DNA of 64,000 nucleotides from Candidatus Cloacimonadota bacterium (GTDB lineage: Bacteria; Cloacimonadota; Cloacimonadia; G963667145), in assembly GCA_963667255.1 (NCBI GenBank), contig OY762940.1, positions 1,079,503 through 1,143,502 on the forward strand, written 5' to 3'. The notes under the pieces are model-generated. The model worked only from the letters and a program-made list of their open reading frames with translations, did not search any database and had not been told where the DNA came from. Made by a program: the position numbers and the translations under genes. This document shows positions 1 to 64,000 of the stretch, piece after piece. Position 1 is the stretch's first letter. Each line of letters starts with the position of its first letter.

Positions 1-1695
1 AGTCTGTTTGCTCAGGATAAGCTGCAGGAATCTTTGAAATTTTATCAAGATTATTTGGATGAAAAATCAGGAAACAAATCGTTTGCCGACCAAGCTTATT
101 ACAAAATAGGTGTAGCTAATTATCGATTGGAAAAAAGCTCTGTGGCTCAAGACAAATTTAAGGCTGTTATAAATCTTTTCCCTAATTCTCTCAAACTTGC
201 TAGCAGTTATTTTTATCTTGGAGAAATTGAGTTCCAAAACAAAAATTACAAACAAGCCAAAGCGTATTTTTTGCAGTCAATTGGGAAAGAGAAATCGGAA
301 AGCACCTATTCCCGCTTGGCAGCTACTTGTTACAAATTAGGCGAATTGACGGAATCTTCCGAGTATTTGACAAAAGTGAAAAATGTTAACTTATACGAAA
401 AATTTCTTTTGGAAGGAGATATTTTCTTTAGTAAACAAAATTTGAATTTGGCACTGGAAAGCTATAACAAGGCTCTGACGGCGAAAAATGCCGATAAGAC
501 GGAGATAATGGTTAGGATTGCTTCTGTTTACTACAACGGGCAAGATTACGAAAAAGCGTTGCAGATTTATCAAGATTTATACAAAGATAGCCACGATGTT
601 GATTATTTGTTGAACATTGCCAACATCTATTTTGCCAAGGAAGATTATAAAAATGCCGTGAAGTTTTTCATCTCTTATAAGGAAAAAAGCAAAAGCACTT
701 CTCCCGACCTTCTTTTTTCGATAGCGAATTGCTATTATAACGAAGGCGATTATCGTCAGTCGGTTGTTTATTACAAAAGCGTAATCTATCCGCAAAGCAA
801 ATTTTTGCAAGAGGCTTTGGACGGTTTGGTTTGGGCAGGTTCGTGTGATTCTGCGATTGCGGTCGAGAGCGAGCTTAATCAATTGTTTGCCAAATATTCG
901 GATAACTCTTTCAAATCCGATATAATGATGAAAAAAATAAACTATTTTCAAAATCAGCAAAATCCAACTAAGACCGTAGATGCCTGTAAGGAGTTTTTGT
1001 CCGTTAAGCCACAAGATTTGCAGGTTAATTTGATTCTGTCAAAAAATTATGCTTTGTTGGGCGAATACAAAAAAGCGGATAATGTCCTGAGTGTGTGCAA
1101 GACGGATGATCCGGAAGTGATACTTAGTTGGGCGAAGTTGAAATTGAAGCAAAACGATACTTTGGGTGCTCTTGAGAAATTGCAAAAAGGTGCACTTTCC
1201 GCTAAAAATCAGCCGATTTGGTTGGAATATTTGAGGCTTCTGTCGCTAAAAGTCAGTCCGATTTTTGAGAGCAAATTTGCTGAGTTCTCTTCGTTTGCAA
1301 ACCAAGTCTATTTGCAACAGGCGAAGATTTATAAGGTTGACTATCTGATACGAAGCAAAGATTATCCGAAAGCGACCGTTTTGGTCAATGAGTTGCGAGG
1401 CAGTAAATATGAGGAAATTGTCAGTAAAGCGGGTTATTTTTTGGGACTGATTTATTACGAACAGCAACAGTATAAAGAGGCTGTGATTGAGTTTTTGAAA
1501 ACCGTTTACCTCTTTCCCGATAGGCAAGATTTGGCTTTGCAGGCTAATGTGAAAGCGATTTATTGCTACTATTATCTCAAAGACCCGTCAAGAGCAACAA
1601 TCATATATGATAAAATTAAAAATAACTTGACTGAAAAAATGGCGAAAGAGATTGCCTTTATGTTGGGGGTGACTTATGAGAAAGATAATATTTAG
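1..1695 (+). CDS. TPR repeat protein (5' end probably truncated by window start; reading frame is open from base 1)
   Basis: Repeated TPR-like Y/F-rich helical motifs (e.g. AYYKIGVANYRL, YFYLGEIEFQNKNYKQAKAYF, IANCYYNEGDYRQS); frame 1 is open upstream of the TTG at 34. Confidence 0.55.
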   Translation, partial: SLFAQDKLQESLKFYQDYLDEKSGNKSFADQAYYKIGVANYRLEKSSVAQDKFKAVINLFPNSLKLASSYFYLGEIEFQNKNYKQAKAYFLQSIGKEKSESTYSRLAATCYKLGELTESSEYLTKVKNVNLYEKFLLEGDIFFSKQNLNLALESYNKALTAKNADKTEIMVRIASVYYNGQDYEKALQIYQDLYKDSHDVDYLLNIANIYFAKEDYKNAVKFFISYKEKSKSTSPDLLFSIANCYYNEGDYRQSVVYYKSVIYPQSKFLQEALDGLVWAGSCDSAIAVESELNQLFAKYSDNSFKSDIMMKKINYFQNQQNPTKTVDACKEFLSVKPQDLQVNLILSKNYALLGEYKKADNVLSVCKTDDPEVILSWAKLKLKQNDTLGALEKLQKGALSAKNQPIWLEYLRLLSLKVSPIFESKFAEFSSFANQVYLQQAKIYKVDYLIRSKDYPKATVLVNELRGSKYEEIVSKAGYFLGLIYYEQQQYKEAVIEFLKTVYLFPDRQDLALQANVKAIYCYYYLKDPSRATIIYDKIKNNLTEKMAKEIAFMLGVTYEKDNI

Positions 1696-2380
1696 TTTAT
1701 TTTTTATCTGTTTTTCTTGTTTGTTGTTTGCTCAAATCTCTTCGAGCAAAGCGAGTGAGTATTATACTCAAAAAAAATATCAGGCTGCATTGCAGGAATA
1801 TTTCAACTTGCCGGAAAATGCCGATACTTACTACAATATCGGTAATTGCTATTACAAATTGGGAGATTATGGGAAAGCTATTCTTTTCTATCATCGTGCG
1901 TTAAGACTAAATCCCAATTCTTGGCAGATTTTGAAAAATCTACAAATTGCCGAGAAAACCCTTTTGGATAAGCCTGTTGAGTTGACCAAAATGGAAAAAT
2001 TGTGGGAGCAAGCGGATAGGCTCTTGTCACTAAATGCGTTGGCTTTGCTTATCTTGGCTTTGCTGTTCATTATGTGTGTTTTTTGGATAGTTGCGGTTTA
2101 CAAGCCTCGCATCAGATATTTGTCGTTTCTTTCGCTTTTGGTTTGCTTGGCTTTTGGATATTTTGCGTTTCAAAAGCACGAAGCGATGAAATCTGAGGCA
2201 GTTTTGATTGCCGATGAGGCTACGGGGTATAGTGGTCCTGCGGAAGATTTTAAGACTGTTTTCACTATTCACGAAGGCAATTTTTTCACGGTGCTTGAGC
2301 AAGATGGTCTTTGGAGCAAAATCAAGCTGAAACAAGGGTTTGTAGCTTGGATTAAATCGGAAAATTTAGAAAAAATATAA
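1676..2380 (+). CDS. TPR plus TM plus SH3-like protein, BatE-like
   Basis: N-terminal signal/TM segment, TPR motif (YYNIGNCYYKLGDYGKAILFYHRALRLNP), central hydrophobic helices, C-terminal SH3b-like tail; overlaps upstream TPR gene by 20 nt. Confidence 0.45.
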   Translation: MRKIIFSLFFICFSCLLFAQISSSKASEYYTQKKYQAALQEYFNLPENADTYYNIGNCYYKLGDYGKAILFYHRALRLNPNSWQILKNLQIAEKTLLDKPVELTKMEKLWEQADRLLSLNALALLILALLFIMCVFWIVAVYKPRIRYLSFLSLLVCLAFGYFAFQKHEAMKSEAVLIADEATGYSGPAEDFKTVFTIHEGNFFTVLEQDGLWSKIKLKQGFVAWIKSENLEKI

Positions 2381-2400
2381 ATAGTTTAAAGGAGATTCAG

Positions 2401-3639
2401 ATGGCAAAAATTAGAGGAATTAGGGGATTGCGTCCAGCGTTGGATAAGGTGGATAAGGTAGCTTCAAGACCTTATGATGTGCTCAATTCTGCTGAAGCGA
2501 GGGTAGAGGCAAAGGGCAACCCTTATAGTTTTTTGCATGTGGTCAAACCGGAGATAGATTTGCCGGAAAGTGTTGATTTGTATTCCGACGAGGTTTATCG
2601 AAAAGGGAAAGAAAATCTTTATCGTTTTTACGAAGAAGGCGTATTTGTCAGAGATGAGAAGCCCACGATGTATGTTTACAAGCTTGTTTGGAAAAGCGTT
2701 TGCCAAATTGGCTTGGTGGTAGGTGCATCTGTGGAAGATTATGAAAACGACATTATCAAAAAGCACGAGAAAACCCGTTCTGACAAAGAAGCTGACAGAG
2801 TAAAACATGTTGAGACGCAAAACGCTAACGCTGGACCGATTTTTTTGACTTATCGTGACAAGGCTGAAATTGACAAAATTATCAATAAAGAGATGGAGAG
2901 TGCACCTTTATACGATTTTGACTGTGGCGATGGCGTGCAACACACTCTTTGGAAAATTTCTGACGATGGAGTCATCGCAAAGTTAAAAAGTGAATTTGCC
3001 AAGATAGACTATTTGTATGTAGCAGACGGACATCATCGCTCCGCCAGTGCCGCTATAGTTGGCAAACGCAAAAGGGACGCTAATCCCAATCATACAGGTG
3101 ATGAAGGTTACAATTTCTTTTTGTCCGTTTTGTTCCCTGCATCTCATTTGTATATAATGGATTATAACAGAATTGTGCAAGATTTGAATGGCTATTCTGT
3201 TGACGAGTTTTTGTCCAAAGTGAAAGAGAAATTTGTAGTGGAGAAACTTTCAGGTGAACAAAAACCGAGCAAAATGCACGAATTTTCTATGTATTTGGCA
3301 GGAAGTTGGTATAAGCTCACAGCCCAAGCGGAGATAATTGACAATAGCAGTGTTATAGGTGTTTTGGACACTTCTATCTTGCAGGATAATCTTTTGGAGC
3401 CTCTGTTGGACATCCAAGACCCCAAGACTAGTAAGCGAATCGATTTTGTCGGTGGCATCAGAGGTTTGGGAGAACTCTCCAAGAGAGTTGACAATGGCGA
3501 GGCAGTTGCTTTCGCTTTATATCCTACTTCTATCAAGCAACTTATGGATATTGCCGATGCAGGCAAAATAATGCCTCCTAAATCTACTTGGTTTGAGCCG
3601 AAACTCAGATCAGGTTTGGTGGTAAATCTTTTAGATTAA
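2401..3639 (+). CDS. DUF1015 family protein (function unknown)
   Basis: About 410 aa with conserved ADGHHR motif and overall DUF1015-like layout; RBS aaaggag upstream of ATG. Confidence 0.5.
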   Translation: MAKIRGIRGLRPALDKVDKVASRPYDVLNSAEARVEAKGNPYSFLHVVKPEIDLPESVDLYSDEVYRKGKENLYRFYEEGVFVRDEKPTMYVYKLVWKSVCQIGLVVGASVEDYENDIIKKHEKTRSDKEADRVKHVETQNANAGPIFLTYRDKAEIDKIINKEMESAPLYDFDCGDGVQHTLWKISDDGVIAKLKSEFAKIDYLYVADGHHRSASAAIVGKRKRDANPNHTGDEGYNFFLSVLFPASHLYIMDYNRIVQDLNGYSVDEFLSKVKEKFVVEKLSGEQKPSKMHEFSMYLAGSWYKLTAQAEIIDNSSVIGVLDTSILQDNLLEPLLDIQDPKTSKRIDFVGGIRGLGELSKRVDNGEAVAFALYPTSIKQLMDIADAGKIMPPKSTWFEPKLRSGLVVNLLD

Positions 3640-3711
3640 ATTTGGAATGTTTATTTTTCACGCCTTGACGATTTGGTTCGGCAGGGCGTTGTTTTTTTGG
3701 AGAGTTGGAGA

Positions 3712-4329
3712 ATGAATATAATTTTTGATTATTTAGGACTTGCTGGAGCGTTTGTTATGGCTGTCTCTGGGACTTTGACGGCGATGCAGAAGAGGTTTGA
3801 TATTTTTGGCATCGTTATTATCGCTTTTGTTACAGCAGTCGGTGGAGGAACTCTCAGGGATATGCTAATCAATGGTAGGTCTGTTTTTTGGTTGCACGAT
3901 TTACTTTATATTTATGCCATTTTTGCGGGGACGATTTTTGCCATTATTTTCAGAAATTATTTGAGTTATCTTCGACAAACTTTTTTGGTCTTTGATGCCG
4001 CAGGATTGGCACTTTTTACCATTTTGGGTGTTCAGATAGGAATTGATTTTAGCTTAGATTTTTTGGTTTGCATCATTTTGGGAACTGTTACGGGAGCATT
4101 TGGAGGGATTTTGCGGGACATTTTTGTTGGCGATGTTCCTATCATTTTCAAGCAAGAAATTTATGCCACCATTTCTATACTGGGAGGAGCGTTCTTTTAT
4201 CTGCTCGATAGTTATTGTGATTTGGTGTATTTGACCAAAATTTTACCCATAATTTTCATTATAGTCAGCAGAGTGATTGTGGTGCGTTACAAAATACATC
4301 TTCCGTGTTTTACTCTAAAGGAAAAATGA
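3712..4329 (+). CDS. UPF0126/TRIC-like membrane protein (YadS/YicG family)
   Basis: Two repeated halves each with G-G-x-(L/I)-R-D motif (GGGTLRDM, GGILRDIF) and multiple TM helices; ATG at 3712 preferred over upstream ORF-track start. Confidence 0.55.
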   Translation: MNIIFDYLGLAGAFVMAVSGTLTAMQKRFDIFGIVIIAFVTAVGGGTLRDMLINGRSVFWLHDLLYIYAIFAGTIFAIIFRNYLSYLRQTFLVFDAAGLALFTILGVQIGIDFSLDFLVCIILGTVTGAFGGILRDIFVGDVPIIFKQEIYATISILGGAFFYLLDSYCDLVYLTKILPIIFIIVSRVIVVRYKIHLPCFTLKEK

Positions 4330-4352
4330 TTGTGGTTTCATATCAATAAAAA

Positions 4353-4373
4353 AAGAGCCGATTTTCGGCTCTT
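4353..4373. terminator. Bidirectional rho-independent terminator hairpin between convergent genes
   Basis: agagccga-ttt-tcggctct stem-loop flanked by A-run upstream and T-run downstream. Confidence 0.5.
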
Positions 4374-4392
4374 TTAGTTGTCTAAAACTTAA

Positions 4393-5325
4393 TTAGTCTC
4401 TATTTTCTCTAAAATAAGGTATTCCCAAAGATTTTGGAGTTTGGGAAATTCTCCCTCTCAGGTTAACATAAAGCAAGAAAACTATAGTCGCAAGATAGGG
4501 AATAGTGTTCAAAAGGAAAGTCGGCACATGAAATCCCATCGCTTGAAGTCGTGGTTGCATAGCTTCCAAAATTCCGAAAAGGAAAGCCCCGCCGAAAGCG
4601 TAATAAGGATTCCAGTTGGCGAAAATAACCAAAGCGATAACAATCCAACCTTTCCCCGAGGTCATCTTTTCCACCCAAAACGGAGTGTAGCAAAGGGAAA
4701 GATATGCTCCGGCAATACCTGCCAAAAATCCTCCGAAAATAGTGCAAAGATATCTGATTTTAATAACATGTATTCCCATGATTTCGCTGGCGAGAGGCTC
4801 TTCTCCTGCGGATTTTACGCCGAGTCCGTATTTGGTTTTGTTGAGGAAAATCCAAGCACAAATCACCAAAACATAGCTAAGGTAAACCAAAATATTTTGG
4901 TCAAAAAATACCAGTCCGATAAGTGGAATTTTGGACAAAAGAGGAATGGCAAGATTGGGAAGATGATGAGACAGAGATTTGCCGATTAGCTCTTCACCCA
5001 ACATAGCACTAAGCCCTGTGCCAAAAGTGGTTAAAGCAATTCCAGTTACATATTGGTTTGTTCTCAGAGTGATGGTCAAAAAAGCGAAAATCAAAGAGAG
5101 TAACAAACCTACAACTCCCGCTAAAAGTATTCCGAGAGCAATGCTATTGTAGTGAAAGGCTGTTCCAAACCCGACACATGCTCCCATAAGCATCATTCCT
5201 TCTATACCAAGGTTACAAATTCCGGATTTCTCCGTGATAATTTCCCCGATAGTGGCGAACAGGACAACCGTGCCACTGGCGACACCTGTAATCAATATAG
5301 ATTGTAAAACTGTATACCAACTCAT
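4393..5325 (-). CDS. ABC transporter permease (BMP/nucleoside-type, second permease)
   Basis: Polytopic membrane protein, typical branched-chain/sugar-type ABC permease architecture, in operon with dual-domain ATPase. Confidence 0.7.
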   Translation of the reverse strand: MSWYTVLQSILITGVASGTVVLFATIGEIITEKSGICNLGIEGMMLMGACVGFGTAFHYNSIALGILLAGVVGLLLSLIFAFLTITLRTNQYVTGIALTTFGTGLSAMLGEELIGKSLSHHLPNLAIPLLSKIPLIGLVFFDQNILVYLSYVLVICAWIFLNKTKYGLGVKSAGEEPLASEIMGIHVIKIRYLCTIFGGFLAGIAGAYLSLCYTPFWVEKMTSGKGWIVIALVIFANWNPYYAFGGAFLFGILEAMQPRLQAMGFHVPTFLLNTIPYLATIVFLLYVNLRGRISQTPKSLGIPYFRENRD

Positions 5326-5326
5326 A

Positions 5327-6391
5327 TTACTTTCTCTCCTTTCCTACCACTTTGATGTTATAGTTTTTGAAAATTTCGCTACCCAAAATTGCGAATAAAA
5401 TAATCCCTTGAGCGATAGTTCCCATAGATGCGGGCAGACCCATCAACATTTCCAACATCTCCGAAGCTGTGATGACAGCACTCATAAAGAGGGCATAAAC
5501 GACAATCCCAACTGGATTGGCACGGGCAAGCCAAGCAACGATAATTCCTGTGAAGCCGTAACCCATGGAAAGCTGGTGTTGCAGTTTATATTGAACTCCG
5601 GCAACTTCACTCATTCCGGCAAGTCCGGCAAGCAAGCCACTTACCAAAAAGACAGAAAACATAATTCTCTTAACATTGATTCCCGAGTAAGTTGCGGATT
5701 TTGTGGACGCTCCTGTAATGCGAACTTTGTATCCCCACGAAGAGTATTTTATGAGCACATAGATAATGACAGTGGCTATTATGGCTAAAATCAAACCAGA
5801 GTGAACTCTCTCAAATCCAAGGAGAGGTAATTGTGCTTGCAGAGGGAATTCGGGTGTAAAAGGATAGTTGTCTTCATTTTTCCAAATACCGAAAATCAAA
5901 TGGTCAACCAAATAAACAGCAACATAGTTTAGGAGCAGAGTTGTGATAATCTCGTCAACTTTGAACCGAATTTTTAGAACCGCAGGAATAAATGCCCAAA
6001 ACGCACCTCCGATACCACCAGCGACAACCATTACAGTTAATTCGACAAATCTCGGCATAGTGGGCAAGTGCATTACTATGGCGGTAGCGAACATAGCTCC
6101 GATGTAGAGTTGTCCGTCGGCACCGATATTCCAAACCTTACTGGTGAGAGCTATACCAACAGCCAGCCCACAAAACAAAAGAGGAGTGGCTTTTACCAAA
6201 ACTTCGCTTAGTCCGTATTCTGTAAAAAGAGTAGTGTCTATAGAGACCCAAAAAGCCTCAAGCGGATTTACACCTTTGAGAGCCACTATGATGCCGCAAA
6301 CAATGAAAGCAATACAAATGGCAATCAAGGAGATACCTACATCCATTTTGGCACTTACTCTTTCTTTTTGGATTAATTTTAATTTCATCAT
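5327..6391 (-). CDS. ABC transporter permease (BMP/nucleoside-type, first permease)
   Basis: Polytopic membrane protein; 1-nt spacing to downstream permease. Confidence 0.7.
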   Translation of the reverse strand: MMKLKLIQKERVSAKMDVGISLIAICIAFIVCGIIVALKGVNPLEAFWVSIDTTLFTEYGLSEVLVKATPLLFCGLAVGIALTSKVWNIGADGQLYIGAMFATAIVMHLPTMPRFVELTVMVVAGGIGGAFWAFIPAVLKIRFKVDEIITTLLLNYVAVYLVDHLIFGIWKNEDNYPFTPEFPLQAQLPLLGFERVHSGLILAIIATVIIYVLIKYSSWGYKVRITGASTKSATYSGINVKRIMFSVFLVSGLLAGLAGMSEVAGVQYKLQHQLSMGYGFTGIIVAWLARANPVGIVVYALFMSAVITASEMLEMLMGLPASMGTIAQGIILFAILGSEIFKNYNIKVVGKERK

Positions 6392-6405
6392 TAGTTAAGC
6401 TCCTT

Positions 6406-7926
6406 TTATTTATCCAAATCTTCTTGATGAGTTCCACTCATCATCAAACCGATTTCGCTGATGTCATATTCGCCGTTTTTGAACTGACCCATGAATTTTC
6501 CTTCATACATCACAGCCAACTTATCAGCAAGTCCGAAAAGCTCATCAAAATCGCTGGAAACCAATAAGATAGATTTCCCTTGATTCCGCAAATCCAAGAG
6601 TGCTTTTCTAACAAAATCTGTCGCACCTACATCCAAGCCTCTGGTAGGGTAGGAGCAGATAAAAAGGTCGCTTCCTGCTTCGATTTCCCGACCGATAATA
6701 ATTTTTTGCAGGTTTCCTCCGGAGAGCAAAACAGCAGGGAAGTTCATCCCGGGGTGCAAAACATCGTATTTTTTCAAAATATTGCAAGCGGTGTAATCTT
6801 TCAGTAAATTGATTCTTAAGAAATTTCTTTTTTGGTAGCCGGCTTTTCGATAAATTTTACTCACGGAATTTTCCCAAATAGGTCTATTCCCAGCCACTCC
6901 CACATTCACTCTGTCGCTGGGCACATAGCTGATTCCGGCATCTATTCTCTGGCAAATACTACAGTTTGAAATATCCTTTCCGTTAAGAGAAATTTTCCCC
7001 GATTTAATAGGTATAATTCCCATAATGGCTTCCATCAATTCAAGTTGTCCATTACCGGTAACACCAGCAATCCCCAAAATCTCGCCCTTTTTGATGTCGA
7101 AGCTGACATTGTCCACAGTAGGCACTCTCTCTCCGACAGTTAAATTTTCGACAGCGATAGTGCATTCAGAAGAATTAATCTCTTTGCGGTCGAAGATGAT
7201 TGTCTCTTTTTCCCCGACCATCATTACCGACAGTTCTTTGGGCTCAACATCTTTTGTAGCAATAGTGCCGATTTTGTCTCCTTTACGCATAACCGTAATC
7301 GTGTCGGCAACTTTGAAAACTTCCGGCATTTTGTGAGTAATAAAGATTACACCCTTGCCAGTTGAGGCAATTTTTTTGAAAGTTTCCAACAAGTTGTCGG
7401 CTTCTTGCTTGGTAAGCACGGTGGTAGGTTCATCAACTATCAATACCTTTACATCGCGAACCAGCATTTTCAGAATTTCAGCTTTTTGTCTCACACCGAT
7501 AGGGACTTGGTCGCATCTGGCATCCCAATCAAGTTTGAAATCGAATTTTTTGGCATACTCCATGATTAACTCTTTGCGTTCTTTCATGTTAAGCCAAACC
7601 TTATTCGAGGGCAAACCCAAAATTATATTTTCCAAAATGGTAAGACTGCCCACGAGGGAAAGTCTCTGGTGAACCATACCAATACCTTTTTGCAAGGCTT
7701 CACCAGGAAAATTTAATTTGAAAGGTTTTCCGTCAAATTCGATAGTGCCGGAATCTTGTTGGTAAACGCCTGTTAATATATTCATCAAAGTCGTTTTACC
7801 GGCACCGTTTTCGCCGAGCAGGGCGTGAATCTCGCCCTTTTTGAGAACAAAATCAATATCGCTGTTGGCTTTGTTGCCAAAGAAACTTTTATTGATTTTA
7901 TTCATTTTTACTAAAATGTCACTCAA
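6406..7926 (-). CDS. ABC transporter ATP-binding protein with two fused ATPase domains
   Basis: Walker A GENGAGKTT, signature LSGGNLQK, second P-loop GVTGNGQ; 506 aa typical of sugar/nucleoside dual ATPases. Confidence 0.8.
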   Translation of the reverse strand: MSDILVKMNKINKSFFGNKANSDIDFVLKKGEIHALLGENGAGKTTLMNILTGVYQQDSGTIEFDGKPFKLNFPGEALQKGIGMVHQRLSLVGSLTILENIILGLPSNKVWLNMKERKELIMEYAKKFDFKLDWDARCDQVPIGVRQKAEILKMLVRDVKVLIVDEPTTVLTKQEADNLLETFKKIASTGKGVIFITHKMPEVFKVADTITVMRKGDKIGTIATKDVEPKELSVMMVGEKETIIFDRKEINSSECTIAVENLTVGERVPTVDNVSFDIKKGEILGIAGVTGNGQLELMEAIMGIIPIKSGKISLNGKDISNCSICQRIDAGISYVPSDRVNVGVAGNRPIWENSVSKIYRKAGYQKRNFLRINLLKDYTACNILKKYDVLHPGMNFPAVLLSGGNLQKIIIGREIEAGSDLFICSYPTRGLDVGATDFVRKALLDLRNQGKSILLVSSDFDELFGLADKLAVMYEGKFMGQFKNGEYDISEIGLMMSGTHQEDLDK

Positions 7927-8152
7927 ACTTCCTCCTAATCAAACAGTTATTAATCAAAATATTACAACATCTTGACCATACAAAGCAATGACAAAAATAG
8001 TGGCAAGGAAAAATTCTAAATTTTGACCCCTCTATTTTTCGGACTAAAAATTCATATGTGATAAAAAAATCGTTAATATATTTAGTAAAAAATGTTTGAC
8101 ATATAAAAAGGAATTTTCTCAAATTGACAAAGAAATATCACATAACAAGGAG

Positions 8153-9244
8153 ATGATGATGAGAAAAAGAGCAAAATTGTTTCTCACAGTTGTAGCGATG
8201 CTTTCTTTGACAGTTAGTTTGATGGCTGCAGGTGTGGACGAATTGAGAGTAGGAGCGGTATATATTGGACCTGCTCGTGACGGTGGTTGGACTCAAGCCC
8301 ACGATGATGGTATTGAGTCTTTGCGTGATTTGCCTTATGTAAAGAAAATCATGAAAAAAGAGGAAGTTCCGGAAAGTTCTGAAGCTAGTAAAGCTATGAC
8401 TCAAATGATCAAATTGGGAAAATGTAATCTTATTTTTGCCACTTCTTTTGGTTACATGGATCAATCTTTGGGTGTAGCTAAAGATAATCCAGATGTAGTT
8501 GTCATGCACTGTTCCGGATACAAAACAGCTGATAATATGGGAACATATTACGGTAAAATTTACCAAGCTAAATTCTTGGGCGGTATGGTAGCTGGAATGA
8601 TGACAAAGTCTAACAAAATCGGTTATGTTGCTCCTATCGCTATCCCTGAGATTTATCGTCTTGTTGATGCTTTCGCTCTTGGTGTAAAATCTGTAAACAA
8701 AAAAGCCAAAGTGCAAGTTGTTTGGGTTGGTTCTTGGTTCGATCCTGCCAAAGAGATGGATGCCGCTAAATCTATGATTGAGCAAGGTTGTGATGTTATT
8801 ACCCAAGGTGGAGACTCTCCAGCTCCTCAACAAGCTGCTGAAAAAGCAGGTGTTTGGGCTATCGGTCATGACAATGACATGAGTGCTTATGCTCCTACAA
8901 AGAGCCTTACTTCTGTGGTATGGCACTGGGGTGTAATTTACAAGATGGTAGCAGAAGCTGTTCATAATGGGACTTGGAAAGCTCAAGGTCCTTCTGACTT
9001 TTGGCCAGATATCAGCACTGGTGTAGCTGGTCTTACACCTTATACCAAAAATGTACCTAAGAAAGTTCAAGACAAAGTTGAAGCTATGAAGGCGAAAATT
9101 GTTAGCGGTGACTACAAAATTTTCGAAGGTCCTCTTTATGATCAAGACGGCGAACTCAGAGTTAAGAAAGGTCAAGTTATGAAACCTCAAGAACTTTTGA
9201 GCATGGACTGGCTTGTTGACAACATCGTAGGGAATAAAAAATAA
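8153..9244 (+). CDS. BMP-family (Med/PnrA-like) ABC transporter substrate-binding lipoprotein
   Basis: Signal peptide MMRKRAKLFLTVVAMLSLTVSLMAAG, BMP-family periplasmic binding fold pattern; divergently transcribed from permease/ATPase operon; start chosen among ATG triplet after RBS aaggag. Confidence 0.7.
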   Translation: MMMRKRAKLFLTVVAMLSLTVSLMAAGVDELRVGAVYIGPARDGGWTQAHDDGIESLRDLPYVKKIMKKEEVPESSEASKAMTQMIKLGKCNLIFATSFGYMDQSLGVAKDNPDVVVMHCSGYKTADNMGTYYGKIYQAKFLGGMVAGMMTKSNKIGYVAPIAIPEIYRLVDAFALGVKSVNKKAKVQVVWVGSWFDPAKEMDAAKSMIEQGCDVITQGGDSPAPQQAAEKAGVWAIGHDNDMSAYAPTKSLTSVVWHWGVIYKMVAEAVHNGTWKAQGPSDFWPDISTGVAGLTPYTKNVPKKVQDKVEAMKAKIVSGDYKIFEGPLYDQDGELRVKKGQVMKPQELLSMDWLVDNIVGNKK

Positions 9245-9260
9245 TTTTATTTTTTGTTTA

Positions 9261-9291
9261 AGCGGAAACTGAATAGTTTCCGCTTTTTTTT
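9261..9291 (+). terminator. Rho-independent terminator
   Basis: agcggaaact-gaat-agtttccgct perfect hairpin followed by T8. Confidence 0.65.
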
Positions 9292-9336
9292 GTTCAGAAT
9301 AATTGACATTTTCATTGCCTATCAATTTGTTTCGTC

Positions 9337-11580
9337 ATGATAAATTTTAGATTTGAAGTTTCGGGCTTCTCTTTTTGTTCCAATAAAACTTATGTTTTTT
9401 CCGATGAATTTTGTTTGAAGCGAAGTCTTTATAAATTGCAGACTTCGGGGAAGATACTCGAAGGAGCTTTCATTACGCAAAGCCAATTTTTCGATAGCTT
9501 GAAGAACTCCTTGGATTTCCCCTTAATATCTCCTGAATTGAGGGAGTTAGTTTTTTGGCAAGCCTGTGCTAACGAAGATAGTTTTGAGGTCGTTTCTGAA
9601 AAAGCAAAACGGTTTTTTTCTTTTTGGAGAGAGGTTAACGGCTTGGTGTTTGAGCAAAACGAGATAGAAAAAATTTTGATTTCTAATCAGCTAAAGCGAT
9701 GGAACAGGCAATGCGGATACAGAGAGAAATATTTAGAGAAAATTAGGTCTATGGGGTTTGCAGACGATGAGGTTGAAAGCGTTGAATACAGTGCTGAGTC
9801 GCTTTATGAAACCTCGATTGTTTTTTATGATTGCTTGAATTTTACACCTAAACAAGCGAATTGGCTGAAAAATTCTGAAGAGAGAATTGAGTTCAGTTTC
9901 TCTTTTCCCGAGGCAATTTACGATAAAGAAAGATTGTGTGTTCGTGATTTTGCTGTGAAACAATTGGAGCACTTTTCTTTTCCTCGGGTCGAGATTAAGC
10001 AATACGAAGACAAATTTTTCATGGATGCTGCTTTGGTGAATGATGGAGTTAAGAGTGCTTATGGCAACTATTCTGAGCCTGCATTTAATGTTTTTGGCAG
10101 AGATTTTTTCTTAAAAAATAGGAAGAGTTTCCGCTTTTTGTCGGCTCTCAAGGGACTTATAACGGGCATCAAAAATAATAGAATCCCTTTGGAGAAGTTG
10201 TTGTCTTTGGTCTTGGTTCATTCGTGGAAAGGCGAAAGTAGTGATGCCGTTGTTATTGATAAAAACTTGGTTCTAAATCTAATAGACAGGCAGTATAAGT
10301 TTTTGTTTGGTAGTGAAATAAAGACGGAATTTCTTGCTTTTATCAAGGAGTTGAGCTCGAATTTTGATTTCTTCTTTTCATATTTGAAAAAATTGGACGA
10401 TAGCCCTATTTACCTTGAGAAAATCGATGAGTTGCTTGAGTTGACCAAAACAATTAATTTCAGTCCATTACAGGCTTTGGATTACTTCTTGTCCAAAAAT
10501 GCAAAAGAGTTGGTAGCGACTAACAAAAATAAGGTTAATATCAAACCTTTGCATATCAAGGTTTCGTTGGGAGATTTTACCGCCTATAATGCGACCGAGG
10601 GCTTCTTAAATGGCTTCTGCAAAGACGGAGATTTTTTTAGTGAAGAGCAGAAGAAAAATCTGGGACTTCTTTCCAGCGAGCAAGCTAAGAATATTCGCAA
10701 ATTTTGTTTTTTATCCCTGCTTCAATCTCACAAGAATGTTACTATTTATACTTACGAAGAGCCGATTAACAGTATTCAGATAGCTTCTGTTTTAGAGGAG
10801 TTGAGGGCTTCCGATTTGGATGTTGAGTTTACCAAATATTCTGATTTGGATTTGAAAAGGTTGCTTTCTTTGATATTGCCGAGTGAAAATAGTTATGATT
10901 TTGGGGAAGAAACCGAGTTTGTTTTCCCGTATTCTGGAGAGAAGTTGGACAATTTTTCTTATAGTGAAGCCAAGAGTTTGTTGGAAAATGCGGAGAGCTA
11001 TTACCTTAATTATGTGCTGAAGATTAGAGAGTTTAATTTGCCGTCGAGGAGTATCGAAAGCAATTTGCTGGGGGAGATTGCCCACAAGATTTTCCAGGTG
11101 TATCTTCAAAAAGGGAAGCCGGAAAATATTTCCGAAATTGCTGAAAAGGTTTTGTCCAGCTATTCTGACAAATTGCCTGACAATTATCACAAGCTATTTT
11201 TTGAAAAATATACAGTTGAGACGATAATGGAAAGTTTGCAATATTTTGTTTCTGAAGTTGAACAGGCAGTCGGCGAGTGCGAAAAAAATCTCGAAAAATA
11301 TTTTCCCGATTGTGGAATAACTTTACGGGGAAGATTGGATTATTTGACTGAAAACGCTTTGTTTGACTTCAAAACTGGCAGTAAAAATAATTTAGATCCT
11401 GCACAATTGGAGTTTTACTCTTTGCTCGCCGAAAATCTGCCAGCGTGTTTCTATCTTGTTTTTGAAAAAGAGGTAGTGCCATTTTGGGAGAAAAGAAATT
11501 ACCAGCCTATTTTATCTGCTTTAAAAGAGAAGATTAGAAGAGTGAAAACGGAAGGCTTTAAGGGAAATTACGACGAGTAG
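9337..11580 (+). CDS. PD-(D/E)XK nuclease superfamily protein (AddB/Cas4-like C-terminal nuclease domain, no helicase motifs seen)
   Basis: C-terminal GRLDYLTENALFDFKTG ... QLEFYSL resembles RecB-family nuclease motifs II/III and QxxxY; N-terminal start uncertain. Confidence 0.4.
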   Translation: MINFRFEVSGFSFCSNKTYVFSDEFCLKRSLYKLQTSGKILEGAFITQSQFFDSLKNSLDFPLISPELRELVFWQACANEDSFEVVSEKAKRFFSFWREVNGLVFEQNEIEKILISNQLKRWNRQCGYREKYLEKIRSMGFADDEVESVEYSAESLYETSIVFYDCLNFTPKQANWLKNSEERIEFSFSFPEAIYDKERLCVRDFAVKQLEHFSFPRVEIKQYEDKFFMDAALVNDGVKSAYGNYSEPAFNVFGRDFFLKNRKSFRFLSALKGLITGIKNNRIPLEKLLSLVLVHSWKGESSDAVVIDKNLVLNLIDRQYKFLFGSEIKTEFLAFIKELSSNFDFFFSYLKKLDDSPIYLEKIDELLELTKTINFSPLQALDYFLSKNAKELVATNKNKVNIKPLHIKVSLGDFTAYNATEGFLNGFCKDGDFFSEEQKKNLGLLSSEQAKNIRKFCFLSLLQSHKNVTIYTYEEPINSIQIASVLEELRASDLDVEFTKYSDLDLKRLLSLILPSENSYDFGEETEFVFPYSGEKLDNFSYSEAKSLLENAESYYLNYVLKIREFNLPSRSIESNLLGEIAHKIFQVYLQKGKPENISEIAEKVLSSYSDKLPDNYHKLFFEKYTVETIMESLQYFVSEVEQAVGECEKNLEKYFPDCGITLRGRLDYLTENALFDFKTGSKNNLDPAQLEFYSLLAENLPACFYLVFEKEVVPFWEKRNYQPILSALKEKIRRVKTEGFKGNYDE

Positions 11581-11581
11581 T

Positions 11582-12160
11582 TTATCCCATTTTTTCTTCA
11601 ATGAGAGACAATTTTGTTTCACAATCTTCTTTTGTTTTGAGGTAAATAGGCTCGGAATAGTTTGCTTCAATTCTGCTGAAAGGCTTGGGAATTATCAATC
11701 TGTCCCAAGATGATAGTCGCCAACAAGAGCTGAATCTCATCTCTATGCAGACTATGGGAATTTGTTTTTTTTGAGCAATGAAGAGAAATCCCGGTTTGCA
11801 CTGTTTGGCAGGACCTCTTGGACCATCTAAGGCGGTGGCAATTGTGTTGTCAATTTTCAGCAGAGCTTTGAGTGCAGAGACTCCGTTGTTGCCGGAGGAA
11901 CCGCGAACAGTCTCAAATCCAAGTGCTTCCAAGGGACCGGAGATTAGTTGACCGTCTTTGGATGAAGAGACCAAAACAGCCTCTCCTTCGTTTCTGTGGC
12001 AATAGGCAAGAGTGATTAAATTGCAATGCCAAAAGGCGAAAATTTTTTTCATCTCGATGGGAGGAACATTGGTTCGCACAATTCTGCAGGTCAAACAAAG
12101 AAGCTTGATTAGCCAAGCACCCAAGTGTTTTTCTAAAAAAATAAAAATTTTGTTTTTCAT
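11582..12160 (-). CDS. DUF374 / lysophospholipid acyltransferase-like protein
   Basis: FAFWHCNL ... SSKDG ... TVRGSS ... DGPRGP motif series typical of DUF374. Confidence 0.5.
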   Translation of the reverse strand: MKNKIFIFLEKHLGAWLIKLLCLTCRIVRTNVPPIEMKKIFAFWHCNLITLAYCHRNEGEAVLVSSSKDGQLISGPLEALGFETVRGSSGNNGVSALKALLKIDNTIATALDGPRGPAKQCKPGFLFIAQKKQIPIVCIEMRFSSCWRLSSWDRLIIPKPFSRIEANYSEPIYLKTKEDCETKLSLIEEKMG

Positions 12161-12397
12161 AATCTTTACTCTCTTCGAGCAATGAAATTTTGTGTCAATG
12201 AAAATCTGTTTGATGAAATCTTCACTTTTAATTTGACAAAAAATTATTTAATTAAATTAATCGAGCATGTTTCCGAGTTCACTATCTCGTAGCGATTATC
12301 AGAACCGCCGAATACTGAACCGTTAGGGCATAATTGGAAACGATTATACCTCCCGCATTTGGAAAGGAAACAAAACCAAATTAGGGAGGATTTTAGT

Positions 12398-12880
12398 ATG
12401 TCCAAGAAAAAAGTGTTGCTTTTGCAACCTGAGAAATGTGTTGATTGTCACAATTGCCAATTGGCGTGTTCTCTCGCTCATGAGGGCGTTTTTAGCCCCA
12501 CCAAATCTTGTATTTCCGTTTTAGCTTCCAAATTAAAATTTTCTGTACCTCTCACATGTTTGCAATGTAAAGAACCGGCTTGTGCGACCGTTTGCACTAC
12601 TGGAGCTTTGAGCAAAAACCAAGAAACAGGCAGAGTTGACTACGACAAGAGCAAATGTATAGGTTGCAGATTGTGTGTAGCTGCTTGTCCTTTTGGCAAT
12701 ATTTCCTATTCTACCGATGCGGGTAAAGTTTACAAGTGTGATACTTGCGACGGCGATCCTTCATGTGCCAAAGTTTGCCCAACAGGAGCTATCTCTTGGG
12801 TTGATGAAAATGAAGAGACTTTGGAGAGGAAAAAAGTTATTTCGGAAAAGTTGCTTCAAGCTTTTGGGATGGAGGTGTAA
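12398..12880 (+). CDS. 4Fe-4S dicluster ferredoxin-type electron-transfer subunit
   Basis: Several CxxCxxCxxxCP motifs (CVDCHNCQLAC, CLQCKEPACATVC, CIGCRLCVAACP, CDTCDGDPSCAKVCP); RBS gggagg 8 nt upstream of ATG 12398; stop 1 nt before AOR start. Confidence 0.8.
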   Translation: MSKKKVLLLQPEKCVDCHNCQLACSLAHEGVFSPTKSCISVLASKLKFSVPLTCLQCKEPACATVCTTGALSKNQETGRVDYDKSKCIGCRLCVAACPFGNISYSTDAGKVYKCDTCDGDPSCAKVCPTGAISWVDENEETLERKKVISEKLLQAFGMEV

Positions 12881-12881
12881 G

Positions 12882-14699
12882 ATGAATGCATGGACAGGAA
12901 AAGTTTTAAGAGTTAATTTGACTAAAGGCTTGGTTGAAGTCGAAAAATTGAATTTCGATTTTGCCAAAAACTACATTGGCGGTAGAGGCTTGGGTGTCAG
13001 ATATTTTGTGAACGAAGTATCGCCCAAAGTTGATCCGCTTTCCGCAGAAAACAAACTGATTTTTGCTACTGGTCCGTTGACTGGATGTATGGGAGCTTCT
13101 ACGGGAAGATATGAGGTTGTGACTAAATCTCCTTTGACAGGAACTATTGCTGGTTCAAACTCGGGTGGACATTTCGGCCCAGAATTGAAATATGCTGGAT
13201 ACGATATGGTGATTTTCGAAGGCAAATCCCCCAAACCGGTTTATTTGAGTATTGATGATGACAAAGTTGAACTTCGCTCTGCTGAAGAACTTTGGGGGAA
13301 AGATGTCCCCACTACTACCGACACGATTGTGCAAGCTACTTCTCCAAGTGCCAAAGTTTGCTGTATAGGTCTTGCCGGAGAAAAAATGGCTTTGCTTGCT
13401 TGTATAATGAACGACAAGGACAGAGCTGCCGGAAGAACAGGTCTTGGTGCAGTGATGGGTTCTAAAAATCTCAAGGCTATTGCTGTGCACGGAACTGGCA
13501 ATGTAATTCCAGCAGATGCTAAAAAAGCCCTTGATGTGACTATTGATGTTATCGGGAAATTGAAGGCTCACCCCGTTGGTGGAACAGGTCTTCCTACTTA
13601 CGGGACCAACATTTTGGTCAATATCATCAATGAATCTGGTGGTTTCCCTACTCGCAACTTTACGGATGCTCAATTTGCAACCGCCAACAAAATTGGTGGA
13701 GAGTCTTTGGCGGATAAGCAATTGGTTAAGAAAAAATCTTGTTTCGGTTGTCCTATCTCTTGCGGTCGGGTTTGCAAGGTCACTAACGAAAAATATGCTG
13801 GATATGGTGAAGGACCTGAATACGAAAGTGCTTGGTCTTTCGGTGGAGAGTGCGGTGTTGACAATCTTGATGCCGTGGTTAAGGCGAATTTCATTTGTAA
13901 CGAGAATGGTTTGGATACGATTTCCATCGGTTCTACTATCGGTTGTTTGATGGAGATGTATGAAGCAGGTTTGGTAAAAAAAGAGGATATAGGCTTTGAA
14001 ATCGGTTTTGGCGATGAAGAAGCTATGGTTAAATTGGTAAGTATGGCAGCTAATTTGGAAGGAATTGGGAAATTGATTGCCCAAGGTTCTTACAGATTGT
14101 CCGAAAAATTTGGCGACACCAGTTATTCAATGAGTGTGAAAAAACTTGAAATGCCGGCTTACGACCCCCGAGCTATTCAAGGTATAGGTTTAAACTATGC
14201 CACTTCGAATAACGGTGCCGCCCATGTTAGAGGCTACACTATCTCTCCTGAGGTTTTGGGTGTGCCACAAAAAATCGACCAATTTACCACCGAAGCCAAA
14301 GAGGTTTGGGTAAAAGGTTTCCAAGATTTGACTGCTTGTATAGATTCTTCAGGAATTTGCTTGTTCACTACTTTTGGTCTTGGAGCTCCTGAGATTGCCG
14401 ATCAACTTGCTGCCAATACCGGCTTGGATTACACAGCCGACAGTATCGTGGCTATCGGAGAGAGAATACACAACTTGGAGAGATTGTTCAATCTCAAGGC
14501 TGGGATTACTCCTGCTGATGATACTCTTCCCAAGAGAATGTTCGAGTTGCCGGTGATAACAGGACCAGCCAAAGGCAATACCAGTAAAGTAAAGGAAATG
14601 CTTCCTGCTTATTATAAATTACGAGGTTGGGGGAATGATGGTATTCCTTCCAAAGATAAATTGAAAGAATTGGAGTTATCAGAAATTAAATTTCTCTAA
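12882..14699 (+). CDS. aor: Aldehyde:ferredoxin oxidoreductase family (tungsten-cofactor type) catalytic subunit
   Basis: N-terminal MNAWTGKVLRVNLTKG...GGRGLG typical AOR start, about 605 aa, pterin/4Fe-4S binding Cys pattern (CFGCPISCGR). Confidence 0.85.
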   Translation: MNAWTGKVLRVNLTKGLVEVEKLNFDFAKNYIGGRGLGVRYFVNEVSPKVDPLSAENKLIFATGPLTGCMGASTGRYEVVTKSPLTGTIAGSNSGGHFGPELKYAGYDMVIFEGKSPKPVYLSIDDDKVELRSAEELWGKDVPTTTDTIVQATSPSAKVCCIGLAGEKMALLACIMNDKDRAAGRTGLGAVMGSKNLKAIAVHGTGNVIPADAKKALDVTIDVIGKLKAHPVGGTGLPTYGTNILVNIINESGGFPTRNFTDAQFATANKIGGESLADKQLVKKKSCFGCPISCGRVCKVTNEKYAGYGEGPEYESAWSFGGECGVDNLDAVVKANFICNENGLDTISIGSTIGCLMEMYEAGLVKKEDIGFEIGFGDEEAMVKLVSMAANLEGIGKLIAQGSYRLSEKFGDTSYSMSVKKLEMPAYDPRAIQGIGLNYATSNNGAAHVRGYTISPEVLGVPQKIDQFTTEAKEVWVKGFQDLTACIDSSGICLFTTFGLGAPEIADQLAANTGLDYTADSIVAIGERIHNLERLFNLKAGITPADDTLPKRMFELPVITGPAKGNTSKVKEMLPAYYKLRGWGNDGIPSKDKLKELELSEIKFL

Positions 14700-14708
14700 T
14701 TGATTTGA

Positions 14709-14750
14709 GACGGAGCTCTGTATTAATTGCAGAGTTCCGTTTTCTTTATT
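14709..14750 (+). terminator. Hairpin plus T-tract downstream of aor (possible terminator/attenuator before nuoE-like gene)
   Basis: gacggagctctg...cagagttccgt imperfect inverted repeat followed by tttctttatt. Confidence 0.4.
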
Positions 14751-14773
14751 AAAAAAAGCTAAAGGATTTTTAA

Positions 14774-15226
14774 ATGGATGAAATATTATCTCGGTATAAA
14801 AAACCTTCCGATGTGATTGCGGTTCTGCAAGATACACAAGAAAAATTTTCTTATCTTTCCGAAGAAAATTTACGAAAAATCAGCCAACACTACCAAATTT
14901 CTTATGCTTATTTGCATTCCATAGTAACCTTTTACAAAGCTTTTTCGTTGGTGAAAAAGGGCAAAAATGTTATTAGGGTGTGTGATGGCACGGCTTGTCA
15001 TATAAAAGGTTCGGTCAAAATTTTGGAAGAACTTCACCGATTGCTGGGCATTAATCCTGGGCAGACAACTGCCGATGAAATGTTTTCCGTGGAAACTGTA
15101 GCTTGCCTTGGTGTGTGTGCGATTGCTCCGGTTATGCTGATAAACGACAAATATTACGGAAATTTGCAAATGGGAGAAATCAGCGGAATAGTTGAAAGCT
15201 ATAAAAAGCAGGAGTCGGAAAAATGA
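14774..15226 (+). CDS. NuoE/HoxE-like [2Fe-2S] thioredoxin-like subunit
   Basis: CDGTACH ... CLGVCAIAPV cysteine motif of NuoE family; overlaps downstream gene by ATGA. Confidence 0.8.
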   Translation: MDEILSRYKKPSDVIAVLQDTQEKFSYLSEENLRKISQHYQISYAYLHSIVTFYKAFSLVKKGKNVIRVCDGTACHIKGSVKILEELHRLLGINPGQTTADEMFSVETVACLGVCAIAPVMLINDKYYGNLQMGEISGIVESYKKQESEK

Positions 15227-16995
15227 AAACTATTTATGTATGTTACGGAACAGGTTGCAAAGCCGGTGGTGGTGGTCCTATATCCGATAAATTTGCTGCT
15301 TTGTGCCGAGATAACGAAGTGCGGGTAAAGAGAACCGGTTGCCACGGTTTGTGCCAAGAAGGTCCCTTGGTTCACATCTCTCCCGACGAGATAACTTACA
15401 CCAAAGTCAAAGTGGAAGATGTTCAGGAGATTGTTGAAAAAACGATTAGGAATAACGAGGTTGTCGAGAGATTGCTTTACATCGACAAGGCTCAAAAAAA
15501 ACGGGTAAAATCCAAAAATGATTGGTCTTTTTGTAGCAAGCAAAAACGAGTTGTTTTAAAAGAAGTGGGCGAGATTGACCCTCAAAAAATAGAAGACTAT
15601 TTGCAAGCTGGTGGCTACAAGGCACTCAAAAAAGCTTTGGAAATTGGTAGTCAACAGATTTTGCAAGAAGTAAACGATTCCGGTTTGCGAGGTAGAGGTG
15701 GTGGAGGTTTCCATACCGGTAGGAAGTGGAACTCTGTTGCTAAAGCCACAGGTGAACAAAAATTCGTTTTGTGCAACGGAGACGAGGGCGACCCGGGTGC
15801 TTTTATGGACAGGAGCATCATGGAGGGTAATCCTCATTTGGTTTTGGAAGGAATGGCTATCGCAGCTGTCGCCGTGGGAGCGAGTAGAGGCTATGTGTAT
15901 GTGCGAAACGAATATCCTATGGCAGTTGAGCATCTGCAAATGGCTATCGATAGTGCCGAGGGAAAAGGGTATTTGGGACAGAATATTTTGGGTAGCGGTT
16001 TCAATCTGAAAATCGAAATTAAGCGAGGTGCCGGTGCTTTTGTTTGTGGAGAGTCTTCGGCTCTGATGCGGTCAATTGAGGGTAAAATCGGTCAGCCCAA
16101 CGAAAAGCACATTCATGCTTCGGACAAAGGTGTGTTTGAAAGCCCAACACTTCTGAACAATGTGGAGACTTATGCCAATGTTCCTACCATAATTTTGGGT
16201 GGAGGAAAAGCTTATGCAGCAACTGGAACGAAAAAATCCCCGGGAACAAAAGTCTTTTCACTGGTCGGCAAAGTGGTAAACACTGGTCTGATAGAAGTGG
16301 AAATGGGTGTGAGCTTGCGAGAAATTATTTTTGATATCGGAGGTGGTATAAAAAACGGCAGAAAGTTCAAGGCGGTGCAAACAGGCGGTCCTTCAGGCGG
16401 TTGCCTTACCGCTGACCATCTTGATGTGAAAATCGACTTTGACACACTCATCGAATACGGCTCAATGATGGGCTCAGGTGGAATGATTATCATGGACGAG
16501 TTTGACTGTATGGTGGAGGTTGCTCGCTATTTCACGGGATTTCTCATTGAAGAGTCTTGTGGCAGATGCACTCCATGCAGAGACGGACTTTTGCAGGTTT
16601 ACAAAATTTTGGACAGGATTAGCAAAGGCGAAGGCAAAATGGAAGATTTGGACACTTTGGAAGAGTTCGGACAATACTTGGAATCTTCGGCCTTGTGTGG
16701 CTTGGGCAAATCCGCAGCCAATCCTTTTTTATCAACTTTAAAATATTTCCGCCACGAATTTGTGGAACACATTGAACAAAAATTTTGCCGAGCCGGAGTT
16801 TGTAAGGAACTTTCGACTTTTGTAATTGACGAAGAAAAGTGCAAGAGTTGCGGAATGTGTGCCAAGGTTTGTTCGTTTGGAGCAATCCAAGTTGACGGCA
16901 AAAAATACAGCATCGACCAGTCAAAATGTATGAAATGCAGGGCTTGTTTGGAAGCTTGTAAATTCGGAGCTGTGAGCATAGCAGGGAGGCAATAA
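15223..16995 (+). CDS. NuoF-like NAD(H)-binding flavoprotein subunit with extra N-terminal 2Fe-2S and C-terminal 2x[4Fe-4S] domains
   Basis: GLRGRGGGGFHTGRKW FMN/NADH motif, ESCGRCTPCRDG 4Fe-4S motif, C-terminal CKSCGMCAKVC / CMKCRACLEACKFGA. Confidence 0.85.
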   Translation: MKTIYVCYGTGCKAGGGGPISDKFAALCRDNEVRVKRTGCHGLCQEGPLVHISPDEITYTKVKVEDVQEIVEKTIRNNEVVERLLYIDKAQKKRVKSKNDWSFCSKQKRVVLKEVGEIDPQKIEDYLQAGGYKALKKALEIGSQQILQEVNDSGLRGRGGGGFHTGRKWNSVAKATGEQKFVLCNGDEGDPGAFMDRSIMEGNPHLVLEGMAIAAVAVGASRGYVYVRNEYPMAVEHLQMAIDSAEGKGYLGQNILGSGFNLKIEIKRGAGAFVCGESSALMRSIEGKIGQPNEKHIHASDKGVFESPTLLNNVETYANVPTIILGGGKAYAATGTKKSPGTKVFSLVGKVVNTGLIEVEMGVSLREIIFDIGGGIKNGRKFKAVQTGGPSGGCLTADHLDVKIDFDTLIEYGSMMGSGGMIIMDEFDCMVEVARYFTGFLIEESCGRCTPCRDGLLQVYKILDRISKGEGKMEDLDTLEEFGQYLESSALCGLGKSAANPFLSTLKYFRHEFVEHIEQKFCRAGVCKELSTFVIDEEKCKSCGMCAKVCSFGAIQVDGKKYSIDQSKCMKCRACLEACKFGAVSIAGRQ

Positions 16996-17741
16996 TGAAA
17001 ATTTTTATAAACGACAAAGAATGTTCCGCTTGCAAAGGGCAAACTTTATTGCAAGTTGCTCTGGATAACGGCTTTTATATCCCGACTTTGTGCCACAATA
17101 AAGAGCTTGGAAACTATGCGGGCTGTAGATTGTGTGTGGCTGAACTTCGCGAGGGAGATTGGAGCAAGTTGGTCGCTTCCTGTGAGTTTCCGGTCAAAGA
17201 TGGACAAACTTTTTATTTGGATACAGAGAATGTTAAGAAATCGCGAGATTTGTCGGCAAGTCTGCTTTTGGCAAGGTCTCCGGAGTCCAAAAAAGTTTTA
17301 GATGAGATTATGCGAAAAGATGTGGAGATGAGATTTGAGCCGATGACACCGCATTTGGAAGGTTGTATTCTTTGCGGAAAGTGTTATAGGGCTTGTCAAA
17401 AATTGGGAACGGGAGCAATTTCCACCATCAATAGAGGTCACGAAATCACCGTGGAAACTCCGTATGAACAAGGGAATCCCGATTGTATTGGCTGTCTTGC
17501 TTGTGCCGAGGCTTGTCCTACAGGTGCGATTAAGGTTTTCAGGTCGAAAACTCAAGTTGGTATTTGGCATCTTACTCACGAATTGCTTGCTTGTCCGATG
17601 TGTGGCAAGAGACATATCACGCAAAAATCTTTGGATTTCTTTAGTAAAAAAACAGGAATCCCAAGCGAAGAATTGATTATTTGTCCCGATTGTCGCCAGA
17701 AAAAAACCTCAATGGATCTTCTGTCAGGAATTTCCAGATGA
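16995..17741 (+). CDS. NuoG N-terminal-like / HydA-N-like 2Fe-2S plus 4Fe-4S ferredoxin subunit
   Basis: Plant-type 2Fe-2S pattern (CHNKELGNYAGCRLCVAE), His-ligated cluster region, CIGCLACAEACPTGA. Confidence 0.6.
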   Translation: MKIFINDKECSACKGQTLLQVALDNGFYIPTLCHNKELGNYAGCRLCVAELREGDWSKLVASCEFPVKDGQTFYLDTENVKKSRDLSASLLLARSPESKKVLDEIMRKDVEMRFEPMTPHLEGCILCGKCYRACQKLGTGAISTINRGHEITVETPYEQGNPDCIGCLACAEACPTGAIKVFRSKTQVGIWHLTHELLACPMCGKRHITQKSLDFFSKKTGIPSEELIICPDCRQKKTSMDLLSGISR

Positions 17742-17962
17742 GTATAACCCTCAAACTTTTTGCATATTTCAGGGATAATAGAGGCGAAGTTTTGCAAATA
17801 GAATTCAGCGAAGGAATGCGACCTTCGGACTTGTGTAAGAAAATAAAGCTCGATTTAGACGAAGTCTCCATTCTTTTGGTAAATGGTGTCTATACCAAAG
17901 AAGACCCGATACTTAAAGATGGAGATTTGGTTTCTATGTTCCCCGCTGTTGGTGGCGGTTAG
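17738..17962 (+). CDS. moaD: MoaD/ThiS-family sulfur carrier protein
   Basis: About 74 aa ending in diglycine (AVGGG); ATG overlaps upstream stop (ATGA). Confidence 0.6.
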   Translation: MSITLKLFAYFRDNRGEVLQIEFSEGMRPSDLCKKIKLDLDEVSILLVNGVYTKEDPILKDGDLVSMFPAVGGG

Positions 17963-17975
17963 GAAAATTTATTTG

Positions 17976-18626
17976 CTACTCTTCTTCCAAATCTATTTCA
18001 ATTTTTAAAGATTTTATCTCGTCAATTTTCTTCAAGTTTTTGGCATAAGCCAAAATCACATCGGCAAAAGTTTTGCTGACATAGTCAATCATCGGCACGA
18101 CTTTTCCGTTGACACTCAAAGAGATTTTCATCTTGCTTTCTCTGTTGCCTTTGCACATCATTTTGAATATTTTCTCCGAATTTTTTGTGGCATCTATCAA
18201 TTTATAGTTCCCAATCTCTTGTTTTCCACTTTGTGAGCAAACTCCCGAATAACACACAATATTGCTAAAATCAATATCTTTCAAATCGGCTTCATCTTTT
18301 AGGCAAACCACTTTTTCATAATCAGAATCTTTAAAACCTTCTAAAATCAAAAAATCTGTTTTAGCTTCGTTTACGATTTTTGATAAAGACTTTTCCTCAT
18401 TGCTTACCGAAAAACAGATTTTGGGACTGCTCCCGATTACTTTGTCCGCACCTGCTTTGAGAGCTTTATCTGTATCCGTATTTTCTTCATCAAAAGTTAT
18501 ATTTTCGCAATGAATATCTTTGGCATAAGTGACCGAAAATCCTTTATTTTTCAGATTTTTAATCAAGTTGATGGAAGTTGTCGTTTTACCCGATTTACTA
18601 AACCCGCAAACATTGATAATTTTCAT
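17976..18626 (-). CDS. MobB-like P-loop protein (molybdopterin-guanine dinucleotide biosynthesis adapter family) with C-terminal extension
   Basis: N-terminal MKIINVCGFSKSGKTTT P-loop as in MobB. Confidence 0.5.
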   Translation of the reverse strand: MKIINVCGFSKSGKTTTSINLIKNLKNKGFSVTYAKDIHCENITFDEENTDTDKALKAGADKVIGSSPKICFSVSNEEKSLSKIVNEAKTDFLILEGFKDSDYEKVVCLKDEADLKDIDFSNIVCYSGVCSQSGKQEIGNYKLIDATKNSEKIFKMMCKGNRESKMKISLSVNGKVVPMIDYVSKTFADVILAYAKNLKKIDEIKSLKIEIDLEEE

Positions 18627-18762
18627 AATTTTATTCCTTTTATTCTTTGTTTAAATTCAGATTATCTCATTCAATTTCGTGAAAATACAAATTGTTTTTT
18701 CTATTATAAAAATGTAAATTTATTTCTTGACTTTAATTAGATTTTACTTGTAATTAGTTCGT

Positions 18763-19938
18763 TTGGGGGTCAGGTCAATGAATAGAAAAATCGCTTTGGA
18801 AATTTTATTGCAAAAAGTTTCCGCTTTAAATTCTTTTAAAATTAATGTCTCAAAAAGCGAAAATTGTGTTCTTGCTTCTCCCGTTTTTTCTCAAATAGAT
18901 TTACCTTCTTTTGATAAATCCGCCATGGACGGCTTTGCCATTTGTGAAGATGAAACTCAAGAAACTTTGCAAGTGGTTGATTTTACAGCTGCTGGCGAAT
19001 CTCCTTCCTCAAAACTTAGCAAAGGGAAAGCGGTTAAAATTTTGACTGGAGCACCTGTTCCTAAAAATGCTTGGAAAATTATTCCCAAAGAATTGGTTAG
19101 TGAAAATGAGAATACTATTGTTCTTAATTGTCAGCTTAAGGAAGCTCCAAACAATATTTGCTCAAAAGGCGAGGATATCCCCCAAGGGCAACTTTTGTAT
19201 CCCAAGGGGACTTTGATTGATATCCGAAAAAAAGCGACTTTGGTTTTTGCAGGAGTAAATGAGGTTGAGGTTTTTTCCAAGCCGAGAATATCGGTGATTA
19301 CCACAGGAAGCGAGGTAGTTTCCTTTGGCGATAAAAGAGGCAAATACCAAGTTTATAATGCCAATGCAGAGTTGCTTTTCGGACTTTTAAATAAAGAGTT
19401 GGACACGGCAGATTTTTCGCATGTTGCCGACGAATACTCTTTGGTGGAAGCGGAATTTAATCAAAAATTTGAGAAGTCCGATTTGTTGATTTTTACCGGT
19501 GGAGCTTCCGTAGGCAAATTTGATTATGTGAAAAAAATGCTGAAATCTTTGGGAGCGGAGGAACTTTTTTCTGGTTTGTCCATCAGACCCGCACGACCTA
19601 CAGCTTGCTATTTGTTTAAGGGCAAATTGATTTTTTCGCTTCCGGGTAATCCTGTGGCGGTTTTTTTGGCTTACCATTTGTTTGTTTTGCCTGTGATTTA
19701 CAAAATGCAGTCCAAAGTTTGTAATTTATTTAGAGAAGTAGAAATTACTGGAAAATTACAAGTTAGATTAAAAGACAGAGAAAATTTTGTTCCGATAAAA
19801 TATAATGACAAAAAAATCGAAATTCTTGATTATAACGGACCTGCGGATTTATATCATATCTCACTTGCAGATGGGTTTTTAGTCGTTCCGCCGGAAACAA
19901 AAATTGTAGAAGGCAAAGCGAAAGTTTTGCTCTTTTAA
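18763..19938 (+). CDS. moeA: MoeA-family molybdopterin molybdenum/tungsten transferase
   Basis: SAMDGFAI motif and GGASVGKFDY / SLPGNP MoeA-type motifs; start may be the ATG at 18778. Confidence 0.75.
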   Translation: MGVRSMNRKIALEILLQKVSALNSFKINVSKSENCVLASPVFSQIDLPSFDKSAMDGFAICEDETQETLQVVDFTAAGESPSSKLSKGKAVKILTGAPVPKNAWKIIPKELVSENENTIVLNCQLKEAPNNICSKGEDIPQGQLLYPKGTLIDIRKKATLVFAGVNEVEVFSKPRISVITTGSEVVSFGDKRGKYQVYNANAELLFGLLNKELDTADFSHVADEYSLVEAEFNQKFEKSDLLIFTGGASVGKFDYVKKMLKSLGAEELFSGLSIRPARPTACYLFKGKLIFSLPGNPVAVFLAYHLFVLPVIYKMQSKVCNLFREVEITGKLQVRLKDRENFVPIKYNDKKIEILDYNGPADLYHISLADGFLVVPPETKIVEGKAKVLLF

Positions 19939-19962
19939 AATAACAAAAAAATTAAGGAGGAC

Positions 19963-20910
19963 ATGATTATGTTCAAAAAATTGAAATTAGTGGCTTTGAT
20001 TTGCATTTTTGCTTTTTCGTCTCTTTTGGCTAAAGAAAGTAAGTTGGTAATTTTCCATGCGGGGAGTTTGGCTATTCCTTTGCAAAAAATGAGCGAGGCT
20101 TTTAACGAGAAGTATCCAGATGTGCAAATAATGAGAGAAGCAGCCGGTTCTCGTGTATGTGCAAGAAAAATCAGTGAGTTGAATAAAAAAGCCGATATTA
20201 TGTTTTCTGCTGATTATACGGTAATTGATGAACTTTTGATTCCTAAGTTTGCCGATTGGAACATTCATTTTGTAACCAACGAAATGGCTATTATGTTTGG
20301 TCATAATGCAAAATATGCCGATGAGATTACTGTTGAAAATTGGCCTGAAATTTTACTTCGCAAAGATGTAACTTACGGACATTCAGACCCTAATGCTGAC
20401 CCATGTGGCTATAGAAGTCAACTTGTTTGGCAATTGGCTGAAAAGTATTACAAATTACCTGGTTTGTATGAAAAATTGAGAGAAAACAATCCTATCGTGA
20501 GACCAAAAGAGACTGACTTGGTGGCTTTGTTGGAAGCCGGAACTCTTAACTATTTGTTTATCTATCGTTCTGTTGCTCAGCAACATGGAGCTAAATATTT
20601 GGTATTGCCTGATGAAATAAATTTGAAGACTGCCAAATTTGCTGATTTTTACAAACAAGCTACTTTTGATATTAGCGGCAAAAAGCCTGGGGAGTTCATT
20701 ACCAAAAAAGGTGCTCCAATGGTTTATGGATTGACTATTCCTAACAATGCGGTAAACAAAAAAATGGCTGAAAAGTTTGTAGCTTTTGTTTTGAGTGAAG
20801 AGGGAAGAAAAATTATGGAAGATTGTGGTCAACCTGCTATCGTTCCGGCAAAGATTACCGGCAAAGAAAAATCACTTCCTTCTTCTATAAAAAAATTTGT
20901 AAAAGAGTAA
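19963..20910 (+). CDS. Tungstate/molybdate ABC transporter substrate-binding protein (WtpA/ModA-like)
   Basis: Signal peptide, periplasmic binding protein pattern similar to WtpA; adjacent permease and TOBE-domain ATPase. Confidence 0.6.
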   Translation: MIMFKKLKLVALICIFAFSSLLAKESKLVIFHAGSLAIPLQKMSEAFNEKYPDVQIMREAAGSRVCARKISELNKKADIMFSADYTVIDELLIPKFADWNIHFVTNEMAIMFGHNAKYADEITVENWPEILLRKDVTYGHSDPNADPCGYRSQLVWQLAEKYYKLPGLYEKLRENNPIVRPKETDLVALLEAGTLNYLFIYRSVAQQHGAKYLVLPDEINLKTAKFADFYKQATFDISGKKPGEFITKKGAPMVYGLTIPNNAVNKKMAEKFVAFVLSEEGRKIMEDCGQPAIVPAKITGKEKSLPSSIKKFVKE

Positions 20911-20925
20911 AAACAGGAAAATCAA

Positions 20926-21696
20926 GTGAAAAAAGTTTTTATTGCTTTGGGTGCGATAATCATCTTTATGATTGTTTTTCCGATTATAAAGATTTTTTGG
21001 GGAATTGACCTTACTATTCTTAGCGATACTTTGAGAGATTCTGTGGTTTTTTCGGCAGTTTTTACTTCTTTGGAATGTTCGCTCTATGCCACACTTGCAG
21101 GATTTCTTCTGGGAATTCCGCTTGCTTACATTATCGCCAGACACAATTTTTATGGTAAAGAACTGGTTTCTTCAATTATAAATATCCCTATCGTCGTGCC
21201 ACATTCGGCGGCAGGGATAGCTCTTTTGTCGGCTTTTGCTTCTCATACTTTTTTGGGGAAAGGGCTTGCCGCACTTGGACTTACCATCATCGATACCAAG
21301 CTTGGTATAAGTTTGGGGATGTTTTTTTTGAGTGTGCCTTTTCTCATCAATCAAAGTATTGGGGGGTTTCTAAGCTATGACGAGAGAATAGAAAAATCTG
21401 CTAGAGTTTTAGGAGCTGGTTTTAGCAGAACTTTTTTTACCATCAGTTTGCCACTTGCTCGGCACGGCATCATCAAAGGTTTCATCATGATGTGGGCAAG
21501 AGGTATTTCGGAGTTCGGAGCTGTGGTCATTTTGGCTTATCATCCGCTTACAGCTTCCGTTTTGATTTTTGAAAGATTTGGAGCTTTCGGCTTGAGATAT
21601 TCCAAGCCGATTGCTTCTTTATTAATTTTAATCTGCCTGTTCATTTTTATGGTAGTGCAATTGATTTCCAATGTTAAAAATAAATCAGATAACTAA
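20926..21696 (+). CDS. ABC transporter permease (WtpB/ModB-like)
   Basis: Polytopic membrane protein with EAA-like loop region typical of ABC importer permeases. Confidence 0.7.
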   Translation: MKKVFIALGAIIIFMIVFPIIKIFWGIDLTILSDTLRDSVVFSAVFTSLECSLYATLAGFLLGIPLAYIIARHNFYGKELVSSIINIPIVVPHSAAGIALLSAFASHTFLGKGLAALGLTIIDTKLGISLGMFFLSVPFLINQSIGGFLSYDERIEKSARVLGAGFSRTFFTISLPLARHGIIKGFIMMWARGISEFGAVVILAYHPLTASVLIFERFGAFGLRYSKPIASLLILICLFIFMVVQLISNVKNKSDN

Positions 21697-22699
21697 AAAA
21701 TTTTCCCAATTTACTCTAAACGAGATAAATTTTACCATTAATAAGGGCGAATGCACCGCAATTTTGGGTCCGTCAGGTTCGGGCAAAACTATTTTGATGG
21801 AGACGATTGTCGGCATTCACAAGCAAACTTCGGGGCAACTATTCCTAAACGGCAAAGAGATTAGCCATACCAAGCCCGAAAATCGCGATATTTCGCTTTT
21901 GTATCAAAATTATATGCTTTTCCCACATCTCAATGTTTACGAAAATATAGCTTTCCCGCTAAAATTACGAAAAATTCCTGAAATTCCGCAAAAGATAAGC
22001 AAAATTGCTCATTTATTGAAGATTGAACATCTTTTGAAAAGGTCGGTTCATAACCTTTCTGGTGGAGAAAAACAGCGGGTCGCTCTTGCCAGAGCCATTA
22101 TTTTTGAACCGCAAGTTCTTCTTTTGGACGAGCCAACTTCGGCGATTGACACTCATATGAAGCGAAAAGTTCGCAAGCTAATTCGGGAAATTCACAAAAG
22201 TCTCAATCTGACTATTCTCTTGGTCACTCATTCCATTGAGGAGGCTATCTATTTGGCGGATTCTTTTGTCTTCCTAAAAGATGGTCAGCAATTACAACAA
22301 GGCAAAAAGTTTGAAGTTTTCAACAATCCCCAAAATCGTTATATCGCCAATTTTCTCGGCTATGACAATGTTTTTGAAGGAGAGGTTGAAGACGGCAAAT
22401 TTGCTATCAAAAACACCAATCTCAAAATATCTTTTTTTAAAGAAGAGATTCCCAAGTGTATTCATGTTTCGCCCGACAATATCATCATTTCCAAGGAAAA
22501 GCCCGAGAGTTCGGCAGTGAATGTTTTTGAAGGAACATTGCAAGATTTTGCTTTCAAAGGCAGTTTCTATCAATTGTTTTTCGACATCGGAGTGGAAATT
22601 TTGGTAAATATCACAGATGCCTCATTCGAAAATCTCCAACCAAAACTCGGCACCAAATTTTATCTATCATTCAAAGAAAGAGGAGTGAAGGGGTTTTAG
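21671..22699 (+). CDS. ABC transporter ATP-binding protein with C-terminal TOBE-like domain (WtpC/ModC-like)
   Basis: Walker A GPSGSGKT, signature LSGGEKQR, Walker B LLLDEPTSAID, about 110 aa C-terminal extension. Confidence 0.75.
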   Translation: MLKINQITKKFSQFTLNEINFTINKGECTAILGPSGSGKTILMETIVGIHKQTSGQLFLNGKEISHTKPENRDISLLYQNYMLFPHLNVYENIAFPLKLRKIPEIPQKISKIAHLLKIEHLLKRSVHNLSGGEKQRVALARAIIFEPQVLLLDEPTSAIDTHMKRKVRKLIREIHKSLNLTILLVTHSIEEAIYLADSFVFLKDGQQLQQGKKFEVFNNPQNRYIANFLGYDNVFEGEVEDGKFAIKNTNLKISFFKEEIPKCIHVSPDNIIISKEKPESSAVNVFEGTLQDFAFKGSFYQLFFDIGVEILVNITDASFENLQPKLGTKFYLSFKERGVKGF

Positions 22700-22708
22700 G
22701 AAATAAAA

Positions 22709-22716
22709 TAATTTAA
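22709..22716. repeat. Target-site duplication (left copy) TAATTTAA
   Basis: Identical 8-mer directly abuts the outer ends of both inverted repeats. Confidence 0.65.
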
Positions 22717-22733
22717 GGTTCAAGATAACTTGA
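22717..22733. repeat. IS left terminal inverted repeat GGTTCAAGATAACTTGA
   Basis: Perfect 17-bp reverse complement of 23437-23453. Confidence 0.8.
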
Positions 22734-22763
22734 CAAGTGAATTATACTAGTTAAGTTGTTGAT

Positions 22764-23450
22764 ATGCCAATAAGAAACAAGTACGTAAAAAACTCCAAAA
22801 TTTCTGAAGAAAAATTTAGAGAAATAATTAAGTTTTTTTCTTTGGATATTGAGGCTAGTAAAATAGCACTTTTGACCAAAATTAGTAGAAAAACAGTTAA
22901 CAATTATTTACTTAAAATTAGAGAGAGAATTGCTGAATTTTGTTGTGAGGATTCTCATCTTTCTGGAATAATTGAAGTTGATGAATCTTACTTTGGAGCG
23001 AAAAGAGTTAAGGGGAAACGAGGACGAGGTGCTGGAGGTAAAATTAAAGTTTTCTGATTGCTCAAAAGAGGCGACAAAGTTTACACTCAAATGGTTGATA
23101 ATTGTAGCAGAAAGACATTACAAGCGATAATAAAAGAAAGGATAGAAAAGGGTAGTGAAATTCACTCTGATGGATGGAAAGCTTATAATGGATTGGTTGA
23201 TTTAGGATACCAAAAACACTATAGAGTTGACCATTCGAGCAATGAATTTGCCAATAAAAATGGACATATTAATGGGATTGAGAACTTTTGGGGAATAGCA
23301 AAATTGAGACTAACAAAATTTAAAGGAATTCATAAAAATATGTTCTATTTACACTTAAAAGAATGTGAATTTAGGTTTAATCATAGAAAGCAAAATTTAT
23401 ATAAAATTTTGCTAAAAATGTTCCGAAATAATCCGCTCAAGTTATCTTGA
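22764..23450 (+). pseudogene. IS1595-family (ISXO2-like) DDE transposase interrupted by a single in-frame TGA (23055-23057) at a conserved Gly position
   Basis: Translations ...IIEVDESYFGAKRVKGKRGRGAGGKIKVF*LLKRGDKVYTQ...SEIHSDGWKAYNGL...HYRVDHS...NGIENFWG... match the family pattern ETYFGGKRKGKRGRGA-GK-VFG-LER-G-V; stop replaces the G of VFG. Confidence 0.7.
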
Positions 23451-23453
23451 ACC
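23437..23453. repeat. IS right terminal inverted repeat
   Basis: Reverse complement equals GGTTCAAGATAACTTGA. Confidence 0.8.
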
Positions 23454-23461
23454 TAATTTAA
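23454..23461. repeat. Target-site duplication (right copy) TAATTTAA
   Basis: Identical to 22709-22716. Confidence 0.65.
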
Positions 23462-23471
23462 ATATTTTGAA

Positions 23472-23500
23472 TTGACAGATTTTAATTTAAAGTGTTTATA
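23472..23500 (+). promoter_or_regulatory. Sigma70-like promoter candidate for the HerA-NurA-MTase operon
   Basis: TTGACA, 17-nt spacer ending in TG, then TTTATA; about 37 nt upstream of the ATG at 23538, with gagg RBS in between. Confidence 0.3.
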
Positions 23501-23537
23501 GGTATTTGTTTTTTCCAAAATTTTAATTGAGGTTTAG

Positions 23538-25781
23538 ATGAGTATAGAACAAAGTATAATTTCTAGGCGAGAAAGTGATAAGAAAGTTGAAACCCAACAA
23601 TGGTTTCAAAAACTTATACAAACAAGCGAATATGTTGGTGATTTGTATTCTATCAACTATGAAACCGCAAGAGTAATAATTCATGATTTCTATAGAGAGA
23701 AAGTCGGAGGAATTCCAAGCTTAAGTTTTTTAATTGCCTCAAGAGTTGACCCCAATAATTCAGAAATTGATTTTAAAACAGAGGATGCATCATTTATTCT
23801 TTTAAGAGTAATGGATGCTATAGCGCTTCCGCAGGATAGAGAGGCAGAAAGAATTAGAGTTGAAACAGCACAAAGAATAAGTGGTGAAACTGAAAAAAAT
23901 TGGGATGAAGCAGGTTCAATGGATTTAAGAACAAAAAATCTGTTAAGTTTTGCTGGTGTTCAGTGCAGAATAATTGGAACATTTTATCTCGAAGAAAATG
24001 GAGAAAATGGAGAAGCACCACTTAATTTAAAATTTGGTAGTGATATTTCAAATTATTATCCAAACAGAGGATTAAAAGTTTATAAACCAAACGGGAAGGC
24101 TCTTGAGTTAATAGTAAATTATTCTGATCCTTCAAATATTCAAGCACACATTGAAAAATATGGAAACACAGAAAATGTAAAATTGGGTTTTGTAAGATAT
24201 GCTTCAACAAATAGAAAATATCAACAAATTAGTGATGTCCCTGTTTATATTTATCCAGCAGACCTTCTATCTCAAAAATCTGCCTTGTTTGGAATGACAA
24301 GGACAGGAAAATCCAATACGACTAAAATAATTGCAAAATCTGTTTTTGAATTACGAAATGCACAACGGTCTGGAGAAAATCCATTAAGAATTGGACAAAT
24401 AATTTTTGATCCCAACGGTGAATATGCCAATGAAAATGTTCAAGATAGGGACGGTAGCGGTAATCCAAATGCATTAAAAAATATTTGGCGAAAAGACGAA
24501 ACTTTAAGAAATATTGCTGATAAGCTGAAACAACAATATATTCAAGAAACAGAAATCGAAGAAAAGAAAAGATTATGGAATGAAATAAAATCATTGGTTG
24601 AAACAGAGGTGGTTACATATGGTATTTTACCACATCCACTAGACCCATTTCGTAGATTAATGAAAATAAACTTTTATGAAGAAGACAATCTTCAAATAGG
24701 TAAAGAAATCATTGATTTTAAAATTGCGGAGCAGTCAGCTCAGTATATTAAAAATTTTCGACAAGTTGTTTTCAAAAGACCAGTAGAAGATGAATACGAG
24801 AATGAGGTTGAATTTAATGGACAATTAAGGCGTTTTGAGAGAAGAGTTCTTGTTTATTGTGCATTGCTAAATAAAGCAGGTTTTAATCCACCGTTTCGAA
24901 CAGTTAATATTTCAAGAATGTTTAATGCTGACCTAAGAAATGCTATGATTAACTATTCTGAAAAAAAATTTACACGTAAACAAGGATTAATAAATGCAGC
25001 GGGTCAAACTCTGTCACAAACAAATGTAACCTGGGATAGTCTTGCACCTGCTTTTGAAGGTTTGTTCCATTTCCTTTCAACTGCTGATTACAATACATTC
25101 AACCAAGATTACATAAATAATCATCGTGATGATGAGAATGAGGATGCTACAGGAGAAGGTTGGGCTGAAGCAGAACTTGAAAGTTTGTTGGAAATGTTTA
25201 ATTATTCAAAAGCTATTAATCTAATTGGTGGTGTAAATACACAACATACAACATCAATAAGAACAGATTACGCCGAAGATATTTATAATGATTTAACTGA
25301 AGGGAAACTTGTTATTATTGACCAATCAAGTGGTGAGCCAGAACTAAACAAGTCTTCAGCAAATAGAATAATGTGGCATATTTTTAAAGCTAACCAAAGT
25401 GCATTTCGAGAGGGTGAGAAATTAATTCCCGAAATATTGGTTTATGTGGAGGAAGCTCATAATATATTACCAGCTGGTAATGATTTAGATTTAACCGATG
25501 TTTGGGTTAGGACAGCAAAGGAAGGTTCAAAATATAGAATTGGGATGGTTTACGCAACCCAAGAAGTAAGTAGTATTCAAAGAAATATTTTAAAAAATAC
25601 AGCGAATTGGTTTATAAGCCATTTAAACAATACTGATGAAACCAAAGAACTATGCAAGTACTATGATTTTGAAGACTTTGAGCCATCAATAAGGCGAGCA
25701 CAGGATAAGGGTTTTTTAAGAGTTAAAACTTTAAGCAATCTGTTTGTAATTCCAGTTCAGGTTGACAAATTTGAAGTCTAA
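23538..25781 (+). CDS. HerA/DUF87-like (FtsK-HerA superfamily) ATPase with about 250-aa N-terminal domain of unknown type
   Basis: Walker A GMTRTGKS (about aa 252), Walker B of hhhh-EEAH type ILVYVEEAH (about aa 637), downstream ATQ motif RIGMVYATQEV typical of HerA-family ATPases. Confidence 0.6.
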   Translation: MSIEQSIISRRESDKKVETQQWFQKLIQTSEYVGDLYSINYETARVIIHDFYREKVGGIPSLSFLIASRVDPNNSEIDFKTEDASFILLRVMDAIALPQDREAERIRVETAQRISGETEKNWDEAGSMDLRTKNLLSFAGVQCRIIGTFYLEENGENGEAPLNLKFGSDISNYYPNRGLKVYKPNGKALELIVNYSDPSNIQAHIEKYGNTENVKLGFVRYASTNRKYQQISDVPVYIYPADLLSQKSALFGMTRTGKSNTTKIIAKSVFELRNAQRSGENPLRIGQIIFDPNGEYANENVQDRDGSGNPNALKNIWRKDETLRNIADKLKQQYIQETEIEEKKRLWNEIKSLVETEVVTYGILPHPLDPFRRLMKINFYEEDNLQIGKEIIDFKIAEQSAQYIKNFRQVVFKRPVEDEYENEVEFNGQLRRFERRVLVYCALLNKAGFNPPFRTVNISRMFNADLRNAMINYSEKKFTRKQGLINAAGQTLSQTNVTWDSLAPAFEGLFHFLSTADYNTFNQDYINNHRDDENEDATGEGWAEAELESLLEMFNYSKAINLIGGVNTQHTTSIRTDYAEDIYNDLTEGKLVIIDQSSGEPELNKSSANRIMWHIFKANQSAFREGEKLIPEILVYVEEAHNILPAGNDLDLTDVWVRTAKEGSKYRIGMVYATQEVSSIQRNILKNTANWFISHLNNTDETKELCKYYDFEDFEPSIRRAQDKGFLRVKTLSNLFVIPVQVDKFEV

Positions 25782-25792
25782 ATTGAGTTAAT

Positions 25793-27160
25793 ATGGGGTT
25801 TGAAGGAGAATTTGCCAGTTATGAGCCATTAAGGCGAATGCTTGATAGTGATAAAGTTAAATCACTACAAGACAGACTGAAAATACGAAAACAAGAAGAA
25901 GAAACAGATACTTTCACTGGCTCAATTGTTAAAAAGTCAGACTTGACTGAAAGCTCAATACAACCTGATTTAGTTTTAGCAATTGATGGAAGCAATTTGG
26001 CGGCTAAAGCTGAAAGTGGATTTCCGGGTGCTGAATTTGGATATATTACAATAGCTTCTGTTTTAATAGATTTAAAACTTATTGATGATTTAGAAAAGAA
26101 ACAGTTTATTGACCCCAAAAAGGTTAGAGAAACAGAAAAAGCATCGACAATAGAAAGTGTCTTCCCCGGTTGCAATGTAATTTTGGACACAGAAAAAAAT
26201 GCAAATGCTTCACTTCGAAGAGCATTATTTGAAGAATTAAAATGTAACACAATATTTGCTAACGGTGGAGAAACATTATTGGATACTTATGAATACCTCT
26301 TCAGAATAAAGAGAGAGCATTTCTCTGAAAGCCGTCTTCCAAGAAGCCCTATTGATGGTATTGATAAAGAAATGACTTATGGATACGATGAATATCCTTG
26401 TCCTCATTCAGGAGAGCCATTATATTCAACTGATGCTTTGCGTTTACATGAATTAATGAATCCTGGTGGTAGTAATGGTGAAATGTTTGGGCAAATAATG
26501 TCAACTCTTGAAAAGGTATGGTTGGTTCATATACTCAGAGCATTTGAACAAAAAGAATGGTTATCAACCCTTCGGAGAGTAGCATTTATTATGGATGGAC
26601 CATTAGCTGTATTTAGTACTTCATCTTGGTTGACAAAAGTTATTAATTATGAATTAAATAGGCTAAATGAATTGCAGAAAGCAGTTAACGGTCAGGATTT
26701 ATTAATTATCGGTATTGAAAAATCAGGAACATTCGTAAATCATTTCGAAGAAATTGATACGACTAAAGATGGAGTTACAGATAAATTTCCAAAACAATCA
26801 GCATTACTGCTTGACGATGGCTATATAAAAAGAAATATTATTTTTTCTGAAAGCATAAAACCATATGGTCAAGACACTTATTTTGGAAGAAAAATATTTT
26901 ATAAAACTGCTTCTGGACAAAAAATAGTTCCAGTAATTGCATGTTATAATGACCAACAAAGAAATACCTCAACAGCAAATCCAAATCAATTTTCAAGGCT
27001 TTCAGATGTTATGAATTTGCTTGATAAATTGGTTTCAAGTAGATATCCAAATTCCGTTTCTCCTTTAGTATCTGCTCATGCAGAAGCAGCAATTCCTTTA
27101 AATTTAGGTAAACGGATATTTGAGGATATTGCAAGAGAAATAAGAGAAAAATCAAATTGA
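25793..27160 (+). CDS. NurA-like nuclease
   Basis: N-terminal LVLAIDGS motif, central IIGIEKSG motif, C-terminal His (SAHAEAA) consistent with NurA D-E-D-H layout; 11-nt gap to upstream gene. Confidence 0.5.
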   Translation: MGFEGEFASYEPLRRMLDSDKVKSLQDRLKIRKQEEETDTFTGSIVKKSDLTESSIQPDLVLAIDGSNLAAKAESGFPGAEFGYITIASVLIDLKLIDDLEKKQFIDPKKVRETEKASTIESVFPGCNVILDTEKNANASLRRALFEELKCNTIFANGGETLLDTYEYLFRIKREHFSESRLPRSPIDGIDKEMTYGYDEYPCPHSGEPLYSTDALRLHELMNPGGSNGEMFGQIMSTLEKVWLVHILRAFEQKEWLSTLRRVAFIMDGPLAVFSTSSWLTKVINYELNRLNELQKAVNGQDLLIIGIEKSGTFVNHFEEIDTTKDGVTDKFPKQSALLLDDGYIKRNIIFSESIKPYGQDTYFGRKIFYKTASGQKIVPVIACYNDQQRNTSTANPNQFSRLSDVMNLLDKLVSSRYPNSVSPLVSAHAEAAIPLNLGKRIFEDIAREIREKSN

Positions 27161-28287
27161 TGATTACAAAGGAAAAGATATTAAAAGGTTATAAAACCGC
27201 GGAGGCTCGATGGGCAAGATTTGGTCCATATTATGCCATGTTTCCTTTGGATTTTGCATTTGAGGTTGTTGAGAAATACTCAAAAAAAGGTGATTACATA
27301 CTTGACCCTTTTGCAGGTAGATGTAGCAGTATCTATGCTGGTGGTGTGCTTGGTCGAGTTAGCTTAGGTATTGAAATTAATCCCGTAGGCTGGCTCTTTG
27401 GGAAAGTAAAATTAGAACCTGCAGATAAGGAAGATGTAATTGACCGTTTACTTGAAATTTATGGTAAGCGAAATTATTATAGATGCTCAACTAAAAAATT
27501 ACCAGAATTTTATAGGATATGTTATAGCGATGAAGTCCTAAAATTCCTATTAGCAGCGAGAGCAAATCTTGACTGGATAAATAATGACATTGATGCAACT
27601 CTTATGTCAATTCTTTTGGTTTACTTACATGGTAAATTAGGAGAATGTTTGTCAAATCAAATGAGAATGACAAAGTCAATGGGAATGAACTATTCTGTTG
27701 AATGGTGGAAAAAAAATGGACTAACAAAACCACCTGAAATTAATCCCTTTGAATTCATTCTTAAAAAGATTGAATGGAGATATGAAAAAGGGACACCAAA
27801 TGTTACTGAAAGTGCAGTTGTATTTGGTGATAGTTCTAATCAATTAATCAACATTTCAGAGAGAGCCATTCAAAATGATATTAAATTTTCGCTTCTGTTT
27901 ACATCTCCACCATATTATTCAATCACAGATTACCATGCAGACCAGTGGCTGAGATTATGGCTGTTAGGAGGTTCAGAAAATCCGCAATCATTAAAAGACA
28001 AACATAAAGGAAGATTTGTAAACAAAGTTGATTACTACAATTTACTTGATACTGTATTTGAACTTAGTTCACGAATGATGGACGAAAGGAGTACAATTTA
28101 TGTCAGGACAGACAAGCGTGAATTTACTTTTAATTCTACTTTAGAGATTTTAAACAAGCATTTTCCAAATTATAAAACAAAGATTATTGAAAAGCCTTTA
28201 ACTAAAGACACCAAGACTCAGACAAAATTATTTGGTGACAAATCAATGAAGCCTGGAGAAGTTGATATAATATTACAAATAGAATAA
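27157..28287 (+). CDS. DNA methyltransferase (N6-adenine or N4-cytosine type)
   Basis: AdoMet motif I ILDPFAGRCSS followed by GRVSLGIEINP; catalytic motif IV FTSPPYY about 200 aa downstream; start overlaps upstream stop (ATGA). Confidence 0.6.
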   Translation: MMITKEKILKGYKTAEARWARFGPYYAMFPLDFAFEVVEKYSKKGDYILDPFAGRCSSIYAGGVLGRVSLGIEINPVGWLFGKVKLEPADKEDVIDRLLEIYGKRNYYRCSTKKLPEFYRICYSDEVLKFLLAARANLDWINNDIDATLMSILLVYLHGKLGECLSNQMRMTKSMGMNYSVEWWKKNGLTKPPEINPFEFILKKIEWRYEKGTPNVTESAVVFGDSSNQLINISERAIQNDIKFSLLFTSPPYYSITDYHADQWLRLWLLGGSENPQSLKDKHKGRFVNKVDYYNLLDTVFELSSRMMDERSTIYVRTDKREFTFNSTLEILNKHFPNYKTKIIEKPLTKDTKTQTKLFGDKSMKPGEVDIILQIE

Positions 28288-28324
28288 TTAGCTGTTTTTT
28301 AAGAAATAGTTGTATAATTCTTTT

Positions 28325-28987
28325 TCACTCCCCAACCACTCTCATCTCATAATTTCCCAAATCAGCGAGCAAGATTTTATTTAATAGTTTCGGCTTTCTC
28401 CAAACCACATTTATAACTTCGTCGGCTATCAAACTGCCAATAAACATCACGGATTGCGGGCAGATAGCACGGGAAATAGCATTGTCATCTTTTCTTTTGT
28501 ATAGCTCGTCCAAGCTTAAAAAATCGCTTTCTCCGTGAAAAGTGGCGACTTGCCCGTATTTTTTTTCTACCGCTCCATGCACCAAGAAATTTTGTTTGCC
28601 GACCAATTTTTGAATTTGTTTTTTGGTTGCAAAGCCGTCCACACAATCCACAAAGCAATCAGATGAGTGGATTTCGCTTGTTTTGTTTATATCTTGCAAA
28701 TGGCAATAAATTTGGCAGTCGGGATTTATTTGGCTCAATTTGGCAAAAGCAGTTTCCGTTTTGAGTTTGCCGATATCTTGGCTATCATACAAAAGCTGTC
28801 TGCCAATGTCGGAATCATTGATTTTGCCGTTGTCGTATAGATGGAAATTTTGCACTCCAGCACGAATTAAAACTTGCAAAACACTGCAACCAAGTCCGCC
28901 CAAGCCGAAAATGCTAATCTTACAATTTTTCAAAATTTCTTGTTTTTCTTTGCCCCAGAGCATCTCGTTTCTACTGAAAAAATTCAT
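28325..28987 (-). CDS. ThiF/MoeB-family E1-like adenylyltransferase
   Basis: Rossmann motif IFGLGGLGCSV near N-terminus, about 220 aa; plausible MoaD partner of the W/Mo cofactor locus. Confidence 0.65.
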   Translation of the reverse strand: MNFFSRNEMLWGKEKQEILKNCKISIFGLGGLGCSVLQVLIRAGVQNFHLYDNGKINDSDIGRQLLYDSQDIGKLKTETAFAKLSQINPDCQIYCHLQDINKTSEIHSSDCFVDCVDGFATKKQIQKLVGKQNFLVHGAVEKKYGQVATFHGESDFLSLDELYKRKDDNAISRAICPQSVMFIGSLIADEVINVVWRKPKLLNKILLADLGNYEMRVVGE

Positions 28988-29134
28988 AAATCAACTCCTA
29001 ATTGCATATTAGACAGTTTGTAATGCTATTTTATTTTAGCAAGAAAAATTTGAGATTAATGGCATCATATTTAATATTACTTGACATCAGCATAAATCAA
29101 TCAGATTAGTGCCGTAGAAATAAGGAGATTTTTT

Positions 29135-30340
29135 ATGGAAGGTAAAGTTTTAGTTGCACAGGGAGGAGGTCCTACCGCTGTGATTAATCAGTCGCTGGTA
29201 GGAGTGGTTTTGGAGTCTCGCAAATTCCCTCAAGTTACCAGAGTGTATGGCTCTCTTAATGGTTTGGAAGGCATAGTAAACGAGAATTTTTTGGATTTGA
29301 CTCAAGAAACTACTCACAATTTGGAACAAGTTGCCTTGACGCCTTCTTCCGCATTATTGTCCACCAGAATCAAACCTGATGCAGCTTATTGTAAGAAGAT
29401 TTTTGCAGTGCTAAAAAAATATAATATTCGCTATTTCTTCTATATCGGAGGCAACGATTCGTCTGATACCGTGAGAATAGTGAAAGAAGAGGCTGTGAAA
29501 GATGGTTACGATTTCAGGGCAATTCATATTCCCAAGACTATCGACAACGATTTGGTCGGCAATGATCATTCTCCAGGTTACGGCTCTGCTGCCCGCTTTG
29601 TTGCTCAGGCTTTTATGGGAGTCAATTTGGACAACAAGGCTTTGCCAGGAGTTTACATAGGCGTAATAATGGGTCGTCATGCGGGCTGGCTCACCGCTGC
29701 CTCCAGTTTGGCTCAAAAGTATCCCGATGATGGTCCGCACTTGATATATTTGCCGGAGAGAGCCTTTGATAAGCAAAAGTTTATTGGGGATATAAAGGCT
29801 GTTTATGCGAAATTCGGTCGCTGTGTGGTGGCTGTTTCCGAGGGCATCGTTGATAAGGATGGCATAGAGATTATTACCAAGTTGATGACAAATCAGGAGT
29901 GTGATGCACACGGCAATGTGCAGTTGTCGGGAACAGGAGCTTTGGGCGATTTGTTGGCTGAGTATGTTAGGAAAAATACGGATATTTCCCGAGTGAGAGC
30001 GGACACTTTCGGCTATCTGCAAAGGTCTTTTTATGGATGTGTTTCCGATGTTGACCAGAGTGAAGCCAGAGAAATTGCCGAGAGAGCTGTGCAATTTGCC
30101 ATTTGGCACAAAGAGGATGGCTCTATGAGTATTCAGAGAACAGGGTTTTATTCTGTGGATTACAAGCTAATTCCTATCGAGGAAGTTGCTGGCAAGACAA
30201 GAAAAGTCCCAGATTATTATATAAACGAAAAAGGGAATAATGTTACCGAAGAGCTGAAATACTATTTGCGACCTCTTGTCGGTTCAGGGTTTCAACTACC
30301 TAATCGTTTGAGAGCTCCGAGAGTGGAAAAAATTTTATGA
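29135..30340 (+). CDS. Phosphofructokinase family protein, probably PPi-dependent (Pfp-like)
   Basis: PFK fold motifs [25 protein letters not shown]; GGNDS in place of GGDGS (Asp at the position that discriminates PPi from ATP enzymes). Confidence 0.65.
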   Translation: MEGKVLVAQGGGPTAVINQSLVGVVLESRKFPQVTRVYGSLNGLEGIVNENFLDLTQETTHNLEQVALTPSSALLSTRIKPDAAYCKKIFAVLKKYNIRYFFYIGGNDSSDTVRIVKEEAVKDGYDFRAIHIPKTIDNDLVGNDHSPGYGSAARFVAQAFMGVNLDNKALPGVYIGVIMGRHAGWLTAASSLAQKYPDDGPHLIYLPERAFDKQKFIGDIKAVYAKFGRCVVAVSEGIVDKDGIEIITKLMTNQECDAHGNVQLSGTGALGDLLAEYVRKNTDISRVRADTFGYLQRSFYGCVSDVDQSEAREIAERAVQFAIWHKEDGSMSIQRTGFYSVDYKLIPIEEVAGKTRKVPDYYINEKGNNVTEELKYYLRPLVGSGFQLPNRLRAPRVEKIL

Positions 30341-31449
30341 GGCAAACCATGAAAAAAAAATGTTTGGTTGTAACAGGTGGCGGTGACTGCCCGGGTTTGA
30401 ATGCGGTTATCAGAGCGATAGTAAAGCGTGCCGATAGTGAGCCAGACTGGGAAATCTGGGGTAGCATGGATGCGTATAATGGTGTTTTGCAACAGCCTTG
30501 GCGGCTTATCAGATTGGACAAGAAAAAGGTTTCCGGTATTCATGTGCAGGGTGGCACTATTTTGGGAACTACCAACAAAGGTGGTCCTTTCGGATTTCCT
30601 GTGAAAAATTCCGACGGAGAGATTGTTTTGGAAGATAGGTCAGATTTGATGATTAGAGAGCTGAAAGAGGCTGGATTTGAGGCAGTTATCAGTATTGGCG
30701 GTGACGGCTCACAAACTATAAGCCAAAAGCTTTTTGAAAAAGGCTTGAATATGGTTGGTGTGCCGAAGACTATCGACAACGATTTGTCTTGCACCGACTA
30801 CACTTTTGGGTTCTCCACCGCTGTAGATGTGGCGACAGATGCGATAGACAAATTGGTAACGACCGCTGCGTCTCATCATCGTGTTTTGATTTTGGAAGTT
30901 ATGGGCAGATATGCTGGTTGGATTGCTTTGCACAGTTCGTTGGCAGCCGGAGCGGAAATCTGTTTAATTCCCGAGATACCTTACGATTTGGAGATTGTGA
31001 AGAATAAAATCAAAGAGCGGACAGAGAGGAAAGGGTTCTTGATTTTGGTAGTTGCCGAGGGTGCGAAGCCCAAAGATGGCGACATTTTCAGCAAAAAAAG
31101 CGAAGAGGTTGGGCATGAACAAAATGTTTTGGGTGGAATAGGTTTGCAATTGGAAAAATTGTTTAGCTCTGACCCCACAATAACAGCGGATGTTCGCACC
31201 TCTGTGCTTGGGCACTTGCAACGCGGAGGCAGACCGAGTGCTTTTGACCGCAATCTTGCCACACAATTTGGCGTGAAAGCGTTTGAGATGGTGCTGAATA
31301 AAGAGTTTGGCAAAATGGTGGTGGTCAATCACAAGAAAATGGAGTCCGTGAGCCTGAAAGAAGCAATCTCAACTTACAATTTGGTGGATAAAAACTCCGA
31401 TATGATTAAGACCGCTAGAGGTGTGGGGATTTGCTTCGGAGACGAATAA
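30337..31449 (+). CDS. pfkA: ATP-dependent 6-phosphofructokinase
   Basis: [35 protein letters not shown] motifs. Confidence 0.8.
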
Positions 31450-31450
31450 A

Positions 31451-31540
31451 TGGCGGAGATGTAGGGATTCGAACCCTAGATACAGGTAACCGTATACACG
31501 CTTTCCAAGCGTGCTCCTTCAACCACTCGGACACATCTCC
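31451..31540 (-). tRNA. tRNA-Ser (anticodon GGA), with encoded CCA
   Basis: Manual fold: acceptor GGAGATG/CATCTCC, anticodon stem CACGC/GCGTG with loop TTGGAAA, long variable arm, TTCGAAT T-loop. Confidence 0.85.
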
Positions 31541-31558
31541 ATATAAATTTCAAAAAGA

Positions 31559-31936
31559 TTAGAGTTCAGCTACGACGAATGCGATTGCTGTCTCTTTTTC
31601 GTGAGAGATACTTAGATTAATTTTTTTAATTCCAAGGCTCTCACATTTTTTTTTTGTCTCGAAATGCAAAGCGATGTCAACTTTTCCGTTTTCGCTCTTC
31701 ACAACTTCGACTTGATTTGGACTGACTCCATCGCTAAAGCCGGTTCCTAACGCTTTGCTAAAAGCCTCTTTAGCTGCAAATCTCGCTGCGAAGTGTATAG
31801 CCGGATTTGGCTTGCATTGACAAAAAGAGATTTCTTCTTCCAAAAAAATCTTCTGCAAGAACTTATCACCAAATTTCTCAATCGATTTCTGTATTCTTGC
31901 TACTTCGACGATATCAACACCAATTCCGTAAATCAT
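31559..31936 (-). CDS. acpS: Holo-[acyl-carrier-protein] synthase
   Basis: [12 protein letters not shown]...[14 protein letters not shown]...[17 protein letters not shown]; ORF-track N-terminal extension rejected because it crosses tRNA-Arg. Confidence 0.75.
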
Positions 31937-31958
31937 ATCTATATTCCAAACAAAAAAA

Positions 31959-32035
31959 TGGCACGCCCGTAGGGATTCGAACCCCAAACCTTCTGATCCG
32001 TAGTCAGATGCTCTATCCAATTGAGCCACGGGCGC
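31959..32035 (-). tRNA. tRNA-Arg (anticodon ACG), with encoded CCA
   Basis: Manual fold: acceptor GCGCCCG, anticodon stem TCTGA/TCAGA with loop CTACGGA, GGTTCGAAT T-loop. Confidence 0.85.
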
Positions 32036-32294
32036 AACGACCGATACAAAGTTAAGAGGCACGATTTTCAGTCAATATTTTTCTTTGTGAAATGGCGGGA
32101 AACCTAATATGTATAGATTTGAGTTATAAATAGGGAATTTGCTTGACGGGAATATTGGGAGTTTAAAACAATTTAGAATAAGATTTCCAGGAGGGAACAA
32201 TTGAAGTATAAAATTTTAGAATTTTATCAAAAATTGTTGAAGAATATATGAAACTGTTTACTAAAAATTTAAAAAAGACAGAAGTTAATAAAAA

Positions 32295-32837
32295 ATGAGA
32301 ACACTCACAATGCCTAACGAAATCAATCTAACCCAACTTAAATCATCTGACGCTGTTGCCATTTTTAATACAATCGACAGTCAAAGAGAGTATCTGGGGA
32401 AGTGGTTGCCGTTTGTGGAGTTTACCAAGGAGCTGTCCGACACGGAGGGTTTTGTAAACTCTATCGCCAACGCTCCGCAAGACAGATTTGAGTTCGTTTT
32501 CACGATAAGAAAGTCGGACGAATTTATTGGTTTGATTGGCTTTAAAGACACGGACAGAGTGAACAAAAAGACGGAAATTGGTTATTGGCTCTCTGAGAAG
32601 TATCAGAGGCAGGGAATCGTTACCAAAGCGGTGGAGAGGCTTTGTGATTTTGCCTTTGCTGAGTTGGGAATTAACAGAATCCAGATAAAATGTGCAGTCG
32701 GCAATGAGCCAAGTCGAAAGATTCCACAGCGATTGGGTTTCAAATATGAAGGAATGGAGAGACAAGGAGAATTGCTCACCGGTGGAGTTTACGCAGATTT
32801 GGAGATTTACAGCAAGTTGAAAAGCGACTGGAGATAA
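32295..32837 (+). CDS. GNAT-family N-acetyltransferase (RimJ/RimL-like)
   Basis: Acetyl-CoA binding motif QRQGIVTKAVERL ... GFKYEG. Confidence 0.7.
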   Translation: MRTLTMPNEINLTQLKSSDAVAIFNTIDSQREYLGKWLPFVEFTKELSDTEGFVNSIANAPQDRFEFVFTIRKSDEFIGLIGFKDTDRVNKKTEIGYWLSEKYQRQGIVTKAVERLCDFAFAELGINRIQIKCAVGNEPSRKIPQRLGFKYEGMERQGELLTGGVYADLEIYSKLKSDWR

Positions 32838-32989
32838 AATTTTCTCTAAATTTGTAAAACTGCTTGACTTGTATAGGCTTAGTTAAATTTTGGCGTGGTA
32901 AAAGAAATGAAACTTGAGTTTCTACCTTGCGATGCGGGTCGGTCGAGATTATCGGCTATGACTTTAGAGACATTGTCCAAGGTTTTGAT

Positions 32990-33080
32990 TTTAGATTATT
33001 ATCTGTATTAGGATAATAATCGTAGCTACGATAAATTTTGTAGGCAAGTTGTATTCTTTACAATTTGCCTTTTTTATTGG
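32990..33080 (+). promoter_or_regulatory. Structured leader upstream of infC-rpmI-rplT (L20-leader-like attenuator candidate)
   Basis: Two hairpins: gattattatc/gataataatc, and ggcaagttgta...tacaatttgcc followed by T6. Confidence 0.35.
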
Positions 33081-33119
33081 CAAAAATTAAGTAAAAGAGA
33101 ATTGAGGAGGTTAATCATC

Positions 33120-33677
33120 ATTCGAATAAGAAAGGGTAAAGCCAAGCTGAAACCCACCGTATCTAAGGAAAGAATCAATAGAGAAATAAAAGCCGAGAGT
33201 ATTAGACTTATTGATGAAGTAGGCAATCAAGTAGGAGTAGTATCGTTGATGGATGGGCTCTCCAGAGCTAGAGCTGCTGAGATGGATTTGGTGGAAATTT
33301 CTCCAAAGGCAGAGCCACCTGTGTGCAAGATTTTGGATTTTGGTAAGTATCATTATCAAAAAGAAAGAAGCATGCGTGAGTCAAGAAAAAATCAACATAT
33401 TGTGCTGACGAAAGAGATAAAGTTTGGACCTCTTACCGACGAACATGACTATCAGTTTAAGCTGAAAAATGCGATAAAATTTTTGCAAGCTAAGGACAAG
33501 GTTAGGTTTACAGTTCGGTTCAAGGGTCGTCAATTAGCCAATAAGCAACTGGGTTTTGATTTATTGGAAAAGATTAGAATAGATATGACGGAATACGCCA
33601 AAGTTGACCAAGCTCCTTCCAACGAGGGACGCGTGGTTTACATGGTAATGTCGCCGTTGAGTAGTAAGAATTCATAG
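33120..33677 (+). CDS. infC: Translation initiation factor IF-3, probable non-AUG (AUU or AUC) start
   Basis: Conserved RINREIKAESIRLIDEVGNQVGVVSL...LVEISPKAEPPVCKI; no ATG/GTG between SD gaggagg (33104-33110) and conserved N-terminus, only ATC/ATT codons at 33114-33122. Confidence 0.8.
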   Translation: MRIRKGKAKLKPTVSKERINREIKAESIRLIDEVGNQVGVVSLMDGLSRARAAEMDLVEISPKAEPPVCKILDFGKYHYQKERSMRESRKNQHIVLTKEIKFGPLTDEHDYQFKLKNAIKFLQAKDKVRFTVRFKGRQLANKQLGFDLLEKIRIDMTEYAKVDQAPSNEGRVVYMVMSPLSSKNS

Positions 33678-33692
33678 AATAGGGAGTTTATT

Positions 33693-33884
33693 ATGCCTAA
33701 GATTAAAACTCGTAAGGGAGCGTCTAAACGATTTAAGTTAACCGCTACGGGGAAAGTAAAAAGAAATCAAGCTTTTGTAGGACACATCATGACCAAGAAA
33801 AGCCCAAAAAGAGAGAGAAACCTAAGAGGTTCTACTTTGGTGAGTAGTGCCGATGTTCCAAGAGTAAAGAGAATGTTGGGTTAG
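33693..33884 (+). CDS. rpmI: 50S ribosomal protein L35
   Basis: [24 protein letters not shown]. Confidence 0.9.
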
Positions 33885-33893
33885 GAGGATAAA

Positions 33894-34250
33894 ATGCCAA
33901 GAAGTACAAATAATGTAGCAGCTAAAAAGAGAAGAAAAAAGATTTTAGACTCCGCCAAAGGTTATTTCGGAGCTAAGAGCAAATTGTATCGCACAGCAAA
34001 GTTGGCTGTGGAAAAAAGCGGTGTGTATGCTTATCGTGACCGCAAGGCTCGTAAAAGAGAGTTCAGAAAGTTGTGGATTGTCAGAATCAACGCTGCCGCC
34101 AGAATTAATGGACTTAGTTACAGCAGATTTATAGATGGTCTTGCCAAGAGCAATATTCAATTGGATAGAAAAACTTTGGCGTATTTGGCTATGAACGATG
34201 CCGATGCTTTTGCTAAAATTTGTGATCAAGTGAAGAGTGTGGCAAATTAA
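33894..34250 (+). CDS. rplT: 50S ribosomal protein L20
   Basis: [18 protein letters not shown]...[23 protein letters not shown]. Confidence 0.9.
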
Positions 34251-34269
34251 AAAAAATAAGGACTAAATC

Positions 34270-35277
34270 ATGCAGGCAAGGTTAGAGGAAATTTACAACG
34301 AACTGAAAGAAAAGCTCAACAAAGCCAAGAGTAGTCACGAAATTCAGAATATCAAATCTGCGTTTGTGGGCAAAAAGAGTGAGATTTCGGCTTTGCTTGC
34401 CAGAATGAAAGAGTTGCCGGACAAAGAGAGACCGGAATTTGGTAAACTTGTGAATATCATCAAATCTAAGGCTCTTGTGAAAATTGCTAACGCTTTGGAA
34501 TCTCTGGAGCAGAGTAAGGAAGTTGCTGGGGTAGATTTGACTATGCCAGCTGTCCGAAGGAGTTTGGGCAGATTGCATCCTCTTACCATAGTTTCGCGTC
34601 AGATAGAGGATGTCTTTATCTCTATGGGGTTTGAGATTTCCGCTTATGGAGAGGTGGAAGACGAATATCACAATTTTGATGCTCTCAACACTCCTCCTGA
34701 CCATTCTTCGCGAAATGTTACCGACACTTTTTATGTGAAAGGTGGCAAACTCTTGCGTTCGCAAACTTCTACCGAGCAGATACGGGTGATGGAAAACTTC
34801 AAGCCACCGATTAAGATTATCTCGTTGGGAAGGTGTTATCGCAAAGACAGTCCAGACGCTTCTCATTCACCGGTTTTTCATCAGGTGGAGGCTCTCGTAG
34901 TTACGGAGAATACCACTTTTACGGATTTGCGAGACACCTTGCAAATGTTCGCTACCAAGATGTTCGGAGAGGGTGTTAAGTCTCGTTTCAGACCGCATTT
35001 TTTCCCGTTTACAGAGCCGAGTGGCGAGATAGATATTTCGTGCGTGTCTTGTGGTGGCAAGGGTTGTGCCGTCTGCAAGAATAGCGGTTGGTTGGAAATG
35101 GGCGGTTGTGGTATGGTTGACCCGAATGTGTTGCAAAATGTTGGCATCGACCCCGAAAAATATAGTGGATTTGCCTTCGGTTTGGGGATAGACAGGATTA
35201 CGATGTTGAAATACAATATTCCCGATATTAGGATGCTTTTTGAAAACGATGTGGAGTTTTTGAAACAGTTTAAATAG
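34270..35277 (+). CDS. pheS: Phenylalanine--tRNA ligase alpha subunit
   Basis: Class II aaRS motifs (FFPFTEPSGEIDI, GWLEMGGCGMV, AFGLGIDRI). Confidence 0.9.
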   Translation: MQARLEEIYNELKEKLNKAKSSHEIQNIKSAFVGKKSEISALLARMKELPDKERPEFGKLVNIIKSKALVKIANALESLEQSKEVAGVDLTMPAVRRSLGRLHPLTIVSRQIEDVFISMGFEISAYGEVEDEYHNFDALNTPPDHSSRNVTDTFYVKGGKLLRSQTSTEQIRVMENFKPPIKIISLGRCYRKDSPDASHSPVFHQVEALVVTENTTFTDLRDTLQMFATKMFGEGVKSRFRPHFFPFTEPSGEIDISCVSCGGKGCAVCKNSGWLEMGGCGMVDPNVLQNVGIDPEKYSGFAFGLGIDRITMLKYNIPDIRMLFENDVEFLKQFK

Positions 35278-35356
35278 AAGAAGTTAGATAGCAAAATTTA
35301 TTTGCCTTACTGCTTCCATCCGCTTTTGATAGAGTTGTAGTTTTTTAGGAGACAAA

Positions 35357-37732
35357 ATGAAAATTTCTTTGAAATGGTTAAGACAGTTTATTGATTTCGA
35401 CCTTACGATAGATGAGTTTACCGACAAATTAACTTTTTCTGGTATAGAGGTGGAAGAGGTTATTGATACTCAGACAACCATCAAAGATATTATTGTTGGC
35501 AAGATTGTCAAAGCGGAAAAACATCCCGATGCGGAAAAGTTAAAAGTTTGCACAGTTTTCGACGGGAAAGCTGAACATCAAGTCGTGTGTGGAGCACCCA
35601 ATTGTCGTGAAGGCTTACTATCGGCTTTTGCTCCTGTCGATGCAGTAATCGGCGACATCAAGATAAAGAAGGCTAAACTCAGAGGATTGGAATCTTGCGG
35701 TATGCTTTGCAGTAGCAAAGAGCTATCCATCGACAGCGACCACAGTGGCATAATGGAATTGCCCGAAGATGCTGTTGTTGGCTCGCCTTTGTCAGCTTTA
35801 GGTTATGGAGATATTGTTGTCGATGTGGAGATTACGCCCAATAGACCGGATTTATTGGGAATGGTTGGTCTTGCACGCGATATTGCTGCTATTCTCGGCA
35901 AGCCTTACAAAAAGCCGGAAACAAGCGATGTAAAGTTTACTGCGGGGGAATTGCCGTGTGGGATTAAGCTGATTAATAATGTTCCTGAGGCTTCTCCGAG
36001 ATTCATTTTGTCCGAGATTAACGGCGTGACCGTCAGCAAGAAAATGCCTTTTTGGATGAGCACCGCTCTTGATTCTAACGGGGTCAATAAGGTTAGCGAC
36101 TTGGTTGGTGTTACCAACTATCTGCTTTTGGAGCAGGGTCAGCCTATGCACGCTTACGATATGGACAAAATTGAGGGTGGAATTATTGAGGTTCGCTTTG
36201 CTAAAAAAGGCGAGAAAATCGAGGCTCTCAACGGTAAGACTTATGAACTTCGGGAGACAGATTTGGTCATTGCCGATGCCGTCAAAGTCCTCAGTATAGC
36301 CGGTGTTATCGGTGGTAAGTCGTCAGCAATTAGTTTGGAAACCAAAAATGTTCTGTTGGAGATAGGGAATTTTTCTTATCCGTTCATTCATAAAACTTCT
36401 CATCATTTCAAGATTTTTACAGATGCTTCTTACCGATGTGAGAGGGATTTGTCGCCAAAGGCTTTGGGAGAAGTTTTGCCCCGAGCAACCGAGATGATGG
36501 CTCAAGTCGGCAAGGGCAAATTTCAGACTGTTTATGCTGATTCTTGTCCCGAGACAAAAGAGGATATTGTGGTTTCTTTGCGACCATCGAGAGTTCGCAA
36601 ATTTCTCAATGTTGAAATTTCCGACAAAAAAATTATCTCTTATTTAACCGATTTGGAGATTAAACTATTGTCTGAAAAAGAAGATTTGTTGGAATTTTCC
36701 GTGCCGTATTTTAGAGGAGATATTTATCGTGAAGCGGATTTGATAGAGGAAATTATCAGACTGCACGGATATAACAATGTCCCCTCGTTTATCAATAATC
36801 AAGTGATTGGCGATAGATTTAAGAGGGAAATTAAGCGGAAAACCGAAGATTTCCTTGTTCTGAATGGATTTTATCAAGCAATTAATACCAGTTTTGTCAG
36901 CGAAGATTTGAGTAGTGGGATAGTGGACAAACCGATTGTTGAGCTTATTAATCCTCTCGGTGCTGATATGGCTTTTATGCGTCGCGAGTTGCTCCCGCAA
37001 TTGCTCAAAAATGTGGAACTCAATCTGAATAAGGGTCAAGAGATTGTTAAGCTGTTTGAGTTGAACAAGGTCTATTTTGCCAAAGAAGATGGATTTGCTC
37101 ACGAGCCTTTGCAGTTGGCTATGGTTGCTTGCGGCAAAACCGAAAAAATGCATTGGATGAACAGCGGACACGATTATGGTATTTACGAATTGAAAGGGAT
37201 TTTGGAAGACTATTTGGATTTTCTCGGAGAGGACGATTACAAATATGCTATCTCTCAAAGTGAAACTGTGTTCGAGCCTTCTTGCAGTTTGGATTTGGAG
37301 ATTAAGGGGCAAAAATTGGTTAGCTTGGGAAGAGTGAAGAAAGCAATTACAAAGAAATTCGGTATTAAAAAAGATGTTTTTGCTTTGATTTTTGATTTTG
37401 AGAAATCTTTGTCATTGTTTGCTGATAAGAGTTTTCAGTTTGCTTTGCCACAAAAATATCCGTCTGTGAAGAGGGATTTGTCCATTGTTATCGATTTGAA
37501 ATACTCTTATGAGGAGATAAAGAAGGCGATAGAGAAAAGTTCCGCTTTTATCCAATCGGTTGAACTTTATGACAAATACGAAGGTAAGGGGATAGACCAA
37601 GAGAAGAGAAGTTTGACATTTGCTCTGAATTTCTTTTCAAAAGAAAAAACCTTGACCGATAGTTTGGTAGCGGAAGACTTTGATAAGATAGTTTGTGAGT
37701 TGCAAGAGAGTTTTGGTGCTAAACTCAGATGA
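35357..37732 (+). CDS. pheT: Phenylalanine--tRNA ligase beta subunit
   Basis: N-terminal MKISLKWLRQFIDFDLTIDEF, tRNA-binding domain, 791 aa. Confidence 0.9.
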   Translation: MKISLKWLRQFIDFDLTIDEFTDKLTFSGIEVEEVIDTQTTIKDIIVGKIVKAEKHPDAEKLKVCTVFDGKAEHQVVCGAPNCREGLLSAFAPVDAVIGDIKIKKAKLRGLESCGMLCSSKELSIDSDHSGIMELPEDAVVGSPLSALGYGDIVVDVEITPNRPDLLGMVGLARDIAAILGKPYKKPETSDVKFTAGELPCGIKLINNVPEASPRFILSEINGVTVSKKMPFWMSTALDSNGVNKVSDLVGVTNYLLLEQGQPMHAYDMDKIEGGIIEVRFAKKGEKIEALNGKTYELRETDLVIADAVKVLSIAGVIGGKSSAISLETKNVLLEIGNFSYPFIHKTSHHFKIFTDASYRCERDLSPKALGEVLPRATEMMAQVGKGKFQTVYADSCPETKEDIVVSLRPSRVRKFLNVEISDKKIISYLTDLEIKLLSEKEDLLEFSVPYFRGDIYREADLIEEIIRLHGYNNVPSFINNQVIGDRFKREIKRKTEDFLVLNGFYQAINTSFVSEDLSSGIVDKPIVELINPLGADMAFMRRELLPQLLKNVELNLNKGQEIVKLFELNKVYFAKEDGFAHEPLQLAMVACGKTEKMHWMNSGHDYGIYELKGILEDYLDFLGEDDYKYAISQSETVFEPSCSLDLEIKGQKLVSLGRVKKAITKKFGIKKDVFALIFDFEKSLSLFADKSFQFALPQKYPSVKRDLSIVIDLKYSYEEIKKAIEKSSAFIQSVELYDKYEGKGIDQEKRSLTFALNFFSKEKTLTDSLVAEDFDKIVCELQESFGAKLR

Positions 37733-37962
37733 ACAGATTATCTGCAATAGAAGAAAAAATTAGCAGGCTTGTGGAGAGGTGTAGGGAGTTGGAATTGGAG
37801 GCAAATCAAGGTGTTGTAAATTTTTCTGAACCTGACTTTGTTTCTGAGAATTTGGAAAATGAGTTAAATAATCTTAGGGAACAGTTGGGGAAGAAAGACG
37901 ATAAATTGAAAAAAATTGCTTCCAAGATGGAAAAATTAGAAAATCTTGTGAAAGATTTATGA
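37729..37962 (+). CDS. Small coiled-coil protein, ZapB-like
   Basis: 77-aa heptad-rich sequence immediately upstream of and overlapping zapA-like gene. Confidence 0.35.
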   Translation: MNRLSAIEEKISRLVERCRELELEANQGVVNFSEPDFVSENLENELNNLREQLGKKDDKLKKIASKMEKLENLVKDL

Positions 37963-38225
37963 CGAGTTCCGATAATAAGGTTCCTGTACAACTTAATATT
38001 TTTGGCATTTCTTACAAATTTATGGTGGATGCAGGGAGTGAAGACAAATTTAAAATTTGTGCAGAAAAATTAAATAAACTGATAAGTCAAGAAAGTGCGA
38101 AGAGGGGAGACGCGATGTCTCAAATCAAGATTTTAGTTTTGCTTTGCTTGGATTTTTTGTCTAATCAGATAGATAGTGAAGAAGTGATTATCAGAATAGA
38201 AAATTTATTAGATAAAAGCCTGTAA
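37959..38225 (+). CDS. zapA: Cell division protein ZapA-like
   Basis: PVQLNIFGISYKF N-terminal motif and about 88-aa helical tail. Confidence 0.55.
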   Translation: MTSSDNKVPVQLNIFGISYKFMVDAGSEDKFKICAEKLNKLISQESAKRGDAMSQIKILVLLCLDFLSNQIDSEEVIIRIENLLDKSL

Positions 38226-38414
38226 TATTTGTGATAGTTGGCTAATTATATCATTTGAACTAATTATAATTAGGGATGTAAGCTTCTACTTTTGGCTTGT
38301 GCCGAGATTGTACTCGGATTTGCGAAGTAGGTTTAGATGAATATCCCACCTTGAATTTAAGTTCAAGATAAGCTTAGCTACACGGTATTATGGGTTTTTG
38401 TTTTTTTTAAGGAG

Positions 38415-39968
38415 ATGTTAATGAATTTGCAAACTCTAAATTATACTTTATTTGGTGCTGCCGCATTTTTGGTGGTTTTTATTGTTTTTTTGAAGGTAAG
38501 GCTTTCCGGAAATTATAAGAAAGCTCAGTTAACCATAAAAGAGGCTCAAAAAAAAGCTGAGAAGATTATGAGCCAAAAATTAATTGAAGCTAATAATGTG
38601 ATTGCCAAAAAAGAGAAGGTGAGATTAAAAAAGATTGCTGGAAGAGAAGATGAACTCAGAAGGCAGGAGTCGGCTTATAACAAGCGAATTAGCAAGTTGG
38701 ATGCAAGGTTGGAGGCTTTGGACAAGAAAGAGGAGAGCTTGAAAGGTCTTGAGGATAAAGTGCAAGAGCAATCCAAAATGGTTGATGAAAAAGAGAGCAA
38801 AATTGACGAATTAATTTTGGCTCAAAACGACAAATTGTCGCAGATTTCCGGATATTCCAAGGACGAAGCTTTGGAAGTTCTTATGGGGAATTTATTGACT
38901 GATGCCAGAGAGAAAGTTGCTCGCAAAATAAACGACATTGAGCAGGAAGTGAAAGAGAATGCCAAAGAGAAGTCGGCTAAAATTTTGGCGGAAACAGTGC
39001 AAAAATTGGCTGTTGATTATGCTTCCGATTCTGTGGTGAATGTTATTACTTTGCCTTCGGACGAGATGAAGGGTAGAGTGATAGGACGGGAAGGTCGTAA
39101 CATCAGGACTTTTGAGAAAGAGACAGGTGTTGATGTGATTGTTGATGATACACCGGGTGCTATCGTTTTGTCTTGTTTTTCCGCTGTCCGCAGAGAGATA
39201 GCTTCTTATGCGATGCAAAAGCTTATTGAAGACGGGAGAATTCACCCTGCACGAATAGAAGAGGTGGTGGCGAAGTCCAAAGAGGAAATCGAAAGAAGAA
39301 TAGCTAATTATGGTAAACAGGCGTGCATAAAAATGAATATCGGAACAGTTAATAAGAATATTGTTAACTTGATAGGTAGGCTTCATTATCGCACGAGTTA
39401 TGGGCAAAATGTGCTAAAACACAGCATGGAAGTGGGTTGGATAGCCGGAATGATAGCTTCTGAACTTGGCTTAAATCAAAGACTTGCTAGAAGAGCGGGA
39501 TTTTTGCATGATATTGGGAAAGCTATAGATTTTGAGGTGGAGGGAACTCACGCTATTATTGGAGCGAACTTTGCCAAGAAAAATGGCGAAAAGCAAGAGA
39601 TTGTTGACGCTATCAAGGCTCACCATGAGGAAGTTGAAGCGACAAATGTTTATTGCCCGATTGTTCAGTCCGCCGATGCTATCTCCGGAGCGAGACCGGG
39701 GGCAAGACGCGAAGTGCTGGAGTCTTATGTTGAGCGTTTGGACAAATTGGAAGAGATTGCCAATTCAATAGAAGGAGTAAAGCAAACTTTTGCCGTGCAA
39801 GCTGGTAGAGAGTTGCGAGTGATTGTTGACCCTGAAAAAATACAAGAAGATAATTGCGTCTTCTTGGTAGAGGATATCGTGAGTAGGATTGAGTCGGAGA
39901 TGCAATATCCCGGGCAAATCAAAGTTACTGTTATCAGAGAAAATAGGATGTCAGGCATCGCCAAATAA
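38415..39968 (+). CDS. rny: Ribonuclease Y
   Basis: N-terminal TM helix, coiled coil, KH domain (GRVIGREGRNIRTFE), HD domain (GFLHDIGKA). Confidence 0.9.
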   Translation: MLMNLQTLNYTLFGAAAFLVVFIVFLKVRLSGNYKKAQLTIKEAQKKAEKIMSQKLIEANNVIAKKEKVRLKKIAGREDELRRQESAYNKRISKLDARLEALDKKEESLKGLEDKVQEQSKMVDEKESKIDELILAQNDKLSQISGYSKDEALEVLMGNLLTDAREKVARKINDIEQEVKENAKEKSAKILAETVQKLAVDYASDSVVNVITLPSDEMKGRVIGREGRNIRTFEKETGVDVIVDDTPGAIVLSCFSAVRREIASYAMQKLIEDGRIHPARIEEVVAKSKEEIERRIANYGKQACIKMNIGTVNKNIVNLIGRLHYRTSYGQNVLKHSMEVGWIAGMIASELGLNQRLARRAGFLHDIGKAIDFEVEGTHAIIGANFAKKNGEKQEIVDAIKAHHEEVEATNVYCPIVQSADAISGARPGARREVLESYVERLDKLEEIANSIEGVKQTFAVQAGRELRVIVDPEKIQEDNCVFLVEDIVSRIESEMQYPGQIKVTVIRENRMSGIAK

Positions 39969-40783
39969 TGAAAATTTTGTTCCTTGGGGATATCTATGGG
40001 AGTCCCGGTCGTTACTTGATGGAGAAATATCTTCCTGATATGAAACGGGAATTTGACATTGATTTGTGCATTGCCAATTGTGAAAACCTCAATCATGGGA
40101 GGGGAGTTAGCAAAATGACTATTTTGCAAATGAAAAAAGCTGGAGTAGATGTTTTTACTTCCGGTAATCATTTGTGGGATAACAAACCGAGCTTAGATTT
40201 TATCGCTGAGAGTCCCGAGATTTTGAAGCCGATTAATGTTCCCAAGAGTGCCTTGGGTGGAGAATATTTTTTGTTTGAAGCACCTAATGGGGAAAAGTGT
40301 GCAGTGGTCAATTTGATAGGACAGATTTTTATGCCGAATGCAGATATGCCGATACCTGCTTTGGAGGAGCTTTTGCAGGCGAAATTAGCCGACTGCCAAA
40401 ACATTTTCGTAGATTTCCATGCGGAAGCTACAGCGGAAAAAAGAGTTGTGGGATTTTACTTTGACGGAAAAATTTCTTGCTGTGTAGGAACGCACACTCA
40501 TGTTCAGACGACCGATGAGCAAATCTTGCCCGCAGGGACAGGATATATTACTGATGTTGGGATGTGTGGCGGACACTTATCGGGAATAGGTGTAAAGAAA
40601 GAGATAGTGATACAGAAAGCTATTAGCGGTATGCCGGAGAGATATCATCCTTCGTGGGAAGGTCTGGAGATAAACGCTGTTTTTGTGGAGATAAAAGACG
40701 GGAAGACCGTTAATATTGAGCGAATAAAACGAAAATATGAGCAAGTTAAAAGTAATATCGATTCTGCACCGTCTAAAAACTGA
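39968..40783 (+). CDS. ymdB: YmdB-like metallophosphoesterase (TIGR00282 family)
   Basis: MKILFLGDIYGSPGR...GNHLWD; conserved position downstream of rny. Confidence 0.8.
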   Translation: MKILFLGDIYGSPGRYLMEKYLPDMKREFDIDLCIANCENLNHGRGVSKMTILQMKKAGVDVFTSGNHLWDNKPSLDFIAESPEILKPINVPKSALGGEYFLFEAPNGEKCAVVNLIGQIFMPNADMPIPALEELLQAKLADCQNIFVDFHAEATAEKRVVGFYFDGKISCCVGTHTHVQTTDEQILPAGTGYITDVGMCGGHLSGIGVKKEIVIQKAISGMPERYHPSWEGLEINAVFVEIKDGKTVNIERIKRKYEQVKSNIDSAPSKN

Positions 40784-41594
40784 AATAAATGCTGACTTGA
40801 AGAAGTTGGGCAGAGTTCCCACTTTGGCTGTGATTTTGGTTGATGGCGATGAAGCCTCTTCTATCTATTCCGAGAGCATCCAAAAAAAAAGTTGGGAATT
40901 GGGTATAAATTGCGAAATTGTTAAATTGCCTTCTTCCGTTTCTCAAAAAGAGTTGGAAGGTGTTCTTATCTCAGCTGGGAATGATAGCGAAATTGACGGG
41001 ATAATGATTCAGCGACCATTGCCAAAATCTATAAACATTGACTCCATTTGCTCGTATTTGCCGGCAGAGAAAGATGTTGAGGGAATTACCAACGAAAGCT
41101 TGGGAAAAATTTTGTCAGGAGATAAAGCTCCCGAGCCTTGCACAGCCAAAGCGGTTTATGAAATTATCAAGCATTATGGGTTGTTGCAATTTGGCAGTAA
41201 GATTGCGTTGATGGGCATTTCAACTTTGGTTGGCAAGCCTCTTCTCAATTTGCTGGCTTATCGTGGCGGAGTCGAGATAACGATGATTGACATCAATACT
41301 CCCAATCCTCAAAAATATACCAAGCAAGCAGATTTGCTGGTCGTAGCCATAGGTGACCCCGAGGCAGTGACTTCCGATTATCTCAAAGAAGGTGCTGTGG
41401 TGATAGATGTGGGAATTAATCAGGTTTGCAAAAACGGCGAAGAAGTGGTGGTTGGCGATGTTGATTATGAAGATTGCTCACGGGTCGCTTCCGCTATCAC
41501 AGCAGTTCCCGGAGGAGTTGGCAGAGTTACCACTTTATGTATTTTCAAGAATCTTTTGTTTTTGTGTAACGAGAAGAAATTTTCGGTTTTGTAG
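40737..41594 (+). CDS. folD: Bifunctional methylenetetrahydrofolate dehydrogenase/cyclohydrolase
   Basis: PTLAVILVDGDEASSIY...MIQRPLP...ITAVPGGVGRVT motifs. Confidence 0.8.
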   Translation: MSKLKVISILHRLKTEINADLKKLGRVPTLAVILVDGDEASSIYSESIQKKSWELGINCEIVKLPSSVSQKELEGVLISAGNDSEIDGIMIQRPLPKSINIDSICSYLPAEKDVEGITNESLGKILSGDKAPEPCTAKAVYEIIKHYGLLQFGSKIALMGISTLVGKPLLNLLAYRGGVEITMIDINTPNPQKYTKQADLLVVAIGDPEAVTSDYLKEGAVVIDVGINQVCKNGEEVVVGDVDYEDCSRVASAITAVPGGVGRVTTLCIFKNLLFLCNEKKFSVL

Positions 41595-41603
41595 GTAAAT
41601 CAG

Positions 41604-42944
41604 ATGTCCGCTTATAAAAATGCTCTCGGAGACAGCAATATTAATAGAGCCCTTCTGAATATGTCGATACCAGCGATTGTGGGGATGAGTGTTGTTGCGA
41701 CATACAGTATGGTGGATACGATTTTTGTCGGGCATTGCGTTGGACCGCGTGGCATTGCGGGCATTTTCATCGGATTCCCCTATCAAATTTTCATTATGTC
41801 CGTAGCGATGATGTTGGGAGTTGGGGGAGGTTCTATAATTTCCAGAGCCTTGGGAGAGGGCAACATAGACAAAGCATACACTACGCTGAGCACTGTTGGC
41901 ATTGGGACTGTTGTCATCGGAGTGTTAATAACCTTAATCAGCTATTTGTTACTCCCTGTATTTTTGAAATTGTCTGGTGCAAAGGGGCTGGTATTTTACC
42001 ACGCCAAGCCATATTTTGCCGTAATGATTTTGGGCACTGTGTTTTTTATGATTTCCTTAGTTGCCAACTCTCTTTTGCGTGCTGAGGGGAAGAGCAATGC
42101 AGCTATGTGGATACTGGTTATGGCAGCCGGAATGAATATCATCTTGGATTTTTTTCTGATATATTTGTTCAATATGGGAACATTCGGAGCGTCCTTGGCT
42201 ACAGTGATAGCCGAAATAACTGCAGTTATTTATGTTGGATTTCACTTTTCCAAACACGGTAGCAGGATACATTTTGAGAAAATGATTTTCAAATGGGAAA
42301 TTTTTAAGGAGACACTTGTTCTTGGGTTTTCCTCTTTTATAAATCAGGTAAGTTCCTCTATTTTGTTGGTTGTGCTCAATAACCGTTTGGCTGTTTACGG
42401 TGGCGGAATTGCCATAGGAATTTTCAGTATTTATCATCGAATGGCAATGCTGATTTGTATGCCTGTTTACGGGCTCGCTCAAGGGATGCAACCTTTGGCT
42501 GGATATCACTTTGGTTCACGAACATTCGATAAGGTCAAAGAGGTTTTTCATAAGGCGACTTTTTGGGCAACGGTAGTCACGACATTGGGATTTGTGATTT
42601 TGGTTTTTTTCCCGTCTTTTGTCATCAGTATTTTTACCAAGAATGTGGAAATTTTGCCCAAAGGCAGTCACGCTCTAATCCTGTTGAGTTTGGCTTATCC
42701 TTTGGTAGGCTTCCAGATGATAGGCTCTATGGGGTTTATGGCTATTGGGAAATATCGCCCTGCTTTGATACTCAATACACTCAGACAATTGATTTTCCTG
42801 ATTCCCTTTGTTTACCTGTTGGCTCCTTGGCTGGGATTGTTTGGTATTTGGATTTCGTTTCCCATCTCCGATGTTTTGGCTTTTATCGTTACACTTATTT
42901 TGTATAGACGCTACATTCACAAATTGGAAAAAGAGTATAATTAA
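41604..42944 (+). CDS. MATE-family efflux transporter
   Basis: 12-TM protein with MATE-like N-terminal motif (PAIVGMSVVATYSMVDTIFVGH). Confidence 0.7.
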   Translation: MSAYKNALGDSNINRALLNMSIPAIVGMSVVATYSMVDTIFVGHCVGPRGIAGIFIGFPYQIFIMSVAMMLGVGGGSIISRALGEGNIDKAYTTLSTVGIGTVVIGVLITLISYLLLPVFLKLSGAKGLVFYHAKPYFAVMILGTVFFMISLVANSLLRAEGKSNAAMWILVMAAGMNIILDFFLIYLFNMGTFGASLATVIAEITAVIYVGFHFSKHGSRIHFEKMIFKWEIFKETLVLGFSSFINQVSSSILLVVLNNRLAVYGGGIAIGIFSIYHRMAMLICMPVYGLAQGMQPLAGYHFGSRTFDKVKEVFHKATFWATVVTTLGFVILVFFPSFVISIFTKNVEILPKGSHALILLSLAYPLVGFQMIGSMGFMAIGKYRPALILNTLRQLIFLIPFVYLLAPWLGLFGIWISFPISDVLAFIVTLILYRRYIHKLEKEYN

Positions 42945-42946
42945 TT

Positions 42947-43681
42947 ATGAATTGTTATTTTATTTCGGACACACACCTCAAGCCTGTGCCTAAAAGCTCT
43001 GACGATAGAGAGCGACAAATTCGAGTTGTGAAATTTTTGGAAAAGATAACAGGAGAAGCCGATTATTTGATAATCGACGGAGACTTTTTCGATTTGTGGT
43101 ATGATTGGTCTAATATCGTTCTTTCCGAATTTTTCCCCGTGTATTTTGCGTTAAGACAGTTGGCAAATTCAGGATGCAAAATCAAAATGTTGTCAGGGAA
43201 TCACGATTTCTATTTTCGTTTTTTCTTGCAAAAATATCTTGATATAGAAATATTTGCGGACAGTTGTAGCTTGGAAATTGACAACAAGAGGGTTTTTGTA
43301 ACTCATGGCGATTCTCATAGTCAAAACGATTTTAGATATAAGATTTATAAATACCTTATTCGTTCCAAAATTTTTGAGATATTTTTTGGCATTGTTCATC
43401 CGGTTACAGCGATAAAAATCGGCTCTCTTGCTTCGAGAAGTTCTAGAAATAGAAAAACTGATACCAAAAAATTAGAAAGAAAAGAGAACGATTTTTTGCA
43501 ATTTGCTGAAAACAAAATAAAAAACGAAAATTTTGATTTGGTTGTAATGGGGCACACTCACAATCCTATTTTAAAAAAAATAGAGAACGGTTTTTATGCC
43601 AATTGTGGAGATTGGCTTACACACAACTCATTTGTTCAGTTAAAAGACGGCAAAGTTTTTTTAGATAGGTTTGAGTTTTGA
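42947..43681 (+). CDS. Calcineurin-like metallophosphoesterase, LpxH-like
   Basis: FISDTHL ... IDGDFFDLW ... GNHDF motif series. Confidence 0.55.
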   Translation: MNCYFISDTHLKPVPKSSDDRERQIRVVKFLEKITGEADYLIIDGDFFDLWYDWSNIVLSEFFPVYFALRQLANSGCKIKMLSGNHDFYFRFFLQKYLDIEIFADSCSLEIDNKRVFVTHGDSHSQNDFRYKIYKYLIRSKIFEIFFGIVHPVTAIKIGSLASRSSRNRKTDTKKLERKENDFLQFAENKIKNENFDLVVMGHTHNPILKKIENGFYANCGDWLTHNSFVQLKDGKVFLDRFEF

Positions 43682-43740
43682 TAAAAAGCAACGGGATATT
43701 TGTAAAAGTGAGTAAATGAAATTAATAAAAGGGGATTATT

Positions 43741-44499
43741 GTGGCTAAGTATAATGTTTCTTCGTCGGTTGGAAAGGCTTTTCGTCTATTGGAGTGTATA
43801 GCCGCCAATCAACCGATGACTGCACCCGAAGTTTCTCAAAAGTTAAAATTTAACAAGACTAATACTTACAGATTGTTATCGACTTTGAGTGAAATTGGCT
43901 ATATTTATAAAGGAGACAGAGGATATAATTTAACATTTAAGCTTTTGTCTTTGGGCAGAACTGCTCCGGTGACCAAAGTTATCAAAAATATTGCCGAGCC
44001 TGTTATGGAAAAATTGATGAACTTGGTGCATGAAAATGTGTATCTTACAAGTATGATAGATACAAAGGTATTTGCAATTCATACTATTAGGTCGCCTGAA
44101 CACCATCTTATGCTTAATCCCGAGAAAACTTCCGTTTTCCCTATCCATTCTTGTTCTTCAGGAAAATTATTTTTGGCATATTTGCCCAAAGATAAAAGGG
44201 GAAAAATAATGAGCAAATTAAAATTTGAGAAATTAACCGAAACCACTATCACAGACAAAGATAAATTTATTAAAGAGTTGGATAAATGTAAAAAGCAAGG
44301 ATATGCTATCGAGAATAGAGAATTTTCGGATGAACTTATAAGCATTAGTGCTCCTATTTTTGGTGTAGAAGATGAAGTGTTGACTTGTTTGTCTGTTTCT
44401 GGTCCGAATATTAGGATTTCGCATGAATTTTTGGAAAGATACTCGGATGATGTTGTTAGATTTGCTGATGAGATTACCAATCATCTTCGTCTAAATTAA
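43741..44499 (+). CDS. IclR-family transcriptional regulator
   Basis: N-terminal wHTH (VGKAFRLLECIA...MTAPEVSQKLKFNKTNTYRLLSTL) and C-terminal effector domain. Confidence 0.75.
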   Translation: MAKYNVSSSVGKAFRLLECIAANQPMTAPEVSQKLKFNKTNTYRLLSTLSEIGYIYKGDRGYNLTFKLLSLGRTAPVTKVIKNIAEPVMEKLMNLVHENVYLTSMIDTKVFAIHTIRSPEHHLMLNPEKTSVFPIHSCSSGKLFLAYLPKDKRGKIMSKLKFEKLTETTITDKDKFIKELDKCKKQGYAIENREFSDELISISAPIFGVEDEVLTCLSVSGPNIRISHEFLERYSDDVVRFADEITNHLRLN

Positions 44500-44524
44500 T
44501 TTCTATAAAAAAGGAATATTGTTT

Positions 44525-45781
44525 ATGATAGTTTGTAAATTTGGTGGAACATCTTTGGCAGATGCCGAGAATATAAAGAAAGTTGCTTCTATAATCAAAA
44601 GCGACCCAGAGAGGTCAATGGTGGTTGTTTCAGCTCCGGGGAAAAGATTTGATAGTGATATCAAGGTAACAGATTTGTTATACAGTTTGGCTGCAAATAA
44701 ATCGGAGAAGATTAAATTTGAACAAATTTTGCATGAGATAAAATCGAGATTTGTGCAGATGATAAAAGAGCTTGAAGTTGAAGGTAAATCCGTTTTGAAT
44801 AGTTTGGATATTATTGCCGAAGAAATTTTGCAGGGAGTTAGCCAAGATTTTGTAGCATCTCGTGGGGAGTATCTCAACGCTTTGTTGATTAGTGAATATA
44901 TGGGTTTTAAGTTCGTGGATTCTACGGAATTTGTTCGCCTTTATGATGACGGCAGTATTAATCCCGAAACTTATGAATTGGGGAAGAAAGCTCTGGATAA
45001 AAAAGTGCCGACCATAGTTCCTGGGTTTTATGGACTGGATAGTGGTGGTCATATTAAAACTTTTTCTAGAGGTGGGTCTGATATTTCAGGTGCAATTTTG
45101 GCTGTTTGCGTTGATGCCGATTTGTATCAAAACTGGACAGATGTTTCAGGTGTGTTGGCTGCCGACCCACGCATCGCACAGTCACCTGCTTTAGTCCCCG
45201 AGATTACCTATGCGGAGTTACGACAGCTTGCATGCTTTGGAGCAAATGTTTTTCATAGTGCGGCGATTGCTCCGGTTGCCAGTGCAGGCATTCCGATACA
45301 GATAAAAAATACGCTAATTCCTGAGGCGGAAGGCACGACTATTTCCTGTGAACGACAAATTGACAAAATGCCCATTGTCGGTGTTTCTGGTTTGCAAAAT
45401 TTGAAAAGAGTTTGGGTGAACAAAGAGAATTTGAGTCAAAAAAACCTTTCCGAGTTAATTAATGAAATTAGTCATTTCGGGTTTAATCCATTCTTTTCGC
45501 GTTTGGCTACAGATTATGCTTATGTCTATGGGACTTGCCTTGAGAGCAGTTCTCCTGATTCTTTGCAATCCAAATTTAATCTTAGCGAAGAAGAGTTCAG
45601 CGTAGTCGGAATTGTAGGACAAAGATTGTCGTGGGACAGGATTTTACCTATGATTAATTCATTGAAATCTATAGATGTTATAGAGGTGAGCTTCGAGGCT
45701 TTATCTTCTACTGTTATAGTTGTAGTAAAGAATTCTGACTACAAAAAAACTTTGCAGATTTTGGCTAAGTTGATAAATTAA
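44525..45781 (+). CDS. Aspartate kinase
   Basis: KFGGTSLAD N-terminal amino-acid-kinase motif, VVVSAPG, about 420 aa. Confidence 0.7.
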   Translation: MIVCKFGGTSLADAENIKKVASIIKSDPERSMVVVSAPGKRFDSDIKVTDLLYSLAANKSEKIKFEQILHEIKSRFVQMIKELEVEGKSVLNSLDIIAEEILQGVSQDFVASRGEYLNALLISEYMGFKFVDSTEFVRLYDDGSINPETYELGKKALDKKVPTIVPGFYGLDSGGHIKTFSRGGSDISGAILAVCVDADLYQNWTDVSGVLAADPRIAQSPALVPEITYAELRQLACFGANVFHSAAIAPVASAGIPIQIKNTLIPEAEGTTISCERQIDKMPIVGVSGLQNLKRVWVNKENLSQKNLSELINEISHFGFNPFFSRLATDYAYVYGTCLESSSPDSLQSKFNLSEEEFSVVGIVGQRLSWDRILPMINSLKSIDVIEVSFEALSSTVIVVVKNSDYKKTLQILAKLIN

Positions 45782-45973
45782 CCCAAAAAAGCCAGTAGCA
45801 TAGTTGAAAAATAGAAATATAAAAATCCCCGCAATTTTGTAATAATTTTATTTTACAGTGCGTTGTGAGCTTAAAAAAGATTAAAAATTAATTGACACGG
45901 ACAAAGCTTTTCTTATCTATGCCCGTAGTGACCTGTATATACATAAACTAATTTCAAATAAGGAGAGATATAA

Positions 45974-46903
45974 TTGAGAAAGCGTTGGTTTTTTAGTTTT
46001 GGACATGTTGAGTGGACAAAGAGTTATATTTTTTCTTTTTCTAATAGATTTTTTTTGTTTCTTCTCTTTTTTGTTTCTTTATTTGCTATGCTTCTGTTAT
46101 GGAAAGGTGGTGTGGCTGTCTCTTATTTTAGCAAAGTCTCCAGACAGGACAAATTGGAAAGAGAGAACGAAATTTTGAAGAGCCAATTAGCTAAGTTTAG
46201 TGCAATTATAGATTCGGTTAAGGGAGATCTCAGCGTTATTCAATCTTGGGAAAGTGAAATCCGCAAGCAAAGAAATTTCAAGCCTGTTGATCCCCAAATC
46301 AGAGAGATGGGTATAGGTGGTGTGCCGACATTAGATAGTGCTACTTCAGAACTTTCTTCAGATTTGAGGTTGGATTGTGCTTTTCTGAAGTTACAACTTG
46401 AGCAATTGACAGCTATGTCGGAGTTGGAGTTTGAGTTGATGGGCGAACTGCGAAAAAACAGTGAGTTTCGCCAAGATATGTATGACTATATGCCCACTAT
46501 CTATCCTGTTTATGGTTATGTTACCAGTCCTTTCGGTTATAGGATTCATCCTATTCTTGGACGGAAAATATTTCACGAGGGTATTGATATAGCCAATAAA
46601 AAAGGAACTTTAGTTCATGCTACGGCTGATGGAGTGGTTTCTGACACCAAATACTCCAGTAGTTTTGGAAACAATATTTTGATTGACCACAAGTATGGAT
46701 TTTCTACCCGTTATGCTCATTTGTCAAAACTATTGGTAAAAGATGGACAAAAGGTAAAAAAAGGCGAAGTTATAGGTTTGATGGGATCTACCGGAAGATC
46801 TACGGGAACTCATTTGCATTATGAAGTTCGCAGGTATGGTAGCTATAGAGACCCTGAGCCTTATCTTGCTAAGTCTGCAGATTTGGATTTAGCTGTTAAT
46901 TAA
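45974..46903 (+). CDS. M23-family metallopeptidase (LytM-like)
   Basis: HEGIDIA ... GSTGRSTGTHLHYEV catalytic motifs; N-terminal TM/coiled coil. Confidence 0.75.
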   Translation: MRKRWFFSFGHVEWTKSYIFSFSNRFFLFLLFFVSLFAMLLLWKGGVAVSYFSKVSRQDKLERENEILKSQLAKFSAIIDSVKGDLSVIQSWESEIRKQRNFKPVDPQIREMGIGGVPTLDSATSELSSDLRLDCAFLKLQLEQLTAMSELEFELMGELRKNSEFRQDMYDYMPTIYPVYGYVTSPFGYRIHPILGRKIFHEGIDIANKKGTLVHATADGVVSDTKYSSSFGNNILIDHKYGFSTRYAHLSKLLVKDGQKVKKGEVIGLMGSTGRSTGTHLHYEVRRYGSYRDPEPYLAKSADLDLAVN

Positions 46904-46974
46904 GTCCGATTTATTTTACTTCAAAATCCCCATCGACGGTATAGGGATGATTTGGAGTAAATTTTTTTTATAAA

Positions 46975-47169
46975 TTGTTGAATAAAATGAAGAAAAGTTT
47001 TGAAGACGAAGTTAAAAAAATAGACGAAATTGTCCGCCAACTTGAGGAAGAGAATTTGGAATTTGACCAAATTTTGAACTTGTATAAAGAAGGGCAAACT
47101 TTGATTAAAAGTTGTAAAAAAAGATTGGAAAGTGTAGAAAATATTTTGGTTGAGTTGGATAAGGAGTAG
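46975..47169 (+). CDS. xseB: Exodeoxyribonuclease VII small subunit (start possibly ATG at 46987)
   Basis: SFEDEVKKIDEIVRQLEEENLEFDQILNLYKEGQTLIKSCKKRL. Confidence 0.75.
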   Translation: MLNKMKKSFEDEVKKIDEIVRQLEEENLEFDQILNLYKEGQTLIKSCKKRLESVENILVELDKE

Positions 47170-48058
47170 TGTTGTGTACAAAGCTCTAAAGAAAGACCTC
47201 AAAAAAATACGCGAAAGTGTTAACATTCAGATTGATAGATTTTTGCCGAGAAAAGACGAATATCCGAAGAATATTCATAAGGCTATTAGACATTCGCTTT
47301 TTGCTGGTGGTAAGGGCATTAGAAGTTACATGCTGATTAAAATTTATTCTATCTTCTGTGAAAAGATTGAACCGATAATGCCGTTGGCTGTCGCTTTTGA
47401 AATGTTGCATACTTACACACTTATTCACGACGATTTGCCGTATTTGGACAATGATGATTTTCGCAGGGGAAAACCAACTTGTCATAAACTTTTTGGGGAA
47501 GATGTGGCACTTTTGGCTGGCGACACTTTGCTGATTTATGCTTTCGATATCATTTCACAAATGGAAGTGGATTACAAAATTAAAGCAGGGATATTACAAA
47601 AGTTTTCTGAAATGGCAGGTGCTCGTGGTTTGGTCGGAGGACAATGGGAAGATATCAATTGTGAAGGCAAAACTGTAGATAAAGAGAAATTGGCATATAT
47701 TCATAACAATAAAACTGCGGGATTTATTAAATTGACTGCAACCTTGGCGTGTCTTTTGGCGGGAGCATCGGAAGAAGATACGGAGTTATTGGATGAGTAT
47801 GCCGGAAATATAGGTTTGGCTTTTCAGATTGTGGATGACATTCTTGATATTGAGGGTTCTTTTCAGGAAAGAGGGAAATCTATAGGCAAAGATATGAAAT
47901 CAAAGAAGATAACTTATCCCGCTCTATACGGATTGCAAGAGTCCAAAGATGAAGTGGAAAAACTTATGACAAGAGCTAAAGAGATTTTGGACAAATATCA
48001 TGATAAGGGTCTGATGTTGCAACGATTTACCGATTATATCTACCTTAGCAAATGGTAA
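47150..48058 (+). CDS. ispA: Polyprenyl (farnesyl/geranylgeranyl) diphosphate synthase
   Basis: First and second Asp-rich motifs LIHDDLPYLDNDDFRRG and FQIVDDILD; true start likely downstream of 47150. Confidence 0.8.
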   Translation: MSWIRSSVVYKALKKDLKKIRESVNIQIDRFLPRKDEYPKNIHKAIRHSLFAGGKGIRSYMLIKIYSIFCEKIEPIMPLAVAFEMLHTYTLIHDDLPYLDNDDFRRGKPTCHKLFGEDVALLAGDTLLIYAFDIISQMEVDYKIKAGILQKFSEMAGARGLVGGQWEDINCEGKTVDKEKLAYIHNNKTAGFIKLTATLACLLAGASEEDTELLDEYAGNIGLAFQIVDDILDIEGSFQERGKSIGKDMKSKKITYPALYGLQESKDEVEKLMTRAKEILDKYHDKGLMLQRFTDYIYLSKW

Positions 48059-48489
48059 AAATAAAGTTTAAGTTGTTGAATAAAAACGCTCGTTTGCCCA
48101 AAATAATGAGCAATTTTGCTGCCGGAGCTGACCTTGGTGCGTGTTTGCATAAGCCTTTTGTCCTTGCTCCCGGTTCTGTTGGTCTCATTCCTTGCGGATT
48201 TGCTATGGCGATTCCCGAAGGTTATGAGGCTCAAATAAGACCTCGCAGTGGTCTTGCCGTTAAGCATTGTATCGGAGTTCTTAATTCTCCCGGGACGATA
48301 GATGCTGATTACAGAGGCGAAGTGAAAATAATTTTGTTTAATTTTGGTAAGGAAAGTTTTACTGTTAAAAACGGCGATAGAATTGCCCAGATGGTGTTTC
48401 AAAAATTGCCGGAAGTTAAATTTGAGTGTGTGGAAATGCTGGATACAACTGTGAGAGGTGAGGGCGGATTTGGTCACACTAAATTATAA
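48052..48489 (+). CDS. dut: dUTP diphosphatase
   Basis: AAGADL, RPRSGLA, GTIDADYRGE motifs. Confidence 0.85.
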   Translation: MVKIKFKLLNKNARLPKIMSNFAAGADLGACLHKPFVLAPGSVGLIPCGFAMAIPEGYEAQIRPRSGLAVKHCIGVLNSPGTIDADYRGEVKIILFNFGKESFTVKNGDRIAQMVFQKLPEVKFECVEMLDTTVRGEGGFGHTKL

Positions 48490-48509
48490 TTGTTTGTAAG
48501 GAGAGAGTT

Positions 48510-49793
48510 ATGGCATCATTTAGAAAGAGAATTGAGGAAGAGGTAATAAGAATAAAAGATAAAAACGCTGAGATTTTGGCTAATTATAGGGATAAAGAGG
48601 TTTGTAAAGTTACTCCTGCGAATATTTTTGCGGGGATGAGAGGTATTGTTGAGGTTGTTTGCAACACTTCTTATGTTGACCCTGAAAATGGTCTAATGCT
48701 CAAAGGTATTCCTATCGGAGACTTGGCAGATAAATGTGCGGAAGAAATTTTTTATTTATTGTGTACCGGCAAACTTCCTCAAGATGATGAATTACAAATG
48801 CTGCAAAAGAGTTTGACTTTGCGTTCTTCTGTGCCTCGAGAGGTTTGGAATATTCTATTTGCTTTGCCTGTAAATACTCATCCTATGACGATGTTGAGTA
48901 TTGCGGTTTTGATATTGGAAAGAGAATCTATCTTCCGTGAAAAATATGAAGAGGGTTTGCGGAAAAAAGATTTTTGGAAATCAACTCTAGAAGATTCTAT
49001 GGAATTGATAGCGAAAATCCCCAGTATTGCTGCTGCGATTTATAGGATTAGTTACGAAAAAACTGATTTGATTCAAAGTTACGATCCTGACTTGGATTGG
49101 TCTGCTAATTTTGCTGCGATGTTGGGAATTGATACGCCTGACGAGGAAGTTTTTGCTGATTTAATCAGGCTTTACCTTGTTCTCCATTGTGACCACGAAG
49201 GGTGCAATGCCAGTGCTTTTACAGCAAGGATTGTCAACTCTACTTTGTCGGATGTGTATAGAGCTGTTTCTTCAGGTTTAAACGCTTTAGCCGGACCTTT
49301 GCACGGACTGGCAAATCAAAACGCTTTGAAATTTGTTTTGGACATCAAAGACGAATTTGATGGCTGTCCTACCAAAGAGCAGCTGGAAAGATATCTTGGA
49401 GGTTGGTTGGATGCCGGCAAAGTTATCCCGGGATATGGACACGCTGTTTTGCGAAAAACCGATCCGAGATTTACCGAGATTAAAAAATTTGCTGATAAAT
49501 ATCTTCCCGATGATGTTCTTATTAAGATTGTTGGTTTAATGAGTGAAGTTGCTCCAATTGTCTTGAAAGAGAAAGGGAAAGCTACTTCTGTGTATCCGAA
49601 TGTTGATGCTATCTCCGGAGCGGTTTTATATACGCTTGGCTTGGAGAGATTTGATTATTATACCGTTATTTTTGGAGTTTCGAGGATTTTGGGATTTTGT
49701 GCTCAATTGATTATTGCCCGAGGCGTGAATTCATCTATTATCAGACCAAAGAGTGTGACAAGTGAGATGTTGGAAGAGATGCTCTCAAAATAG
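48510..49793 (+). CDS. Citrate synthase (eukaryotic-like type)
   Basis: GYGHAVLRKTDPRF motif and overall length. Confidence 0.8.
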   Translation: MASFRKRIEEEVIRIKDKNAEILANYRDKEVCKVTPANIFAGMRGIVEVVCNTSYVDPENGLMLKGIPIGDLADKCAEEIFYLLCTGKLPQDDELQMLQKSLTLRSSVPREVWNILFALPVNTHPMTMLSIAVLILERESIFREKYEEGLRKKDFWKSTLEDSMELIAKIPSIAAAIYRISYEKTDLIQSYDPDLDWSANFAAMLGIDTPDEEVFADLIRLYLVLHCDHEGCNASAFTARIVNSTLSDVYRAVSSGLNALAGPLHGLANQNALKFVLDIKDEFDGCPTKEQLERYLGGWLDAGKVIPGYGHAVLRKTDPRFTEIKKFADKYLPDDVLIKIVGLMSEVAPIVLKEKGKATSVYPNVDAISGAVLYTLGLERFDYYTVIFGVSRILGFCAQLIIARGVNSSIIRPKSVTSEMLEEMLSK

Positions 49794-49819
49794 AATTTGA
49801 GATTTAACGGAGAGTAATT

Positions 49820-51490
49820 ATGAACTCCAATATAGAATGTGATTTTTTGGTGATTGGCTCGGGGATTGCAGGTTTGATGGCGGCTGTTCATTTGAGCAAG
49901 GACAAAACGAATAAAGTTGTTCTTGTTTCCAAAGGCGAATTGTCGGAAAATAATTCTTATTATGCCCAGGGAGGTATAGCAGCTGTTGATGAAAAGAGAA
50001 TTGCTTCGGGATTGGACAACTACGAATCTCATTGCCAAGACACTTTAATCTCGGGTGATGGTTTATGCATTGAGGAAGTGGTCAGGGACTGTATCAAAGG
50101 ATTTTATTCTTCATCTATCAACTCTCTTTTGGATTTAGGAGTTAATTTTAGCAGAGAAGCAAACGGAGATTTTTTGCTACATCAGGAAGGTGGGCATGAA
50201 CGCGAGAGAATTTATTGTGTTGATGACCATACCGGAAGATACATTATAGAAACGCTGGTGGACAGAGTTCAAAAAACCGACAATATTCAGTGTGTTGATA
50301 ACCATATGGCTATCAATTTAATTACACAAAATTATCTGCTCGGGAGCACAAATTTTGAAGATAAGTGCTTGGGTGCTTATGTTTTGAATATTAAGAACGA
50401 CAAAGTTTTTACCATAAAGGCGAAAAAGACTATTTTGGCGACAGGCGGTGCCGGTAGAGTTTTCAAATTCACAAGTAACCCTTCTGCCGCTACCGGAGAC
50501 GGAATTGCTATGGCGTTTAGAGCGGGAGCGAGAATTTCCAATATGGAGTTCATCCAGTTTCACCCGACTGTTTTGTATCAGCCCAAAGTCGAATTTGGCG
50601 AAAGAAGATTTTTGATAACGGAAGCGTTGAGAGGGGAAAATCTCGGTGGAATTTTGACTTTGGCAAAAAATAGTGAGGAAGATTTTGTTTTGTCTTTTGA
50701 TAAACGAGGCTCTCATGCGACAAGAGACATAGTTTCCAGAGCAATTGACACCAAGATAAAAGAGCTTGGTTTGGAGCATGTTTGGCTCAACTTGACTACA
50801 AAAGTTACCGGAAAGGACAAAGAGTTTTTCCAAAAGCATTTCCCTAATATTTATAAAAAATGTGAAGAGAACGGCTACAATTTAGAAAAAGATCCAGTGC
50901 CTGTTGTGCCTGCTGCTCACTATGTGTGCGGAGGTGTGAAGGTTGATGAAAGCGGATTGAGCGATATAAAAAATCTCTATGTTGTGGGTGAGAGTGCTTG
51001 TACAGGGCTAATGGGAGCCAATAGACTTGCTTCCAATTCGTTGCCAGAGGGATGCTATTTTGCTCAAAAAGCGGCAAAACACGCTTTGCAAACTAAGAAC
51101 GAAGATTTGTCTAATTTGTCGATTCCGGATTGGCAAAGCGTAGAGACAAGTAAGAAACTTGATTTGGCAACGATAAATCAGTTTTGGGATGTTACAAGGG
51201 AAGTTATGACCAATCTTTGCGGAATAGAGAGAAATAGGCAGAGGTTGTATTTGTCGGCGGAAATCACAGCTTCTCTGGCGAAATCGGCTCATGATATTTA
51301 CAAATTGTTCCCCGCTTCCCTGCAAACTTTGGAACTTCGCAATCTTACTTTGGTGGCTCGACTTATAGCTGCGTGTGCTTTGTCTCGCAACGAATCCCGA
51401 GGGTGTCATTATCGCGGAGATTTTCCGAAGAAAGACGAAAAATTTGAAATGTGCACGGTTATCAAGAAAGATATTTTTCCTCGAATTTAA
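49820..51490 (+). CDS. nadB: L-aspartate oxidase
   Basis: FAD motif DFLVIGSGIAGL, succinate-dehydrogenase-flavoprotein-like fold; followed by nadA and nadC. Confidence 0.8.
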   Translation: MNSNIECDFLVIGSGIAGLMAAVHLSKDKTNKVVLVSKGELSENNSYYAQGGIAAVDEKRIASGLDNYESHCQDTLISGDGLCIEEVVRDCIKGFYSSSINSLLDLGVNFSREANGDFLLHQEGGHERERIYCVDDHTGRYIIETLVDRVQKTDNIQCVDNHMAINLITQNYLLGSTNFEDKCLGAYVLNIKNDKVFTIKAKKTILATGGAGRVFKFTSNPSAATGDGIAMAFRAGARISNMEFIQFHPTVLYQPKVEFGERRFLITEALRGENLGGILTLAKNSEEDFVLSFDKRGSHATRDIVSRAIDTKIKELGLEHVWLNLTTKVTGKDKEFFQKHFPNIYKKCEENGYNLEKDPVPVVPAAHYVCGGVKVDESGLSDIKNLYVVGESACTGLMGANRLASNSLPEGCYFAQKAAKHALQTKNEDLSNLSIPDWQSVETSKKLDLATINQFWDVTREVMTNLCGIERNRQRLYLSAEITASLAKSAHDIYKLFPASLQTLELRNLTLVARLIAACALSRNESRGCHYRGDFPKKDEKFEMCTVIKKDIFPRI

Positions 51491-51499
51491 AGTGATATT

Positions 51500-52399
51500 A
51501 TGTCGATTTTAAAAGAAATAAACGAATTAAAAAAAAACAAAAACGCCATAGTTTTGGCACATAATTATCAGCCTGAAGAAATTTATCAGGTTGCCGATTT
51601 TGTTGGAGATAGCTTGGAATTGGCAAAGGTCGCCAGCGAAGTTGTTGCCGATATTATTGTTTTTTGTGGTGTGCGATTTATGGCTGAAACTGCTAAGATT
51701 TTAAATCCCAGGAAAAAAGTTTTGCTGCCGGCTGCGAATGCCGGATGTCAGATGGCTGATATGGTAAATGCGGAGAAAGTTCGAGAGCTACGCGAGAAAT
51801 TCCCGAATGCTATAGTGGCGTGCTATGTAAATACTACCGCTGAAACGAAAACCGAGTGTGATGTTTGTGTGACCAGTGCTAATGCTGTGAAAGTCATAAA
51901 TTCATTAACGCAAAATCAGATTATTTTTGTTCCTGACAAAAATTTGGGTTCGTTCGTAGCAAAAAACAGCAAGAAAGAGATTATTTTAGCAGATGGATAT
52001 TGCTATGTTCACGATTGCATTTCTATTGAGGATGTGGAAATTGTGAGAGAGCAGTATCCCGATGCTCCGATTTTGATTCATCCGGAGTCCAAACGAGAAG
52101 TTGTGGATATGTGCGACTATGTGTGCTCTACTTCTCAGATGATTTCTGTTTCCAAGGAGATAGATGCACAGACTATTGTTGTGGGAACGGAGGTGGGAAT
52201 GTTGGCTAAACTGAGGCAAGAAGTTCCTGAGAAAATTTTTGTTCCTCTGAAGTCTAATGCTCTATGTAGTGACATGAAGTTGACGACTTTAGAGATGGTT
52301 AGAGATTGTTTGGCGTTTGAAAAAAACGAGATTATTTTAGATAAAGAAGTTATGGAAAAGGCAAAGGTTTGCATTGATAGAATGCTTCTTTTGAGTTAA
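51500..52399 (+). CDS. nadA: Quinolinate synthase
   Basis: AHNYQ ... FCGVRFMAET ... three-repeat NadA layout. Confidence 0.85.
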   Translation: MSILKEINELKKNKNAIVLAHNYQPEEIYQVADFVGDSLELAKVASEVVADIIVFCGVRFMAETAKILNPRKKVLLPAANAGCQMADMVNAEKVRELREKFPNAIVACYVNTTAETKTECDVCVTSANAVKVINSLTQNQIIFVPDKNLGSFVAKNSKKEIILADGYCYVHDCISIEDVEIVREQYPDAPILIHPESKREVVDMCDYVCSTSQMISVSKEIDAQTIVVGTEVGMLAKLRQEVPEKIFVPLKSNALCSDMKLTTLEMVRDCLAFEKNEIILDKEVMEKAKVCIDRMLLLS

Positions 52400-52411
52400 T
52401 ATTTTTGGGAA

Positions 52412-53347
52412 ATGGATAGATTAAAAAGAGTTAACGAAGTTTATCAACAGGGGAAAAATCTCAATTTTGATAATCCGGAGTATCGTCGGCAGGTCGGAGA
52501 ATTTATCAACACAGCATTGAGAGAGGATATTGGTTTCGGCGATATTACTACGCAGACCGTTATTCCGCCCGACTTGGAGATGAATGCTGTTATTGGTTGC
52601 AAAGAGGACGGGATTTTTTGTGGTGAGCAGGAGCTTAAATTTTTATACGAATCTAAAGGGATTGATACTAATTTTTTGGTGCATGACGGGCACAACATTA
52701 AGAAAGGTCAGCGATTAGTGGAATTGTCCGGATTGGTGCAATCGTTACTCTCTTTGGAGAGAGTTGGTTTGAATGTCGTGCGGAGAATGTCGGGAATCGC
52801 TACAACTACTTCCAAATTCGTTAATCTTTTGCAGGGCTCAGGAGCGATGATAGCTGCCACACGAAAAGTAGTTACATGTGAACTAATGGAAAAGCGAGCA
52901 GTTTATGTGGGTGGTGGACTTACGCATCGCATAGGTCTTGACAAGCACATTATGATTAAGGATTGTCATTTGGATATATTGCGGAGATTTCAGGGCAATG
53001 AAGCTATTCAATCAGTGATACAATTGTGTGAAAATGTGGAAGTTCCCGTGGAAATTGAGGTGGAAAATTTGGAAGATGGCTTCTTGGTAGCCGAGACTTT
53101 TGCGAATAGTGATTATGAGGGGATTCCTATTATTATGCTGGATAATATGAAACCGGAACAGATGTCATATTTTGTGCAAAAATTGAGAGATAAATCGCTC
53201 TATGACAAGATAATTTTGGAAGCGTCCGGAGGCGTAAATTTGAATAATTTGGCTGAATATGGTGCGTGTGGTGTAGATGTAATCTCAACTTCCGGCGTTA
53301 CAGAGGGAGCTTTTAGTTTAGACTTAAATCAGAAGATAGAGGGATGA
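52412..53347 (+). CDS. nadC: Nicotinate-nucleotide pyrophosphorylase (carboxylating)
   Basis: QPRTase-type sequence; completes nadB-nadA-nadC. Confidence 0.75.
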   Translation: MDRLKRVNEVYQQGKNLNFDNPEYRRQVGEFINTALREDIGFGDITTQTVIPPDLEMNAVIGCKEDGIFCGEQELKFLYESKGIDTNFLVHDGHNIKKGQRLVELSGLVQSLLSLERVGLNVVRRMSGIATTTSKFVNLLQGSGAMIAATRKVVTCELMEKRAVYVGGGLTHRIGLDKHIMIKDCHLDILRRFQGNEAIQSVIQLCENVEVPVEIEVENLEDGFLVAETFANSDYEGIPIIMLDNMKPEQMSYFVQKLRDKSLYDKIILEASGGVNLNNLAEYGACGVDVISTSGVTEGAFSLDLNQKIEG

Positions 53348-53383
53348 TATTGGAGTTCAAACACAAATCTAAAATATACAAAG

Positions 53384-55387
53384 CTAATTATCAAACCAAA
53401 TCTTTTCTTGCTCGAATGCTTGAGCAAAAAGCATTTCATCGCCGAAAATAACGGTTGCTCCCTGCAGTTCTGATAGTTGTAGCATTGTTGTTTTTCTCGG
53501 CTGATAGACCATATCCATCACAACTTGTTCAGGTCTGAATTTTGCTACTAAACTTTTGTTTTCGTTCATTCCCACGCTGGTTGCGTTGATAACCACATCA
53601 AAATTAACACAATTTTTTTCGGCTTCTTCGAGGGTGCAAGAGGTAAAATCGCCGATATTGGATAGCTCATCATTTTTTTGCAATGACCTTGCGGCTATAG
53701 TGACCTTGGCGTTTTCTTTTAATAGCCCGAATAGAGCAGCTTTGGCAGCACCACCATTCCCGAGAAGCAAAACTTTCTTACCAGCAAGAGAACAATTATA
53801 GGAGAGAGGTTTAATCGCTCCGATATAGTCGGTATTAAATCCGAGCAATTTCCCTTTTTCGTTTTTGAGGGTGTTGACGGCACCGATTTTTTGAGCGGTT
53901 TCATCCAATTTATTTAGTAAGGGCAAAACCTCTTGTTTAAAAGGCATTGTTATAGCCACACCTTTCCATCCATACGATTTGAAATTAGCCAAAAATTCTT
54001 CGAGTTCAGGTCCGCTGTCGATAGGGAAATTTACAAAACAGGCGTTGATTTGCTTGCTCAAGAATTGCTGATTGTGGTAGGCTCGAGAAAAGCTCTTCTC
54101 AATATTTTTGCCGATAAGCCCGTAAACACAGGTATTTTCGTTGGTGTTCAAGACTCCATACATATCGGTGAGAGTGCTCAAATCTATCTGTCCCGGAGCG
54201 ACAGCTTTCCCAGTTGGTAAAAAAGAGTAGGTGAAAGGCGAGCCGTACTTTAGGGAAAGAATTCGCGAAAATTCCCCTTTGACTCCCATGCCGAAAGCAA
54301 TAAGGTTGGGAAATTTCTTCAAGGCATTAAAGAGCAAAAAGTTGTCATTTATGTTGTTTATCAAAGTTGCAACTTTTAGGTAAGGAGTTCCCAAAATCTC
54401 CATTTTAGAGATGATTTCCACTATATTTTTAGGCGTCTCTGCAAAATTGTGATAAGATAAAACGATTTTTGAGTTCAATTCGCTGAAATCCAAATCTTTG
54501 CCCAAATCGTATTCAATATCGATAAATTCAAACCCAAGTTTGTCAATTTGCAAAATAGCTTTCTTGTATTCTTCTTCCGTAAGATTGGCTTTTCCGCCTT
54601 GTTTAACGGTTCTCAGGGTTGCTATAACGCCTCTTTTGTTCCAAGTGTCTAAATTATTGGGAATTTCGTTCAGATAGTCCAAGCGAAACTCCGCCAAATA
54701 ATGCAAACTCCTGATGTAATCTATCTCTTTTTTGGCATTTTGGACATCAGATTTGCTAACACAAACACAAATTTTTGGCAGGTAAACAGAGGAAAGAGGC
54801 TTTTTTCTTTTCGGTGTAATCTTTTTGCATAAAGCCAACAACTCATGAGCTTTTTCGCGTAGTTCCTGCAAAGAGCCGTAGTTTTCCACTATGTGGTTGC
54901 AATTTGTGATAAGAGCGTTGTTCTTTTGCGAGTTTATTCTAGAGAGAAGAGAGCTGTTTTTGATTTGCAGTCTCTGAATTTGCAAGTCCACAGAGGTTTC
55001 GACATTCACATCCAAGTCAAAACAATCGCTGATGTTGCGAGAAAAAACAGGCGGGATTTCCACGAAAATCAAATCTTCTTCTTGTTTCTTTATAATGTCT
55101 TCGATTGTTGCCAAAATCACGGGATGAGTAATCTCGTTTAGCTTATTTAGTTTTTCGCTATCCGAAAATGCTAACTTGCTCAAAGAATTTTTGTCTATTT
55201 CGTTATCACAATTCAATATCGATTCGAAAAACTCTTTGACCAAATCGTCTTTGACCAGGGGTAAAATTTGGTGTCCGACTTCATCGGCATAAACTATTTT
55301 GCAGTCCAGTTCTTCCAAGAATTTGCAGAGCGACGACTTCCCGCAACCTATTGTTCCAGTGATGGCGACTAAGGTTTTTTGTTTCAT
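53384..55387 (-). CDS. Tri-domain fusion: dephospho-CoA kinase (CoaE) / 3-dehydroquinate dehydratase type I (AroD) / shikimate dehydrogenase (AroE)
   Basis: N-term ITGTIGCGKSS ... ITHPVI (CoaE-like); middle FGMGVKGEFSRILSLKYGSPFTY (type I DHQase motif); C-term ITMPFKQ, NTDYIG, GNGGAAKAA (AroE motifs). Confidence 0.65.
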   Translation of the reverse strand: MKQKTLVAITGTIGCGKSSLCKFLEELDCKIVYADEVGHQILPLVKDDLVKEFFESILNCDNEIDKNSLSKLAFSDSEKLNKLNEITHPVILATIEDIIKKQEEDLIFVEIPPVFSRNISDCFDLDVNVETSVDLQIQRLQIKNSSLLSRINSQKNNALITNCNHIVENYGSLQELREKAHELLALCKKITPKRKKPLSSVYLPKICVCVSKSDVQNAKKEIDYIRSLHYLAEFRLDYLNEIPNNLDTWNKRGVIATLRTVKQGGKANLTEEEYKKAILQIDKLGFEFIDIEYDLGKDLDFSELNSKIVLSYHNFAETPKNIVEIISKMEILGTPYLKVATLINNINDNFLLFNALKKFPNLIAFGMGVKGEFSRILSLKYGSPFTYSFLPTGKAVAPGQIDLSTLTDMYGVLNTNENTCVYGLIGKNIEKSFSRAYHNQQFLSKQINACFVNFPIDSGPELEEFLANFKSYGWKGVAITMPFKQEVLPLLNKLDETAQKIGAVNTLKNEKGKLLGFNTDYIGAIKPLSYNCSLAGKKVLLLGNGGAAKAALFGLLKENAKVTIAARSLQKNDELSNIGDFTSCTLEEAEKNCVNFDVVINATSVGMNENKSLVAKFRPEQVVMDMVYQPRKTTMLQLSELQGATVIFGDEMLFAQAFEQEKIWFDN

Positions 55388-55740
55388 AAGTATTTTTTGA
55401 TTTCTCCGATTATTTGTGCAAATTCAAAATAGTTTTTTTGTTTTTCTAATCTTTCGACAAGTTGTGCAATCTTTCTTCTGTTTCCTATCAAAATGGCGTT
55501 GCTCCTCTCAATCTTGCCACATACACACATCTTGTGAGCGGCGACATCCATGCCGATTGCCAGAGCCTCTTGTTTCATTATATTAACGCTACCGCACAGG
55601 AGATTGTCAAGCCGGATATTCAGAGGCAACATTTTGTCCGCCATCACTTCGATGCCCGCCGAACTGCATCCGATTTCGTTCAAAAAATTCTTTGCTTCGC
55701 TGGTATTTTGCGGAGTTAGTTTACTTGATTTGATAGACAA
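55384..55740 (-). CDS. Hypothetical protein (118 aa) downstream of tonB
   Basis: ORF with overlaps at both ends consistent with operon membership; no recognised motif. Confidence 0.3.
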   Translation of the reverse strand: MSIKSSKLTPQNTSEAKNFLNEIGCSSAGIEVMADKMLPLNIRLDNLLCGSVNIMKQEALAIGMDVAAHKMCVCGKIERSNAILIGNRRKIAQLVERLEKQKNYFEFAQIIGEIKKYL

Positions 55741-56419
55741 AAGTGATAAATCCCGTTTGATTTTGTTCGCCCAAAATTGGGTTGAATTTCCATTGAGCGA
55801 AAGCCTCTCTGCTTGCTTTTTCCAGCAGAGGATTGGCTCTTTTTATAATGACGATATTGGAGACAGTTCCTTGCGGAGAGAGGGAAAAACGAAGTTTGAC
55901 TTTGGCATTTTTTTGTAGTCCGTCAGGATATTTAGGCAAAACTTTGCTCACAATTTTTCGGCTGACGACTTCACCTTCCAATTGAAAATCTTGCTCATTT
56001 TCGCTTTTCTTTAGCTCTTCCGAAAATTGCTCAAAAAAATCTTGGTTGTCCGGCAAATTGTTGTTTTGGCTGAGAGTGGGAGACTTCGGCTCGGGATTTA
56101 GATTATTGATGGAGTTGCCGATTTTTTCTTGCGTAATCACTTTATTTTTAACAACAATTTTTTCGGGCGAGGAGGTAATCTTTTTGTCCAAAGATTTGGT
56201 TATACTTTTGGGTAAATTGATTTTTTTGGGAACATAGCGATTATCCAAACCTTTTTTAACGCTCTTCTGTCCACTTGCATCAGAGGAAAAAATCCCCACA
56301 ATTTGAATTGTGGGAGGAATTTTATTCAGAACGGTATCGTAACTCAAAACCAAAAATATTGCCACAAAAAACAAGTGTGTCGCAACGGAAATCAAAAAAC
56401 TCAATCGCTTGTCGTTCAT
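55721..56419 (-). CDS. tonB: TonB-family energy transducer
   Basis: N-terminal TM helix, Pro/Lys-rich linker, C-terminal TonB domain (PKYPDGLQKNAKV...FNPI). Confidence 0.65.
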   Translation of the reverse strand: MNDKRLSFLISVATHLFFVAIFLVLSYDTVLNKIPPTIQIVGIFSSDASGQKSVKKGLDNRYVPKKINLPKSITKSLDKKITSSPEKIVVKNKVITQEKIGNSINNLNPEPKSPTLSQNNNLPDNQDFFEQFSEELKKSENEQDFQLEGEVVSRKIVSKVLPKYPDGLQKNAKVKLRFSLSPQGTVSNIVIIKRANPLLEKASREAFAQWKFNPILGEQNQTGFITFVYQIK

Positions 56420-56428
56420 AACAAAAGT

Positions 56429-56833
56429 TTATTTTAAATCAACTCCGCGAGTGGCAAGGCAGAACTTGGTTGCTCCGGACAATTTGGCGACATCCATAAC
56501 TTTGACTATTTTTTGAAACTCCAAACTCTTATCCGCTTGCACCACGATAATTTTCCCTGGTTGTGAGTTGTCCAATTTCTCTTTGAGTAACCCCGGCAAA
56601 TCGTCCAAATCTATCTGATTTTGGTCTAAATAAACTTGACCTTCGTGATTGATGCTGATGAAGATATTGTTTGTGTAGTCGCTTTGACTACTTGAAGCGT
56701 CCGGCAAATTGACCTTGATGCCCGAATAAGTGATGAAACTCGACGAGACAAGGATAAAAATCAGCAGAAGCATAATAATGTCGGTAAACGAAATCAAAGC
56801 TATGGAACTAATTCTTTTTTTCTTCAAAATCAT
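56429..56833 (-). CDS. exbD: ExbD/TolR biopolymer transport protein
   Basis: Single N-terminal TM helix, about 134 aa, ExbD-like periplasmic domain. Confidence 0.8.
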   Translation of the reverse strand: MILKKKRISSIALISFTDIIMLLLIFILVSSSFITYSGIKVNLPDASSSQSDYTNNIFISINHEGQVYLDQNQIDLDDLPGLLKEKLDNSQPGKIIVVQADKSLEFQKIVKVMDVAKLSGATKFCLATRGVDLK

Positions 56834-56835
56834 GG

Positions 56836-57438
56836 TTAATTAAATTTCCCGATTATCATATTTGCTTTTTGTTGTAAATCAACAGCTTCGTAGTCGAGTT
56901 TGTCCAAGAGCAAATTGTAAAAACTCAAGGCAACGATACCGACGACCAAACCGGCAACCGTGGTAATTAGTGCTTCCCAAATACCTCCTGCCAAAAGAGA
57001 GATGTCAACGCCTCCAGCAGTTTGTTGGATTTTCATAAACACTTTTATCATTCCCAAAACAGTGCCCATAAAACCGAACAAAGGTCCTACGGCTGCAATT
57101 GTGGAGAGACTTCCTAACCCTTTTTCCATAGTGAGGATTTCGCGTTGCACACAGGAAGAGATTGTTTGTTCCACATTTTCGTTTCCCATATTTGACAAAA
57201 CTCCAGCATAGACTCTGGAGATGGGAATTGAATCGACAGCTTCGCACAATTGGTTAGCTCTGTTGAGGTCTTTCTCTTGTATCACTTTGCCAAACTCCAA
57301 TAAGAAATCTTCTTTCTCTTTTCTGTTCTTTTTAAGGCTTAAGAATTTTTCGATAATAATAGCCAAAGCGATGATGGAAAGCATTGCCAAAATTATCATA
57401 ATGTAGCCGCCTTTGACGGCGATAGACAGATAGCTCAT
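56836..57438 (-). CDS. exbB: MotA/TolQ/ExbB proton-channel protein
   Basis: Three TM helices with conserved C-terminal region. Confidence 0.8.
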   Translation of the reverse strand: MSYLSIAVKGGYIMIILAMLSIIALAIIIEKFLSLKKNRKEKEDFLLEFGKVIQEKDLNRANQLCEAVDSIPISRVYAGVLSNMGNENVEQTISSCVQREILTMEKGLGSLSTIAAVGPLFGFMGTVLGMIKVFMKIQQTAGGVDISLLAGGIWEALITTVAGLVVGIVALSFYNLLLDKLDYEAVDLQQKANMIIGKFN

Positions 57439-57452
57439 TTGTTCCTCTCGTT

Positions 57453-58913
57453 TTATTTATCAAATATTTTCGTCATTTCTCTATCGGGAGTTTTGCCTGA
57501 CAAAGAAACAACAATAATTACAATGGAGGCGATAATAAATCCGGGCAATAATTCGTATAAATCAAAAAGACCACCGCTTAAATTTTTCCAAATGATGATG
57601 GTCGCTCCTCCGCTTATCATTCCCCCAATGGCAGCATAGCGAGTCATTCTTTTCCAAAAGAGGCTAAATAAAAGCACCGGTCCGAAGGCTGCTCCAAAGC
57701 CTGCCCAAGCATAAGAAACTAAGCCGAGAACCGAAGAGTTTTGATTGGAAGCAATAATTCCCGCTAACACGGCAACGGCTACAACAGTAATTCTGCTGAC
57801 ATAAACCAACTCTTTTTCGCTGACATCTCTTTTGGTAAAAAACTTGTAAAAATCTTCGGTAAAAGAAGAGGCTACTACGATGAGTTGAGAATCGGCGGTG
57901 CTCATCACGGCAGCAAGAATGGCAGCGAGCATTATTCCGGCAACAAGCGGATGGAAGAAAACTTCGATTAAGAGCATAAAAACTTTTTCGGAGTCGAAGC
58001 CCGCAGGAACGGCTGTAGAGTGAGTGTAAGCATAGCCGATAAGCCCTATCAAAGTGGCGGCTGCAAGACTGACAACAGTCCACGAAACTGCAATAACTCT
58101 GGCTGGACGGACATCTTCTTCTGATTTCAGCCCCATAAATCTGGTGAGAATATGCGGTTGCCCGAAATAGCCAAGCCCCCAAGCCATGGAAGATAAGATT
58201 GTCAGTAGCGAAAGATTTTCTGAGGCTCCAAACTCTCTGAAAATCGATAAATGGTCGCTTATCAAAGAAAAATTGCTGGAAAATATTTTGTATCCAAAAA
58301 TACAGACGAAGCAGATGGAAAACAGCATCAAGAGTCCTTGGAAAAAATCTGTCCAAGACACAGCCAAAAATCCGCCCAAAAAGGTATAGCTGATGATAAC
58401 CACTACGGAAATGAGCAGGGAGTAAATGTAGGGAATGCTGAAAACGGTGTTGAAAAGTTTGGCTCCGGCGACAAATCCCGAGGAGGTATAAATTACAAAA
58501 AAGATAATGATGAAAGCACCAGATAGGAAACGAAGAGTTTTGGATTTATCTTGAAATCTGACTTCCAAATATTCGGAAATTGTCAGAGAATCGTCGGCTG
58601 ATTCGGTAAATCTACGAAGTCTTTTAGCAACGAATTTCCAGTTGCACCAAGTGCCGATAGCAAGACCTAAAGCCATCCAAAAAGCTCCGGCAAGTCCGAA
58701 AGCATAAGCTGCTCCGGGCAGTCCCATCAAAAGCCAACCGCTCATATCCGAAGCACAAGCCGACAGAGCTCCAACCCAAGGACCAAGCGACCTACCGCCC
58801 AAAACATAATCGGACAAACTTTCTGTTTTGCGATAAAAGTGCAAACCGATGAACAGCATAAACACGAAATACAAAGTAAAGGTCAAATAAATACTTCCGT
58901 TATTGACAAACAT
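57453..58913 (-). CDS. Sodium:solute symporter family transporter (PutP-like)
   Basis: SSF-family 13-TM layout; start set at internal Met (MFVNNGS). Confidence 0.75.
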   Translation of the reverse strand: MFVNNGSIYLTFTLYFVFMLFIGLHFYRKTESLSDYVLGGRSLGPWVGALSACASDMSGWLLMGLPGAAYAFGLAGAFWMALGLAIGTWCNWKFVAKRLRRFTESADDSLTISEYLEVRFQDKSKTLRFLSGAFIIIFFVIYTSSGFVAGAKLFNTVFSIPYIYSLLISVVVIISYTFLGGFLAVSWTDFFQGLLMLFSICFVCIFGYKIFSSNFSLISDHLSIFREFGASENLSLLTILSSMAWGLGYFGQPHILTRFMGLKSEEDVRPARVIAVSWTVVSLAAATLIGLIGYAYTHSTAVPAGFDSEKVFMLLIEVFFHPLVAGIMLAAILAAVMSTADSQLIVVASSFTEDFYKFFTKRDVSEKELVYVSRITVVAVAVLAGIIASNQNSSVLGLVSYAWAGFGAAFGPVLLFSLFWKRMTRYAAIGGMISGGATIIIWKNLSGGLFDLYELLPGFIIASIVIIVVSLSGKTPDREMTKIFDK

Positions 58914-59641
58914 TAATTCACTCCTTATAAAAAACAAATTAGGATTCTCACAATGTGTAATAATCACGATAAGTCAGTATTTTGTAACTTATTTTATTGT
59001 CAAATCTAAAAAATTAATCTTTGTTCATTCTTTGAAAGGGGAAACGAGCCAAAAAAACTTCTTTTGTTATAAGGTTGTTAAGATAGCTACTTTTCCCATC
59101 CATCCTCATTCCAGCGAAAGCGGTAATCCAGTCGGGACAAGGTAGGGACATTAGCACTAGCTTCTTTATAAAAAACGAGTTAAGAACGGGCATGAGGATT
59201 AGAGGAGCAGGGAACTTAAACAACAATTCCGTCAGACCCCAATCAACTAAGGCTGGACAACGATTTGGCAAGGGGCTATGTGGATTATTTGGGGGATAAT
59301 AACCTTGATAGAACAGGGAAGAAGAAGGGCAATGATACGAGTATGGCAACGCCAAAGAGAGTGGCACAACCTACTGCTCAAACTCCTGTGCAAAACTTGG
59401 CTCCACAGCCAAAGCCCGAAGAAGAAGAGGAAACAGCAAGAGACGACACAAACGGATTTTGAGAAAAGTCTTGACTTTCTCCTCGAAAAGAATGTTTTGG
59501 GTTTGTTTTAAAGGCAAAACTCTTGACAATTATCCTCACAATCGCCCATTGGATTGTAGTGGGCATAGGAGGAAACGATGGCAAAGGAAAAGTCCTCTTG
59601 GTTGACCACGGTAAAACCACAAAATTGAGGGGAAACACGAA

Positions 59642-60292
59642 ATGAAAGCTATCTTGATATCGCTTGTTGAGAGCATCTTTGCTAATCCTGCAAACTATGG
59701 AATATTTCTTCTTTGTTGTATAGTTTTAACCGCTATTGTAACTATTAAGATTAAAGGGTTTTTGAATAAATGCAAAAATTCTAACAAAAAGTTTGGTAAT
59801 ATAGATAAAAGCTTTGTTAATGTTAATGAAAAGATGGATTCTTTTGGTGGGAAGCTTGATGCTATAGGTGCAAGTTTGATGAATTTATGCACTGCATTAC
59901 ACGAAAAAAAAGTGGTTGTAAAGAATTATACTCCCCAAGCTTTAATTCAGTCAAGTAGCCCCATTAATTTAACAGAAAACGGTATTAAATTTGTAGAAAA
60001 AAGCGGGGCTAAAACTGCTTATTTGTCTATGAAGCAAGAGTTAACCGATAAAGTCCTTAGCAATGCTCCTTACAAAAATTATTTAGACTTTGAACAAGCG
60101 TGTTTAAGGGCAATTGATAACACTCAAAGAGAAGAATTGAACGAGCCTAAAAACTACATATATGAAAATCCTGTTACTAATGGTATTGCTGTTACTATCT
60201 ATGACATTGTTAAAATGATAGGAATTATGCTCAGAAATGACATCTTAAAAGAACATAAAGATATTGTTACCAGTTCGTTAAAAAAGAAATAA
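59642..60292 (+). CDS. Hypothetical membrane-anchored protein
   Basis: N-terminal hydrophobic helix (GIFLLCCIVLTAIVTI); no recognised catalytic motif; directly upstream of Panacea-domain gene. Confidence 0.35.
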   Translation: MKAILISLVESIFANPANYGIFLLCCIVLTAIVTIKIKGFLNKCKNSNKKFGNIDKSFVNVNEKMDSFGGKLDAIGASLMNLCTALHEKKVVVKNYTPQALIQSSSPINLTENGIKFVEKSGAKTAYLSMKQELTDKVLSNAPYKNYLDFEQACLRAIDNTQREELNEPKNYIYENPVTNGIAVTIYDIVKMIGIMLRNDILKEHKDIVTSSLKKK

Positions 60293-60306
60293 TTTTGGAG
60301 TAAGTT

Positions 60307-60780
60307 ATGGGAAAGAAAATTGATGCTGTAGCTATTGCTAAATGGTTTTTGTGCAATATTGATTTGGCAAGTGGAGATTTAATAACTCATTTAAAGTTGC
60401 AAAAATTAGTTTACTATGCTCAAGCGTGGTATTTGGCTCTCAACGACAAAGAGTTGTTTCCCGAAGAAATAGAAGCGTGGGCTCACGGTCCGGTTGTTCC
60501 TTGTATTTTCCAAGCATTTAAAGGGAATGGATTTGACCCTATTCCTTGCCCAAGTGATTGCCCTGTTTTCGATAAGGAAATAACCTCACATCTTAGCGAA
60601 ATACTGGATGTCTATGGTATTTATGAAGCAAAATATTTGGAAAGATTAACTCATCAAGAAGCTCCTTGGCTGCTTGCAAGAGGGAATTTACCTATTGAGG
60701 TTTCTTCTCACAATATTATTTCCAAAGAGAGTATGAAAGATTTTTACAAAAAAATGAACGAAGAAAACAAGAGTGCATAG
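60307..60780 (+). CDS. Panacea-domain (DUF4065, SocA/GepA-like) protein, putative antitoxin
   Basis: LKLQKLVYYAQAWYLA ... WAHGPVVP motifs characteristic of DUF4065. Confidence 0.55.
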   Translation: MGKKIDAVAIAKWFLCNIDLASGDLITHLKLQKLVYYAQAWYLALNDKELFPEEIEAWAHGPVVPCIFQAFKGNGFDPIPCPSDCPVFDKEITSHLSEILDVYGIYEAKYLERLTHQEAPWLLARGNLPIEVSSHNIISKESMKDFYKKMNEENKSA

Positions 60781-61204
60781 GATAAATGCAAAGGTAAATA
60801 ACGAGAACAAAAAAGCCTTTTATGATACATCTATAAAACCAAAAGAAGATTTCCCCAATGTTAGCTTAAAATATTTTAATGATGGGTTTGAGTGTTTTAG
60901 TGAATGGGGAAAGAAAGAGTTAAAGGGGCTTACATCTTTTATAAAAAAACTAAGAAATTCGACTTGGCAAAAGATATTTAACTCTGGTGGCAAGTGTAGT
61001 AAAAACAGTAAGAATGGTTTTGCCTTAACTACTCACAAAGGCAGCAATATTATCAAGAGGCTTTCTGGGAAATTGGCTTATATAGAAAAAAAAGAAATTA
61101 TTTTTTTTGAACTTAGAACGAGTGGGAAAGCGAGAGTTCACGGATTTAAACAAGGGGAAACATTCTTTTTAATTCTTCTCGATAGAAATCACAAACTCTA
61201 TTAA
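60773..61204 (+). CDS. Hypothetical protein, candidate toxin/effector partner of the Panacea-domain protein
   Basis: 8-nt overlap with upstream gene suggests translational coupling; basic protein, no recognised motif. Confidence 0.3.
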   Translation: MHRINAKVNNENKKAFYDTSIKPKEDFPNVSLKYFNDGFECFSEWGKKELKGLTSFIKKLRNSTWQKIFNSGGKCSKNSKNGFALTTHKGSNIIKRLSGKLAYIEKKEIIFFELRTSGKARVHGFKQGETFFLILLDRNHKLY

Positions 61205-61926
61205 TAAATTCTTGTAAAAACAGTAATAGTATAGCCTCCTTTGTAGCCTTCTTTGGGAGGGAATACAGCTTTGGTAACAAGCCTGTCTTTCGATTGTTCA
61301 ATGATGGGGTCGCAAATATCTCCATCGTAAACTAACATCTTTTCGCTATAAGAATATGGAACTCTGTATGGGTCTGTGGAAACTTGGCTTGTCCCATCTA
61401 AGTAAAATGCTTCTGTTTGATTTTTGTGATAGTCTTGACCTGTCTTGTAATGATTGTATAGGTCAAACTTAGTCTTCCAAGTCCCAACCATATAGTCATC
61501 TTTATTCAGATAGCAGGTAGCCTTGATGTAGTATGTTCTCTCTAAATCGTCATACTTTTCTTTGGTTATTCTGTAAGCGAATTTGTCGCCTTTTCCTGCG
61601 AGCAGGAGATTGATTTCTTTTTCGATAAACGATGTAACTTTGCCGTTCTTTTCGGCATCGTAGGTGGTAACACTACCAGAGACCTCGACTCCTCTGTCGA
61701 TGAGAGTCTTGCCAATGAGCATTCGCACTACTTTGTCGTAGGCTTCGTTCTTGGTTTCGCCCTCTTGCAAATGATAGGTGGCTTCTTGGACTGTCTCGTG
61801 GTAGATTGACTTCTGATATTTGAACTCTACTGGGTCTCTGAAATAGTAGTCTCTTGGGTGCCACATAGCAAGCAAAGAAGTGAATATGAGTGTGAGCAAG
61901 ATGAGTAGAGATATTAGCTTTTTCAT
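61201..61926 (-). CDS. Hypothetical secreted protein/lipoprotein
   Basis: Signal peptide MKKLISLLILLTLIFTSLLA; RBS aggaga upstream of internal ATG. Confidence 0.45.
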   Translation of the reverse strand: MKKLISLLILLTLIFTSLLAMWHPRDYYFRDPVEFKYQKSIYHETVQEATYHLQEGETKNEAYDKVVRMLIGKTLIDRGVEVSGSVTTYDAEKNGKVTSFIEKEINLLLAGKGDKFAYRITKEKYDDLERTYYIKATCYLNKDDYMVGTWKTKFDLYNHYKTGQDYHKNQTEAFYLDGTSQVSTDPYRVPYSYSEKMLVYDGDICDPIIEQSKDRLVTKAVFPPKEGYKGGYTITVFTRIY

Positions 61927-62104
61927 TTTACTTGGTCTCCTTTTTTGATTTATTTGAGTTTTCGGGGCATAGGTTGTCAAGAAATTTTAATCTTGTTGTT
62001 TTTATGCAAAAATTCCTTCTTTCAAATAAAAGTTGTTGACACCTGACACGATTTAATAAGTTTCAAACAAAATTTTATAGATATGTTTAACGAAAGGGGT
62101 GTAA

Positions 62105-62815
62105 ATGAACTCATCGCAAATTTTGGCTAAAATGCAAGGTATAGATGATAAGATTAGCGATTTGCTTAAAAAGTCCGCACATCTGCCGGAACAGCTCAAA
62201 GGTCTGCAAGATAAGAAGAGCGAGACAGGAACGGCGTTGGATGAACTTGTTGAGCAAATAAAAAAGTGCAAGGAGTCGCAAAGCTTGTTGGAGCTGGAAG
62301 TGCAGACTAACAAGAACTTGGTCGAGAAATACAAAGAGCAACTTAACTCTATATCTAACAACAAGGAATACAAGGCTTTAAATAGTGAAATAACGCTAAT
62401 TAAAAGCAAAAATGTGCAACTTGATGAAAAAGAGCTCGGTTTGATGGAAGAAGAGAAGTTATTGAATGAGCAGAAGAGAGTTGCCGAAGAGAACAATATA
62501 TCTGCAAAAAAAGCTCTCGAAGAGGGTGAGGCTACTATCAAGGTGCAGATTGACGAAGTGAACAAGCAGATAGAAGCTGAAAAGTCCGAGAGGAATGCAC
62601 TTGCCGGAAAATTGCCGACCTCCCTTGTAAAACAATATGTTCTCTTGATAAAGAAGAAGAATCGTAAAGCTGTTGCTTTTGCTTATAAAGACGCTTGCAG
62701 TGAATGTGGCTTTCGTTTGCGTCCACAATTGCTCTTGGAGCTTGATACTTGCAGTGAGCCGAAAGTGTGTGAGAATTGTGGCAGGTTTTTGATTAAATTG
62801 GAAGAAAATAAATAA
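62105..62815 (+). CDS. Coiled-coil plus C-terminal zinc-ribbon protein (COG1579/DUF164-like)
   Basis: Long heptad-rich region followed by CSECGFRL...CENCGRFL zinc ribbon. Confidence 0.55.
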   Translation: MNSSQILAKMQGIDDKISDLLKKSAHLPEQLKGLQDKKSETGTALDELVEQIKKCKESQSLLELEVQTNKNLVEKYKEQLNSISNNKEYKALNSEITLIKSKNVQLDEKELGLMEEEKLLNEQKRVAEENNISAKKALEEGEATIKVQIDEVNKQIEAEKSERNALAGKLPTSLVKQYVLLIKKKNRKAVAFAYKDACSECGFRLRPQLLLELDTCSEPKVCENCGRFLIKLEENK

Positions 62816-62827
62816 AGATATATTTTT

Positions 62828-63248
62828 GAGGAGAGGATAACATCTCTGCCGAAGTCGATTTTGTTGGCTTCGAAGGAAAGTCCGAACACCGCAGAGCAGA
62901 TTGCTTCTTAATACGGAAGTCTTGGCAACAAGGAATAATCCAACAGAAAGATACTCCAAGCACCTATTTTAGCTTTCAAATTTGTAGAAAATAGGTATAT
63001 TAAAAAGGCTAAAATAGGTGCTTGATAAGGTGAAATGGTGGTGTAAGAGATCACCGGCACGGAGCGTGAGCCTCGTGGACAGGGAGTTTCAATCGGTGCA
63101 ATGCCAAATAGGGGACTGATAGGTTGCTCGCCTTGCTAAGGTCTCGGGTAGGCAGCAAGAGTCGGTTAGTGATAATCGACCGAGATAAATAGAGATAGTT
63201 TGGCTGTTTAGTAGGTCAAAGACAGAATTCGGCTTAATATCTTCTCCT
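62828..63248 (+). ncRNA. rnpB: RNase P RNA (bacterial type A)
   Basis: Conserved blocks GGAAAGTCCGAACACCGCAGAGCAG, GGTGAAATGGTGGTGTAAGAGATCACC, GGGTAGGCAGCAAGAG and 3' ACAGAATTCGGCTTAAT; 10-bp P1 helix aggagaggat/atcttctcct. Confidence 0.8.
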
Positions 63249-63273
63249 TAAAATAATCAAAAGAATGTTGTTA

Positions 63274-64000
63274 TGAAATCTTCGTGGATATTGGCTGAAA
63301 ACAAAGAAAATGAATCTTTGCTCGCGGAACTTGAACGGGAGCTGTCTTGTAGTAGCCGTTTTGCACAAATTTTGCTTAATTTGGATTTGAACTCTTTGCA
63401 AGAAGCAAAATCTTTTTTATCTCCTGAAATTGGAGATTTGTTAAATCCTTTTTCTTTTAAACAGATGACAAAAGCTGTCGAATTGGTGGTAAAAGCAATT
63501 AAGAGAAAGCGAAAAATCATTATCTACGGTGATTTTGACGCTGATGGCATCACTTCGGTAACTGTTCTTTACAGGGGCTTGCGAGAGCTGGGTGCGGATA
63601 TTGACTTTTTTATTCCTGACAGGCTGAAAGATGGTTACGGGCTTAGCATGAGATGTGCGGAGAGGATTTTAGAAGAGCCTCCTTATTTGTTGATAACGGT
63701 CGATTGTGGCATCTCTGCTGCTGATGTGGTGGACAAGCTGAAGGCGGAAAGCGTCAAAGTCATTATCACAGACCACCATTTACCACAGGGCAAGATTCCG
63801 TCCGCTGATGCCGTGCTAAATCCGCAATTGGAAGACAGCGGTTATGCATGCAAATATCTGGCAGGAGTGGGAGTTGCTTTCAAATTGTTAAGCGGAGTTT
63901 GCAGTTTGCTGGAGGTTGACCCTAATCGTTATCTTTATCCGAATTTGATTTTTGTCTGCTTGGGGACTGTGGCAGATATTGTGCCTTTGACAGAGGAGAA
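63274..64000 (+). CDS. recJ: Single-stranded-DNA-specific exonuclease RecJ (3' partial, runs off window)
   Basis: DHH motifs IIYGDFDADGITS, LITVDCGIS, ITDHH in frame from ATG 63274 with no stop before window end. Confidence 0.8.

What the first reader, a model, noticed from the sequence alone, without database searches (positions are those of the whole stretch)
12398..17741. Tungsten-type aldehyde oxidoreductase clustered with NuoE/NuoF/NuoG-like subunits: candidate NAD(H)-linked or electron-bifurcating AOR complex
Polyferredoxin and AOR catalytic subunit are followed by a NuoE-like 2Fe-2S protein, a NuoF-like NADH/FMN flavoprotein with extra cluster domains, and a NuoG-N-like ferredoxin, then by cofactor biosynthesis and tungstate uptake genes. 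NuoEF-like modules are the NAD(H) entry point of known flavin-based electron-bifurcating enzymes. The arrangement suggests aldehyde oxidation (or acid reduction) coupled to both ferredoxin and NAD(H). A hairpin plus T-tract at 14709-14750 may partially uncouple expression of the two halves.
Basis: partly seen in the sequence, partly recalled or inferred. Interest (0 to 1): 0.55.

Follow-up and report, generated by a model that had tools for sequence, protein, structure and literature searches.

The report
Electron-bifurcating tungsten aldehyde oxidoreductase operon

Summary
Window 12398-17741 encodes a four-cluster polyferredoxin (WorS), an AOR-family tungstoenzyme (WorL), and NuoE-, NuoF- and NuoG-N-like proteins (WorC, WorB, WorA). 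A 16-bp hairpin with a T-tract lies between worL and worC.

All five proteins have their best solved-structure match in one entry, 9MQX. That entry is the Acetomicrobium mobile WorABC(SL)3 complex, which couples aldehyde oxidation to simultaneous NAD+ and ferredoxin reduction. Every metal-ligating cysteine aligned to 9MQX is conserved. WorA lacks the A3 cluster domain and carries the WorA-specific zinc finger and C-terminal helix. The gene order is the published "type 1" worSLCBA.

- a P3-less Moco/Tuco riboswitch (12259-12385) whose core can sequester the worS ribosome-binding site
- a ThiS-like worX (17738-17962)

Two modest additions came out of this work. A stable stem-loop follows worL in all 11 type-1 loci examined across several phyla, which makes it a candidate device for the published 3:1 SL:ABC ratio. 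A sister species has deleted worC, worB and most of worA.

Verdict: new member of a known kind, low to moderate interest.

The parts
12259..12385 (+). Moco/Tuco riboswitch aptamer, P3-less (tungsten-cofactor type). Its core CCUCCC (12349-12354) can pair with the worS Shine-Dalgarno GGGAGG (12384-12389).
   Evidence: RF01055 scores 56.5 bits against a gathering score of 36, and the P3 hairpin positions are deleted. The RBS-sequestering helix appears in the MFE fold here and in L002, L003 and L005. The same family sits upstream of worS in L002, L003, L005 and L009.
12398..12880 (+). worS: polyferredoxin with four [4Fe-4S] clusters and a 26-residue C-terminal tail
   Evidence: Fer4_7 and Fer4_11 hits. 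Best PDB hit is 9mqx_E, 139 bits, 45% identity, with 16 of 16 ligand Cys conserved. The tail is absent from the Por-Bfu WorS-like protein.
12882..14699 (+). worL: tungstopterin aldehyde oxidoreductase catalytic subunit (AOR family)
   Evidence: AFOR_N and AFOR_C hits. Best PDB hit is 9mqx_D at 775 bits, against 652 for 1AOR and 633 for AorB 8C0Z. T242, E315, Y427 and H448 align with PfAOR T243, E313, Y427 and H448. Cys287/290/294/493 are the cluster ligands.
14707..14753 (+). Intra-operon stem-loop (16 bp, 14707-14743) plus U-rich tail: candidate leaky terminator or transcript stabiliser between worL and worC
   Evidence: dG -24.9, z -5.0. The sequence is unique in the window. A hairpin at the same position, with a different sequence, occurs in 10 other type-1 loci.
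14774..15226 (+). worC (BfuC): NuoE/HydC-like [2Fe-2S] subunit
   Evidence: 2Fe-2S_thioredx hit, E 6e-46. Best PDB hit is 9mqx_C, 139 bits. Cys70/75/111/115 are conserved.
15223..16995 (+). worB (BfuB): NuoF/HydB-like FMN/NAD(H) subunit with an N-terminal [2Fe-2S] and two C-terminal [4Fe-4S] clusters
   Evidence: Complex1_51K, NADH_4Fe-4S and Fer4 x2 hits. Best PDB hit is 9mqx_B at 712 bits, followed by bifurcating HydB and NfnB chains. The 18 Cys assigned to B5, B1, the Zn site, B3 and B4 are all conserved; 21 of the 25 Cys in the aligned 9MQX chain are conserved overall.
16995..17741 (+). worA (short BfuA): [2Fe-2S] plus two [4Fe-4S] clusters, no His-ligated cluster domain, C-terminal zinc finger and docking helix
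   Evidence: Fer2_4 and Fer4_7 hits, with no PF10588. Best PDB hit is 9mqx_A. All 16 Cys are invariant in 19 homologues. The AF2 model has pLDDT 85 and a helix at 231-247. Foldseek top hit is 9mqx_A, TM 0.79 over 244 columns.
17738..17962 (+). worX: ThiS/MoaD-like 74-aa protein ending in GGG (pterin cofactor processing)
   Evidence: ThiS family hit, 38.2 bits against a cut-off of 22.5. It overlaps the worA stop by 4 nt. It holds the same position in L001, L003 and L009. WorX is defined as ThiS-like in PMC13328260.
17976..18626 (-). mobB-like gene (convergent)
   Evidence: MobB Pfam hit and TIGR00176 at 92.3 bits against a cut-off of 76.2.
18763..19938 (+). moeA (metal insertion into the pterin)
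   Evidence: MoeA_N and MoCF_biosynth hits.
19963..22699 (+). wtpABC tungstate ABC transporter (wtpA 19963-20910, wtpB 20926-21696, wtpC 21671-22699)
   Evidence: The NCBIfam WtpA equivalog scores 390.9 against a cut-off of 355. WtpB and WtpC are the best-scoring families but fall below their cut-offs.

Best explanation
Window 12259-17962 is one operon, riboswitch-worS-worL-(hairpin)-worC-worB-worA-worX. It encodes a Class IV (BF-type, clade-87-like) tungsten-containing oxidoreductase, the orthologue of A. mobile WorABC(SL)3 and E. limosum WOR1.

Mechanism (by homology, inferred here):
- WorL oxidises aldehydes to acids at a W-bis-pyranopterin site.
- Electrons pass through its [4Fe-4S] cluster into the four clusters of WorS.
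- WorS units chain up through their C-terminal helices into a wire.
- The wire docks on the zinc-finger and helix tail of WorA.
- Electrons then run through A4, A2 and A1 to the WorBC core.
- There an FMN-centred bifurcation reduces NAD+ and ferredoxin together.

This coupling lets very low aldehyde concentrations be oxidised against high acid concentrations. In an amino-acid-fermenting Cloacimonadota bacterium the substrates are probably aldehydes derived from 2-oxoacids (inference).

Regulation (inferred from sequence): a P3-less Tuco riboswitch frees the worS ribosome-binding site only when the tungsten cofactor is present. The conserved stem-loop after worL lowers worCBA-X expression relative to worSL, which would match the 3:1 subunit ratio. 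The adjacent worX, mobB, moeA and wtpABC genes supply cofactor and tungstate.
For: - Domain content.
- All five subunits have their top PDB hit in the single entry 9MQX. Identities are 57% (L), 54% (B), 35% (A), 44% (C) and 45% (S).
- Every cluster or Zn cysteine is conserved. These cover the [4Fe-4S] of L, S1-S4, A1/A2/A4 and the zinc finger, B1/B3/B4/B5 and the two Zn-site Cys, and C1.
- The catalytic residues T/E/Y/H of PfAOR are conserved.
- WorA lacks PF10588, the His-ligated A3 domain. Its model matches 9mqx_A end to end, including the C-terminal helix.
- The order SLCBA with worX is the published type 1 operon (PMC13328260).
- The same order recurs in Cloacimonadota, a 'Porphyromonadaceae' MAG, Sediminispirochaeta/Spirochaetaceae, Ca. 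Moduliflexus and a Caloramator-like contig. A Synergistaceae contig has CBASL.
- The riboswitch passes its gathering score and lacks P3. The E. limosum wor1 operon has the same element, also read as translational (PMC11725836).
- Hairpin. No sigma-70-like site lies on the + strand between worS and position 15482, which is inside worB. The gap from the hairpin to the worC ATG is only 30 nt.
- Biochemistry and structure of the family: PMC9304861, PMC12318220, PMC11725836.
Against: - Nothing in the sequence contradicts the assignment, but no activity, metal content or transcript data exist for this organism.
- WorA is only 35% identical to the A. mobile protein. Its C-terminal helix residues differ, so the 3:1 assembly is not assured.
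- The spirochaete hairpins lack a U-tract, so termination is not the only possible role of the stem-loop.
- The sister genome L002 keeps worSL, the hairpin and the riboswitch without worCB. WorSL may therefore also work alone with ferredoxin.
- The promoter scan covers only sigma-70-type consensus, and Cloacimonadota promoters are not characterised.
Confidence: 0.88

Rival explanations
1. There are two independent enzymes. WorSL would be an ordinary ferredoxin-dependent AOR that ends at a true terminator. WorCBA would be a separate NADH:ferredoxin-type module serving another partner.
For: A strong terminator-like hairpin separates the halves. The sister genome L002 retains worSL without worC, worB or most of worA.
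Against: - WorA carries the zinc finger and C-terminal helix that dock WorS in 9MQX.
- No other catalytic partner gene is adjacent.
- The SL and CBA linkage is kept across several phyla and in both gene orders.
- Only 30 nt separate the hairpin from the worC start, and no promoter-like site was found there.
Confidence: 0.05
2. The complex is a non-bifurcating NAD+-linked AOR. The flavoprotein would simply pass aldehyde electrons to NAD+, as AorABC does, without obligatory ferredoxin reduction.
For: NAD-linked nanowire AORs exist (AorABC, 8C0Z). WorS and WorL also match the AorA and AorB chains well, at 129 and 633 bits.
Against: - AorC is an unrelated FAD protein, and no such gene is present.
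- WorB has the N-terminal [2Fe-2S], the Zn site and the two C-terminal [4Fe-4S] clusters. These distinguish bifurcating BfuB from non-bifurcating NuoF homologues (PMC9304861).
- The closest structural relatives of WorB are all bifurcating enzymes.
Confidence: 0.05
3. The enzyme works mainly in reverse. It would reduce carboxylic acids to aldehydes, using NADH and reduced ferredoxin together, for alcohol formation.
For: AORs of some acetogens reduce acids (general knowledge). Bfu enzymes are described as reversible (PMC9304861). Class IV WORs in Methanofollis are linked to alcohol metabolism (PMC13328260).
Against: - The acid/aldehyde couple (about -560 mV; PMC9304861, Table 1) lies well below the mean potential of NADH and reduced ferredoxin. 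Confurcation is therefore less favourable than ferredoxin alone (inference).
- No alcohol dehydrogenase gene is in the window.
Confidence: 0.07
4. The stem-loop after worL is not an attenuating terminator. It would be a 3'-end stabiliser that protects a processed worSL transcript segment from exonucleases, or a fortuitous structure.
For: The spirochaete versions are GC-rich hairpins without U-tracts. In the type 2 locus L048, GC-rich hairpins lie both between worA and worS and after worL.
Against: - The Cloacimonadota, L004 and L005 versions have U-rich tails typical of intrinsic terminators.
- Position is conserved while sequence diverges in 11 of 11 type-1 loci, which argues against chance.
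- Either mechanism gives the same outcome of more SL than CBA.
Confidence: 0.3

Closest known systems
Acetomicrobium mobile WorABC(SL)3 (AmWOR1; PDB 9MQX; Schut 2021, Feng 2025 PMC12318220)
   Same: It has the same five subunit types and the same cofactor ligands. WorA has the same truncation (no A3 or A5 cluster), zinc finger and C-terminal helix. WorS has a C-terminal tail. It is the best PDB hit for all five proteins.
   Different: - The gene order is CBASL (type 2) in A. mobile and SLCBA-X (type 1) here.
- The phylum is Synergistota there and Cloacimonadota here.
- Identity is only 35-57%.
- A. mobile is a thermophile, whereas this genome has 39% GC and an unknown habitat.
- The residues of the docking helices differ.
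Eubacterium limosum WOR1 (wor1SLXABC; PMC11725836)
   Same: It is a type 1 operon with S and L first. A P3-less Tuco riboswitch overlaps the RBS. worX is in the operon. SL is expressed about 3-fold above the rest.
   Different: worX lies between L and C in E. limosum and after A here. The transporter is TupABC there and WtpABC here. I could not fetch the E. limosum DNA to check for an L-X hairpin.
Aromatoleum aromaticum AorABC (Class III / N-type WOR; PDB 8C0Z)
   Same: The catalytic subunit is homologous (633 bits) and so is the nanowire polyferredoxin (129 bits). Both are linked to NAD.
   Different: Its NAD module is a single FAD protein, AorC, and it does not bifurcate. Here the module is a NuoEFG-like BfuCBA trio.
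Bifurcating hydrogenases and transhydrogenases of the Bfu family (HydABC, NiFe-HydABCSL, NfnABC)
   Same: The BfuB and BfuC core has identical cluster content. WorB scores 617-691 bits against HydB and NfnB chains.
   Different: Their BfuA carries a hydrogenase or NADP domain and A3/A5 clusters. Here BfuA is a 248-aa adaptor.
Pyrococcus furiosus AOR (Class I; PDB 1AOR)
   Same: The fold and catalytic residues are the same, and the match is 652 bits.
   Different: It is a homodimer of the large subunit only, uses ferredoxin only, and has no S, A, B or C partners.

Membership tests
Class IV WOR / Wor-Bfu (WorABCSL) | WorL: AOR-family large subunit with tungstopterin-contact residues (PfAOR T243, E313, Y427, H448) and four Cys for one [4Fe-4S] cluster | tested here: met
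   AFOR_N and AFOR_C hits. T242, E315, Y427 and H448 align. Cys287/290/294/493 are conserved.
Class IV WOR / Wor-Bfu (WorABCSL) | WorS: four [4Fe-4S] clusters | tested here: met
   16 of 16 ligand Cys are conserved against 9mqx_E.
Class IV WOR / Wor-Bfu (WorABCSL) | WorS C-terminal alpha-helix that builds the nanowire | tested here: inconclusive
   A 26-residue tail (VDENEETLERKKVISEKLLQAFGMEV) follows the last cluster motif and aligns to the 9mqx_E tail up to residue 151. The tail is absent from the Por-Bfu homologue. The helix and assembly were not modelled.
Class IV WOR / Wor-Bfu (WorABCSL) | BfuB core: FMN/NAD(H) site, B1 [4Fe-4S], Zn (B2) site, C-terminal B3 and B4 [4Fe-4S], N-terminal B5 [2Fe-2S] | tested here: met
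   Domain hits. Cys 7/12/40/44, 446/449/452/492, 522/527, 540/543/546/550 and 569/572/575/579 are conserved against 9mqx_B. The assignment of each Cys group to a named cluster follows the domain layout described in PMC12318220 and was not read from coordinates.
Class IV WOR / Wor-Bfu (WorABCSL) | BfuC with the C1 [2Fe-2S] cluster | tested here: met
   Cys70/75/111/115 are conserved.
Class IV WOR / Wor-Bfu (WorABCSL) | Type 2 BfuA: A1, A2 and A4 present, A3 and A5 absent, C-terminal zinc finger and adaptor helix | tested here: met
   No PF10588 hit and no HxxxCxxCxxxxxC motif. Sixteen Cys are invariant (4+8+4). The model has a helix at 231-247 and matches 9mqx_A over its full length, TM 0.79.
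Class IV WOR / Wor-Bfu (WorABCSL) | Operon worSLCBA (type 1) or worCBASL (type 2), with worX variably present | tested here: met
   The order is S-L-C-B-A-X with overlapping or abutting genes except at the L-C gap. Definition from PMC13328260.
Class IV WOR / Wor-Bfu (WorABCSL) | Aldehyde oxidation obligatorily coupled to simultaneous NAD+ and ferredoxin reduction | not testable with these tools
   This needs enzyme assays. It has been shown only for A. mobile, and for partially purified E. limosum enzyme (PMC9304861, PMC11725836).
Class IV WOR / Wor-Bfu (WorABCSL) | Tungsten (not molybdenum) in the cofactor | not testable with these tools
   The evidence is indirect only: an adjacent WtpA equivalog above its cut-off and a P3-less riboswitch.
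Class III WOR (AorABC, N-type) | [quoted passage not shown] | tested here: not met
   No such gene is present. The flavoprotein is NuoF-type, with NuoE- and NuoG-like partners.
BamB-I benzoyl-CoA reductase (Class IV, clades 62/63) | BamB-type large subunit, three-cluster BamC and HdrA-like BamDE subunits | tested here: not met
   WorL scores only 217 bits against BamB 4Z3W, compared with 775 bits against 9mqx_D. WorS has four clusters. No Hdr-like genes lie in 8-23 kb.
Respiratory complex I NuoEFG | Full-length NuoG with a molybdopterin-like domain, NuoF without extra clusters, and membrane-arm genes | tested here: not met
   WorA is 248 aa and matches only the NuoG N-terminus. WorB has extra N- and C-terminal cluster domains. 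No nuoA-N genes are in the window.
Moco/Tuco riboswitch (RF01055), tungsten-cofactor subtype | A match above the gathering score; P3 stem absent in the Tuco subtype | tested here: met
   The score is 56.5 bits against 36. The P3 positions of the model are deleted. The subtype criterion comes from PMC2408646 and PMC11725836.

The most novel reading that the evidence does not exclude
The stem-loop placed immediately after worL would be a conserved, sequence-independent device, either a leaky terminator or a transcript-end stabiliser. It would set the 3:1 WorSL:WorABC subunit ratio in type-1 operons across phyla. This would supply the mechanism for the unexplained 3-fold expression step reported in E. 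limosum.

In addition, the sister-species allele keeps only a 71-aa zinc-finger and helix remnant of WorA behind that hairpin. This would show that the WorSL wire can be evolutionarily unplugged from bifurcation and run as a ferredoxin-only enzyme, perhaps capped by the remnant peptide.
Probability: 0.4. Interest if true: 0.45.

Novelty: new member of a known kind. Interest (0 to 1): 0.28.

Why it matters
For enzymology it adds little, because the class is already purified, solved and classified.

It does correct how Cloacimonadota metabolism is read. Surveys of the phylum count this gene simply as "aldehyde ferredoxin oxidoreductase", a marker of amino-acid fermentation (bioRxiv 10.1101/2021.10.08.463351). 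In this lineage it is predicted to deliver both NADH and reduced ferredoxin and to depend on tungsten. Both points matter for redox balances in syntrophic digesters.

The conserved hairpin gives a directly testable mechanism for stoichiometric expression of a 3:1 complex. The natural plug-deletion allele is a ready-made comparison for what bifurcation contributes.

Tried and rejected
- Exact look-up of the window's WorL in the contig index found nothing. The organism was identified instead from the genome-contig scan: Cloacimonadota, with closest relatives at 90% and 82% identity.
- The word-indexed search with WorA returned only 53 proteins and missed A. mobile and E. limosum. I therefore could not fetch the E. 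limosum locus to test for a hairpin at its L-X junction.
- WorA-like hits at 38-39% identity turned out to be Por-Bfu clusters, not WORs.
- A search with the 71-aa L002 remnant found only itself. There is thus no evidence that mini-WorA is a family.
- The idea that the hairpin is a repeated extragenic element was rejected, since there is a single copy in 64 kb.
- An internal promoter for worC was not supported by the sigma-70 scan. That scan is not validated for this phylum.
- AorABC, BamB-type and complex I readings were rejected on defining features (see the membership test).
- The rest of the window holds no aldehyde-producing or alcohol-related genes that would pin down the substrate.
- I did not build a formal WorL phylogeny. 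Placement rests on bit scores against solved structures and on synteny.


Full report
**What is there**

On the + strand, 12398-17741 holds five tightly packed genes. Pfam and NCBIfam give the following:
- 12398-12880: a 160-aa polyferredoxin.
- 12882-14699: a 605-aa AOR-family protein (AFOR_N E 8e-82, AFOR_C E 7e-146).
- 14774-15226: a NuoE-type thioredoxin-like [2Fe-2S] protein.
- 15223-16995: a 590-aa NuoF-type flavoprotein with an extra N-terminal 2Fe-2S domain and two C-terminal Fer4 domains.
- 16995-17741: a 248-aa protein with a NuoG-N-like 2Fe-2S domain and a 2x[4Fe-4S] domain.

Downstream lie MobB (minus strand), MoeA and WtpABC. WtpA scores above its equivalog cut-off. The S-L junction is 1 nt, and the C-B and B-A junctions overlap or abut. 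Only the L-C junction has a spacer, of 74 nt. That spacer holds a 16-bp stem-loop (14707-14743) followed by CTTTATT. Its energy is -24.9 kcal/mol, z = -5.0, and no shuffle folds as well.

Rfam places a Moco/Tuco riboswitch at 12259-12385 (56.5 bits against a gathering score of 36), directly upstream of worS. The alignment shows the P3 hairpin of the model deleted. Absence of P3 is the published mark of the tungsten-cofactor subtype (PMC2408646, PMC11725836).

In the unconstrained fold, the aptamer core CCUCCC (12349-12354) pairs with the worS Shine-Dalgarno GGGAGG (12384-12389). The same helix forms in three relatives. This is the RBS-sequestor arrangement described for the E. limosum wor1 operon. 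The reading as a translational ON switch is my inference.

A 74-aa ThiS-family ORF ending in GGG (17738-17962) overlaps the worA stop. It corresponds to WorX, the "ThiS-like" cofactor-processing protein of WOR operons (PMC13328260).

**What it is**

Each of the five proteins has its best solved-structure match in the same entry, 9MQX:

| Window protein | 9MQX chain | Bits |
|---|---|---|
| WorL | D | 775 |
| WorB | B | 712 |
| WorA | A | 127.5 |
| WorC | C | 139 |
| WorS | E | 139 |

9MQX is the cryo-EM structure of the A. mobile WorABC(SL)3 complex, an electron-bifurcating tungsten aldehyde oxidoreductase (PMC12318220). Identities are 57% (L), 54% (B), 35% (A), 44% (C) and 45% (S). Every cysteine that can be assigned to a cluster or zinc site is conserved:
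- WorL: 4 Cys.
- WorS: 16 Cys.
- WorC: 4 Cys.
- WorB: 4 (N-terminal [2Fe-2S]), 4 (B1), 2 (Zn site) and 8 (B3/B4).
- WorA: 4 (A1), 8 (A2/A4) and 4 (zinc finger).

The PfAOR pterin-site residues T243, E313, Y427 and H448 align with T242, E315, Y427 and H448.

WorA lacks the His-ligated cluster domain (no PF10588). That absence defines "type 2" Bfu enzymes (PMC9304861). Its 16 Cys are invariant in 19 homologues. An AlphaFold model (pLDDT 85) ends in a helix at 231-247. Its best Foldseek match is 9mqx_A over 244 columns, TM 0.79. Other BfuA and NuoG chains match only the N-terminal part.

The gene order S-L-C-B-A with worX at the end is the published "type 1" Class IV operon (PMC13328260). WorB's extra clusters distinguish bifurcating BfuB from non-bifurcating NuoF homologues (PMC9304861). 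Its next-best structural relatives are bifurcating HydB, NiFe-HydB and NfnB.

**How it most likely works**

The steps below are taken from the characterised orthologues and are inferred for this locus.
1. WorL oxidises aldehydes.
2. Electrons travel L2, S1, S2 and then along S3/S4 of chained WorS units.
3. They enter WorA at A4 and pass A2 and A1 to B1 and the FMN of WorB.
4. Bifurcation there reduces NAD+ and, through C1 and B3/B4, ferredoxin. Neither acceptor is reduced without the other in the A. mobile enzyme.

The proposed benefit is oxidation of trace aldehydes against high acid concentrations (PMC9304861, PMC12318220).

**Host and likely substrates**

The host is a Candidatus Cloacimonadota bacterium. 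The closest genomes are OY762943.1 (90% WorL identity) and OY781061.1 and OZ223280.1 (82%), all about 1.55 Mb. Cloacimonadota are regarded as amino-acid fermenters, and AOR is counted as a marker of that lifestyle. The phylum survey I read makes no mention of tungsten or bifurcation. Aldehydes derived from 2-oxoacids are therefore the likely substrates (inference). The rest of the window is housekeeping and gives no further clue.

**The hairpin**

I checked the junction after worL in every type-1 locus I could obtain. A stable stem-loop sits there in all 11:

| Locus | Lineage or note | z-score |
|---|---|---|
| window | Cloacimonadota | -5.0 |
| L002 | 90% relative | -3.9 |
| L003 | 82% relative | -4.7 |
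| L009 | 82% relative | -5.6 |
| L004 | textbook terminator GAGGGTTTC-N7-GAAACCCTC-TTTATTT | -4.1 |
| L005 | 'Porphyromonadaceae' MAG | -6.5 |
| L006 | Sediminispirochaeta | -2.3 |
| L007 | Sediminispirochaeta | -3.4 |
| L008 | Spirochaetaceae | -3.4 |
| L046 | Ca. Moduliflexus | -5.8 |
| L047 | Caloramator-like, L-X junction | -4.8 |

L001 is the same contig as L009 and is not counted separately. The sequences are unrelated between lineages, so it is the position and the structure that are kept. U-rich tails follow the stem in the Cloacimonadota-type loci but not in the spirochaete ones.

In the window the hairpin is a single-copy sequence. No sigma-70-like site lies between it and worC.

Two published facts make this meaningful. 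In E. limosum, wor1S and wor1L are expressed about 3-fold above worXABC "for unknown reasons" (PMC11725836). The complex contains three SL per ABC (PMC12318220). Neither paper, in the text I searched, names a cis element for this step. A leaky terminator or a 3'-end stabiliser after worL would produce that ratio.

**A natural variant**

In the 90%-identical relative (L002), the riboswitch, worS, worL, the hairpin and the worC ribosome-binding site are all present. The stretch equivalent to window ~14788-17588 is missing. What remains is an intact 71-aa ORF. It fuses the worC start to the last ~54 residues of WorA, namely the zinc finger and the C-terminal helix, and is followed by worX.

More distant relatives keep CBA, so this is a deletion in that lineage. 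The peptide has no other match in the protein database. It shows that the SL module can persist without the bifurcating plug.

**Comparison and verdict**

The locus meets every sequence-testable defining feature of Class IV WOR / Wor-Bfu. It fails those of AorABC (no AorC), of BamB-type reductases, and of complex I.

It differs from A. mobile in gene order, phylum and tungstate transporter. It differs from E. limosum in the position of worX and in using Wtp instead of Tup.

It is a new member of a known kind. The text I read names Synergistetes, Firmicutes and Methanofollis as hosts for this class (PMC9304861, PMC13328260). The main text of PMC13328260 does not mention Cloacimonadota or spirochaetes. 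I did not check its supplementary tables, so the taxonomic extension is probable but not certain. Interest is low to moderate.

Noticed in passing
L002:9819-10114 (OY762943.1, Cloacimonadota; equivalent to window 14700-17741): The sister species has deleted worC, worB and the Fe-S part of worA. A 71-aa in-frame ORF remains, behind the conserved hairpin and worC RBS. It consists of the worC start fused to the WorA zinc finger and C-terminal docking helix. The ORF is unique in the protein database.
   Followed up: yes
L043:2071-8182, L044, L042, L045: WorA-like proteins at 38-39% identity sit in Por-Bfu clusters (porD-A-B-G, bfuC-B-A). Each cluster is followed by a 137-aa polyferredoxin 38% identical to WorS but lacking its C-terminal tail. 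PMC12318220 states that Por-Bfu lacks a WorS homologue, so this may be a variant worth a look.
   Followed up: partly
window 22764-28287: A low-GC (about 0.33) island lies directly after wtpC. It holds an IS1595-family transposase fragment, a HerA-like DUF87 ATPase (747 aa), a NurA-domain nuclease (455 aa) and an N6/N4 DNA methylase. It is possibly a defence or mobile island.
   Followed up: partly
window 28325-28987 (-): A ThiF-family protein lies about 10 kb from worX. It could be the adenylating partner of the ThiS-like WorX, since worX and thiF are adjacent in Cetobacterium somerae (PMC13328260).
   Followed up: no
L001/L009: 2539-3630, 6238-7341, 13844-14953: In the 82% relative, three copies of an HTH_28/rve-type transposase gene flank and interrupt the wor-mob-moe cluster. 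One copy lies immediately upstream of the riboswitch.
   Followed up: no
L002:16027-16091: A hammerhead type II ribozyme match (RF02276, 41.3 bits against a gathering score of 37) lies downstream of the wtp genes in the sister genome.
   Followed up: no
L006:7126-7260, L007:6830-6966 (-), L008:884-1016 (-): In the spirochaete Class IV loci the Moco/Tuco riboswitch is not in front of worS. It lies on neighbouring genes, divergent or downstream, so riboswitch control of the enzyme genes themselves is lineage-specific.
   Followed up: partly
window 62830-63251, 38214-38400, 31451-31540, 31959-32035: The window also contains RNase P RNA (class A, 210 bits), 6S RNA (55 bits), tRNA-Ser(GGA) and tRNA-Arg(ACG).
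   Followed up: no
window 53384-55387 (-) and 29135-31449 (+): There is a 667-aa fusion of dephospho-CoA kinase, type I dehydroquinase and shikimate dehydrogenase domains. There are also two tandem phosphofructokinase-family genes.
   Followed up: no

What the first reader, a model, noticed from the sequence alone, without database searches (positions are those of the whole stretch)
22700..28330. About 5.6-kb accessory insertion splitting a tungsten/molybdenum cofactor locus
Upstream lie ferredoxin, aor, nuoEFG-like, moaD, mobB-like, moeA and wtpABC-like genes; downstream on the opposite strand is a MoeB/ThiF-like gene that is a logical MoaD partner. The IS plus HerA-NurA-MTase block sits exactly between them, implying horizontal acquisition into a metabolic operon neighbourhood. 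The cassette looks somewhat more AT-rich than its flanks by eye, but this was not computed.
Basis: inference. Interest (0 to 1): 0.5.

Follow-up and report, generated by a model that had tools for sequence, protein, structure and literature searches.

The report
Foreign defence cassette in tungsten locus
A 5.6-kb piece of foreign DNA (a dead insertion sequence plus a three-gene HerA-NurA-methyltransferase cassette that looks like a restriction-modification-type immune system) sits between two converging tungsten/molybdenum-cofactor genes, at a spot where related genomes carry nothing or quite different cargo.

Summary
The observation and its interpretation both hold. Window 22700-28329 is missing from related genomes. 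In two relatives, wtpC and the MoeB/ThiF-like gene overlap at their stop codons. Two closer relatives carry other cargo with the same junctions: a type II R-M system in one, a 5.2-kb mixed set of genes in the other. The three cassette genes have GC3 of 0.18-0.25, lower than all 51 other genes in the window. Their DNA (23518-28287) is 90.5% identical to a Draconibacterium (Bacteroidota) genome. The host, a Cloacimonadota-like lineage, shares only 78-85% identity with its own nearest relatives in the flanks.

The IS1595 copy (22717-23453) has its own 8-bp target duplication and an in-frame TGA. It is a separate, decaying insertion, not the vehicle that delivered the cassette.

The HerA-NurA-MTase trio keeps its gene order in unrelated contexts across Bacteroidota, Acidobacteriota and a haloarchaeal plasmid. 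Among solved structures, TdpA and TdpB, the restriction pair of the phosphorothioate system TdpABC, are its closest matches. I infer a methylation-coupled relative of that system; this has not been tested. I found no open-access description of this trio.

The insertion is ordinary island biology. The cargo is moderately interesting.

The parts
21671..22699 (+). wtpC (tungstate/molybdate ABC ATPase). Core gene on the left flank; the insertion starts immediately after its TAG stop.
   Evidence: Pfam ABC_tran + TOBE_2. Homologues are named WtpC. Homology to relatives ends at 22697-22700.
22700..28329 (.). The whole strain-specific segment (5,630 bp) between the convergent wtpC and thiF-like genes.
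   Evidence: No counterpart in L007, L095, L009 or L010. Low GC and GC3.
22709..22716 (.). Left copy of the 8-bp target-site duplication TAATTTAA of the IS.
   Evidence: Read directly from the sequence; identical to 23454-23461.
22717..23453 (+). IS1595-family insertion sequence, 737 bp, with perfect 17-bp terminal inverted repeats GGTTCAAGATAACTTGA.
   Evidence: Inverted repeats. Pfam DDE_Tnp_IS1595 and NCBIfam NF033547 on both ORFs. Single copy among all sequence held.
22764..23450 (+). IS1595 transposase reading frame, interrupted by an in-frame TGA at 23055-23057. It is a probable pseudogene.
   Evidence: The two ORFs are contiguous in frame. The TGA aligns with a GGN glycine codon in 63 of 64 metagenomic relatives. 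The host uses TGA as a stop.
23454..23461 (.). Right copy of the target-site duplication TAATTTAA.
23518..28287 (+). Conserved three-gene unit (4,770 bp). This is the stretch shared with other genomes: it runs from 20 nt upstream of the herA ATG to the MTase stop codon.
   Evidence: 90.5% nucleotide identity over 4,773 aligned columns to L011 (Draconibacterium). The same start point appears against L012.
23538..25781 (+). HerA/FtsK-type ATPase (747 aa), TdpA-like. Walker A is GMTRTGKS (252-259) and Walker B is VYVEEAH (635-641). The middle region, roughly aa 320-670, is mosaic between homologues.
   Evidence: Pfam DUF87. Best PDB sequence hit is TdpA 8wet_A, E 2.3e-14. The AF2 model (pLDDT 77) has its six best Foldseek matches in TdpA chains, E about 3e-14, TMt 0.55-0.64. 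Motifs are invariant in 55 homologues. Mosaicism.
25793..27160 (+). NurA-family RNase-H-fold nuclease (455 aa), TdpB-like. Invariant residues are D65, D214, D268 and K310.
   Evidence: Pfam NurA, E 1.7e-31. The AF2 model (pLDDT 94, pTM 0.92) best matches TdpB 8wfd_G (E 1.3e-7, TMt 0.58), followed by NurA from D. radiodurans and S. solfataricus. Invariant residues in 79 diverse homologues.
27160..28287 (+). DNA methyltransferase (375 aa from the ATG at 27160, which overlaps the nurA stop as TGATG). Motif I is DPFAGRCSS; motif IV, TSPPY, lies about 200 aa downstream.
   Evidence: Pfam N6_N4_Mtase. PADLOC MTase_II, E 4e-17. Both motifs are invariant in six orthologues. Start-codon overlap.
28325..28987 (-). 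MoeB/ThiF-family adenylyltransferase. Core gene on the right flank; homology to relatives resumes at 28330, inside its last codons.
   Evidence: Pfam ThiF, E 1.8e-39. The best NCBIfam model is the MoeB subfamily, but the score is below its cut-off. It lies next to wtpC in every relative examined.

Best explanation
The segment 22700-28329 is horizontally acquired DNA at a recombination-tolerant hotspot: the junction of the convergent 3' ends of wtpC and a MoeB/ThiF-like gene, in a small (about 1.59 Mb) Cloacimonadota-like genome. It records at least two separate events.

First event: arrival of a compact herA-nurA-MTase operon (23518-28287). This operon circulates among distant phyla as a self-contained unit.

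Second event: transposition of an IS1595 element into the AT-rich spacer upstream of herA. This made an 8-bp duplication. The transposase has since been knocked out by a GGA-to-TGA nonsense change.

Inferred mechanism of the cargo, not shown here: it acts as an ATP-dependent, restriction-modification-like immune system. The methyltransferase (SPPY motif, so m4C is likely but m6A remains possible) marks host DNA. The HerA hexamer loads on DNA and feeds it into a NurA dimer, which degrades it. The modification would block loading or translocation on self DNA. This is what I recall being reported for phosphorothioate in TdpABC, whose TdpA and TdpB are the closest solved relatives of these two proteins.

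The cassette has no recombinase and no flanking repeats. It probably entered, and is exchanged between strains, by recombination in the conserved flanking genes. That step is also inferred.
For: Insertion:
- Empty sites in L009 and L010, with overlapping stop codons.
- Same junctions but different cargo in L007 and L095, whose flanks are 94-97% identical to each other.
- The L095 cargo is MTase, ICEA family (NlaIII-like endonuclease by my recollection) and Dam-like MTase, which I read as a type II R-M system.
- GC3 of the three genes is below all 51 other genes in the window.
- 90.5% nucleotide identity (proteins 95/96/92%) to a Draconibacterium genome, while host flanks are only 78-85% identical to the nearest relatives.
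- Host PheS best matches named Cloacimonadota proteins, at 58-62%.
- Another genome of the host clade (L012) carries a diverged trio at a different locus, between IleRS and a permease.

IS as a separate event:
- TAATTTAA on both sides of a 737-bp element with 17-bp inverted repeats.
- The TGA replaces a glycine codon conserved in 63 of 64 relatives.

Cargo as a unit:
- Same gene order in all seven contexts examined where NurA is at least 57% identical or orthologous: window, L001, L002, L003/L004, L011, L012/L013 and a Halorarius plasmid.
- All three haloarchaeal proteins are homologous to the window's (HerA 31%, E 2e-94; NurA 28%; MTase 26%, E 6e-18).
- Neighbours include an integrase, a resolvase and a TmtA defence gene (L001), an HNH type II-like nuclease (L002) and a toxin-antitoxin pair (L003).
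- A distant HerA-NurA pair with an unrelated MTase lies between the integrase and excisionase of a Vibrio prophage.
- In Draconibacterium and in L012 the trio is also compositionally foreign.

Mechanism by analogy:
- TdpA is the best sequence and fold match for HerA, and TdpB is the best fold match for NurA.
- The ATPase, nuclease and MTase motifs are all conserved.
- tdpABC is described as a phosphorothioate R-M-like system whose modification needs only tdpC (PMC12914056).
Against: - No experiment or methylome supports a defence function here.
- PADLOC-DB (2023) and NCBIfam have no system-level or equivalog model for this trio.
- Similarity to TdpA and TdpB is remote: 14-16% identity, TM 0.45-0.64.
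- The HerA model has only moderate confidence (pLDDT 77).
- Nothing in the sequences shows how methylation would be sensed. NurA-HerA complexes are otherwise end-dependent and not sequence-specific.
- The MTases of the orthologues show no obviously hypervariable target-recognition region.
- A Tolypothrix plasmid has HerA-NurA with an exonuclease and no MTase, so the MTase is not universal across the wider family.
- The entry mechanism is unknown, because no att-like repeats exist.
- Draconibacterium is not shown to be the donor. The trio sits in a low-GC island there too.
- The TdpAB mechanism is cited partly from my memory, because the primary paper is not held.
Confidence: 0.75

Rival explanations
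1. The trio is a DNA-repair module (HerA-NurA end resection, as proposed in archaea and Deinococcus) that happens to travel with an orphan methyltransferase. It is not an immune system.
For: Pfam and NCBI name the nuclease 'DNA double-strand break repair nuclease NurA'. D. radiodurans and archaeal NurA and HerA are also significant fold matches.
Against: - No mre11 or rad50 genes lie nearby.
- Distribution is sporadic and spans phyla and domains, with foreign composition in every genome examined.
- The trio sits in variable hotspots, on plasmids and in a prophage moron position.
- The tight, translationally coupled link to an MTase is conserved from Bacteroidota to Halobacteria.
- The same chromosomal site holds a type II R-M system in a sister strain.
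- The closest solved relatives are the defence pair TdpAB, ahead of the repair complexes.
- Even the archaeal complex is now argued to act in defence (PMC12977600).
Confidence: 0.12
2. The IS1595 element delivered the cassette, as a composite or one-ended transposition unit, so that IS plus trio is one mobile element.
For: The IS is directly adjacent, 84 bp upstream of herA, and shares the low GC.
Against: - The 8-bp duplication flanks the 737-bp IS alone.
- Only one copy of the IS exists in all sequence held.
- No IS accompanies the trio in L001, L002, L003, L011 or L012.
- Homology to other trios starts 64 nt beyond the IS.
- No matching repeat is present at the right end of the cassette.
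Confidence: 0.04
3. The three genes are ancestral at this position and were deleted or replaced in the relatives.
For: Two of the four related genomes that hold the locus also carry DNA at this site, so some insertion may predate the split between the window lineage and the L007/L095 lineage.
Against: - Both outgroup genomes have overlapping stop codons, with no scar.
- GC3 is below that of every other gene in the window.
- Nucleotide identity to a Bacteroidota genome is 90.5%, exceeding the identity of host core genes to their own relatives.
- The cargos of L007 and L095 share no homology with the trio.
Confidence: 0.03
4. The segment is an assembly chimera that joins Bacteroidota DNA into this genome.
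For: The source genomes are metagenome assemblies. A Draconibacterium genome carrying the trio co-occurs with a relative of the host in one sample, ERZ21878363.
Against: - The segment lies precisely between two syntenic genes, and host sequence continues on both sides.
- It is 90%, not about 100%, identical to the Draconibacterium copy.
- It contains an IS with an intact target duplication.
- The exact HerA and NurA proteins are on record on a 1,587,896-bp contig, the same contig as the exact WtpC and PheS.
Confidence: 0.02

Closest known systems
TdpABC phosphorothioate-based restriction-modification-like system (TdpA HerA-like ATPase, TdpB nuclease, TdpC modification enzyme; PDB 8wet and 8wfd)
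   Same: It is a three-gene, hypercompact layout: a HerA-type ATPase, a NurA-fold nuclease and a single modification enzyme. TdpA is the best PDB sequence hit (E 2.3e-14) and the best fold hit for the window HerA. TdpB is the best fold hit for the window NurA.
   Different: The modification gene here is an N6_N4-family DNA methyltransferase, not the phosphorothioate-forming TdpC. Identity to TdpA and TdpB is only 14-16%. HerA is about 160 aa longer, with a mosaic helical insert between the Walker motifs. Tdp is reported from extremophilic bacteria (PMC12914056), whereas this trio occurs in mesophile-type Bacteroidota, Acidobacteriota, Cloacimonadota-like bacteria and a haloarchaeon.
Canonical HerA-NurA complexes (Sulfolobus, Thermococcus, Deinococcus)
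   Same: Pfam DUF87 and NurA domains, adjacent co-directional genes, and conserved Walker and RNase-H-like catalytic residues.
   Different: There is no Mre11/Rad50 context. Distribution is mobile and sporadic. The link to an MTase is obligate within this subfamily. Fold matches to the canonical complexes are weaker than to TdpAB.
HerA-partnered anti-phage systems (Sir2-HerA, DUF4297-HerA/Nezha) and MADS (mad8)
   Same: A HerA-family ATPase is coupled to an effector, in mobile defence contexts. PADLOC HerA and mad8 models give weak hits.
   Different: The effector here is NurA, not Sir2 or DUF4297. NCBIfam HerA_antiphage scores are 27-32 bits against cut-offs of 800-850. MADS is an eight-gene operon with mad6-8 mandatory (bioRxiv 10.1101/2023.03.30.534895), and only the ATPase part of mad8 matches.
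Defence or integration hotspots between conserved core genes (strain-variable R-M 'islets')
   Same: Fixed junctions between two core genes, alternative cargos in sister strains (one a type II R-M system), empty sites in outgroups, and low-GC cargo.
   Different: No tRNA, integrase or att repeats are present. The site is the zero-length junction of two convergent genes of a tungsten/Moco locus, in a reduced genome of about 1.6 Mb.
IS1595 family insertion sequences
   Same: The ISXO2-like DDE domain, terminal inverted repeats and an 8-bp target duplication.
   Different: The transposase is broken by an in-frame TGA at a conserved glycine. The element is small (737 bp) and is the only copy seen.

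Membership tests
Horizontally acquired genomic islet at a hotspot | Absent from the orthologous site in related genomes | tested here: met
   L009 and L010 have wtpC and thiF with overlapping stop codons. L007 and L095 carry other cargo at the same junctions.
Horizontally acquired genomic islet at a hotspot | Composition differs from the host genome | tested here: met
   GC3 is 0.18-0.25 against a mean of 0.395 and a minimum of 0.276 for 51 other genes.
Horizontally acquired genomic islet at a hotspot | Closer to sequences of unrelated taxa than host genes are to the host's own relatives | tested here: met
   90.5% nucleotide identity to a Draconibacterium genome, against 78-85% for the flanks versus L007 and L095.
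Horizontally acquired genomic islet at a hotspot | Flanking direct repeats, a tRNA target or an integrase (the classical island signature) | tested here: not met
   No repeats beyond chance at the junctions. No integrase in the segment. The nearest tRNAs lie at 31.4-32.0 kb.
IS1595 family | DDE_Tnp_IS1595 (ISXO2-like) transposase domain | tested here: met
   Pfam PF12762 and NCBIfam NF033547 match both halves, at contiguous profile positions.
IS1595 family | Terminal inverted repeats and an 8-bp target-site duplication | tested here: met
   Perfect 17-bp inverted repeats, with TAATTTAA on both sides.
IS1595 family | Intact transposase (an autonomous element) | tested here: not met
   An in-frame TGA at 23055-23057 replaces the Gly codon found in 63 of 64 relatives. 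The host uses TGA as a stop.
TdpABC | TdpA-type HerA/FtsK ATPase | tested here: inconclusive
   TdpA is the best PDB sequence hit (E 2.3e-14, C-terminal 170 aa only) and the best fold hit (TMt 0.55-0.64). Identity is only 15-16% and the model pLDDT is 77.
TdpABC | TdpB-type nuclease partner | tested here: inconclusive
   TdpB (8wfd_G) is the best fold match: E 1.3e-7, probability 1.0, TMq 0.47, TMt 0.58, 14% identity. No sequence-level PDB hit was found.
TdpABC | TdpC phosphorothioate-forming modification gene | tested here: not met
   The third gene is an N6_N4 DNA methyltransferase with DPF-G and SPPY motifs. The cassette has no other ORF.
Classical type II restriction-modification | DNA MTase with SAM-binding and catalytic (D/N/S)PP(Y/F) motifs | tested here: met
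   DPFAGRCSS and TSPPY are invariant in six orthologues and present in the haloarchaeal homologue.
Classical type II restriction-modification | A stand-alone sequence-specific endonuclease (PD-(D/E)XK, HNH, GIY-YIG or PLD) | tested here: not met
   The only nuclease is a NurA RNase-H-fold protein paired with an ATPase.
Canonical HerA-NurA repair operon | HerA and NurA domains with intact catalytic motifs | tested here: met
Canonical HerA-NurA repair operon | Association with mre11/rad50, or vertical inheritance as a housekeeping gene pair | tested here: not met
   The neighbours are wtpC and thiF. The pair is absent from four relatives, and sits at another locus in a fifth.
Sir2-HerA / DUF4297-HerA / MADS | The cognate partner genes (Sir2, DUF4297, or mad1-7) | tested here: not met
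   None is present. HerA_antiphage NCBIfam scores are far below their cut-offs.
Methylation-dependent self/non-self discrimination by the trio | A trio-specific methylated motif, and restriction of unmethylated DNA | not testable with these tools
   This needs methylome data or experiments.

The most novel reading that the evidence does not exclude
The herA-nurA-MTase trio is a so-far undescribed class of ATP-dependent restriction-modification system that spans Bacteria and Archaea. It would be the methylation counterpart of the phosphorothioate system TdpABC. A base methyl mark, not a backbone sulfur, would stop a translocating HerA-NurA degradation machine on self DNA. The mosaic helical insert in HerA would be the element that reads the mark or the target.
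Probability: 0.45. Interest if true: 0.6.

Novelty: new variant of a known kind. Interest (0 to 1): 0.45.

Why it matters
As a genome feature it is a clean example of how a reduced, uncultured genome swaps immune cargo. The swap happens at a fixed junction between two metabolic genes and breaks no operon. Sister strains whose flanks are 94-97% identical hold different cargo there: a type II R-M system in one, a mixed 5.2-kb gene set in the other.

The cargo is the more valuable part. HerA-NurA has long been assigned to DNA end resection, and recent structural work questions that. A compact, widely transferred HerA-NurA operon welded to a methyltransferase would give a directly testable defence role for this machine. 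It would also extend the TdpAB principle, in which a modification blocks a translocating nuclease, from phosphorothioate to ordinary DNA methylation. It is small enough (4.8 kb) to clone and test.

Tried and rejected
- The exact-protein look-up for the window's ThiF and WtpC found no record.
- A genome-contig scan with ThiF returned only two distant Oscillospiraceae hits and no relatives of the host. The relatives came instead from WtpC homologues.
- I searched for direct or inverted repeats bounding the cassette and found nothing beyond chance.
- The promoter and terminator scans gave counts no higher than shuffled sequence. There was no terminator-like site between the MTase and thiF.
- An exact-pattern scan of metagenomes for the IS region around the TGA gave no match. 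A protein-based scan then gave 80 relatives.
- I considered that the TGA reflects a genetic-code-25 donor, where TGA encodes Gly. This is not excluded, but a GGA-to-TGA nonsense change is simpler. GGA is the gene's main Gly codon (10 of 16), no relative has TGA there, and the host uses TGA as a stop.
- The viral-contig scan with NurA found no relatives. The alignment A2 was too diverse to use for such a scan.
- Literature searches for a HerA-NurA-methyltransferase system found no description. The primary TdpABC paper is not held.
- I considered MADS, Sir2-HerA and Nezha membership and rejected all three.
- I considered Draconibacterium as the donor and did not adopt it, because the trio is in a low-GC island there too.
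- The look-up of a distant NurA representative landed on a 1.6-kb contig with no context.

Full report
**1. What is at the coordinates**

The order is:
- a 4Fe-4S ferredoxin (12359-12880)
- aldehyde:ferredoxin oxidoreductase (to 14699)
- NuoE-, NuoF- and NuoG-N-terminal-like genes
- MoaD/ThiS
- MobB (minus strand)
- MoeA
- WtpA, WtpB and WtpC (21671-22699)
- two in-frame IS1595 transposase ORFs (22764-23057 and 23058-23450)
- a 747-aa DUF87/HerA ATPase (23538-25781)
- a 455-aa NurA nuclease (25793-27160)
- an N6_N4-family DNA methyltransferase (27157/27160-28287)
- on the opposite strand, a ThiF/MoeB-family gene (28325-28987)
- two PFK genes, ACPS, GNAT, infC, rplT and pheST.

A Moco/tungsten riboswitch (RF01055, 56.5 bits) lies at 12259-12385, in front of the ferredoxin-AOR genes. 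This fits the description of a tungsten/molybdenum-cofactor neighbourhood.

**2. Composition**

GC in 1-kb windows is 0.31-0.34 from 23 to 28 kb, against 0.35-0.44 on either side. The signal sits at third codon positions. GC3 is 0.19 (HerA), 0.18 (NurA), 0.25 (MTase) and 0.19/0.27 (the two IS ORFs). The 51 other genes of the window average 0.395 (sd 0.053), and none is below 0.276.

**3. Related genomes**

WtpC homologues led to closed genomes of about 1.55 Mb from the same lineage. Named PheS homologues of the host are all Candidatus Cloacimonadota, at 58-62% identity, so the host is a Cloacimonadota-like lineage.

- In L009 and L010 (WtpC 69% and 68% identical), wtpC is followed directly by the convergent ThiF-like gene, and the two stop codons overlap by 4 nt. 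These are the empty sites.
- In L007 (WtpC 87% identical), a different 5.24-kb cargo occupies the site: aldose epimerase, SnoaL, GNAT, an FAD-dependent enzyme and small ORFs.
- In L095, a 2.6-kb cassette occupies it: MTase, then an ICEA-family gene (homologous to the NlaIII endonuclease, from my own recollection), then a Dam-like MTase. I read this as a type II R-M system. Its GC3 is 0.17-0.21. The flanks of L095 are 94-97% identical to those of L007.

blastn places the loss and return of homology at 22697-22700 and 28330 for both L007 and L095. The L007 cargo has no homologue in the window.

So the zero-length junction of two convergent core genes has been filled by at least three different cargos in this small clade, two of them methylation-based.

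**4. Origin of the cassette**

Window 23518-28287 is 90.5% identical over 4,773 aligned columns to an 'uncultured Draconibacterium sp.' genome (L011). Protein identities are 95%, 96% and 92%. By contrast, the host's own flanking genes are only 78-85% identical to the nearest relatives. The shared stretch begins 20 nt before the herA ATG and ends at the MTase stop codon.

A further genome of the host clade (L012; PheS 84% identical) carries a diverged trio at a different locus, between IleRS and a permease. There its GC3 is 0.15-0.19 while the neighbouring genes are mostly at 0.5-0.67.

In Draconibacterium the trio also sits in a low-GC island. I therefore treat both genomes as recipients from a shared mobile pool, and do not name a donor.

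**5. The insertion sequence**

The element spans 22717-23453 (737 bp). It has perfect 17-bp inverted repeats and is flanked by TAATTTAA on both sides. This is the 8-bp duplication I recall as typical of IS1595-family elements. It shows that the IS transposed on its own into the spacer between wtpC and herA.

The IS is the only copy in the window and in all fetched loci. None of the other trios has an IS beside it.

Its transposase is cut by an in-frame TGA at 23055-23057. In 63 of 64 metagenomic relatives the aligned codon is GGN, the Gly of the VFG motif. The host uses TGA as a stop, and GGA is this gene's main Gly codon. A GGA-to-TGA nonsense mutation is the simplest reading.

After the IS is removed, the two junctions of the cassette share no repeat beyond chance.

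**6. What the cargo is**

The order HerA-NurA-MTase recurs in:
- Pontibacter (next to an integrase, a resolvase and a TmtA-type defence gene)
- an unnamed metagenome contig (directly after an HNH type II-like nuclease)
- Pyrinomonadaceae (Acidobacteriota), next to an RHH/PemK toxin-antitoxin pair
- Draconibacterium
- L012.

A plasmid of the haloarchaeon Halorarius halobius has the same three genes in the same order. All three are homologous to the window's: HerA 31% over the full length (E 2e-94), NurA 28%, MTase 26% (E 6e-18).

A Vibrio prophage has a distant HerA-NurA pair with an unrelated MTase, between its integrase and excisionase. A Tolypothrix plasmid has HerA-NurA with an exonuclease instead of an MTase.

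The NurA subfamily is modest in size: 627 clusters at 50% identity, among 1.84 billion representatives.

Catalytic features are conserved:
- NurA residues D65, D214, D268 and K310 are invariant in 79 diverse homologues.
- HerA Walker A (GMTRTGKS) and Walker B (VYVEEAH) are invariant in 55 homologues.
- MTase motifs DPFAGRCSS and TSPPY are invariant in six orthologues.

The genes are tightly packed. There are 11 nt between herA and nurA, and nurA and the MTase gene overlap as TGATG.

**7. Closest known system**

No curated NCBIfam equivalog and no PADLOC system model fits the trio. Among solved structures, the HerA protein's best sequence hit is TdpA (8wet_A, E 2.3e-14).

An AlphaFold model of NurA (pLDDT 94, pTM 0.92) matches TdpB in the TdpAB-DNA complex best (8wfd_G, E 1.3e-7, TMt 0.58). 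NurA from D. radiodurans and S. solfataricus rank behind it.

The HerA model (pLDDT 77) has TdpA chains as its six best matches (E about 3e-14, TMt 0.55-0.64). HerA from Sir2-HerA, DUF4297-HerA, T. kodakarensis and Sulfolobus follow at about 1e-10.

tdpABC is described as a phosphorothioate R-M-like system in which tdpC alone makes the modification (PMC12914056). The primary paper (An et al., Nat Chem Biol 2025; cited in PMC12345140) is not held. From memory, it reports that the phosphorothioate mark inhibits TdpAB translocation and nuclease action on self DNA.

The window's trio has the same three-part logic, with a methyltransferase in place of TdpC. It is not a member of TdpABC, because that defining gene is absent. 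I infer that it works in a similar way.

The T. kodakarensis study independently argues that HerA-NurA degrades both strands and may act in defence (PMC12977600). Four full-text searches found no paper describing a HerA-NurA-methyltransferase system.

**8. An open detail**

HerA is mosaic. Between the window and L012 the termini are 87-100% identical, yet residues 397-553 are only 22-42% identical. This region lies in a helical insert between the Walker motifs. It could be the part that reads the target or the mark, or it could be a target of phage anti-defence proteins. The MTase shows no comparably swapped block, so coupling between the two is not demonstrated.

**9. Verdict**

- The IS is a later, independent and now defective insertion.
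- No operon is split, because the site is a convergent gene junction.
- The site is a recurrent cargo hotspot.

Confidence differs between the two halves. I put the insertion at about 0.95. I put the assignment of the cargo to a methylation-coupled, TdpAB-like defence system at about 0.6, because it rests on context, conservation and remote structural similarity, not on experiment.

Noticed in passing
window 12259-12385 (+): A Moco/tungsten riboswitch (Rfam RF01055, 56.5 bits, full-length match) lies directly upstream of the ferredoxin-AOR genes. The aldehyde oxidoreductase operon therefore appears to be cofactor-regulated.
   Followed up: no
window 23055-23057: The in-frame TGA in the IS1595 transposase falls exactly on a glycine codon (GGN) conserved in 63 of 64 metagenomic relatives. 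A GGA-to-TGA nonsense change is most likely. Origin in an organism that reads TGA as Gly (genetic code 25) is not excluded.
   Followed up: partly
window 14787-17589 versus L007 5871-5921: The closest closed relative (L007) lacks the three nuoEFG-like genes between AOR and moaD, and has a 71-aa ORF there instead. L095, which is 94-97% identical to L007 in the flanks, keeps them. This is a second strain-level indel in the same locus.
   Followed up: partly
window 24500-25550 (HerA aa ~320-670): The HerA middle region is mosaic between homologues: 22-42% identity to L012 at aa 397-553, while both termini are 87-100% identical. This suggests domain swapping by recombination inside the gene.
   Followed up: partly
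window 59642-61204: A second patch of low GC3 (0.28-0.30). It contains a SocA/Panacea antitoxin-domain gene (60307-60780) that overlaps a 143-aa ORF with no family match (60773-61204). This is probably a PanA-type toxin-antitoxin pair and another small accessory insert.
   Followed up: partly
L095 11110-13586: A sister strain carries a compact type II R-M system at the same wtpC|thiF junction: an N6_N4 MTase, an ICEA-family gene (NlaIII-like endonuclease by my recollection) and a Dam-like MTase, with GC3 of 0.17-0.21.
   Followed up: yes
L011 (ERZ21878363 ctg6992c) and L010 (ERZ21878363 ctg6955c): The Draconibacterium genome with the most similar trio and one of the host's relatives (which has an empty site) come from the same sample. 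The two lineages therefore co-occur in at least one habitat.
   Followed up: no
L002 9223-9996: In one metagenomic contig an HNH protein ends 5 nt before herA. It matches PADLOC model PDLC04132 at E 1e-87. It may be a fourth component in some variants of the trio.
   Followed up: no
window 38214-38400, 62830-63251, 31451-31540, 31959-32035: 6S RNA, RNase P RNA (bacterial class A), tRNA-Ser(GGA) and tRNA-Arg(ACG). These are ordinary housekeeping RNAs, and none lies next to the insertion.
   Followed up: no

What the first reader, a model, noticed from the sequence alone, without database searches (positions are those of the whole stretch)
22709..23461. IS1595-family element with perfect TIRs and 8-bp target duplication, but transposase broken by a single TGA at a conserved glycine
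Intact ends (17-bp perfect inverted repeats, TAATTTAA duplicated on both flanks) indicate a recent insertion. The transposase reading frame is otherwise intact apart from one in-frame TGA exactly where family members have Gly (VF-G-LLERGG). The simplest explanation is a recent GGA to TGA nonsense mutation. A less likely alternative is origin from a lineage that reads TGA as Gly; every other Gly in the ORF uses GGN, which argues against it.
Basis: seen in the sequence. Interest (0 to 1): 0.45.

Follow-up and report, generated by a model that had tools for sequence, protein, structure and literature searches.

The report
Broken IS1595/IS1016-type insertion sequence copy
This is an ordinary small jumping gene (an insertion sequence of the IS1595 family, IS1016 type) whose ends are intact but whose transposase gene was switched off by a single-base change that created a stop codon, with no sign of an unusual genetic code.

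Summary
Window 22717-23453 is a 737-bp IS with perfect 17-bp terminal inverted repeats and an 8-bp target duplication (TAATTTAA). It has one transposase ORF (22764-23450) that scores as a full-length IS1595-family transposase. The ORF is interrupted only by TGA at 23055-23057, where at least 117 of 118 relatives have Gly.

- The closest intact relatives (75-81% aa) read GGA or GGT at that codon.
- They share the same ends and terminate on the same TGA embedded in the right repeat, so TGA is a stop for this element lineage.
- The host also uses TGA as a stop (11 of 50 long ORFs, including full-length PheT).
- A positive control from a genuinely TGA-recoded genome (L078) encodes Gly with 12 TGA against 4 GGN. 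The window copy has 1 TGA against 16 GGN.
- No non-recoded relative has a stop at this codon, and no RNA structure follows it.
- About 15% of relatives carry in-frame stops, so broken copies are common.

Nothing else in the ORF is degraded, so the lesion is probably young. A base-call error cannot be excluded without reads. Interest is low. The IS is an unnamed new member of a known group.

The parts
22709..22716 (.). Left copy of the 8-bp target-site duplication, TAATTTAA
   Evidence: Read directly. It is identical to 23454-23461 and abuts the left inverted repeat.
22717..23453 (+). The complete insertion sequence, 737 bp, 30.3% GC (window average 38.7%)
   Evidence: It is bounded by the inverted repeats. 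Relatives L082, L083 and L085 have paired ends 737, 737 and 736 bp apart.
22717..22733 (+). Left terminal inverted repeat (IRL), GGTTCAAGATAACTTGA
   Evidence: The same end, with one T/C difference, is found in relatives L082 and L085.
22764..23450 (+). Transposase reading frame, 228 codons plus stop, interrupted at codon 98. As it stands it encodes a 97-aa N-terminal product (22764-23057).
   Evidence: ORF list. NCBIfam NF033547 at 176 bits over the full model length. PF12762.
22980..22982 (+). Codon for D73, the first catalytic Asp (EVDESYFG). It lies upstream of the premature stop.
   Evidence: Invariant column. The motif matches the IS1016-subgroup signature quoted in PMC12561309.
23055..23057 (+). 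In-frame TGA at codon 98, in place of a conserved Gly (KVF-G-LLKRG)
   Evidence: Relatives have GGA (L082) or GGT (L083, L085) here. Across loci, 79 of 86 alignments show GGN.
23169..23171 (+). Codon for D136, the second catalytic Asp (HSDGW). It lies downstream of the premature stop.
   Evidence: Invariant column.
23280..23303 (+). Codons E173 to K180 (ENFWGIAK), carrying the third catalytic residue and the conserved Lys seven residues later (DDEK). They lie downstream of the premature stop.
   Evidence: E173 and K180 are invariant columns. The HINGIENFW..AK signature is quoted.
23437..23453 (-). Right terminal inverted repeat (IRR)
23448..23450 (+). Natural stop codon of the transposase, a TGA lying inside the right inverted repeat
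   Evidence: The same TGA at the same place ends the ORFs of L082, L083 and L085, whose proteins also end in ...PLKLS.
23454..23461 (.). Right copy of the 8-bp target-site duplication, TAATTTAA
   Evidence: The same junction is present in an independent short-read assembly, L081.

Best explanation
This is a defective copy of an insertion sequence of the IS1595 family, IS1016 subgroup; it is the only copy detected.

How such an element works (established knowledge of DDE insertion sequences): a DDE(K) transposase binds the two short terminal inverted repeats and inserts the element at a staggered cut in an A/T-rich 8-bp target. Repair of the stagger produces the 8-bp duplication.

What is shown here: the element inserted in the 93-bp spacer between the tungstate-transporter ATPase gene wtpC and a HerA-like gene. 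Its ends and duplication are intact.

What is inferred: a single G-to-T change at 23055 turned Gly98 (GGA) into TGA. Translation therefore stops after 97 residues. That product keeps the N-terminal DNA-binding region and the first catalytic Asp (D73), but lacks D136, E173 and K180. The copy cannot move by itself. With intact ends it could still be moved by a matching transposase supplied in trans, but none was found. The lesion is probably young, because nothing else in the ORF or the ends has decayed. The truncated N-terminal protein might still bind the ends; this is speculation and was not tested.
For: - Family and anatomy. The IS1016-type signature (EVDESYFG, HINGIENFWGIAK, KECEFRFN), A/T-rich 8-bp duplications and a size near 712 bp are described for ISApl4 in PMC12561309.
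- Ancestral state: the closest intact relative, L082/P0001 (81% aa), has GGA at the codon. L083 and L085 have GGT. GGA is the element's commonest Gly codon (10 of 16) and is one step from TGA.
- TGA is a stop here. It ends this ORF and those of three relatives, inside the right repeat. It also ends 11 of 50 long host ORFs, including PheT, which matches its family model full-length. No long host ORF needs TGA read as sense.
- The stop is not recurrent. Among 86 alignments spanning the codon, the only other TGA is in L078, a genome-wide TGA-recoded organism.
- Broken copies are common in this family: 14 of 86 alignments have in-frame stops, L085 has a 1-nt deletion, and PMC12561309 reports single IS1016 copies with premature stops in Moraxella.
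- TGA falling on a Gly is no coincidence needing explanation: 11 of the 38 one-step routes to TGA in this ORF start from GGA.
- The lesion looks young: the TGA is the ORF's only deviation at columns conserved in at least 117 of 119 sequences.
- An independent short-read assembly (L081) reproduces the right end, the duplication and the flank exactly.
Against: - No reads could be inspected, and the independent assembly L081 starts at 23384, so it does not cover the TGA. A base-call error is not excluded.
- No sister copy or empty site was recovered to date the mutation. The sister genome L086 is not syntenic to the left of moeB.
- The complete lack of other decay fits a very recent mutation, but it fits a sequencing error or a tolerated codon equally well.
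- Whether the source genome holds further copies outside the window could not be checked.
Confidence: 0.82

Rival explanations
1. Sequencing or assembly error: the true sequence is GGA (or another sense codon) and the element is an intact, active IS.
For: - The ORF is otherwise flawless. It has no other deviation at highly conserved columns, and the ends and duplication are perfect.
- The only independent assembly found (L081) does not cover the position.
Against: - A substitution in a non-homopolymer context is an uncommon consensus error.
- The contig names (ctg...c / ...l) and the megabase-size single contigs of this project suggest an accurate long-read assembly. This is an inference only.
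- L081 agrees with the window at every one of its 5,284 bases that were compared or translated.
- Real in-frame stops occur in about 15% of relatives, so no error is needed to explain one.
Confidence: 0.1
2. Leaky or programmed decoding: the TGA is read through at a low level (near-cognate tRNA or termination-reinitiation at the adjacent TTG). A little transposase is made and transposition is self-limited.
For: - UGA is generally the leakiest stop codon in bacteria (established knowledge).
- The codon after the TGA is TTG, a possible start.
- The rest of the ORF shows no decay.
Against: - No non-recoded relative has a stop at this codon, so the feature is not conserved.
- No stable RNA structure follows the TGA (z = +1.29; 184 of 200 shuffles fold at least as well).
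- The base after the stop is U, a context that favours efficient termination in E. coli (established knowledge; not tested for this host).
- The TTG is simply the conserved Leu99 codon, present in the intact relatives too.
- Reinitiation would split the catalytic triad, with D73 on one polypeptide and D136/E173 on the other.
- Read-through would put a non-Gly residue at a nearly invariant Gly.
Confidence: 0.05
3. Foreign-code relic: the element came from a lineage that reads TGA as Gly (genetic code 25, Gracilibacteria/Absconditabacteria), and the TGA is an original Gly codon.
For: - The TGA sits exactly on a conserved Gly.
- IS1595-family copies do exist in TGA-recoded genomes, and L078 has TGA at this very codon.
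- The IS is more AT-rich than its host, 30.3% against 38.7% GC.
Against: - The recoded control L078 uses 12 TGA against 4 GGN. The window copy uses 1 TGA against 16 GGN.
- The element's own stop codon is TGA, fixed inside the right repeat and shared with standard-code relatives.
- The closest relatives (75-81% aa) carry GGA or GGT at the site and were called as full 228-aa proteins without recoding. L078 is only 49% identical.
- The host uses TGA as a stop.
Confidence: 0.02

Closest known systems
IS1016 subgroup of the IS1595 family (for example ISApl4 of Actinobacillus pleuropneumoniae, 712 bp; PMC12561309)
   Same: - It is a very small single-ORF IS (737 bp here, 712 bp for ISApl4) with short perfect terminal repeats that begin with GG.
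- It makes A/T-rich 8-bp duplications. ISApl4 targets include TTAATTTA and TTTAATTA; the target here is TAATTTAA.
- It carries the catalytic signature E-DESYFG ... HINGIENFW..AK ... KECEFRFN (compared).
- Single copies with premature stops are reported for the group.
   Different: - The terminal sequence is GGTTCAAGATAACTTGA, not GGGGCTGTACTAGA.
- The spacings between motifs differ by 1-2 residues.
- The host is an uncultured lineage distantly related to Cloacimonadota, not a Pasteurellaceae, Neisseria or Moraxella species.
- No direct sequence comparison with ISApl4 or with ISfinder entries was possible here.
Unnamed 737-bp relatives in metagenome assemblies (P0001/L082, P0004/L083 = GCA_002880655.1 contig NIWG01001599.1, and P0125 from Desulfobacteraceae bacterium 4572_130)
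   Same: - They share 75-81% aa identity with the window element.
- They have the same length, and the same ends apart from a T/C difference at position 10.
- They have the same TGA stop inside the right repeat.
- L082 has an 8-bp A/T-rich duplication, AAAAATAT.
   Different: They have an intact Gly98 codon (GGA or GGT). L085 is broken in a different way, by a 1-nt deletion upstream.
Annotated IS1595-family transposases in cultured bacteria (Trichlorobacter lovleyi plasmid NZ_CP058410.1; ISAcra1 of Acinetobacter; the Francisella tularensis SCHU S4 copy)
   Same: They show full-length tblastn matches and are annotated as IS1595-family transposases.
   Different: Identity is only 61%, 45% and 49% respectively, so this element would count as a new IS under the usual naming thresholds (from memory: ISfinder requires more than 95% aa identity for the same IS).

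Membership tests
IS1595 family | The transposase matches the family profile above the curated cutoff over its full length | tested here: met
   NF033547 scores 176.4 bits (cutoff 75) over model positions 1-215 of 215. PF12762 scores 101.4 bits (cutoff 27). The match requires reading through the TGA.
IS1595 family | DDE-type catalytic residues, with a conserved basic residue seven positions after the third (DDEK here) | tested here: met
   D73, D136, E173 and K180 are invariant columns in the 14-sequence alignment that includes the window.
IS1595 family | Short terminal inverted repeats | tested here: met
   17 of 17 bp match, and these are the only two matches in the window.
IS1595 family | 8-bp target-site duplication | tested here: met
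   TAATTTAA lies on both flanks. Relative L082 has AAAAATAT.
IS1595 family | A single uninterrupted transposase ORF (an autonomous element) | tested here: not met
   TGA at codon 98 splits the frame into 97-aa and 130-aa ORFs. The copy belongs to the family by descent but is defective.
IS1016 subgroup | Length about 700-745 bp (range recalled from ISfinder and Siguier et al. 2009; ISApl4 is 712 bp per PMC12561309) | tested here: met
   This element is 737 bp, and its relatives are 736-737 bp.
IS1016 subgroup | Signature E-DESYFG ... HINGIENFW..AK ... KECEFRFN | tested here: met
   EVDESYFG (71-78), HINGIENFWGIAK (168-180) and LHLKECEFRFN (196-206) are present in the translation. The signature is as quoted.
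IS1016 subgroup | Terminal sequence of the GGGGCTG... type | tested here: not met
   The ends are GGTTCAAG...; ISApl4 ends are GGGGCTGTACTAGA. Only the leading GG is shared. This places the element in a separate branch, or at the margin of the subgroup.
IS1016 subgroup | Sequence identity to named ISfinder members | not testable with these tools
   ISfinder is not available. The best annotated hits are 45-61% identical.
Element from a TGA=Gly (code 25) lineage | Many in-frame TGA codons at Gly positions | tested here: not met
   The window copy has 1 TGA against 16 GGN. The recoded control L078 has 12 TGA against 4 GGN, with 10 of its in-frame stop symbols opposite Gly.
Element from a TGA=Gly (code 25) lineage | TGA is not used as the gene's stop codon | tested here: not met
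   The ORF ends on TGA at 23448-23450, at the same C-terminus (...PLKLS) as its relatives.
Element from a TGA=Gly (code 25) lineage | The surrounding genome reads TGA as sense | tested here: not met
   Long host ORFs have no internal TGA, and 11 of 50 end on TGA. In L078 the longest ORF rises from 114 to 914 aa when TGA is read as sense.
Programmed recoding (read-through or selenocysteine) | The stop codon is conserved at the site among relatives | tested here: not met
   No non-recoded relative has a stop at codon 98.
Programmed recoding (read-through or selenocysteine) | A stimulatory RNA structure just downstream of the stop | tested here: not met
   MFE is -8.6 kcal/mol against a shuffle mean of -11.9, z = +1.29.

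The most novel reading that the evidence does not exclude
The TGA is not a dead end. It is decoded at a low level in this host (for example by near-cognate read-through), so the element keeps a trickle of transposase as a self-limiting control. Alternatively, it is the footprint of a passage through a TGA=Gly (code 25) bacterium, which would document IS traffic across a genetic-code boundary.
Probability: 0.03. Interest if true: 0.55.

Novelty: new member of a known kind. Interest (0 to 1): 0.1.

Why it matters
It matters little beyond annotation. The locus should be annotated as an IS1595-family (IS1016-like) element with a pseudogenised transposase, not as two small genes and not as evidence of codon reassignment. 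The one general lesson is methodological. An in-frame TGA on a conserved Gly invites a 'code 25' reading. That reading can be settled quickly by three checks: the element's own stop codon, the host's stop usage, and a genuinely recoded relative as a positive control. The IS is at most 82% identical at the protein level to anything in a collection of about 15 billion proteins, so it would receive a new name, but it behaves like its group.

Tried and rejected
1. Recurrent TGA. P0128 (130 aa) starts at exactly the residue after the disputed codon, which suggested a second element with the same stop. Its DNA (L085) shows an intact GGT and a 1-nt deletion upstream; the gene caller merely restarted at the conserved TTG. 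Rejected.
2. Other copies.
   - The end sequence occurs only twice in the window, and tblastn finds no second transposase there.
   - A 38-nt probe around the codon, with N at the mutated base, found nothing in the metagenome or viral collections.
   - A search with the C-terminal fragment found only the window's own 119-aa fragment (P0142); the next hit is 82% identical.
   - Exact look-ups of the 97-, 130- and 119-aa fragments and of P0142 returned no positions.
3. Empty site. The sister genome (L086; PheT 86% identical) is not syntenic to the left of moeB, so it gives no pre-insertion sequence.
4. Subfamily end probe. GGTTCAAGAYAACTTGACA in metagenomes gave two solitary matches with no transposase and no partner repeat (L089, L090), which are uninformative. 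It gave none in viral contigs.
5. Promoter and terminator scan. Hits were at chance level, 6 against 4.6 expected. The single 'terminator' is the right inverted repeat itself.
6. Multi-copy inference from the break of Logan contig L081 inside the IS. This is weak, because the contig's other end also breaks inside an ordinary gene.

Full report
**Observation**

GGTTCAAGATAACTTGA occupies 22717-22733, and its perfect reverse complement occupies 23437-23453. With up to three mismatches allowed, these are the only two matches in the 64-kb window, against 0.35 expected by chance. TAATTTAA abuts both ends, at 22709-22716 and 23454-23461. The element is therefore 737 bp with an 8-bp target duplication.

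One reading frame runs from ATG 22764 to TGA 23448-23450. It is interrupted once, by TGA at 23055-23057, which gives ORFs of 97 and 130 aa. Read through the TGA, the 228-aa product is a full-length IS1595-family transposase. It matches NCBIfam NF033547 at 176 bits (cutoff 75) over model positions 1-215 of 215, and Pfam PF12762 at 101 bits.

**Is the TGA on a conserved Gly?**

Yes. All 13 close relatives aligned have Gly there (KVF-G-L). In a 119-sequence alignment the column is Gly in at least 117 sequences. Across the 85 loci fetched at that point, 79 of 86 tblastn alignments spanning the site have GGN.

**Which genetic code applies?**

- *Host.* Long ORFs in the window contain no internal TGA, and several stop on one. 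Of 50 long ORFs, 29 end in TAA, 11 in TGA and 10 in TAG. One of the TGA-terminated genes is PheT, which matches its family model end to end and has the same length as its orthologues. The host therefore reads TGA as stop.
- *The element itself.* Its natural stop is a TGA embedded in the right inverted repeat. The three closest relatives whose DNA was retrieved (L082, L083, L085) end their ORFs on the same TGA, at the same ...PLKLS C-terminus.
- *Positive control.* One distant relative (L078, 49% identical, from a MAG labelled Candidatus Peribacteria) does carry TGA at this codon. Its whole locus is TGA-recoded: the longest ORF is 114 aa under code 11 and 914 aa with TGA as sense. Its copy has 12 TGA against 4 GGN, and 10 of its in-frame stop symbols lie opposite Gly in the query. 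The window copy has 16 GGN and 1 TGA.

A code-25 origin is therefore rejected.

**Is the stop a conserved, possibly functional feature?**

No. No non-recoded relative has a stop at this codon. A tempting lead turned out to be false. P0128 is a 130-aa protein from another element that begins at the very next residue. Its element (L085) is a frameshifted copy with a 1-nt deletion upstream and an intact GGT codon. The 91 nt around and after the TGA fold no better than shuffled sequence (z = +1.29). The TTG that follows the TGA is simply the conserved Leu99 codon, present in intact relatives too.

**What most likely happened**

The nearest intact relative (L082/P0001, 81% aa) has GGA at the site. 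GGA is also the element's commonest Gly codon, and it is one transversion away from TGA. In this ORF, 11 of the 38 one-step routes to TGA start from a GGA codon, so TGA landing on a Gly needs no special explanation.

Broken copies are common in this family:
- 14 of 86 alignments carry in-frame stops.
- L085 is frameshifted.
- The ISApl4 paper reports single IS1016-type copies with premature stops in Moraxella (PMC12561309).

Apart from the TGA, the window ORF has no private deviation at any column conserved in at least 117 of 119 sequences. The ends and the duplication are perfect. The lesion, and probably the insertion too, is therefore young, though neither can be dated.

**Consequence**

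The 97-aa product retains the N-terminal DNA-binding region and D73, but lacks D136, E173 and K180. The copy is non-autonomous. Its intact ends would allow mobilisation in trans, but no helper was found. There is no second copy in the window. Nothing more than 82% identical exists in the protein collection, except the window's own 119-aa fragment P0142. No near-identical DNA turned up in the metagenome or viral collections.

**Comparison with known families**

Size (737 bp), single ORF, A/T-rich 8-bp duplication, the DDEK tetrad and the motifs EVDESYFG / HINGIENFWGIAK / KECEFRFN all match the IS1016 subgroup of the IS1595 family as described for ISApl4. The terminal sequence differs, GGTTCAAG... 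against GGGGCTG..., so the element sits on a separate branch. That branch shares ends and length with unnamed elements in metagenome assemblies. Annotated relatives in cultured bacteria are 45-61% identical.

**Context**

The IS lies 10 nt after the stop of wtpC, the tungstate ABC transporter ATPase. It lies 76 nt before a HerA-like/NurA/methyltransferase block. This sits inside a molybdopterin/tungsten gene cluster of an uncultured bacterium. The source contig is 1.59 Mb, and its PheT is only about 40% identical to named Cloacimonadota. An independent short-read assembly (L081, run SRR34447527) reproduces the right end, the duplication and the flank exactly, but it begins at 23384 and does not reach the TGA.

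**What remains open**

Reads could not be inspected, so a base-call error (about 10% in my estimate) is not excluded. The rest of the source genome could not be searched for further copies. No empty site was found.

**Verdict**

This is an ordinary, recently inactivated IS copy and a new, unnamed member of a known group. Interest is low.

Noticed in passing
window 23538-28287: A low-GC block (32.7% against 38.7% for the window) encodes a HerA-like DUF87 ATPase, a NurA-domain protein and a type II-like DNA methyltransferase. It sits between wtpABC and moeB, so it interrupts a molybdopterin/tungsten gene cluster. The HerA-like protein clusters at 90% identity or more with WP_320022214.1 from an uncultured Draconibacterium (Bacteroidota), which suggests recent horizontal transfer of a defence-type island. 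The IS lies at its left edge.
   Followed up: partly
window, whole; PheT at 35357-37732: The host appears to be a little-known lineage. PheT is 86% and 68-69% identical to proteins on five other single contigs of 1.54-1.58 Mb, but only about 40% identical to named Candidatus Cloacimonadota. This looks like a clade of small, possibly complete, genomes.
   Followed up: partly
L078:3001-3624 and whole locus: A MAG labelled 'Candidatus Peribacteria' is clearly TGA-recoded: the longest ORF is 114 aa under code 11 and 914 aa with TGA as sense. Its IS1595-family copy uses 12 TGA for Gly, and it also has two in-frame TAA, so that copy may itself be decayed. The taxonomic label and the apparent code may deserve a check.
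   Followed up: partly
L085:2661-3396: A sister element (736 bp) in an ENA metagenome contig is inactivated by a 1-nt deletion in the EVDESYFG-coding stretch. The gene caller then restarts at the conserved TTG (Leu99), producing a 130-aa 'protein' that mimics the window's downstream ORF.
   Followed up: yes
L082 (contig ena:ERZ21869602:ctg86224c, 28,975 bp): The closest intact relative of the IS lies on a 29-kb contig whose name ends in 'c', which in some long-read assemblers marks a circular contig. Several variant transposase sequences are recorded from a contig of that same length. It could be a small plasmid or phage carrying the element.
   Followed up: no
L086:1-3782 compared with window 18000-28987: The closest sister genome is syntenic with the window from moeB rightwards (PFK genes, infC, pheST, RNase Y). 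To the left of moeB it has unrelated genes (aldose epimerase, SnoaL, acetyltransferase, FAD-dependent protein). The moeB boundary is therefore a rearrangement or variable point in this lineage.
   Followed up: partly
window 29135-31449: Two phosphofructokinase genes lie in tandem, one of the pyrophosphate-dependent type (NF010675, 483 bits) and one of the ATP-dependent type (NF002872, 347 bits).
   Followed up: no
L081:1 (= window 23384): The Logan short-read contig from run SRR34447527 ends inside the IS, about 70 nt from its right end. This could reflect a repeat or variant in the sample, but the contig's other end also breaks inside an ordinary gene, so it is weak evidence.
   Followed up: partly
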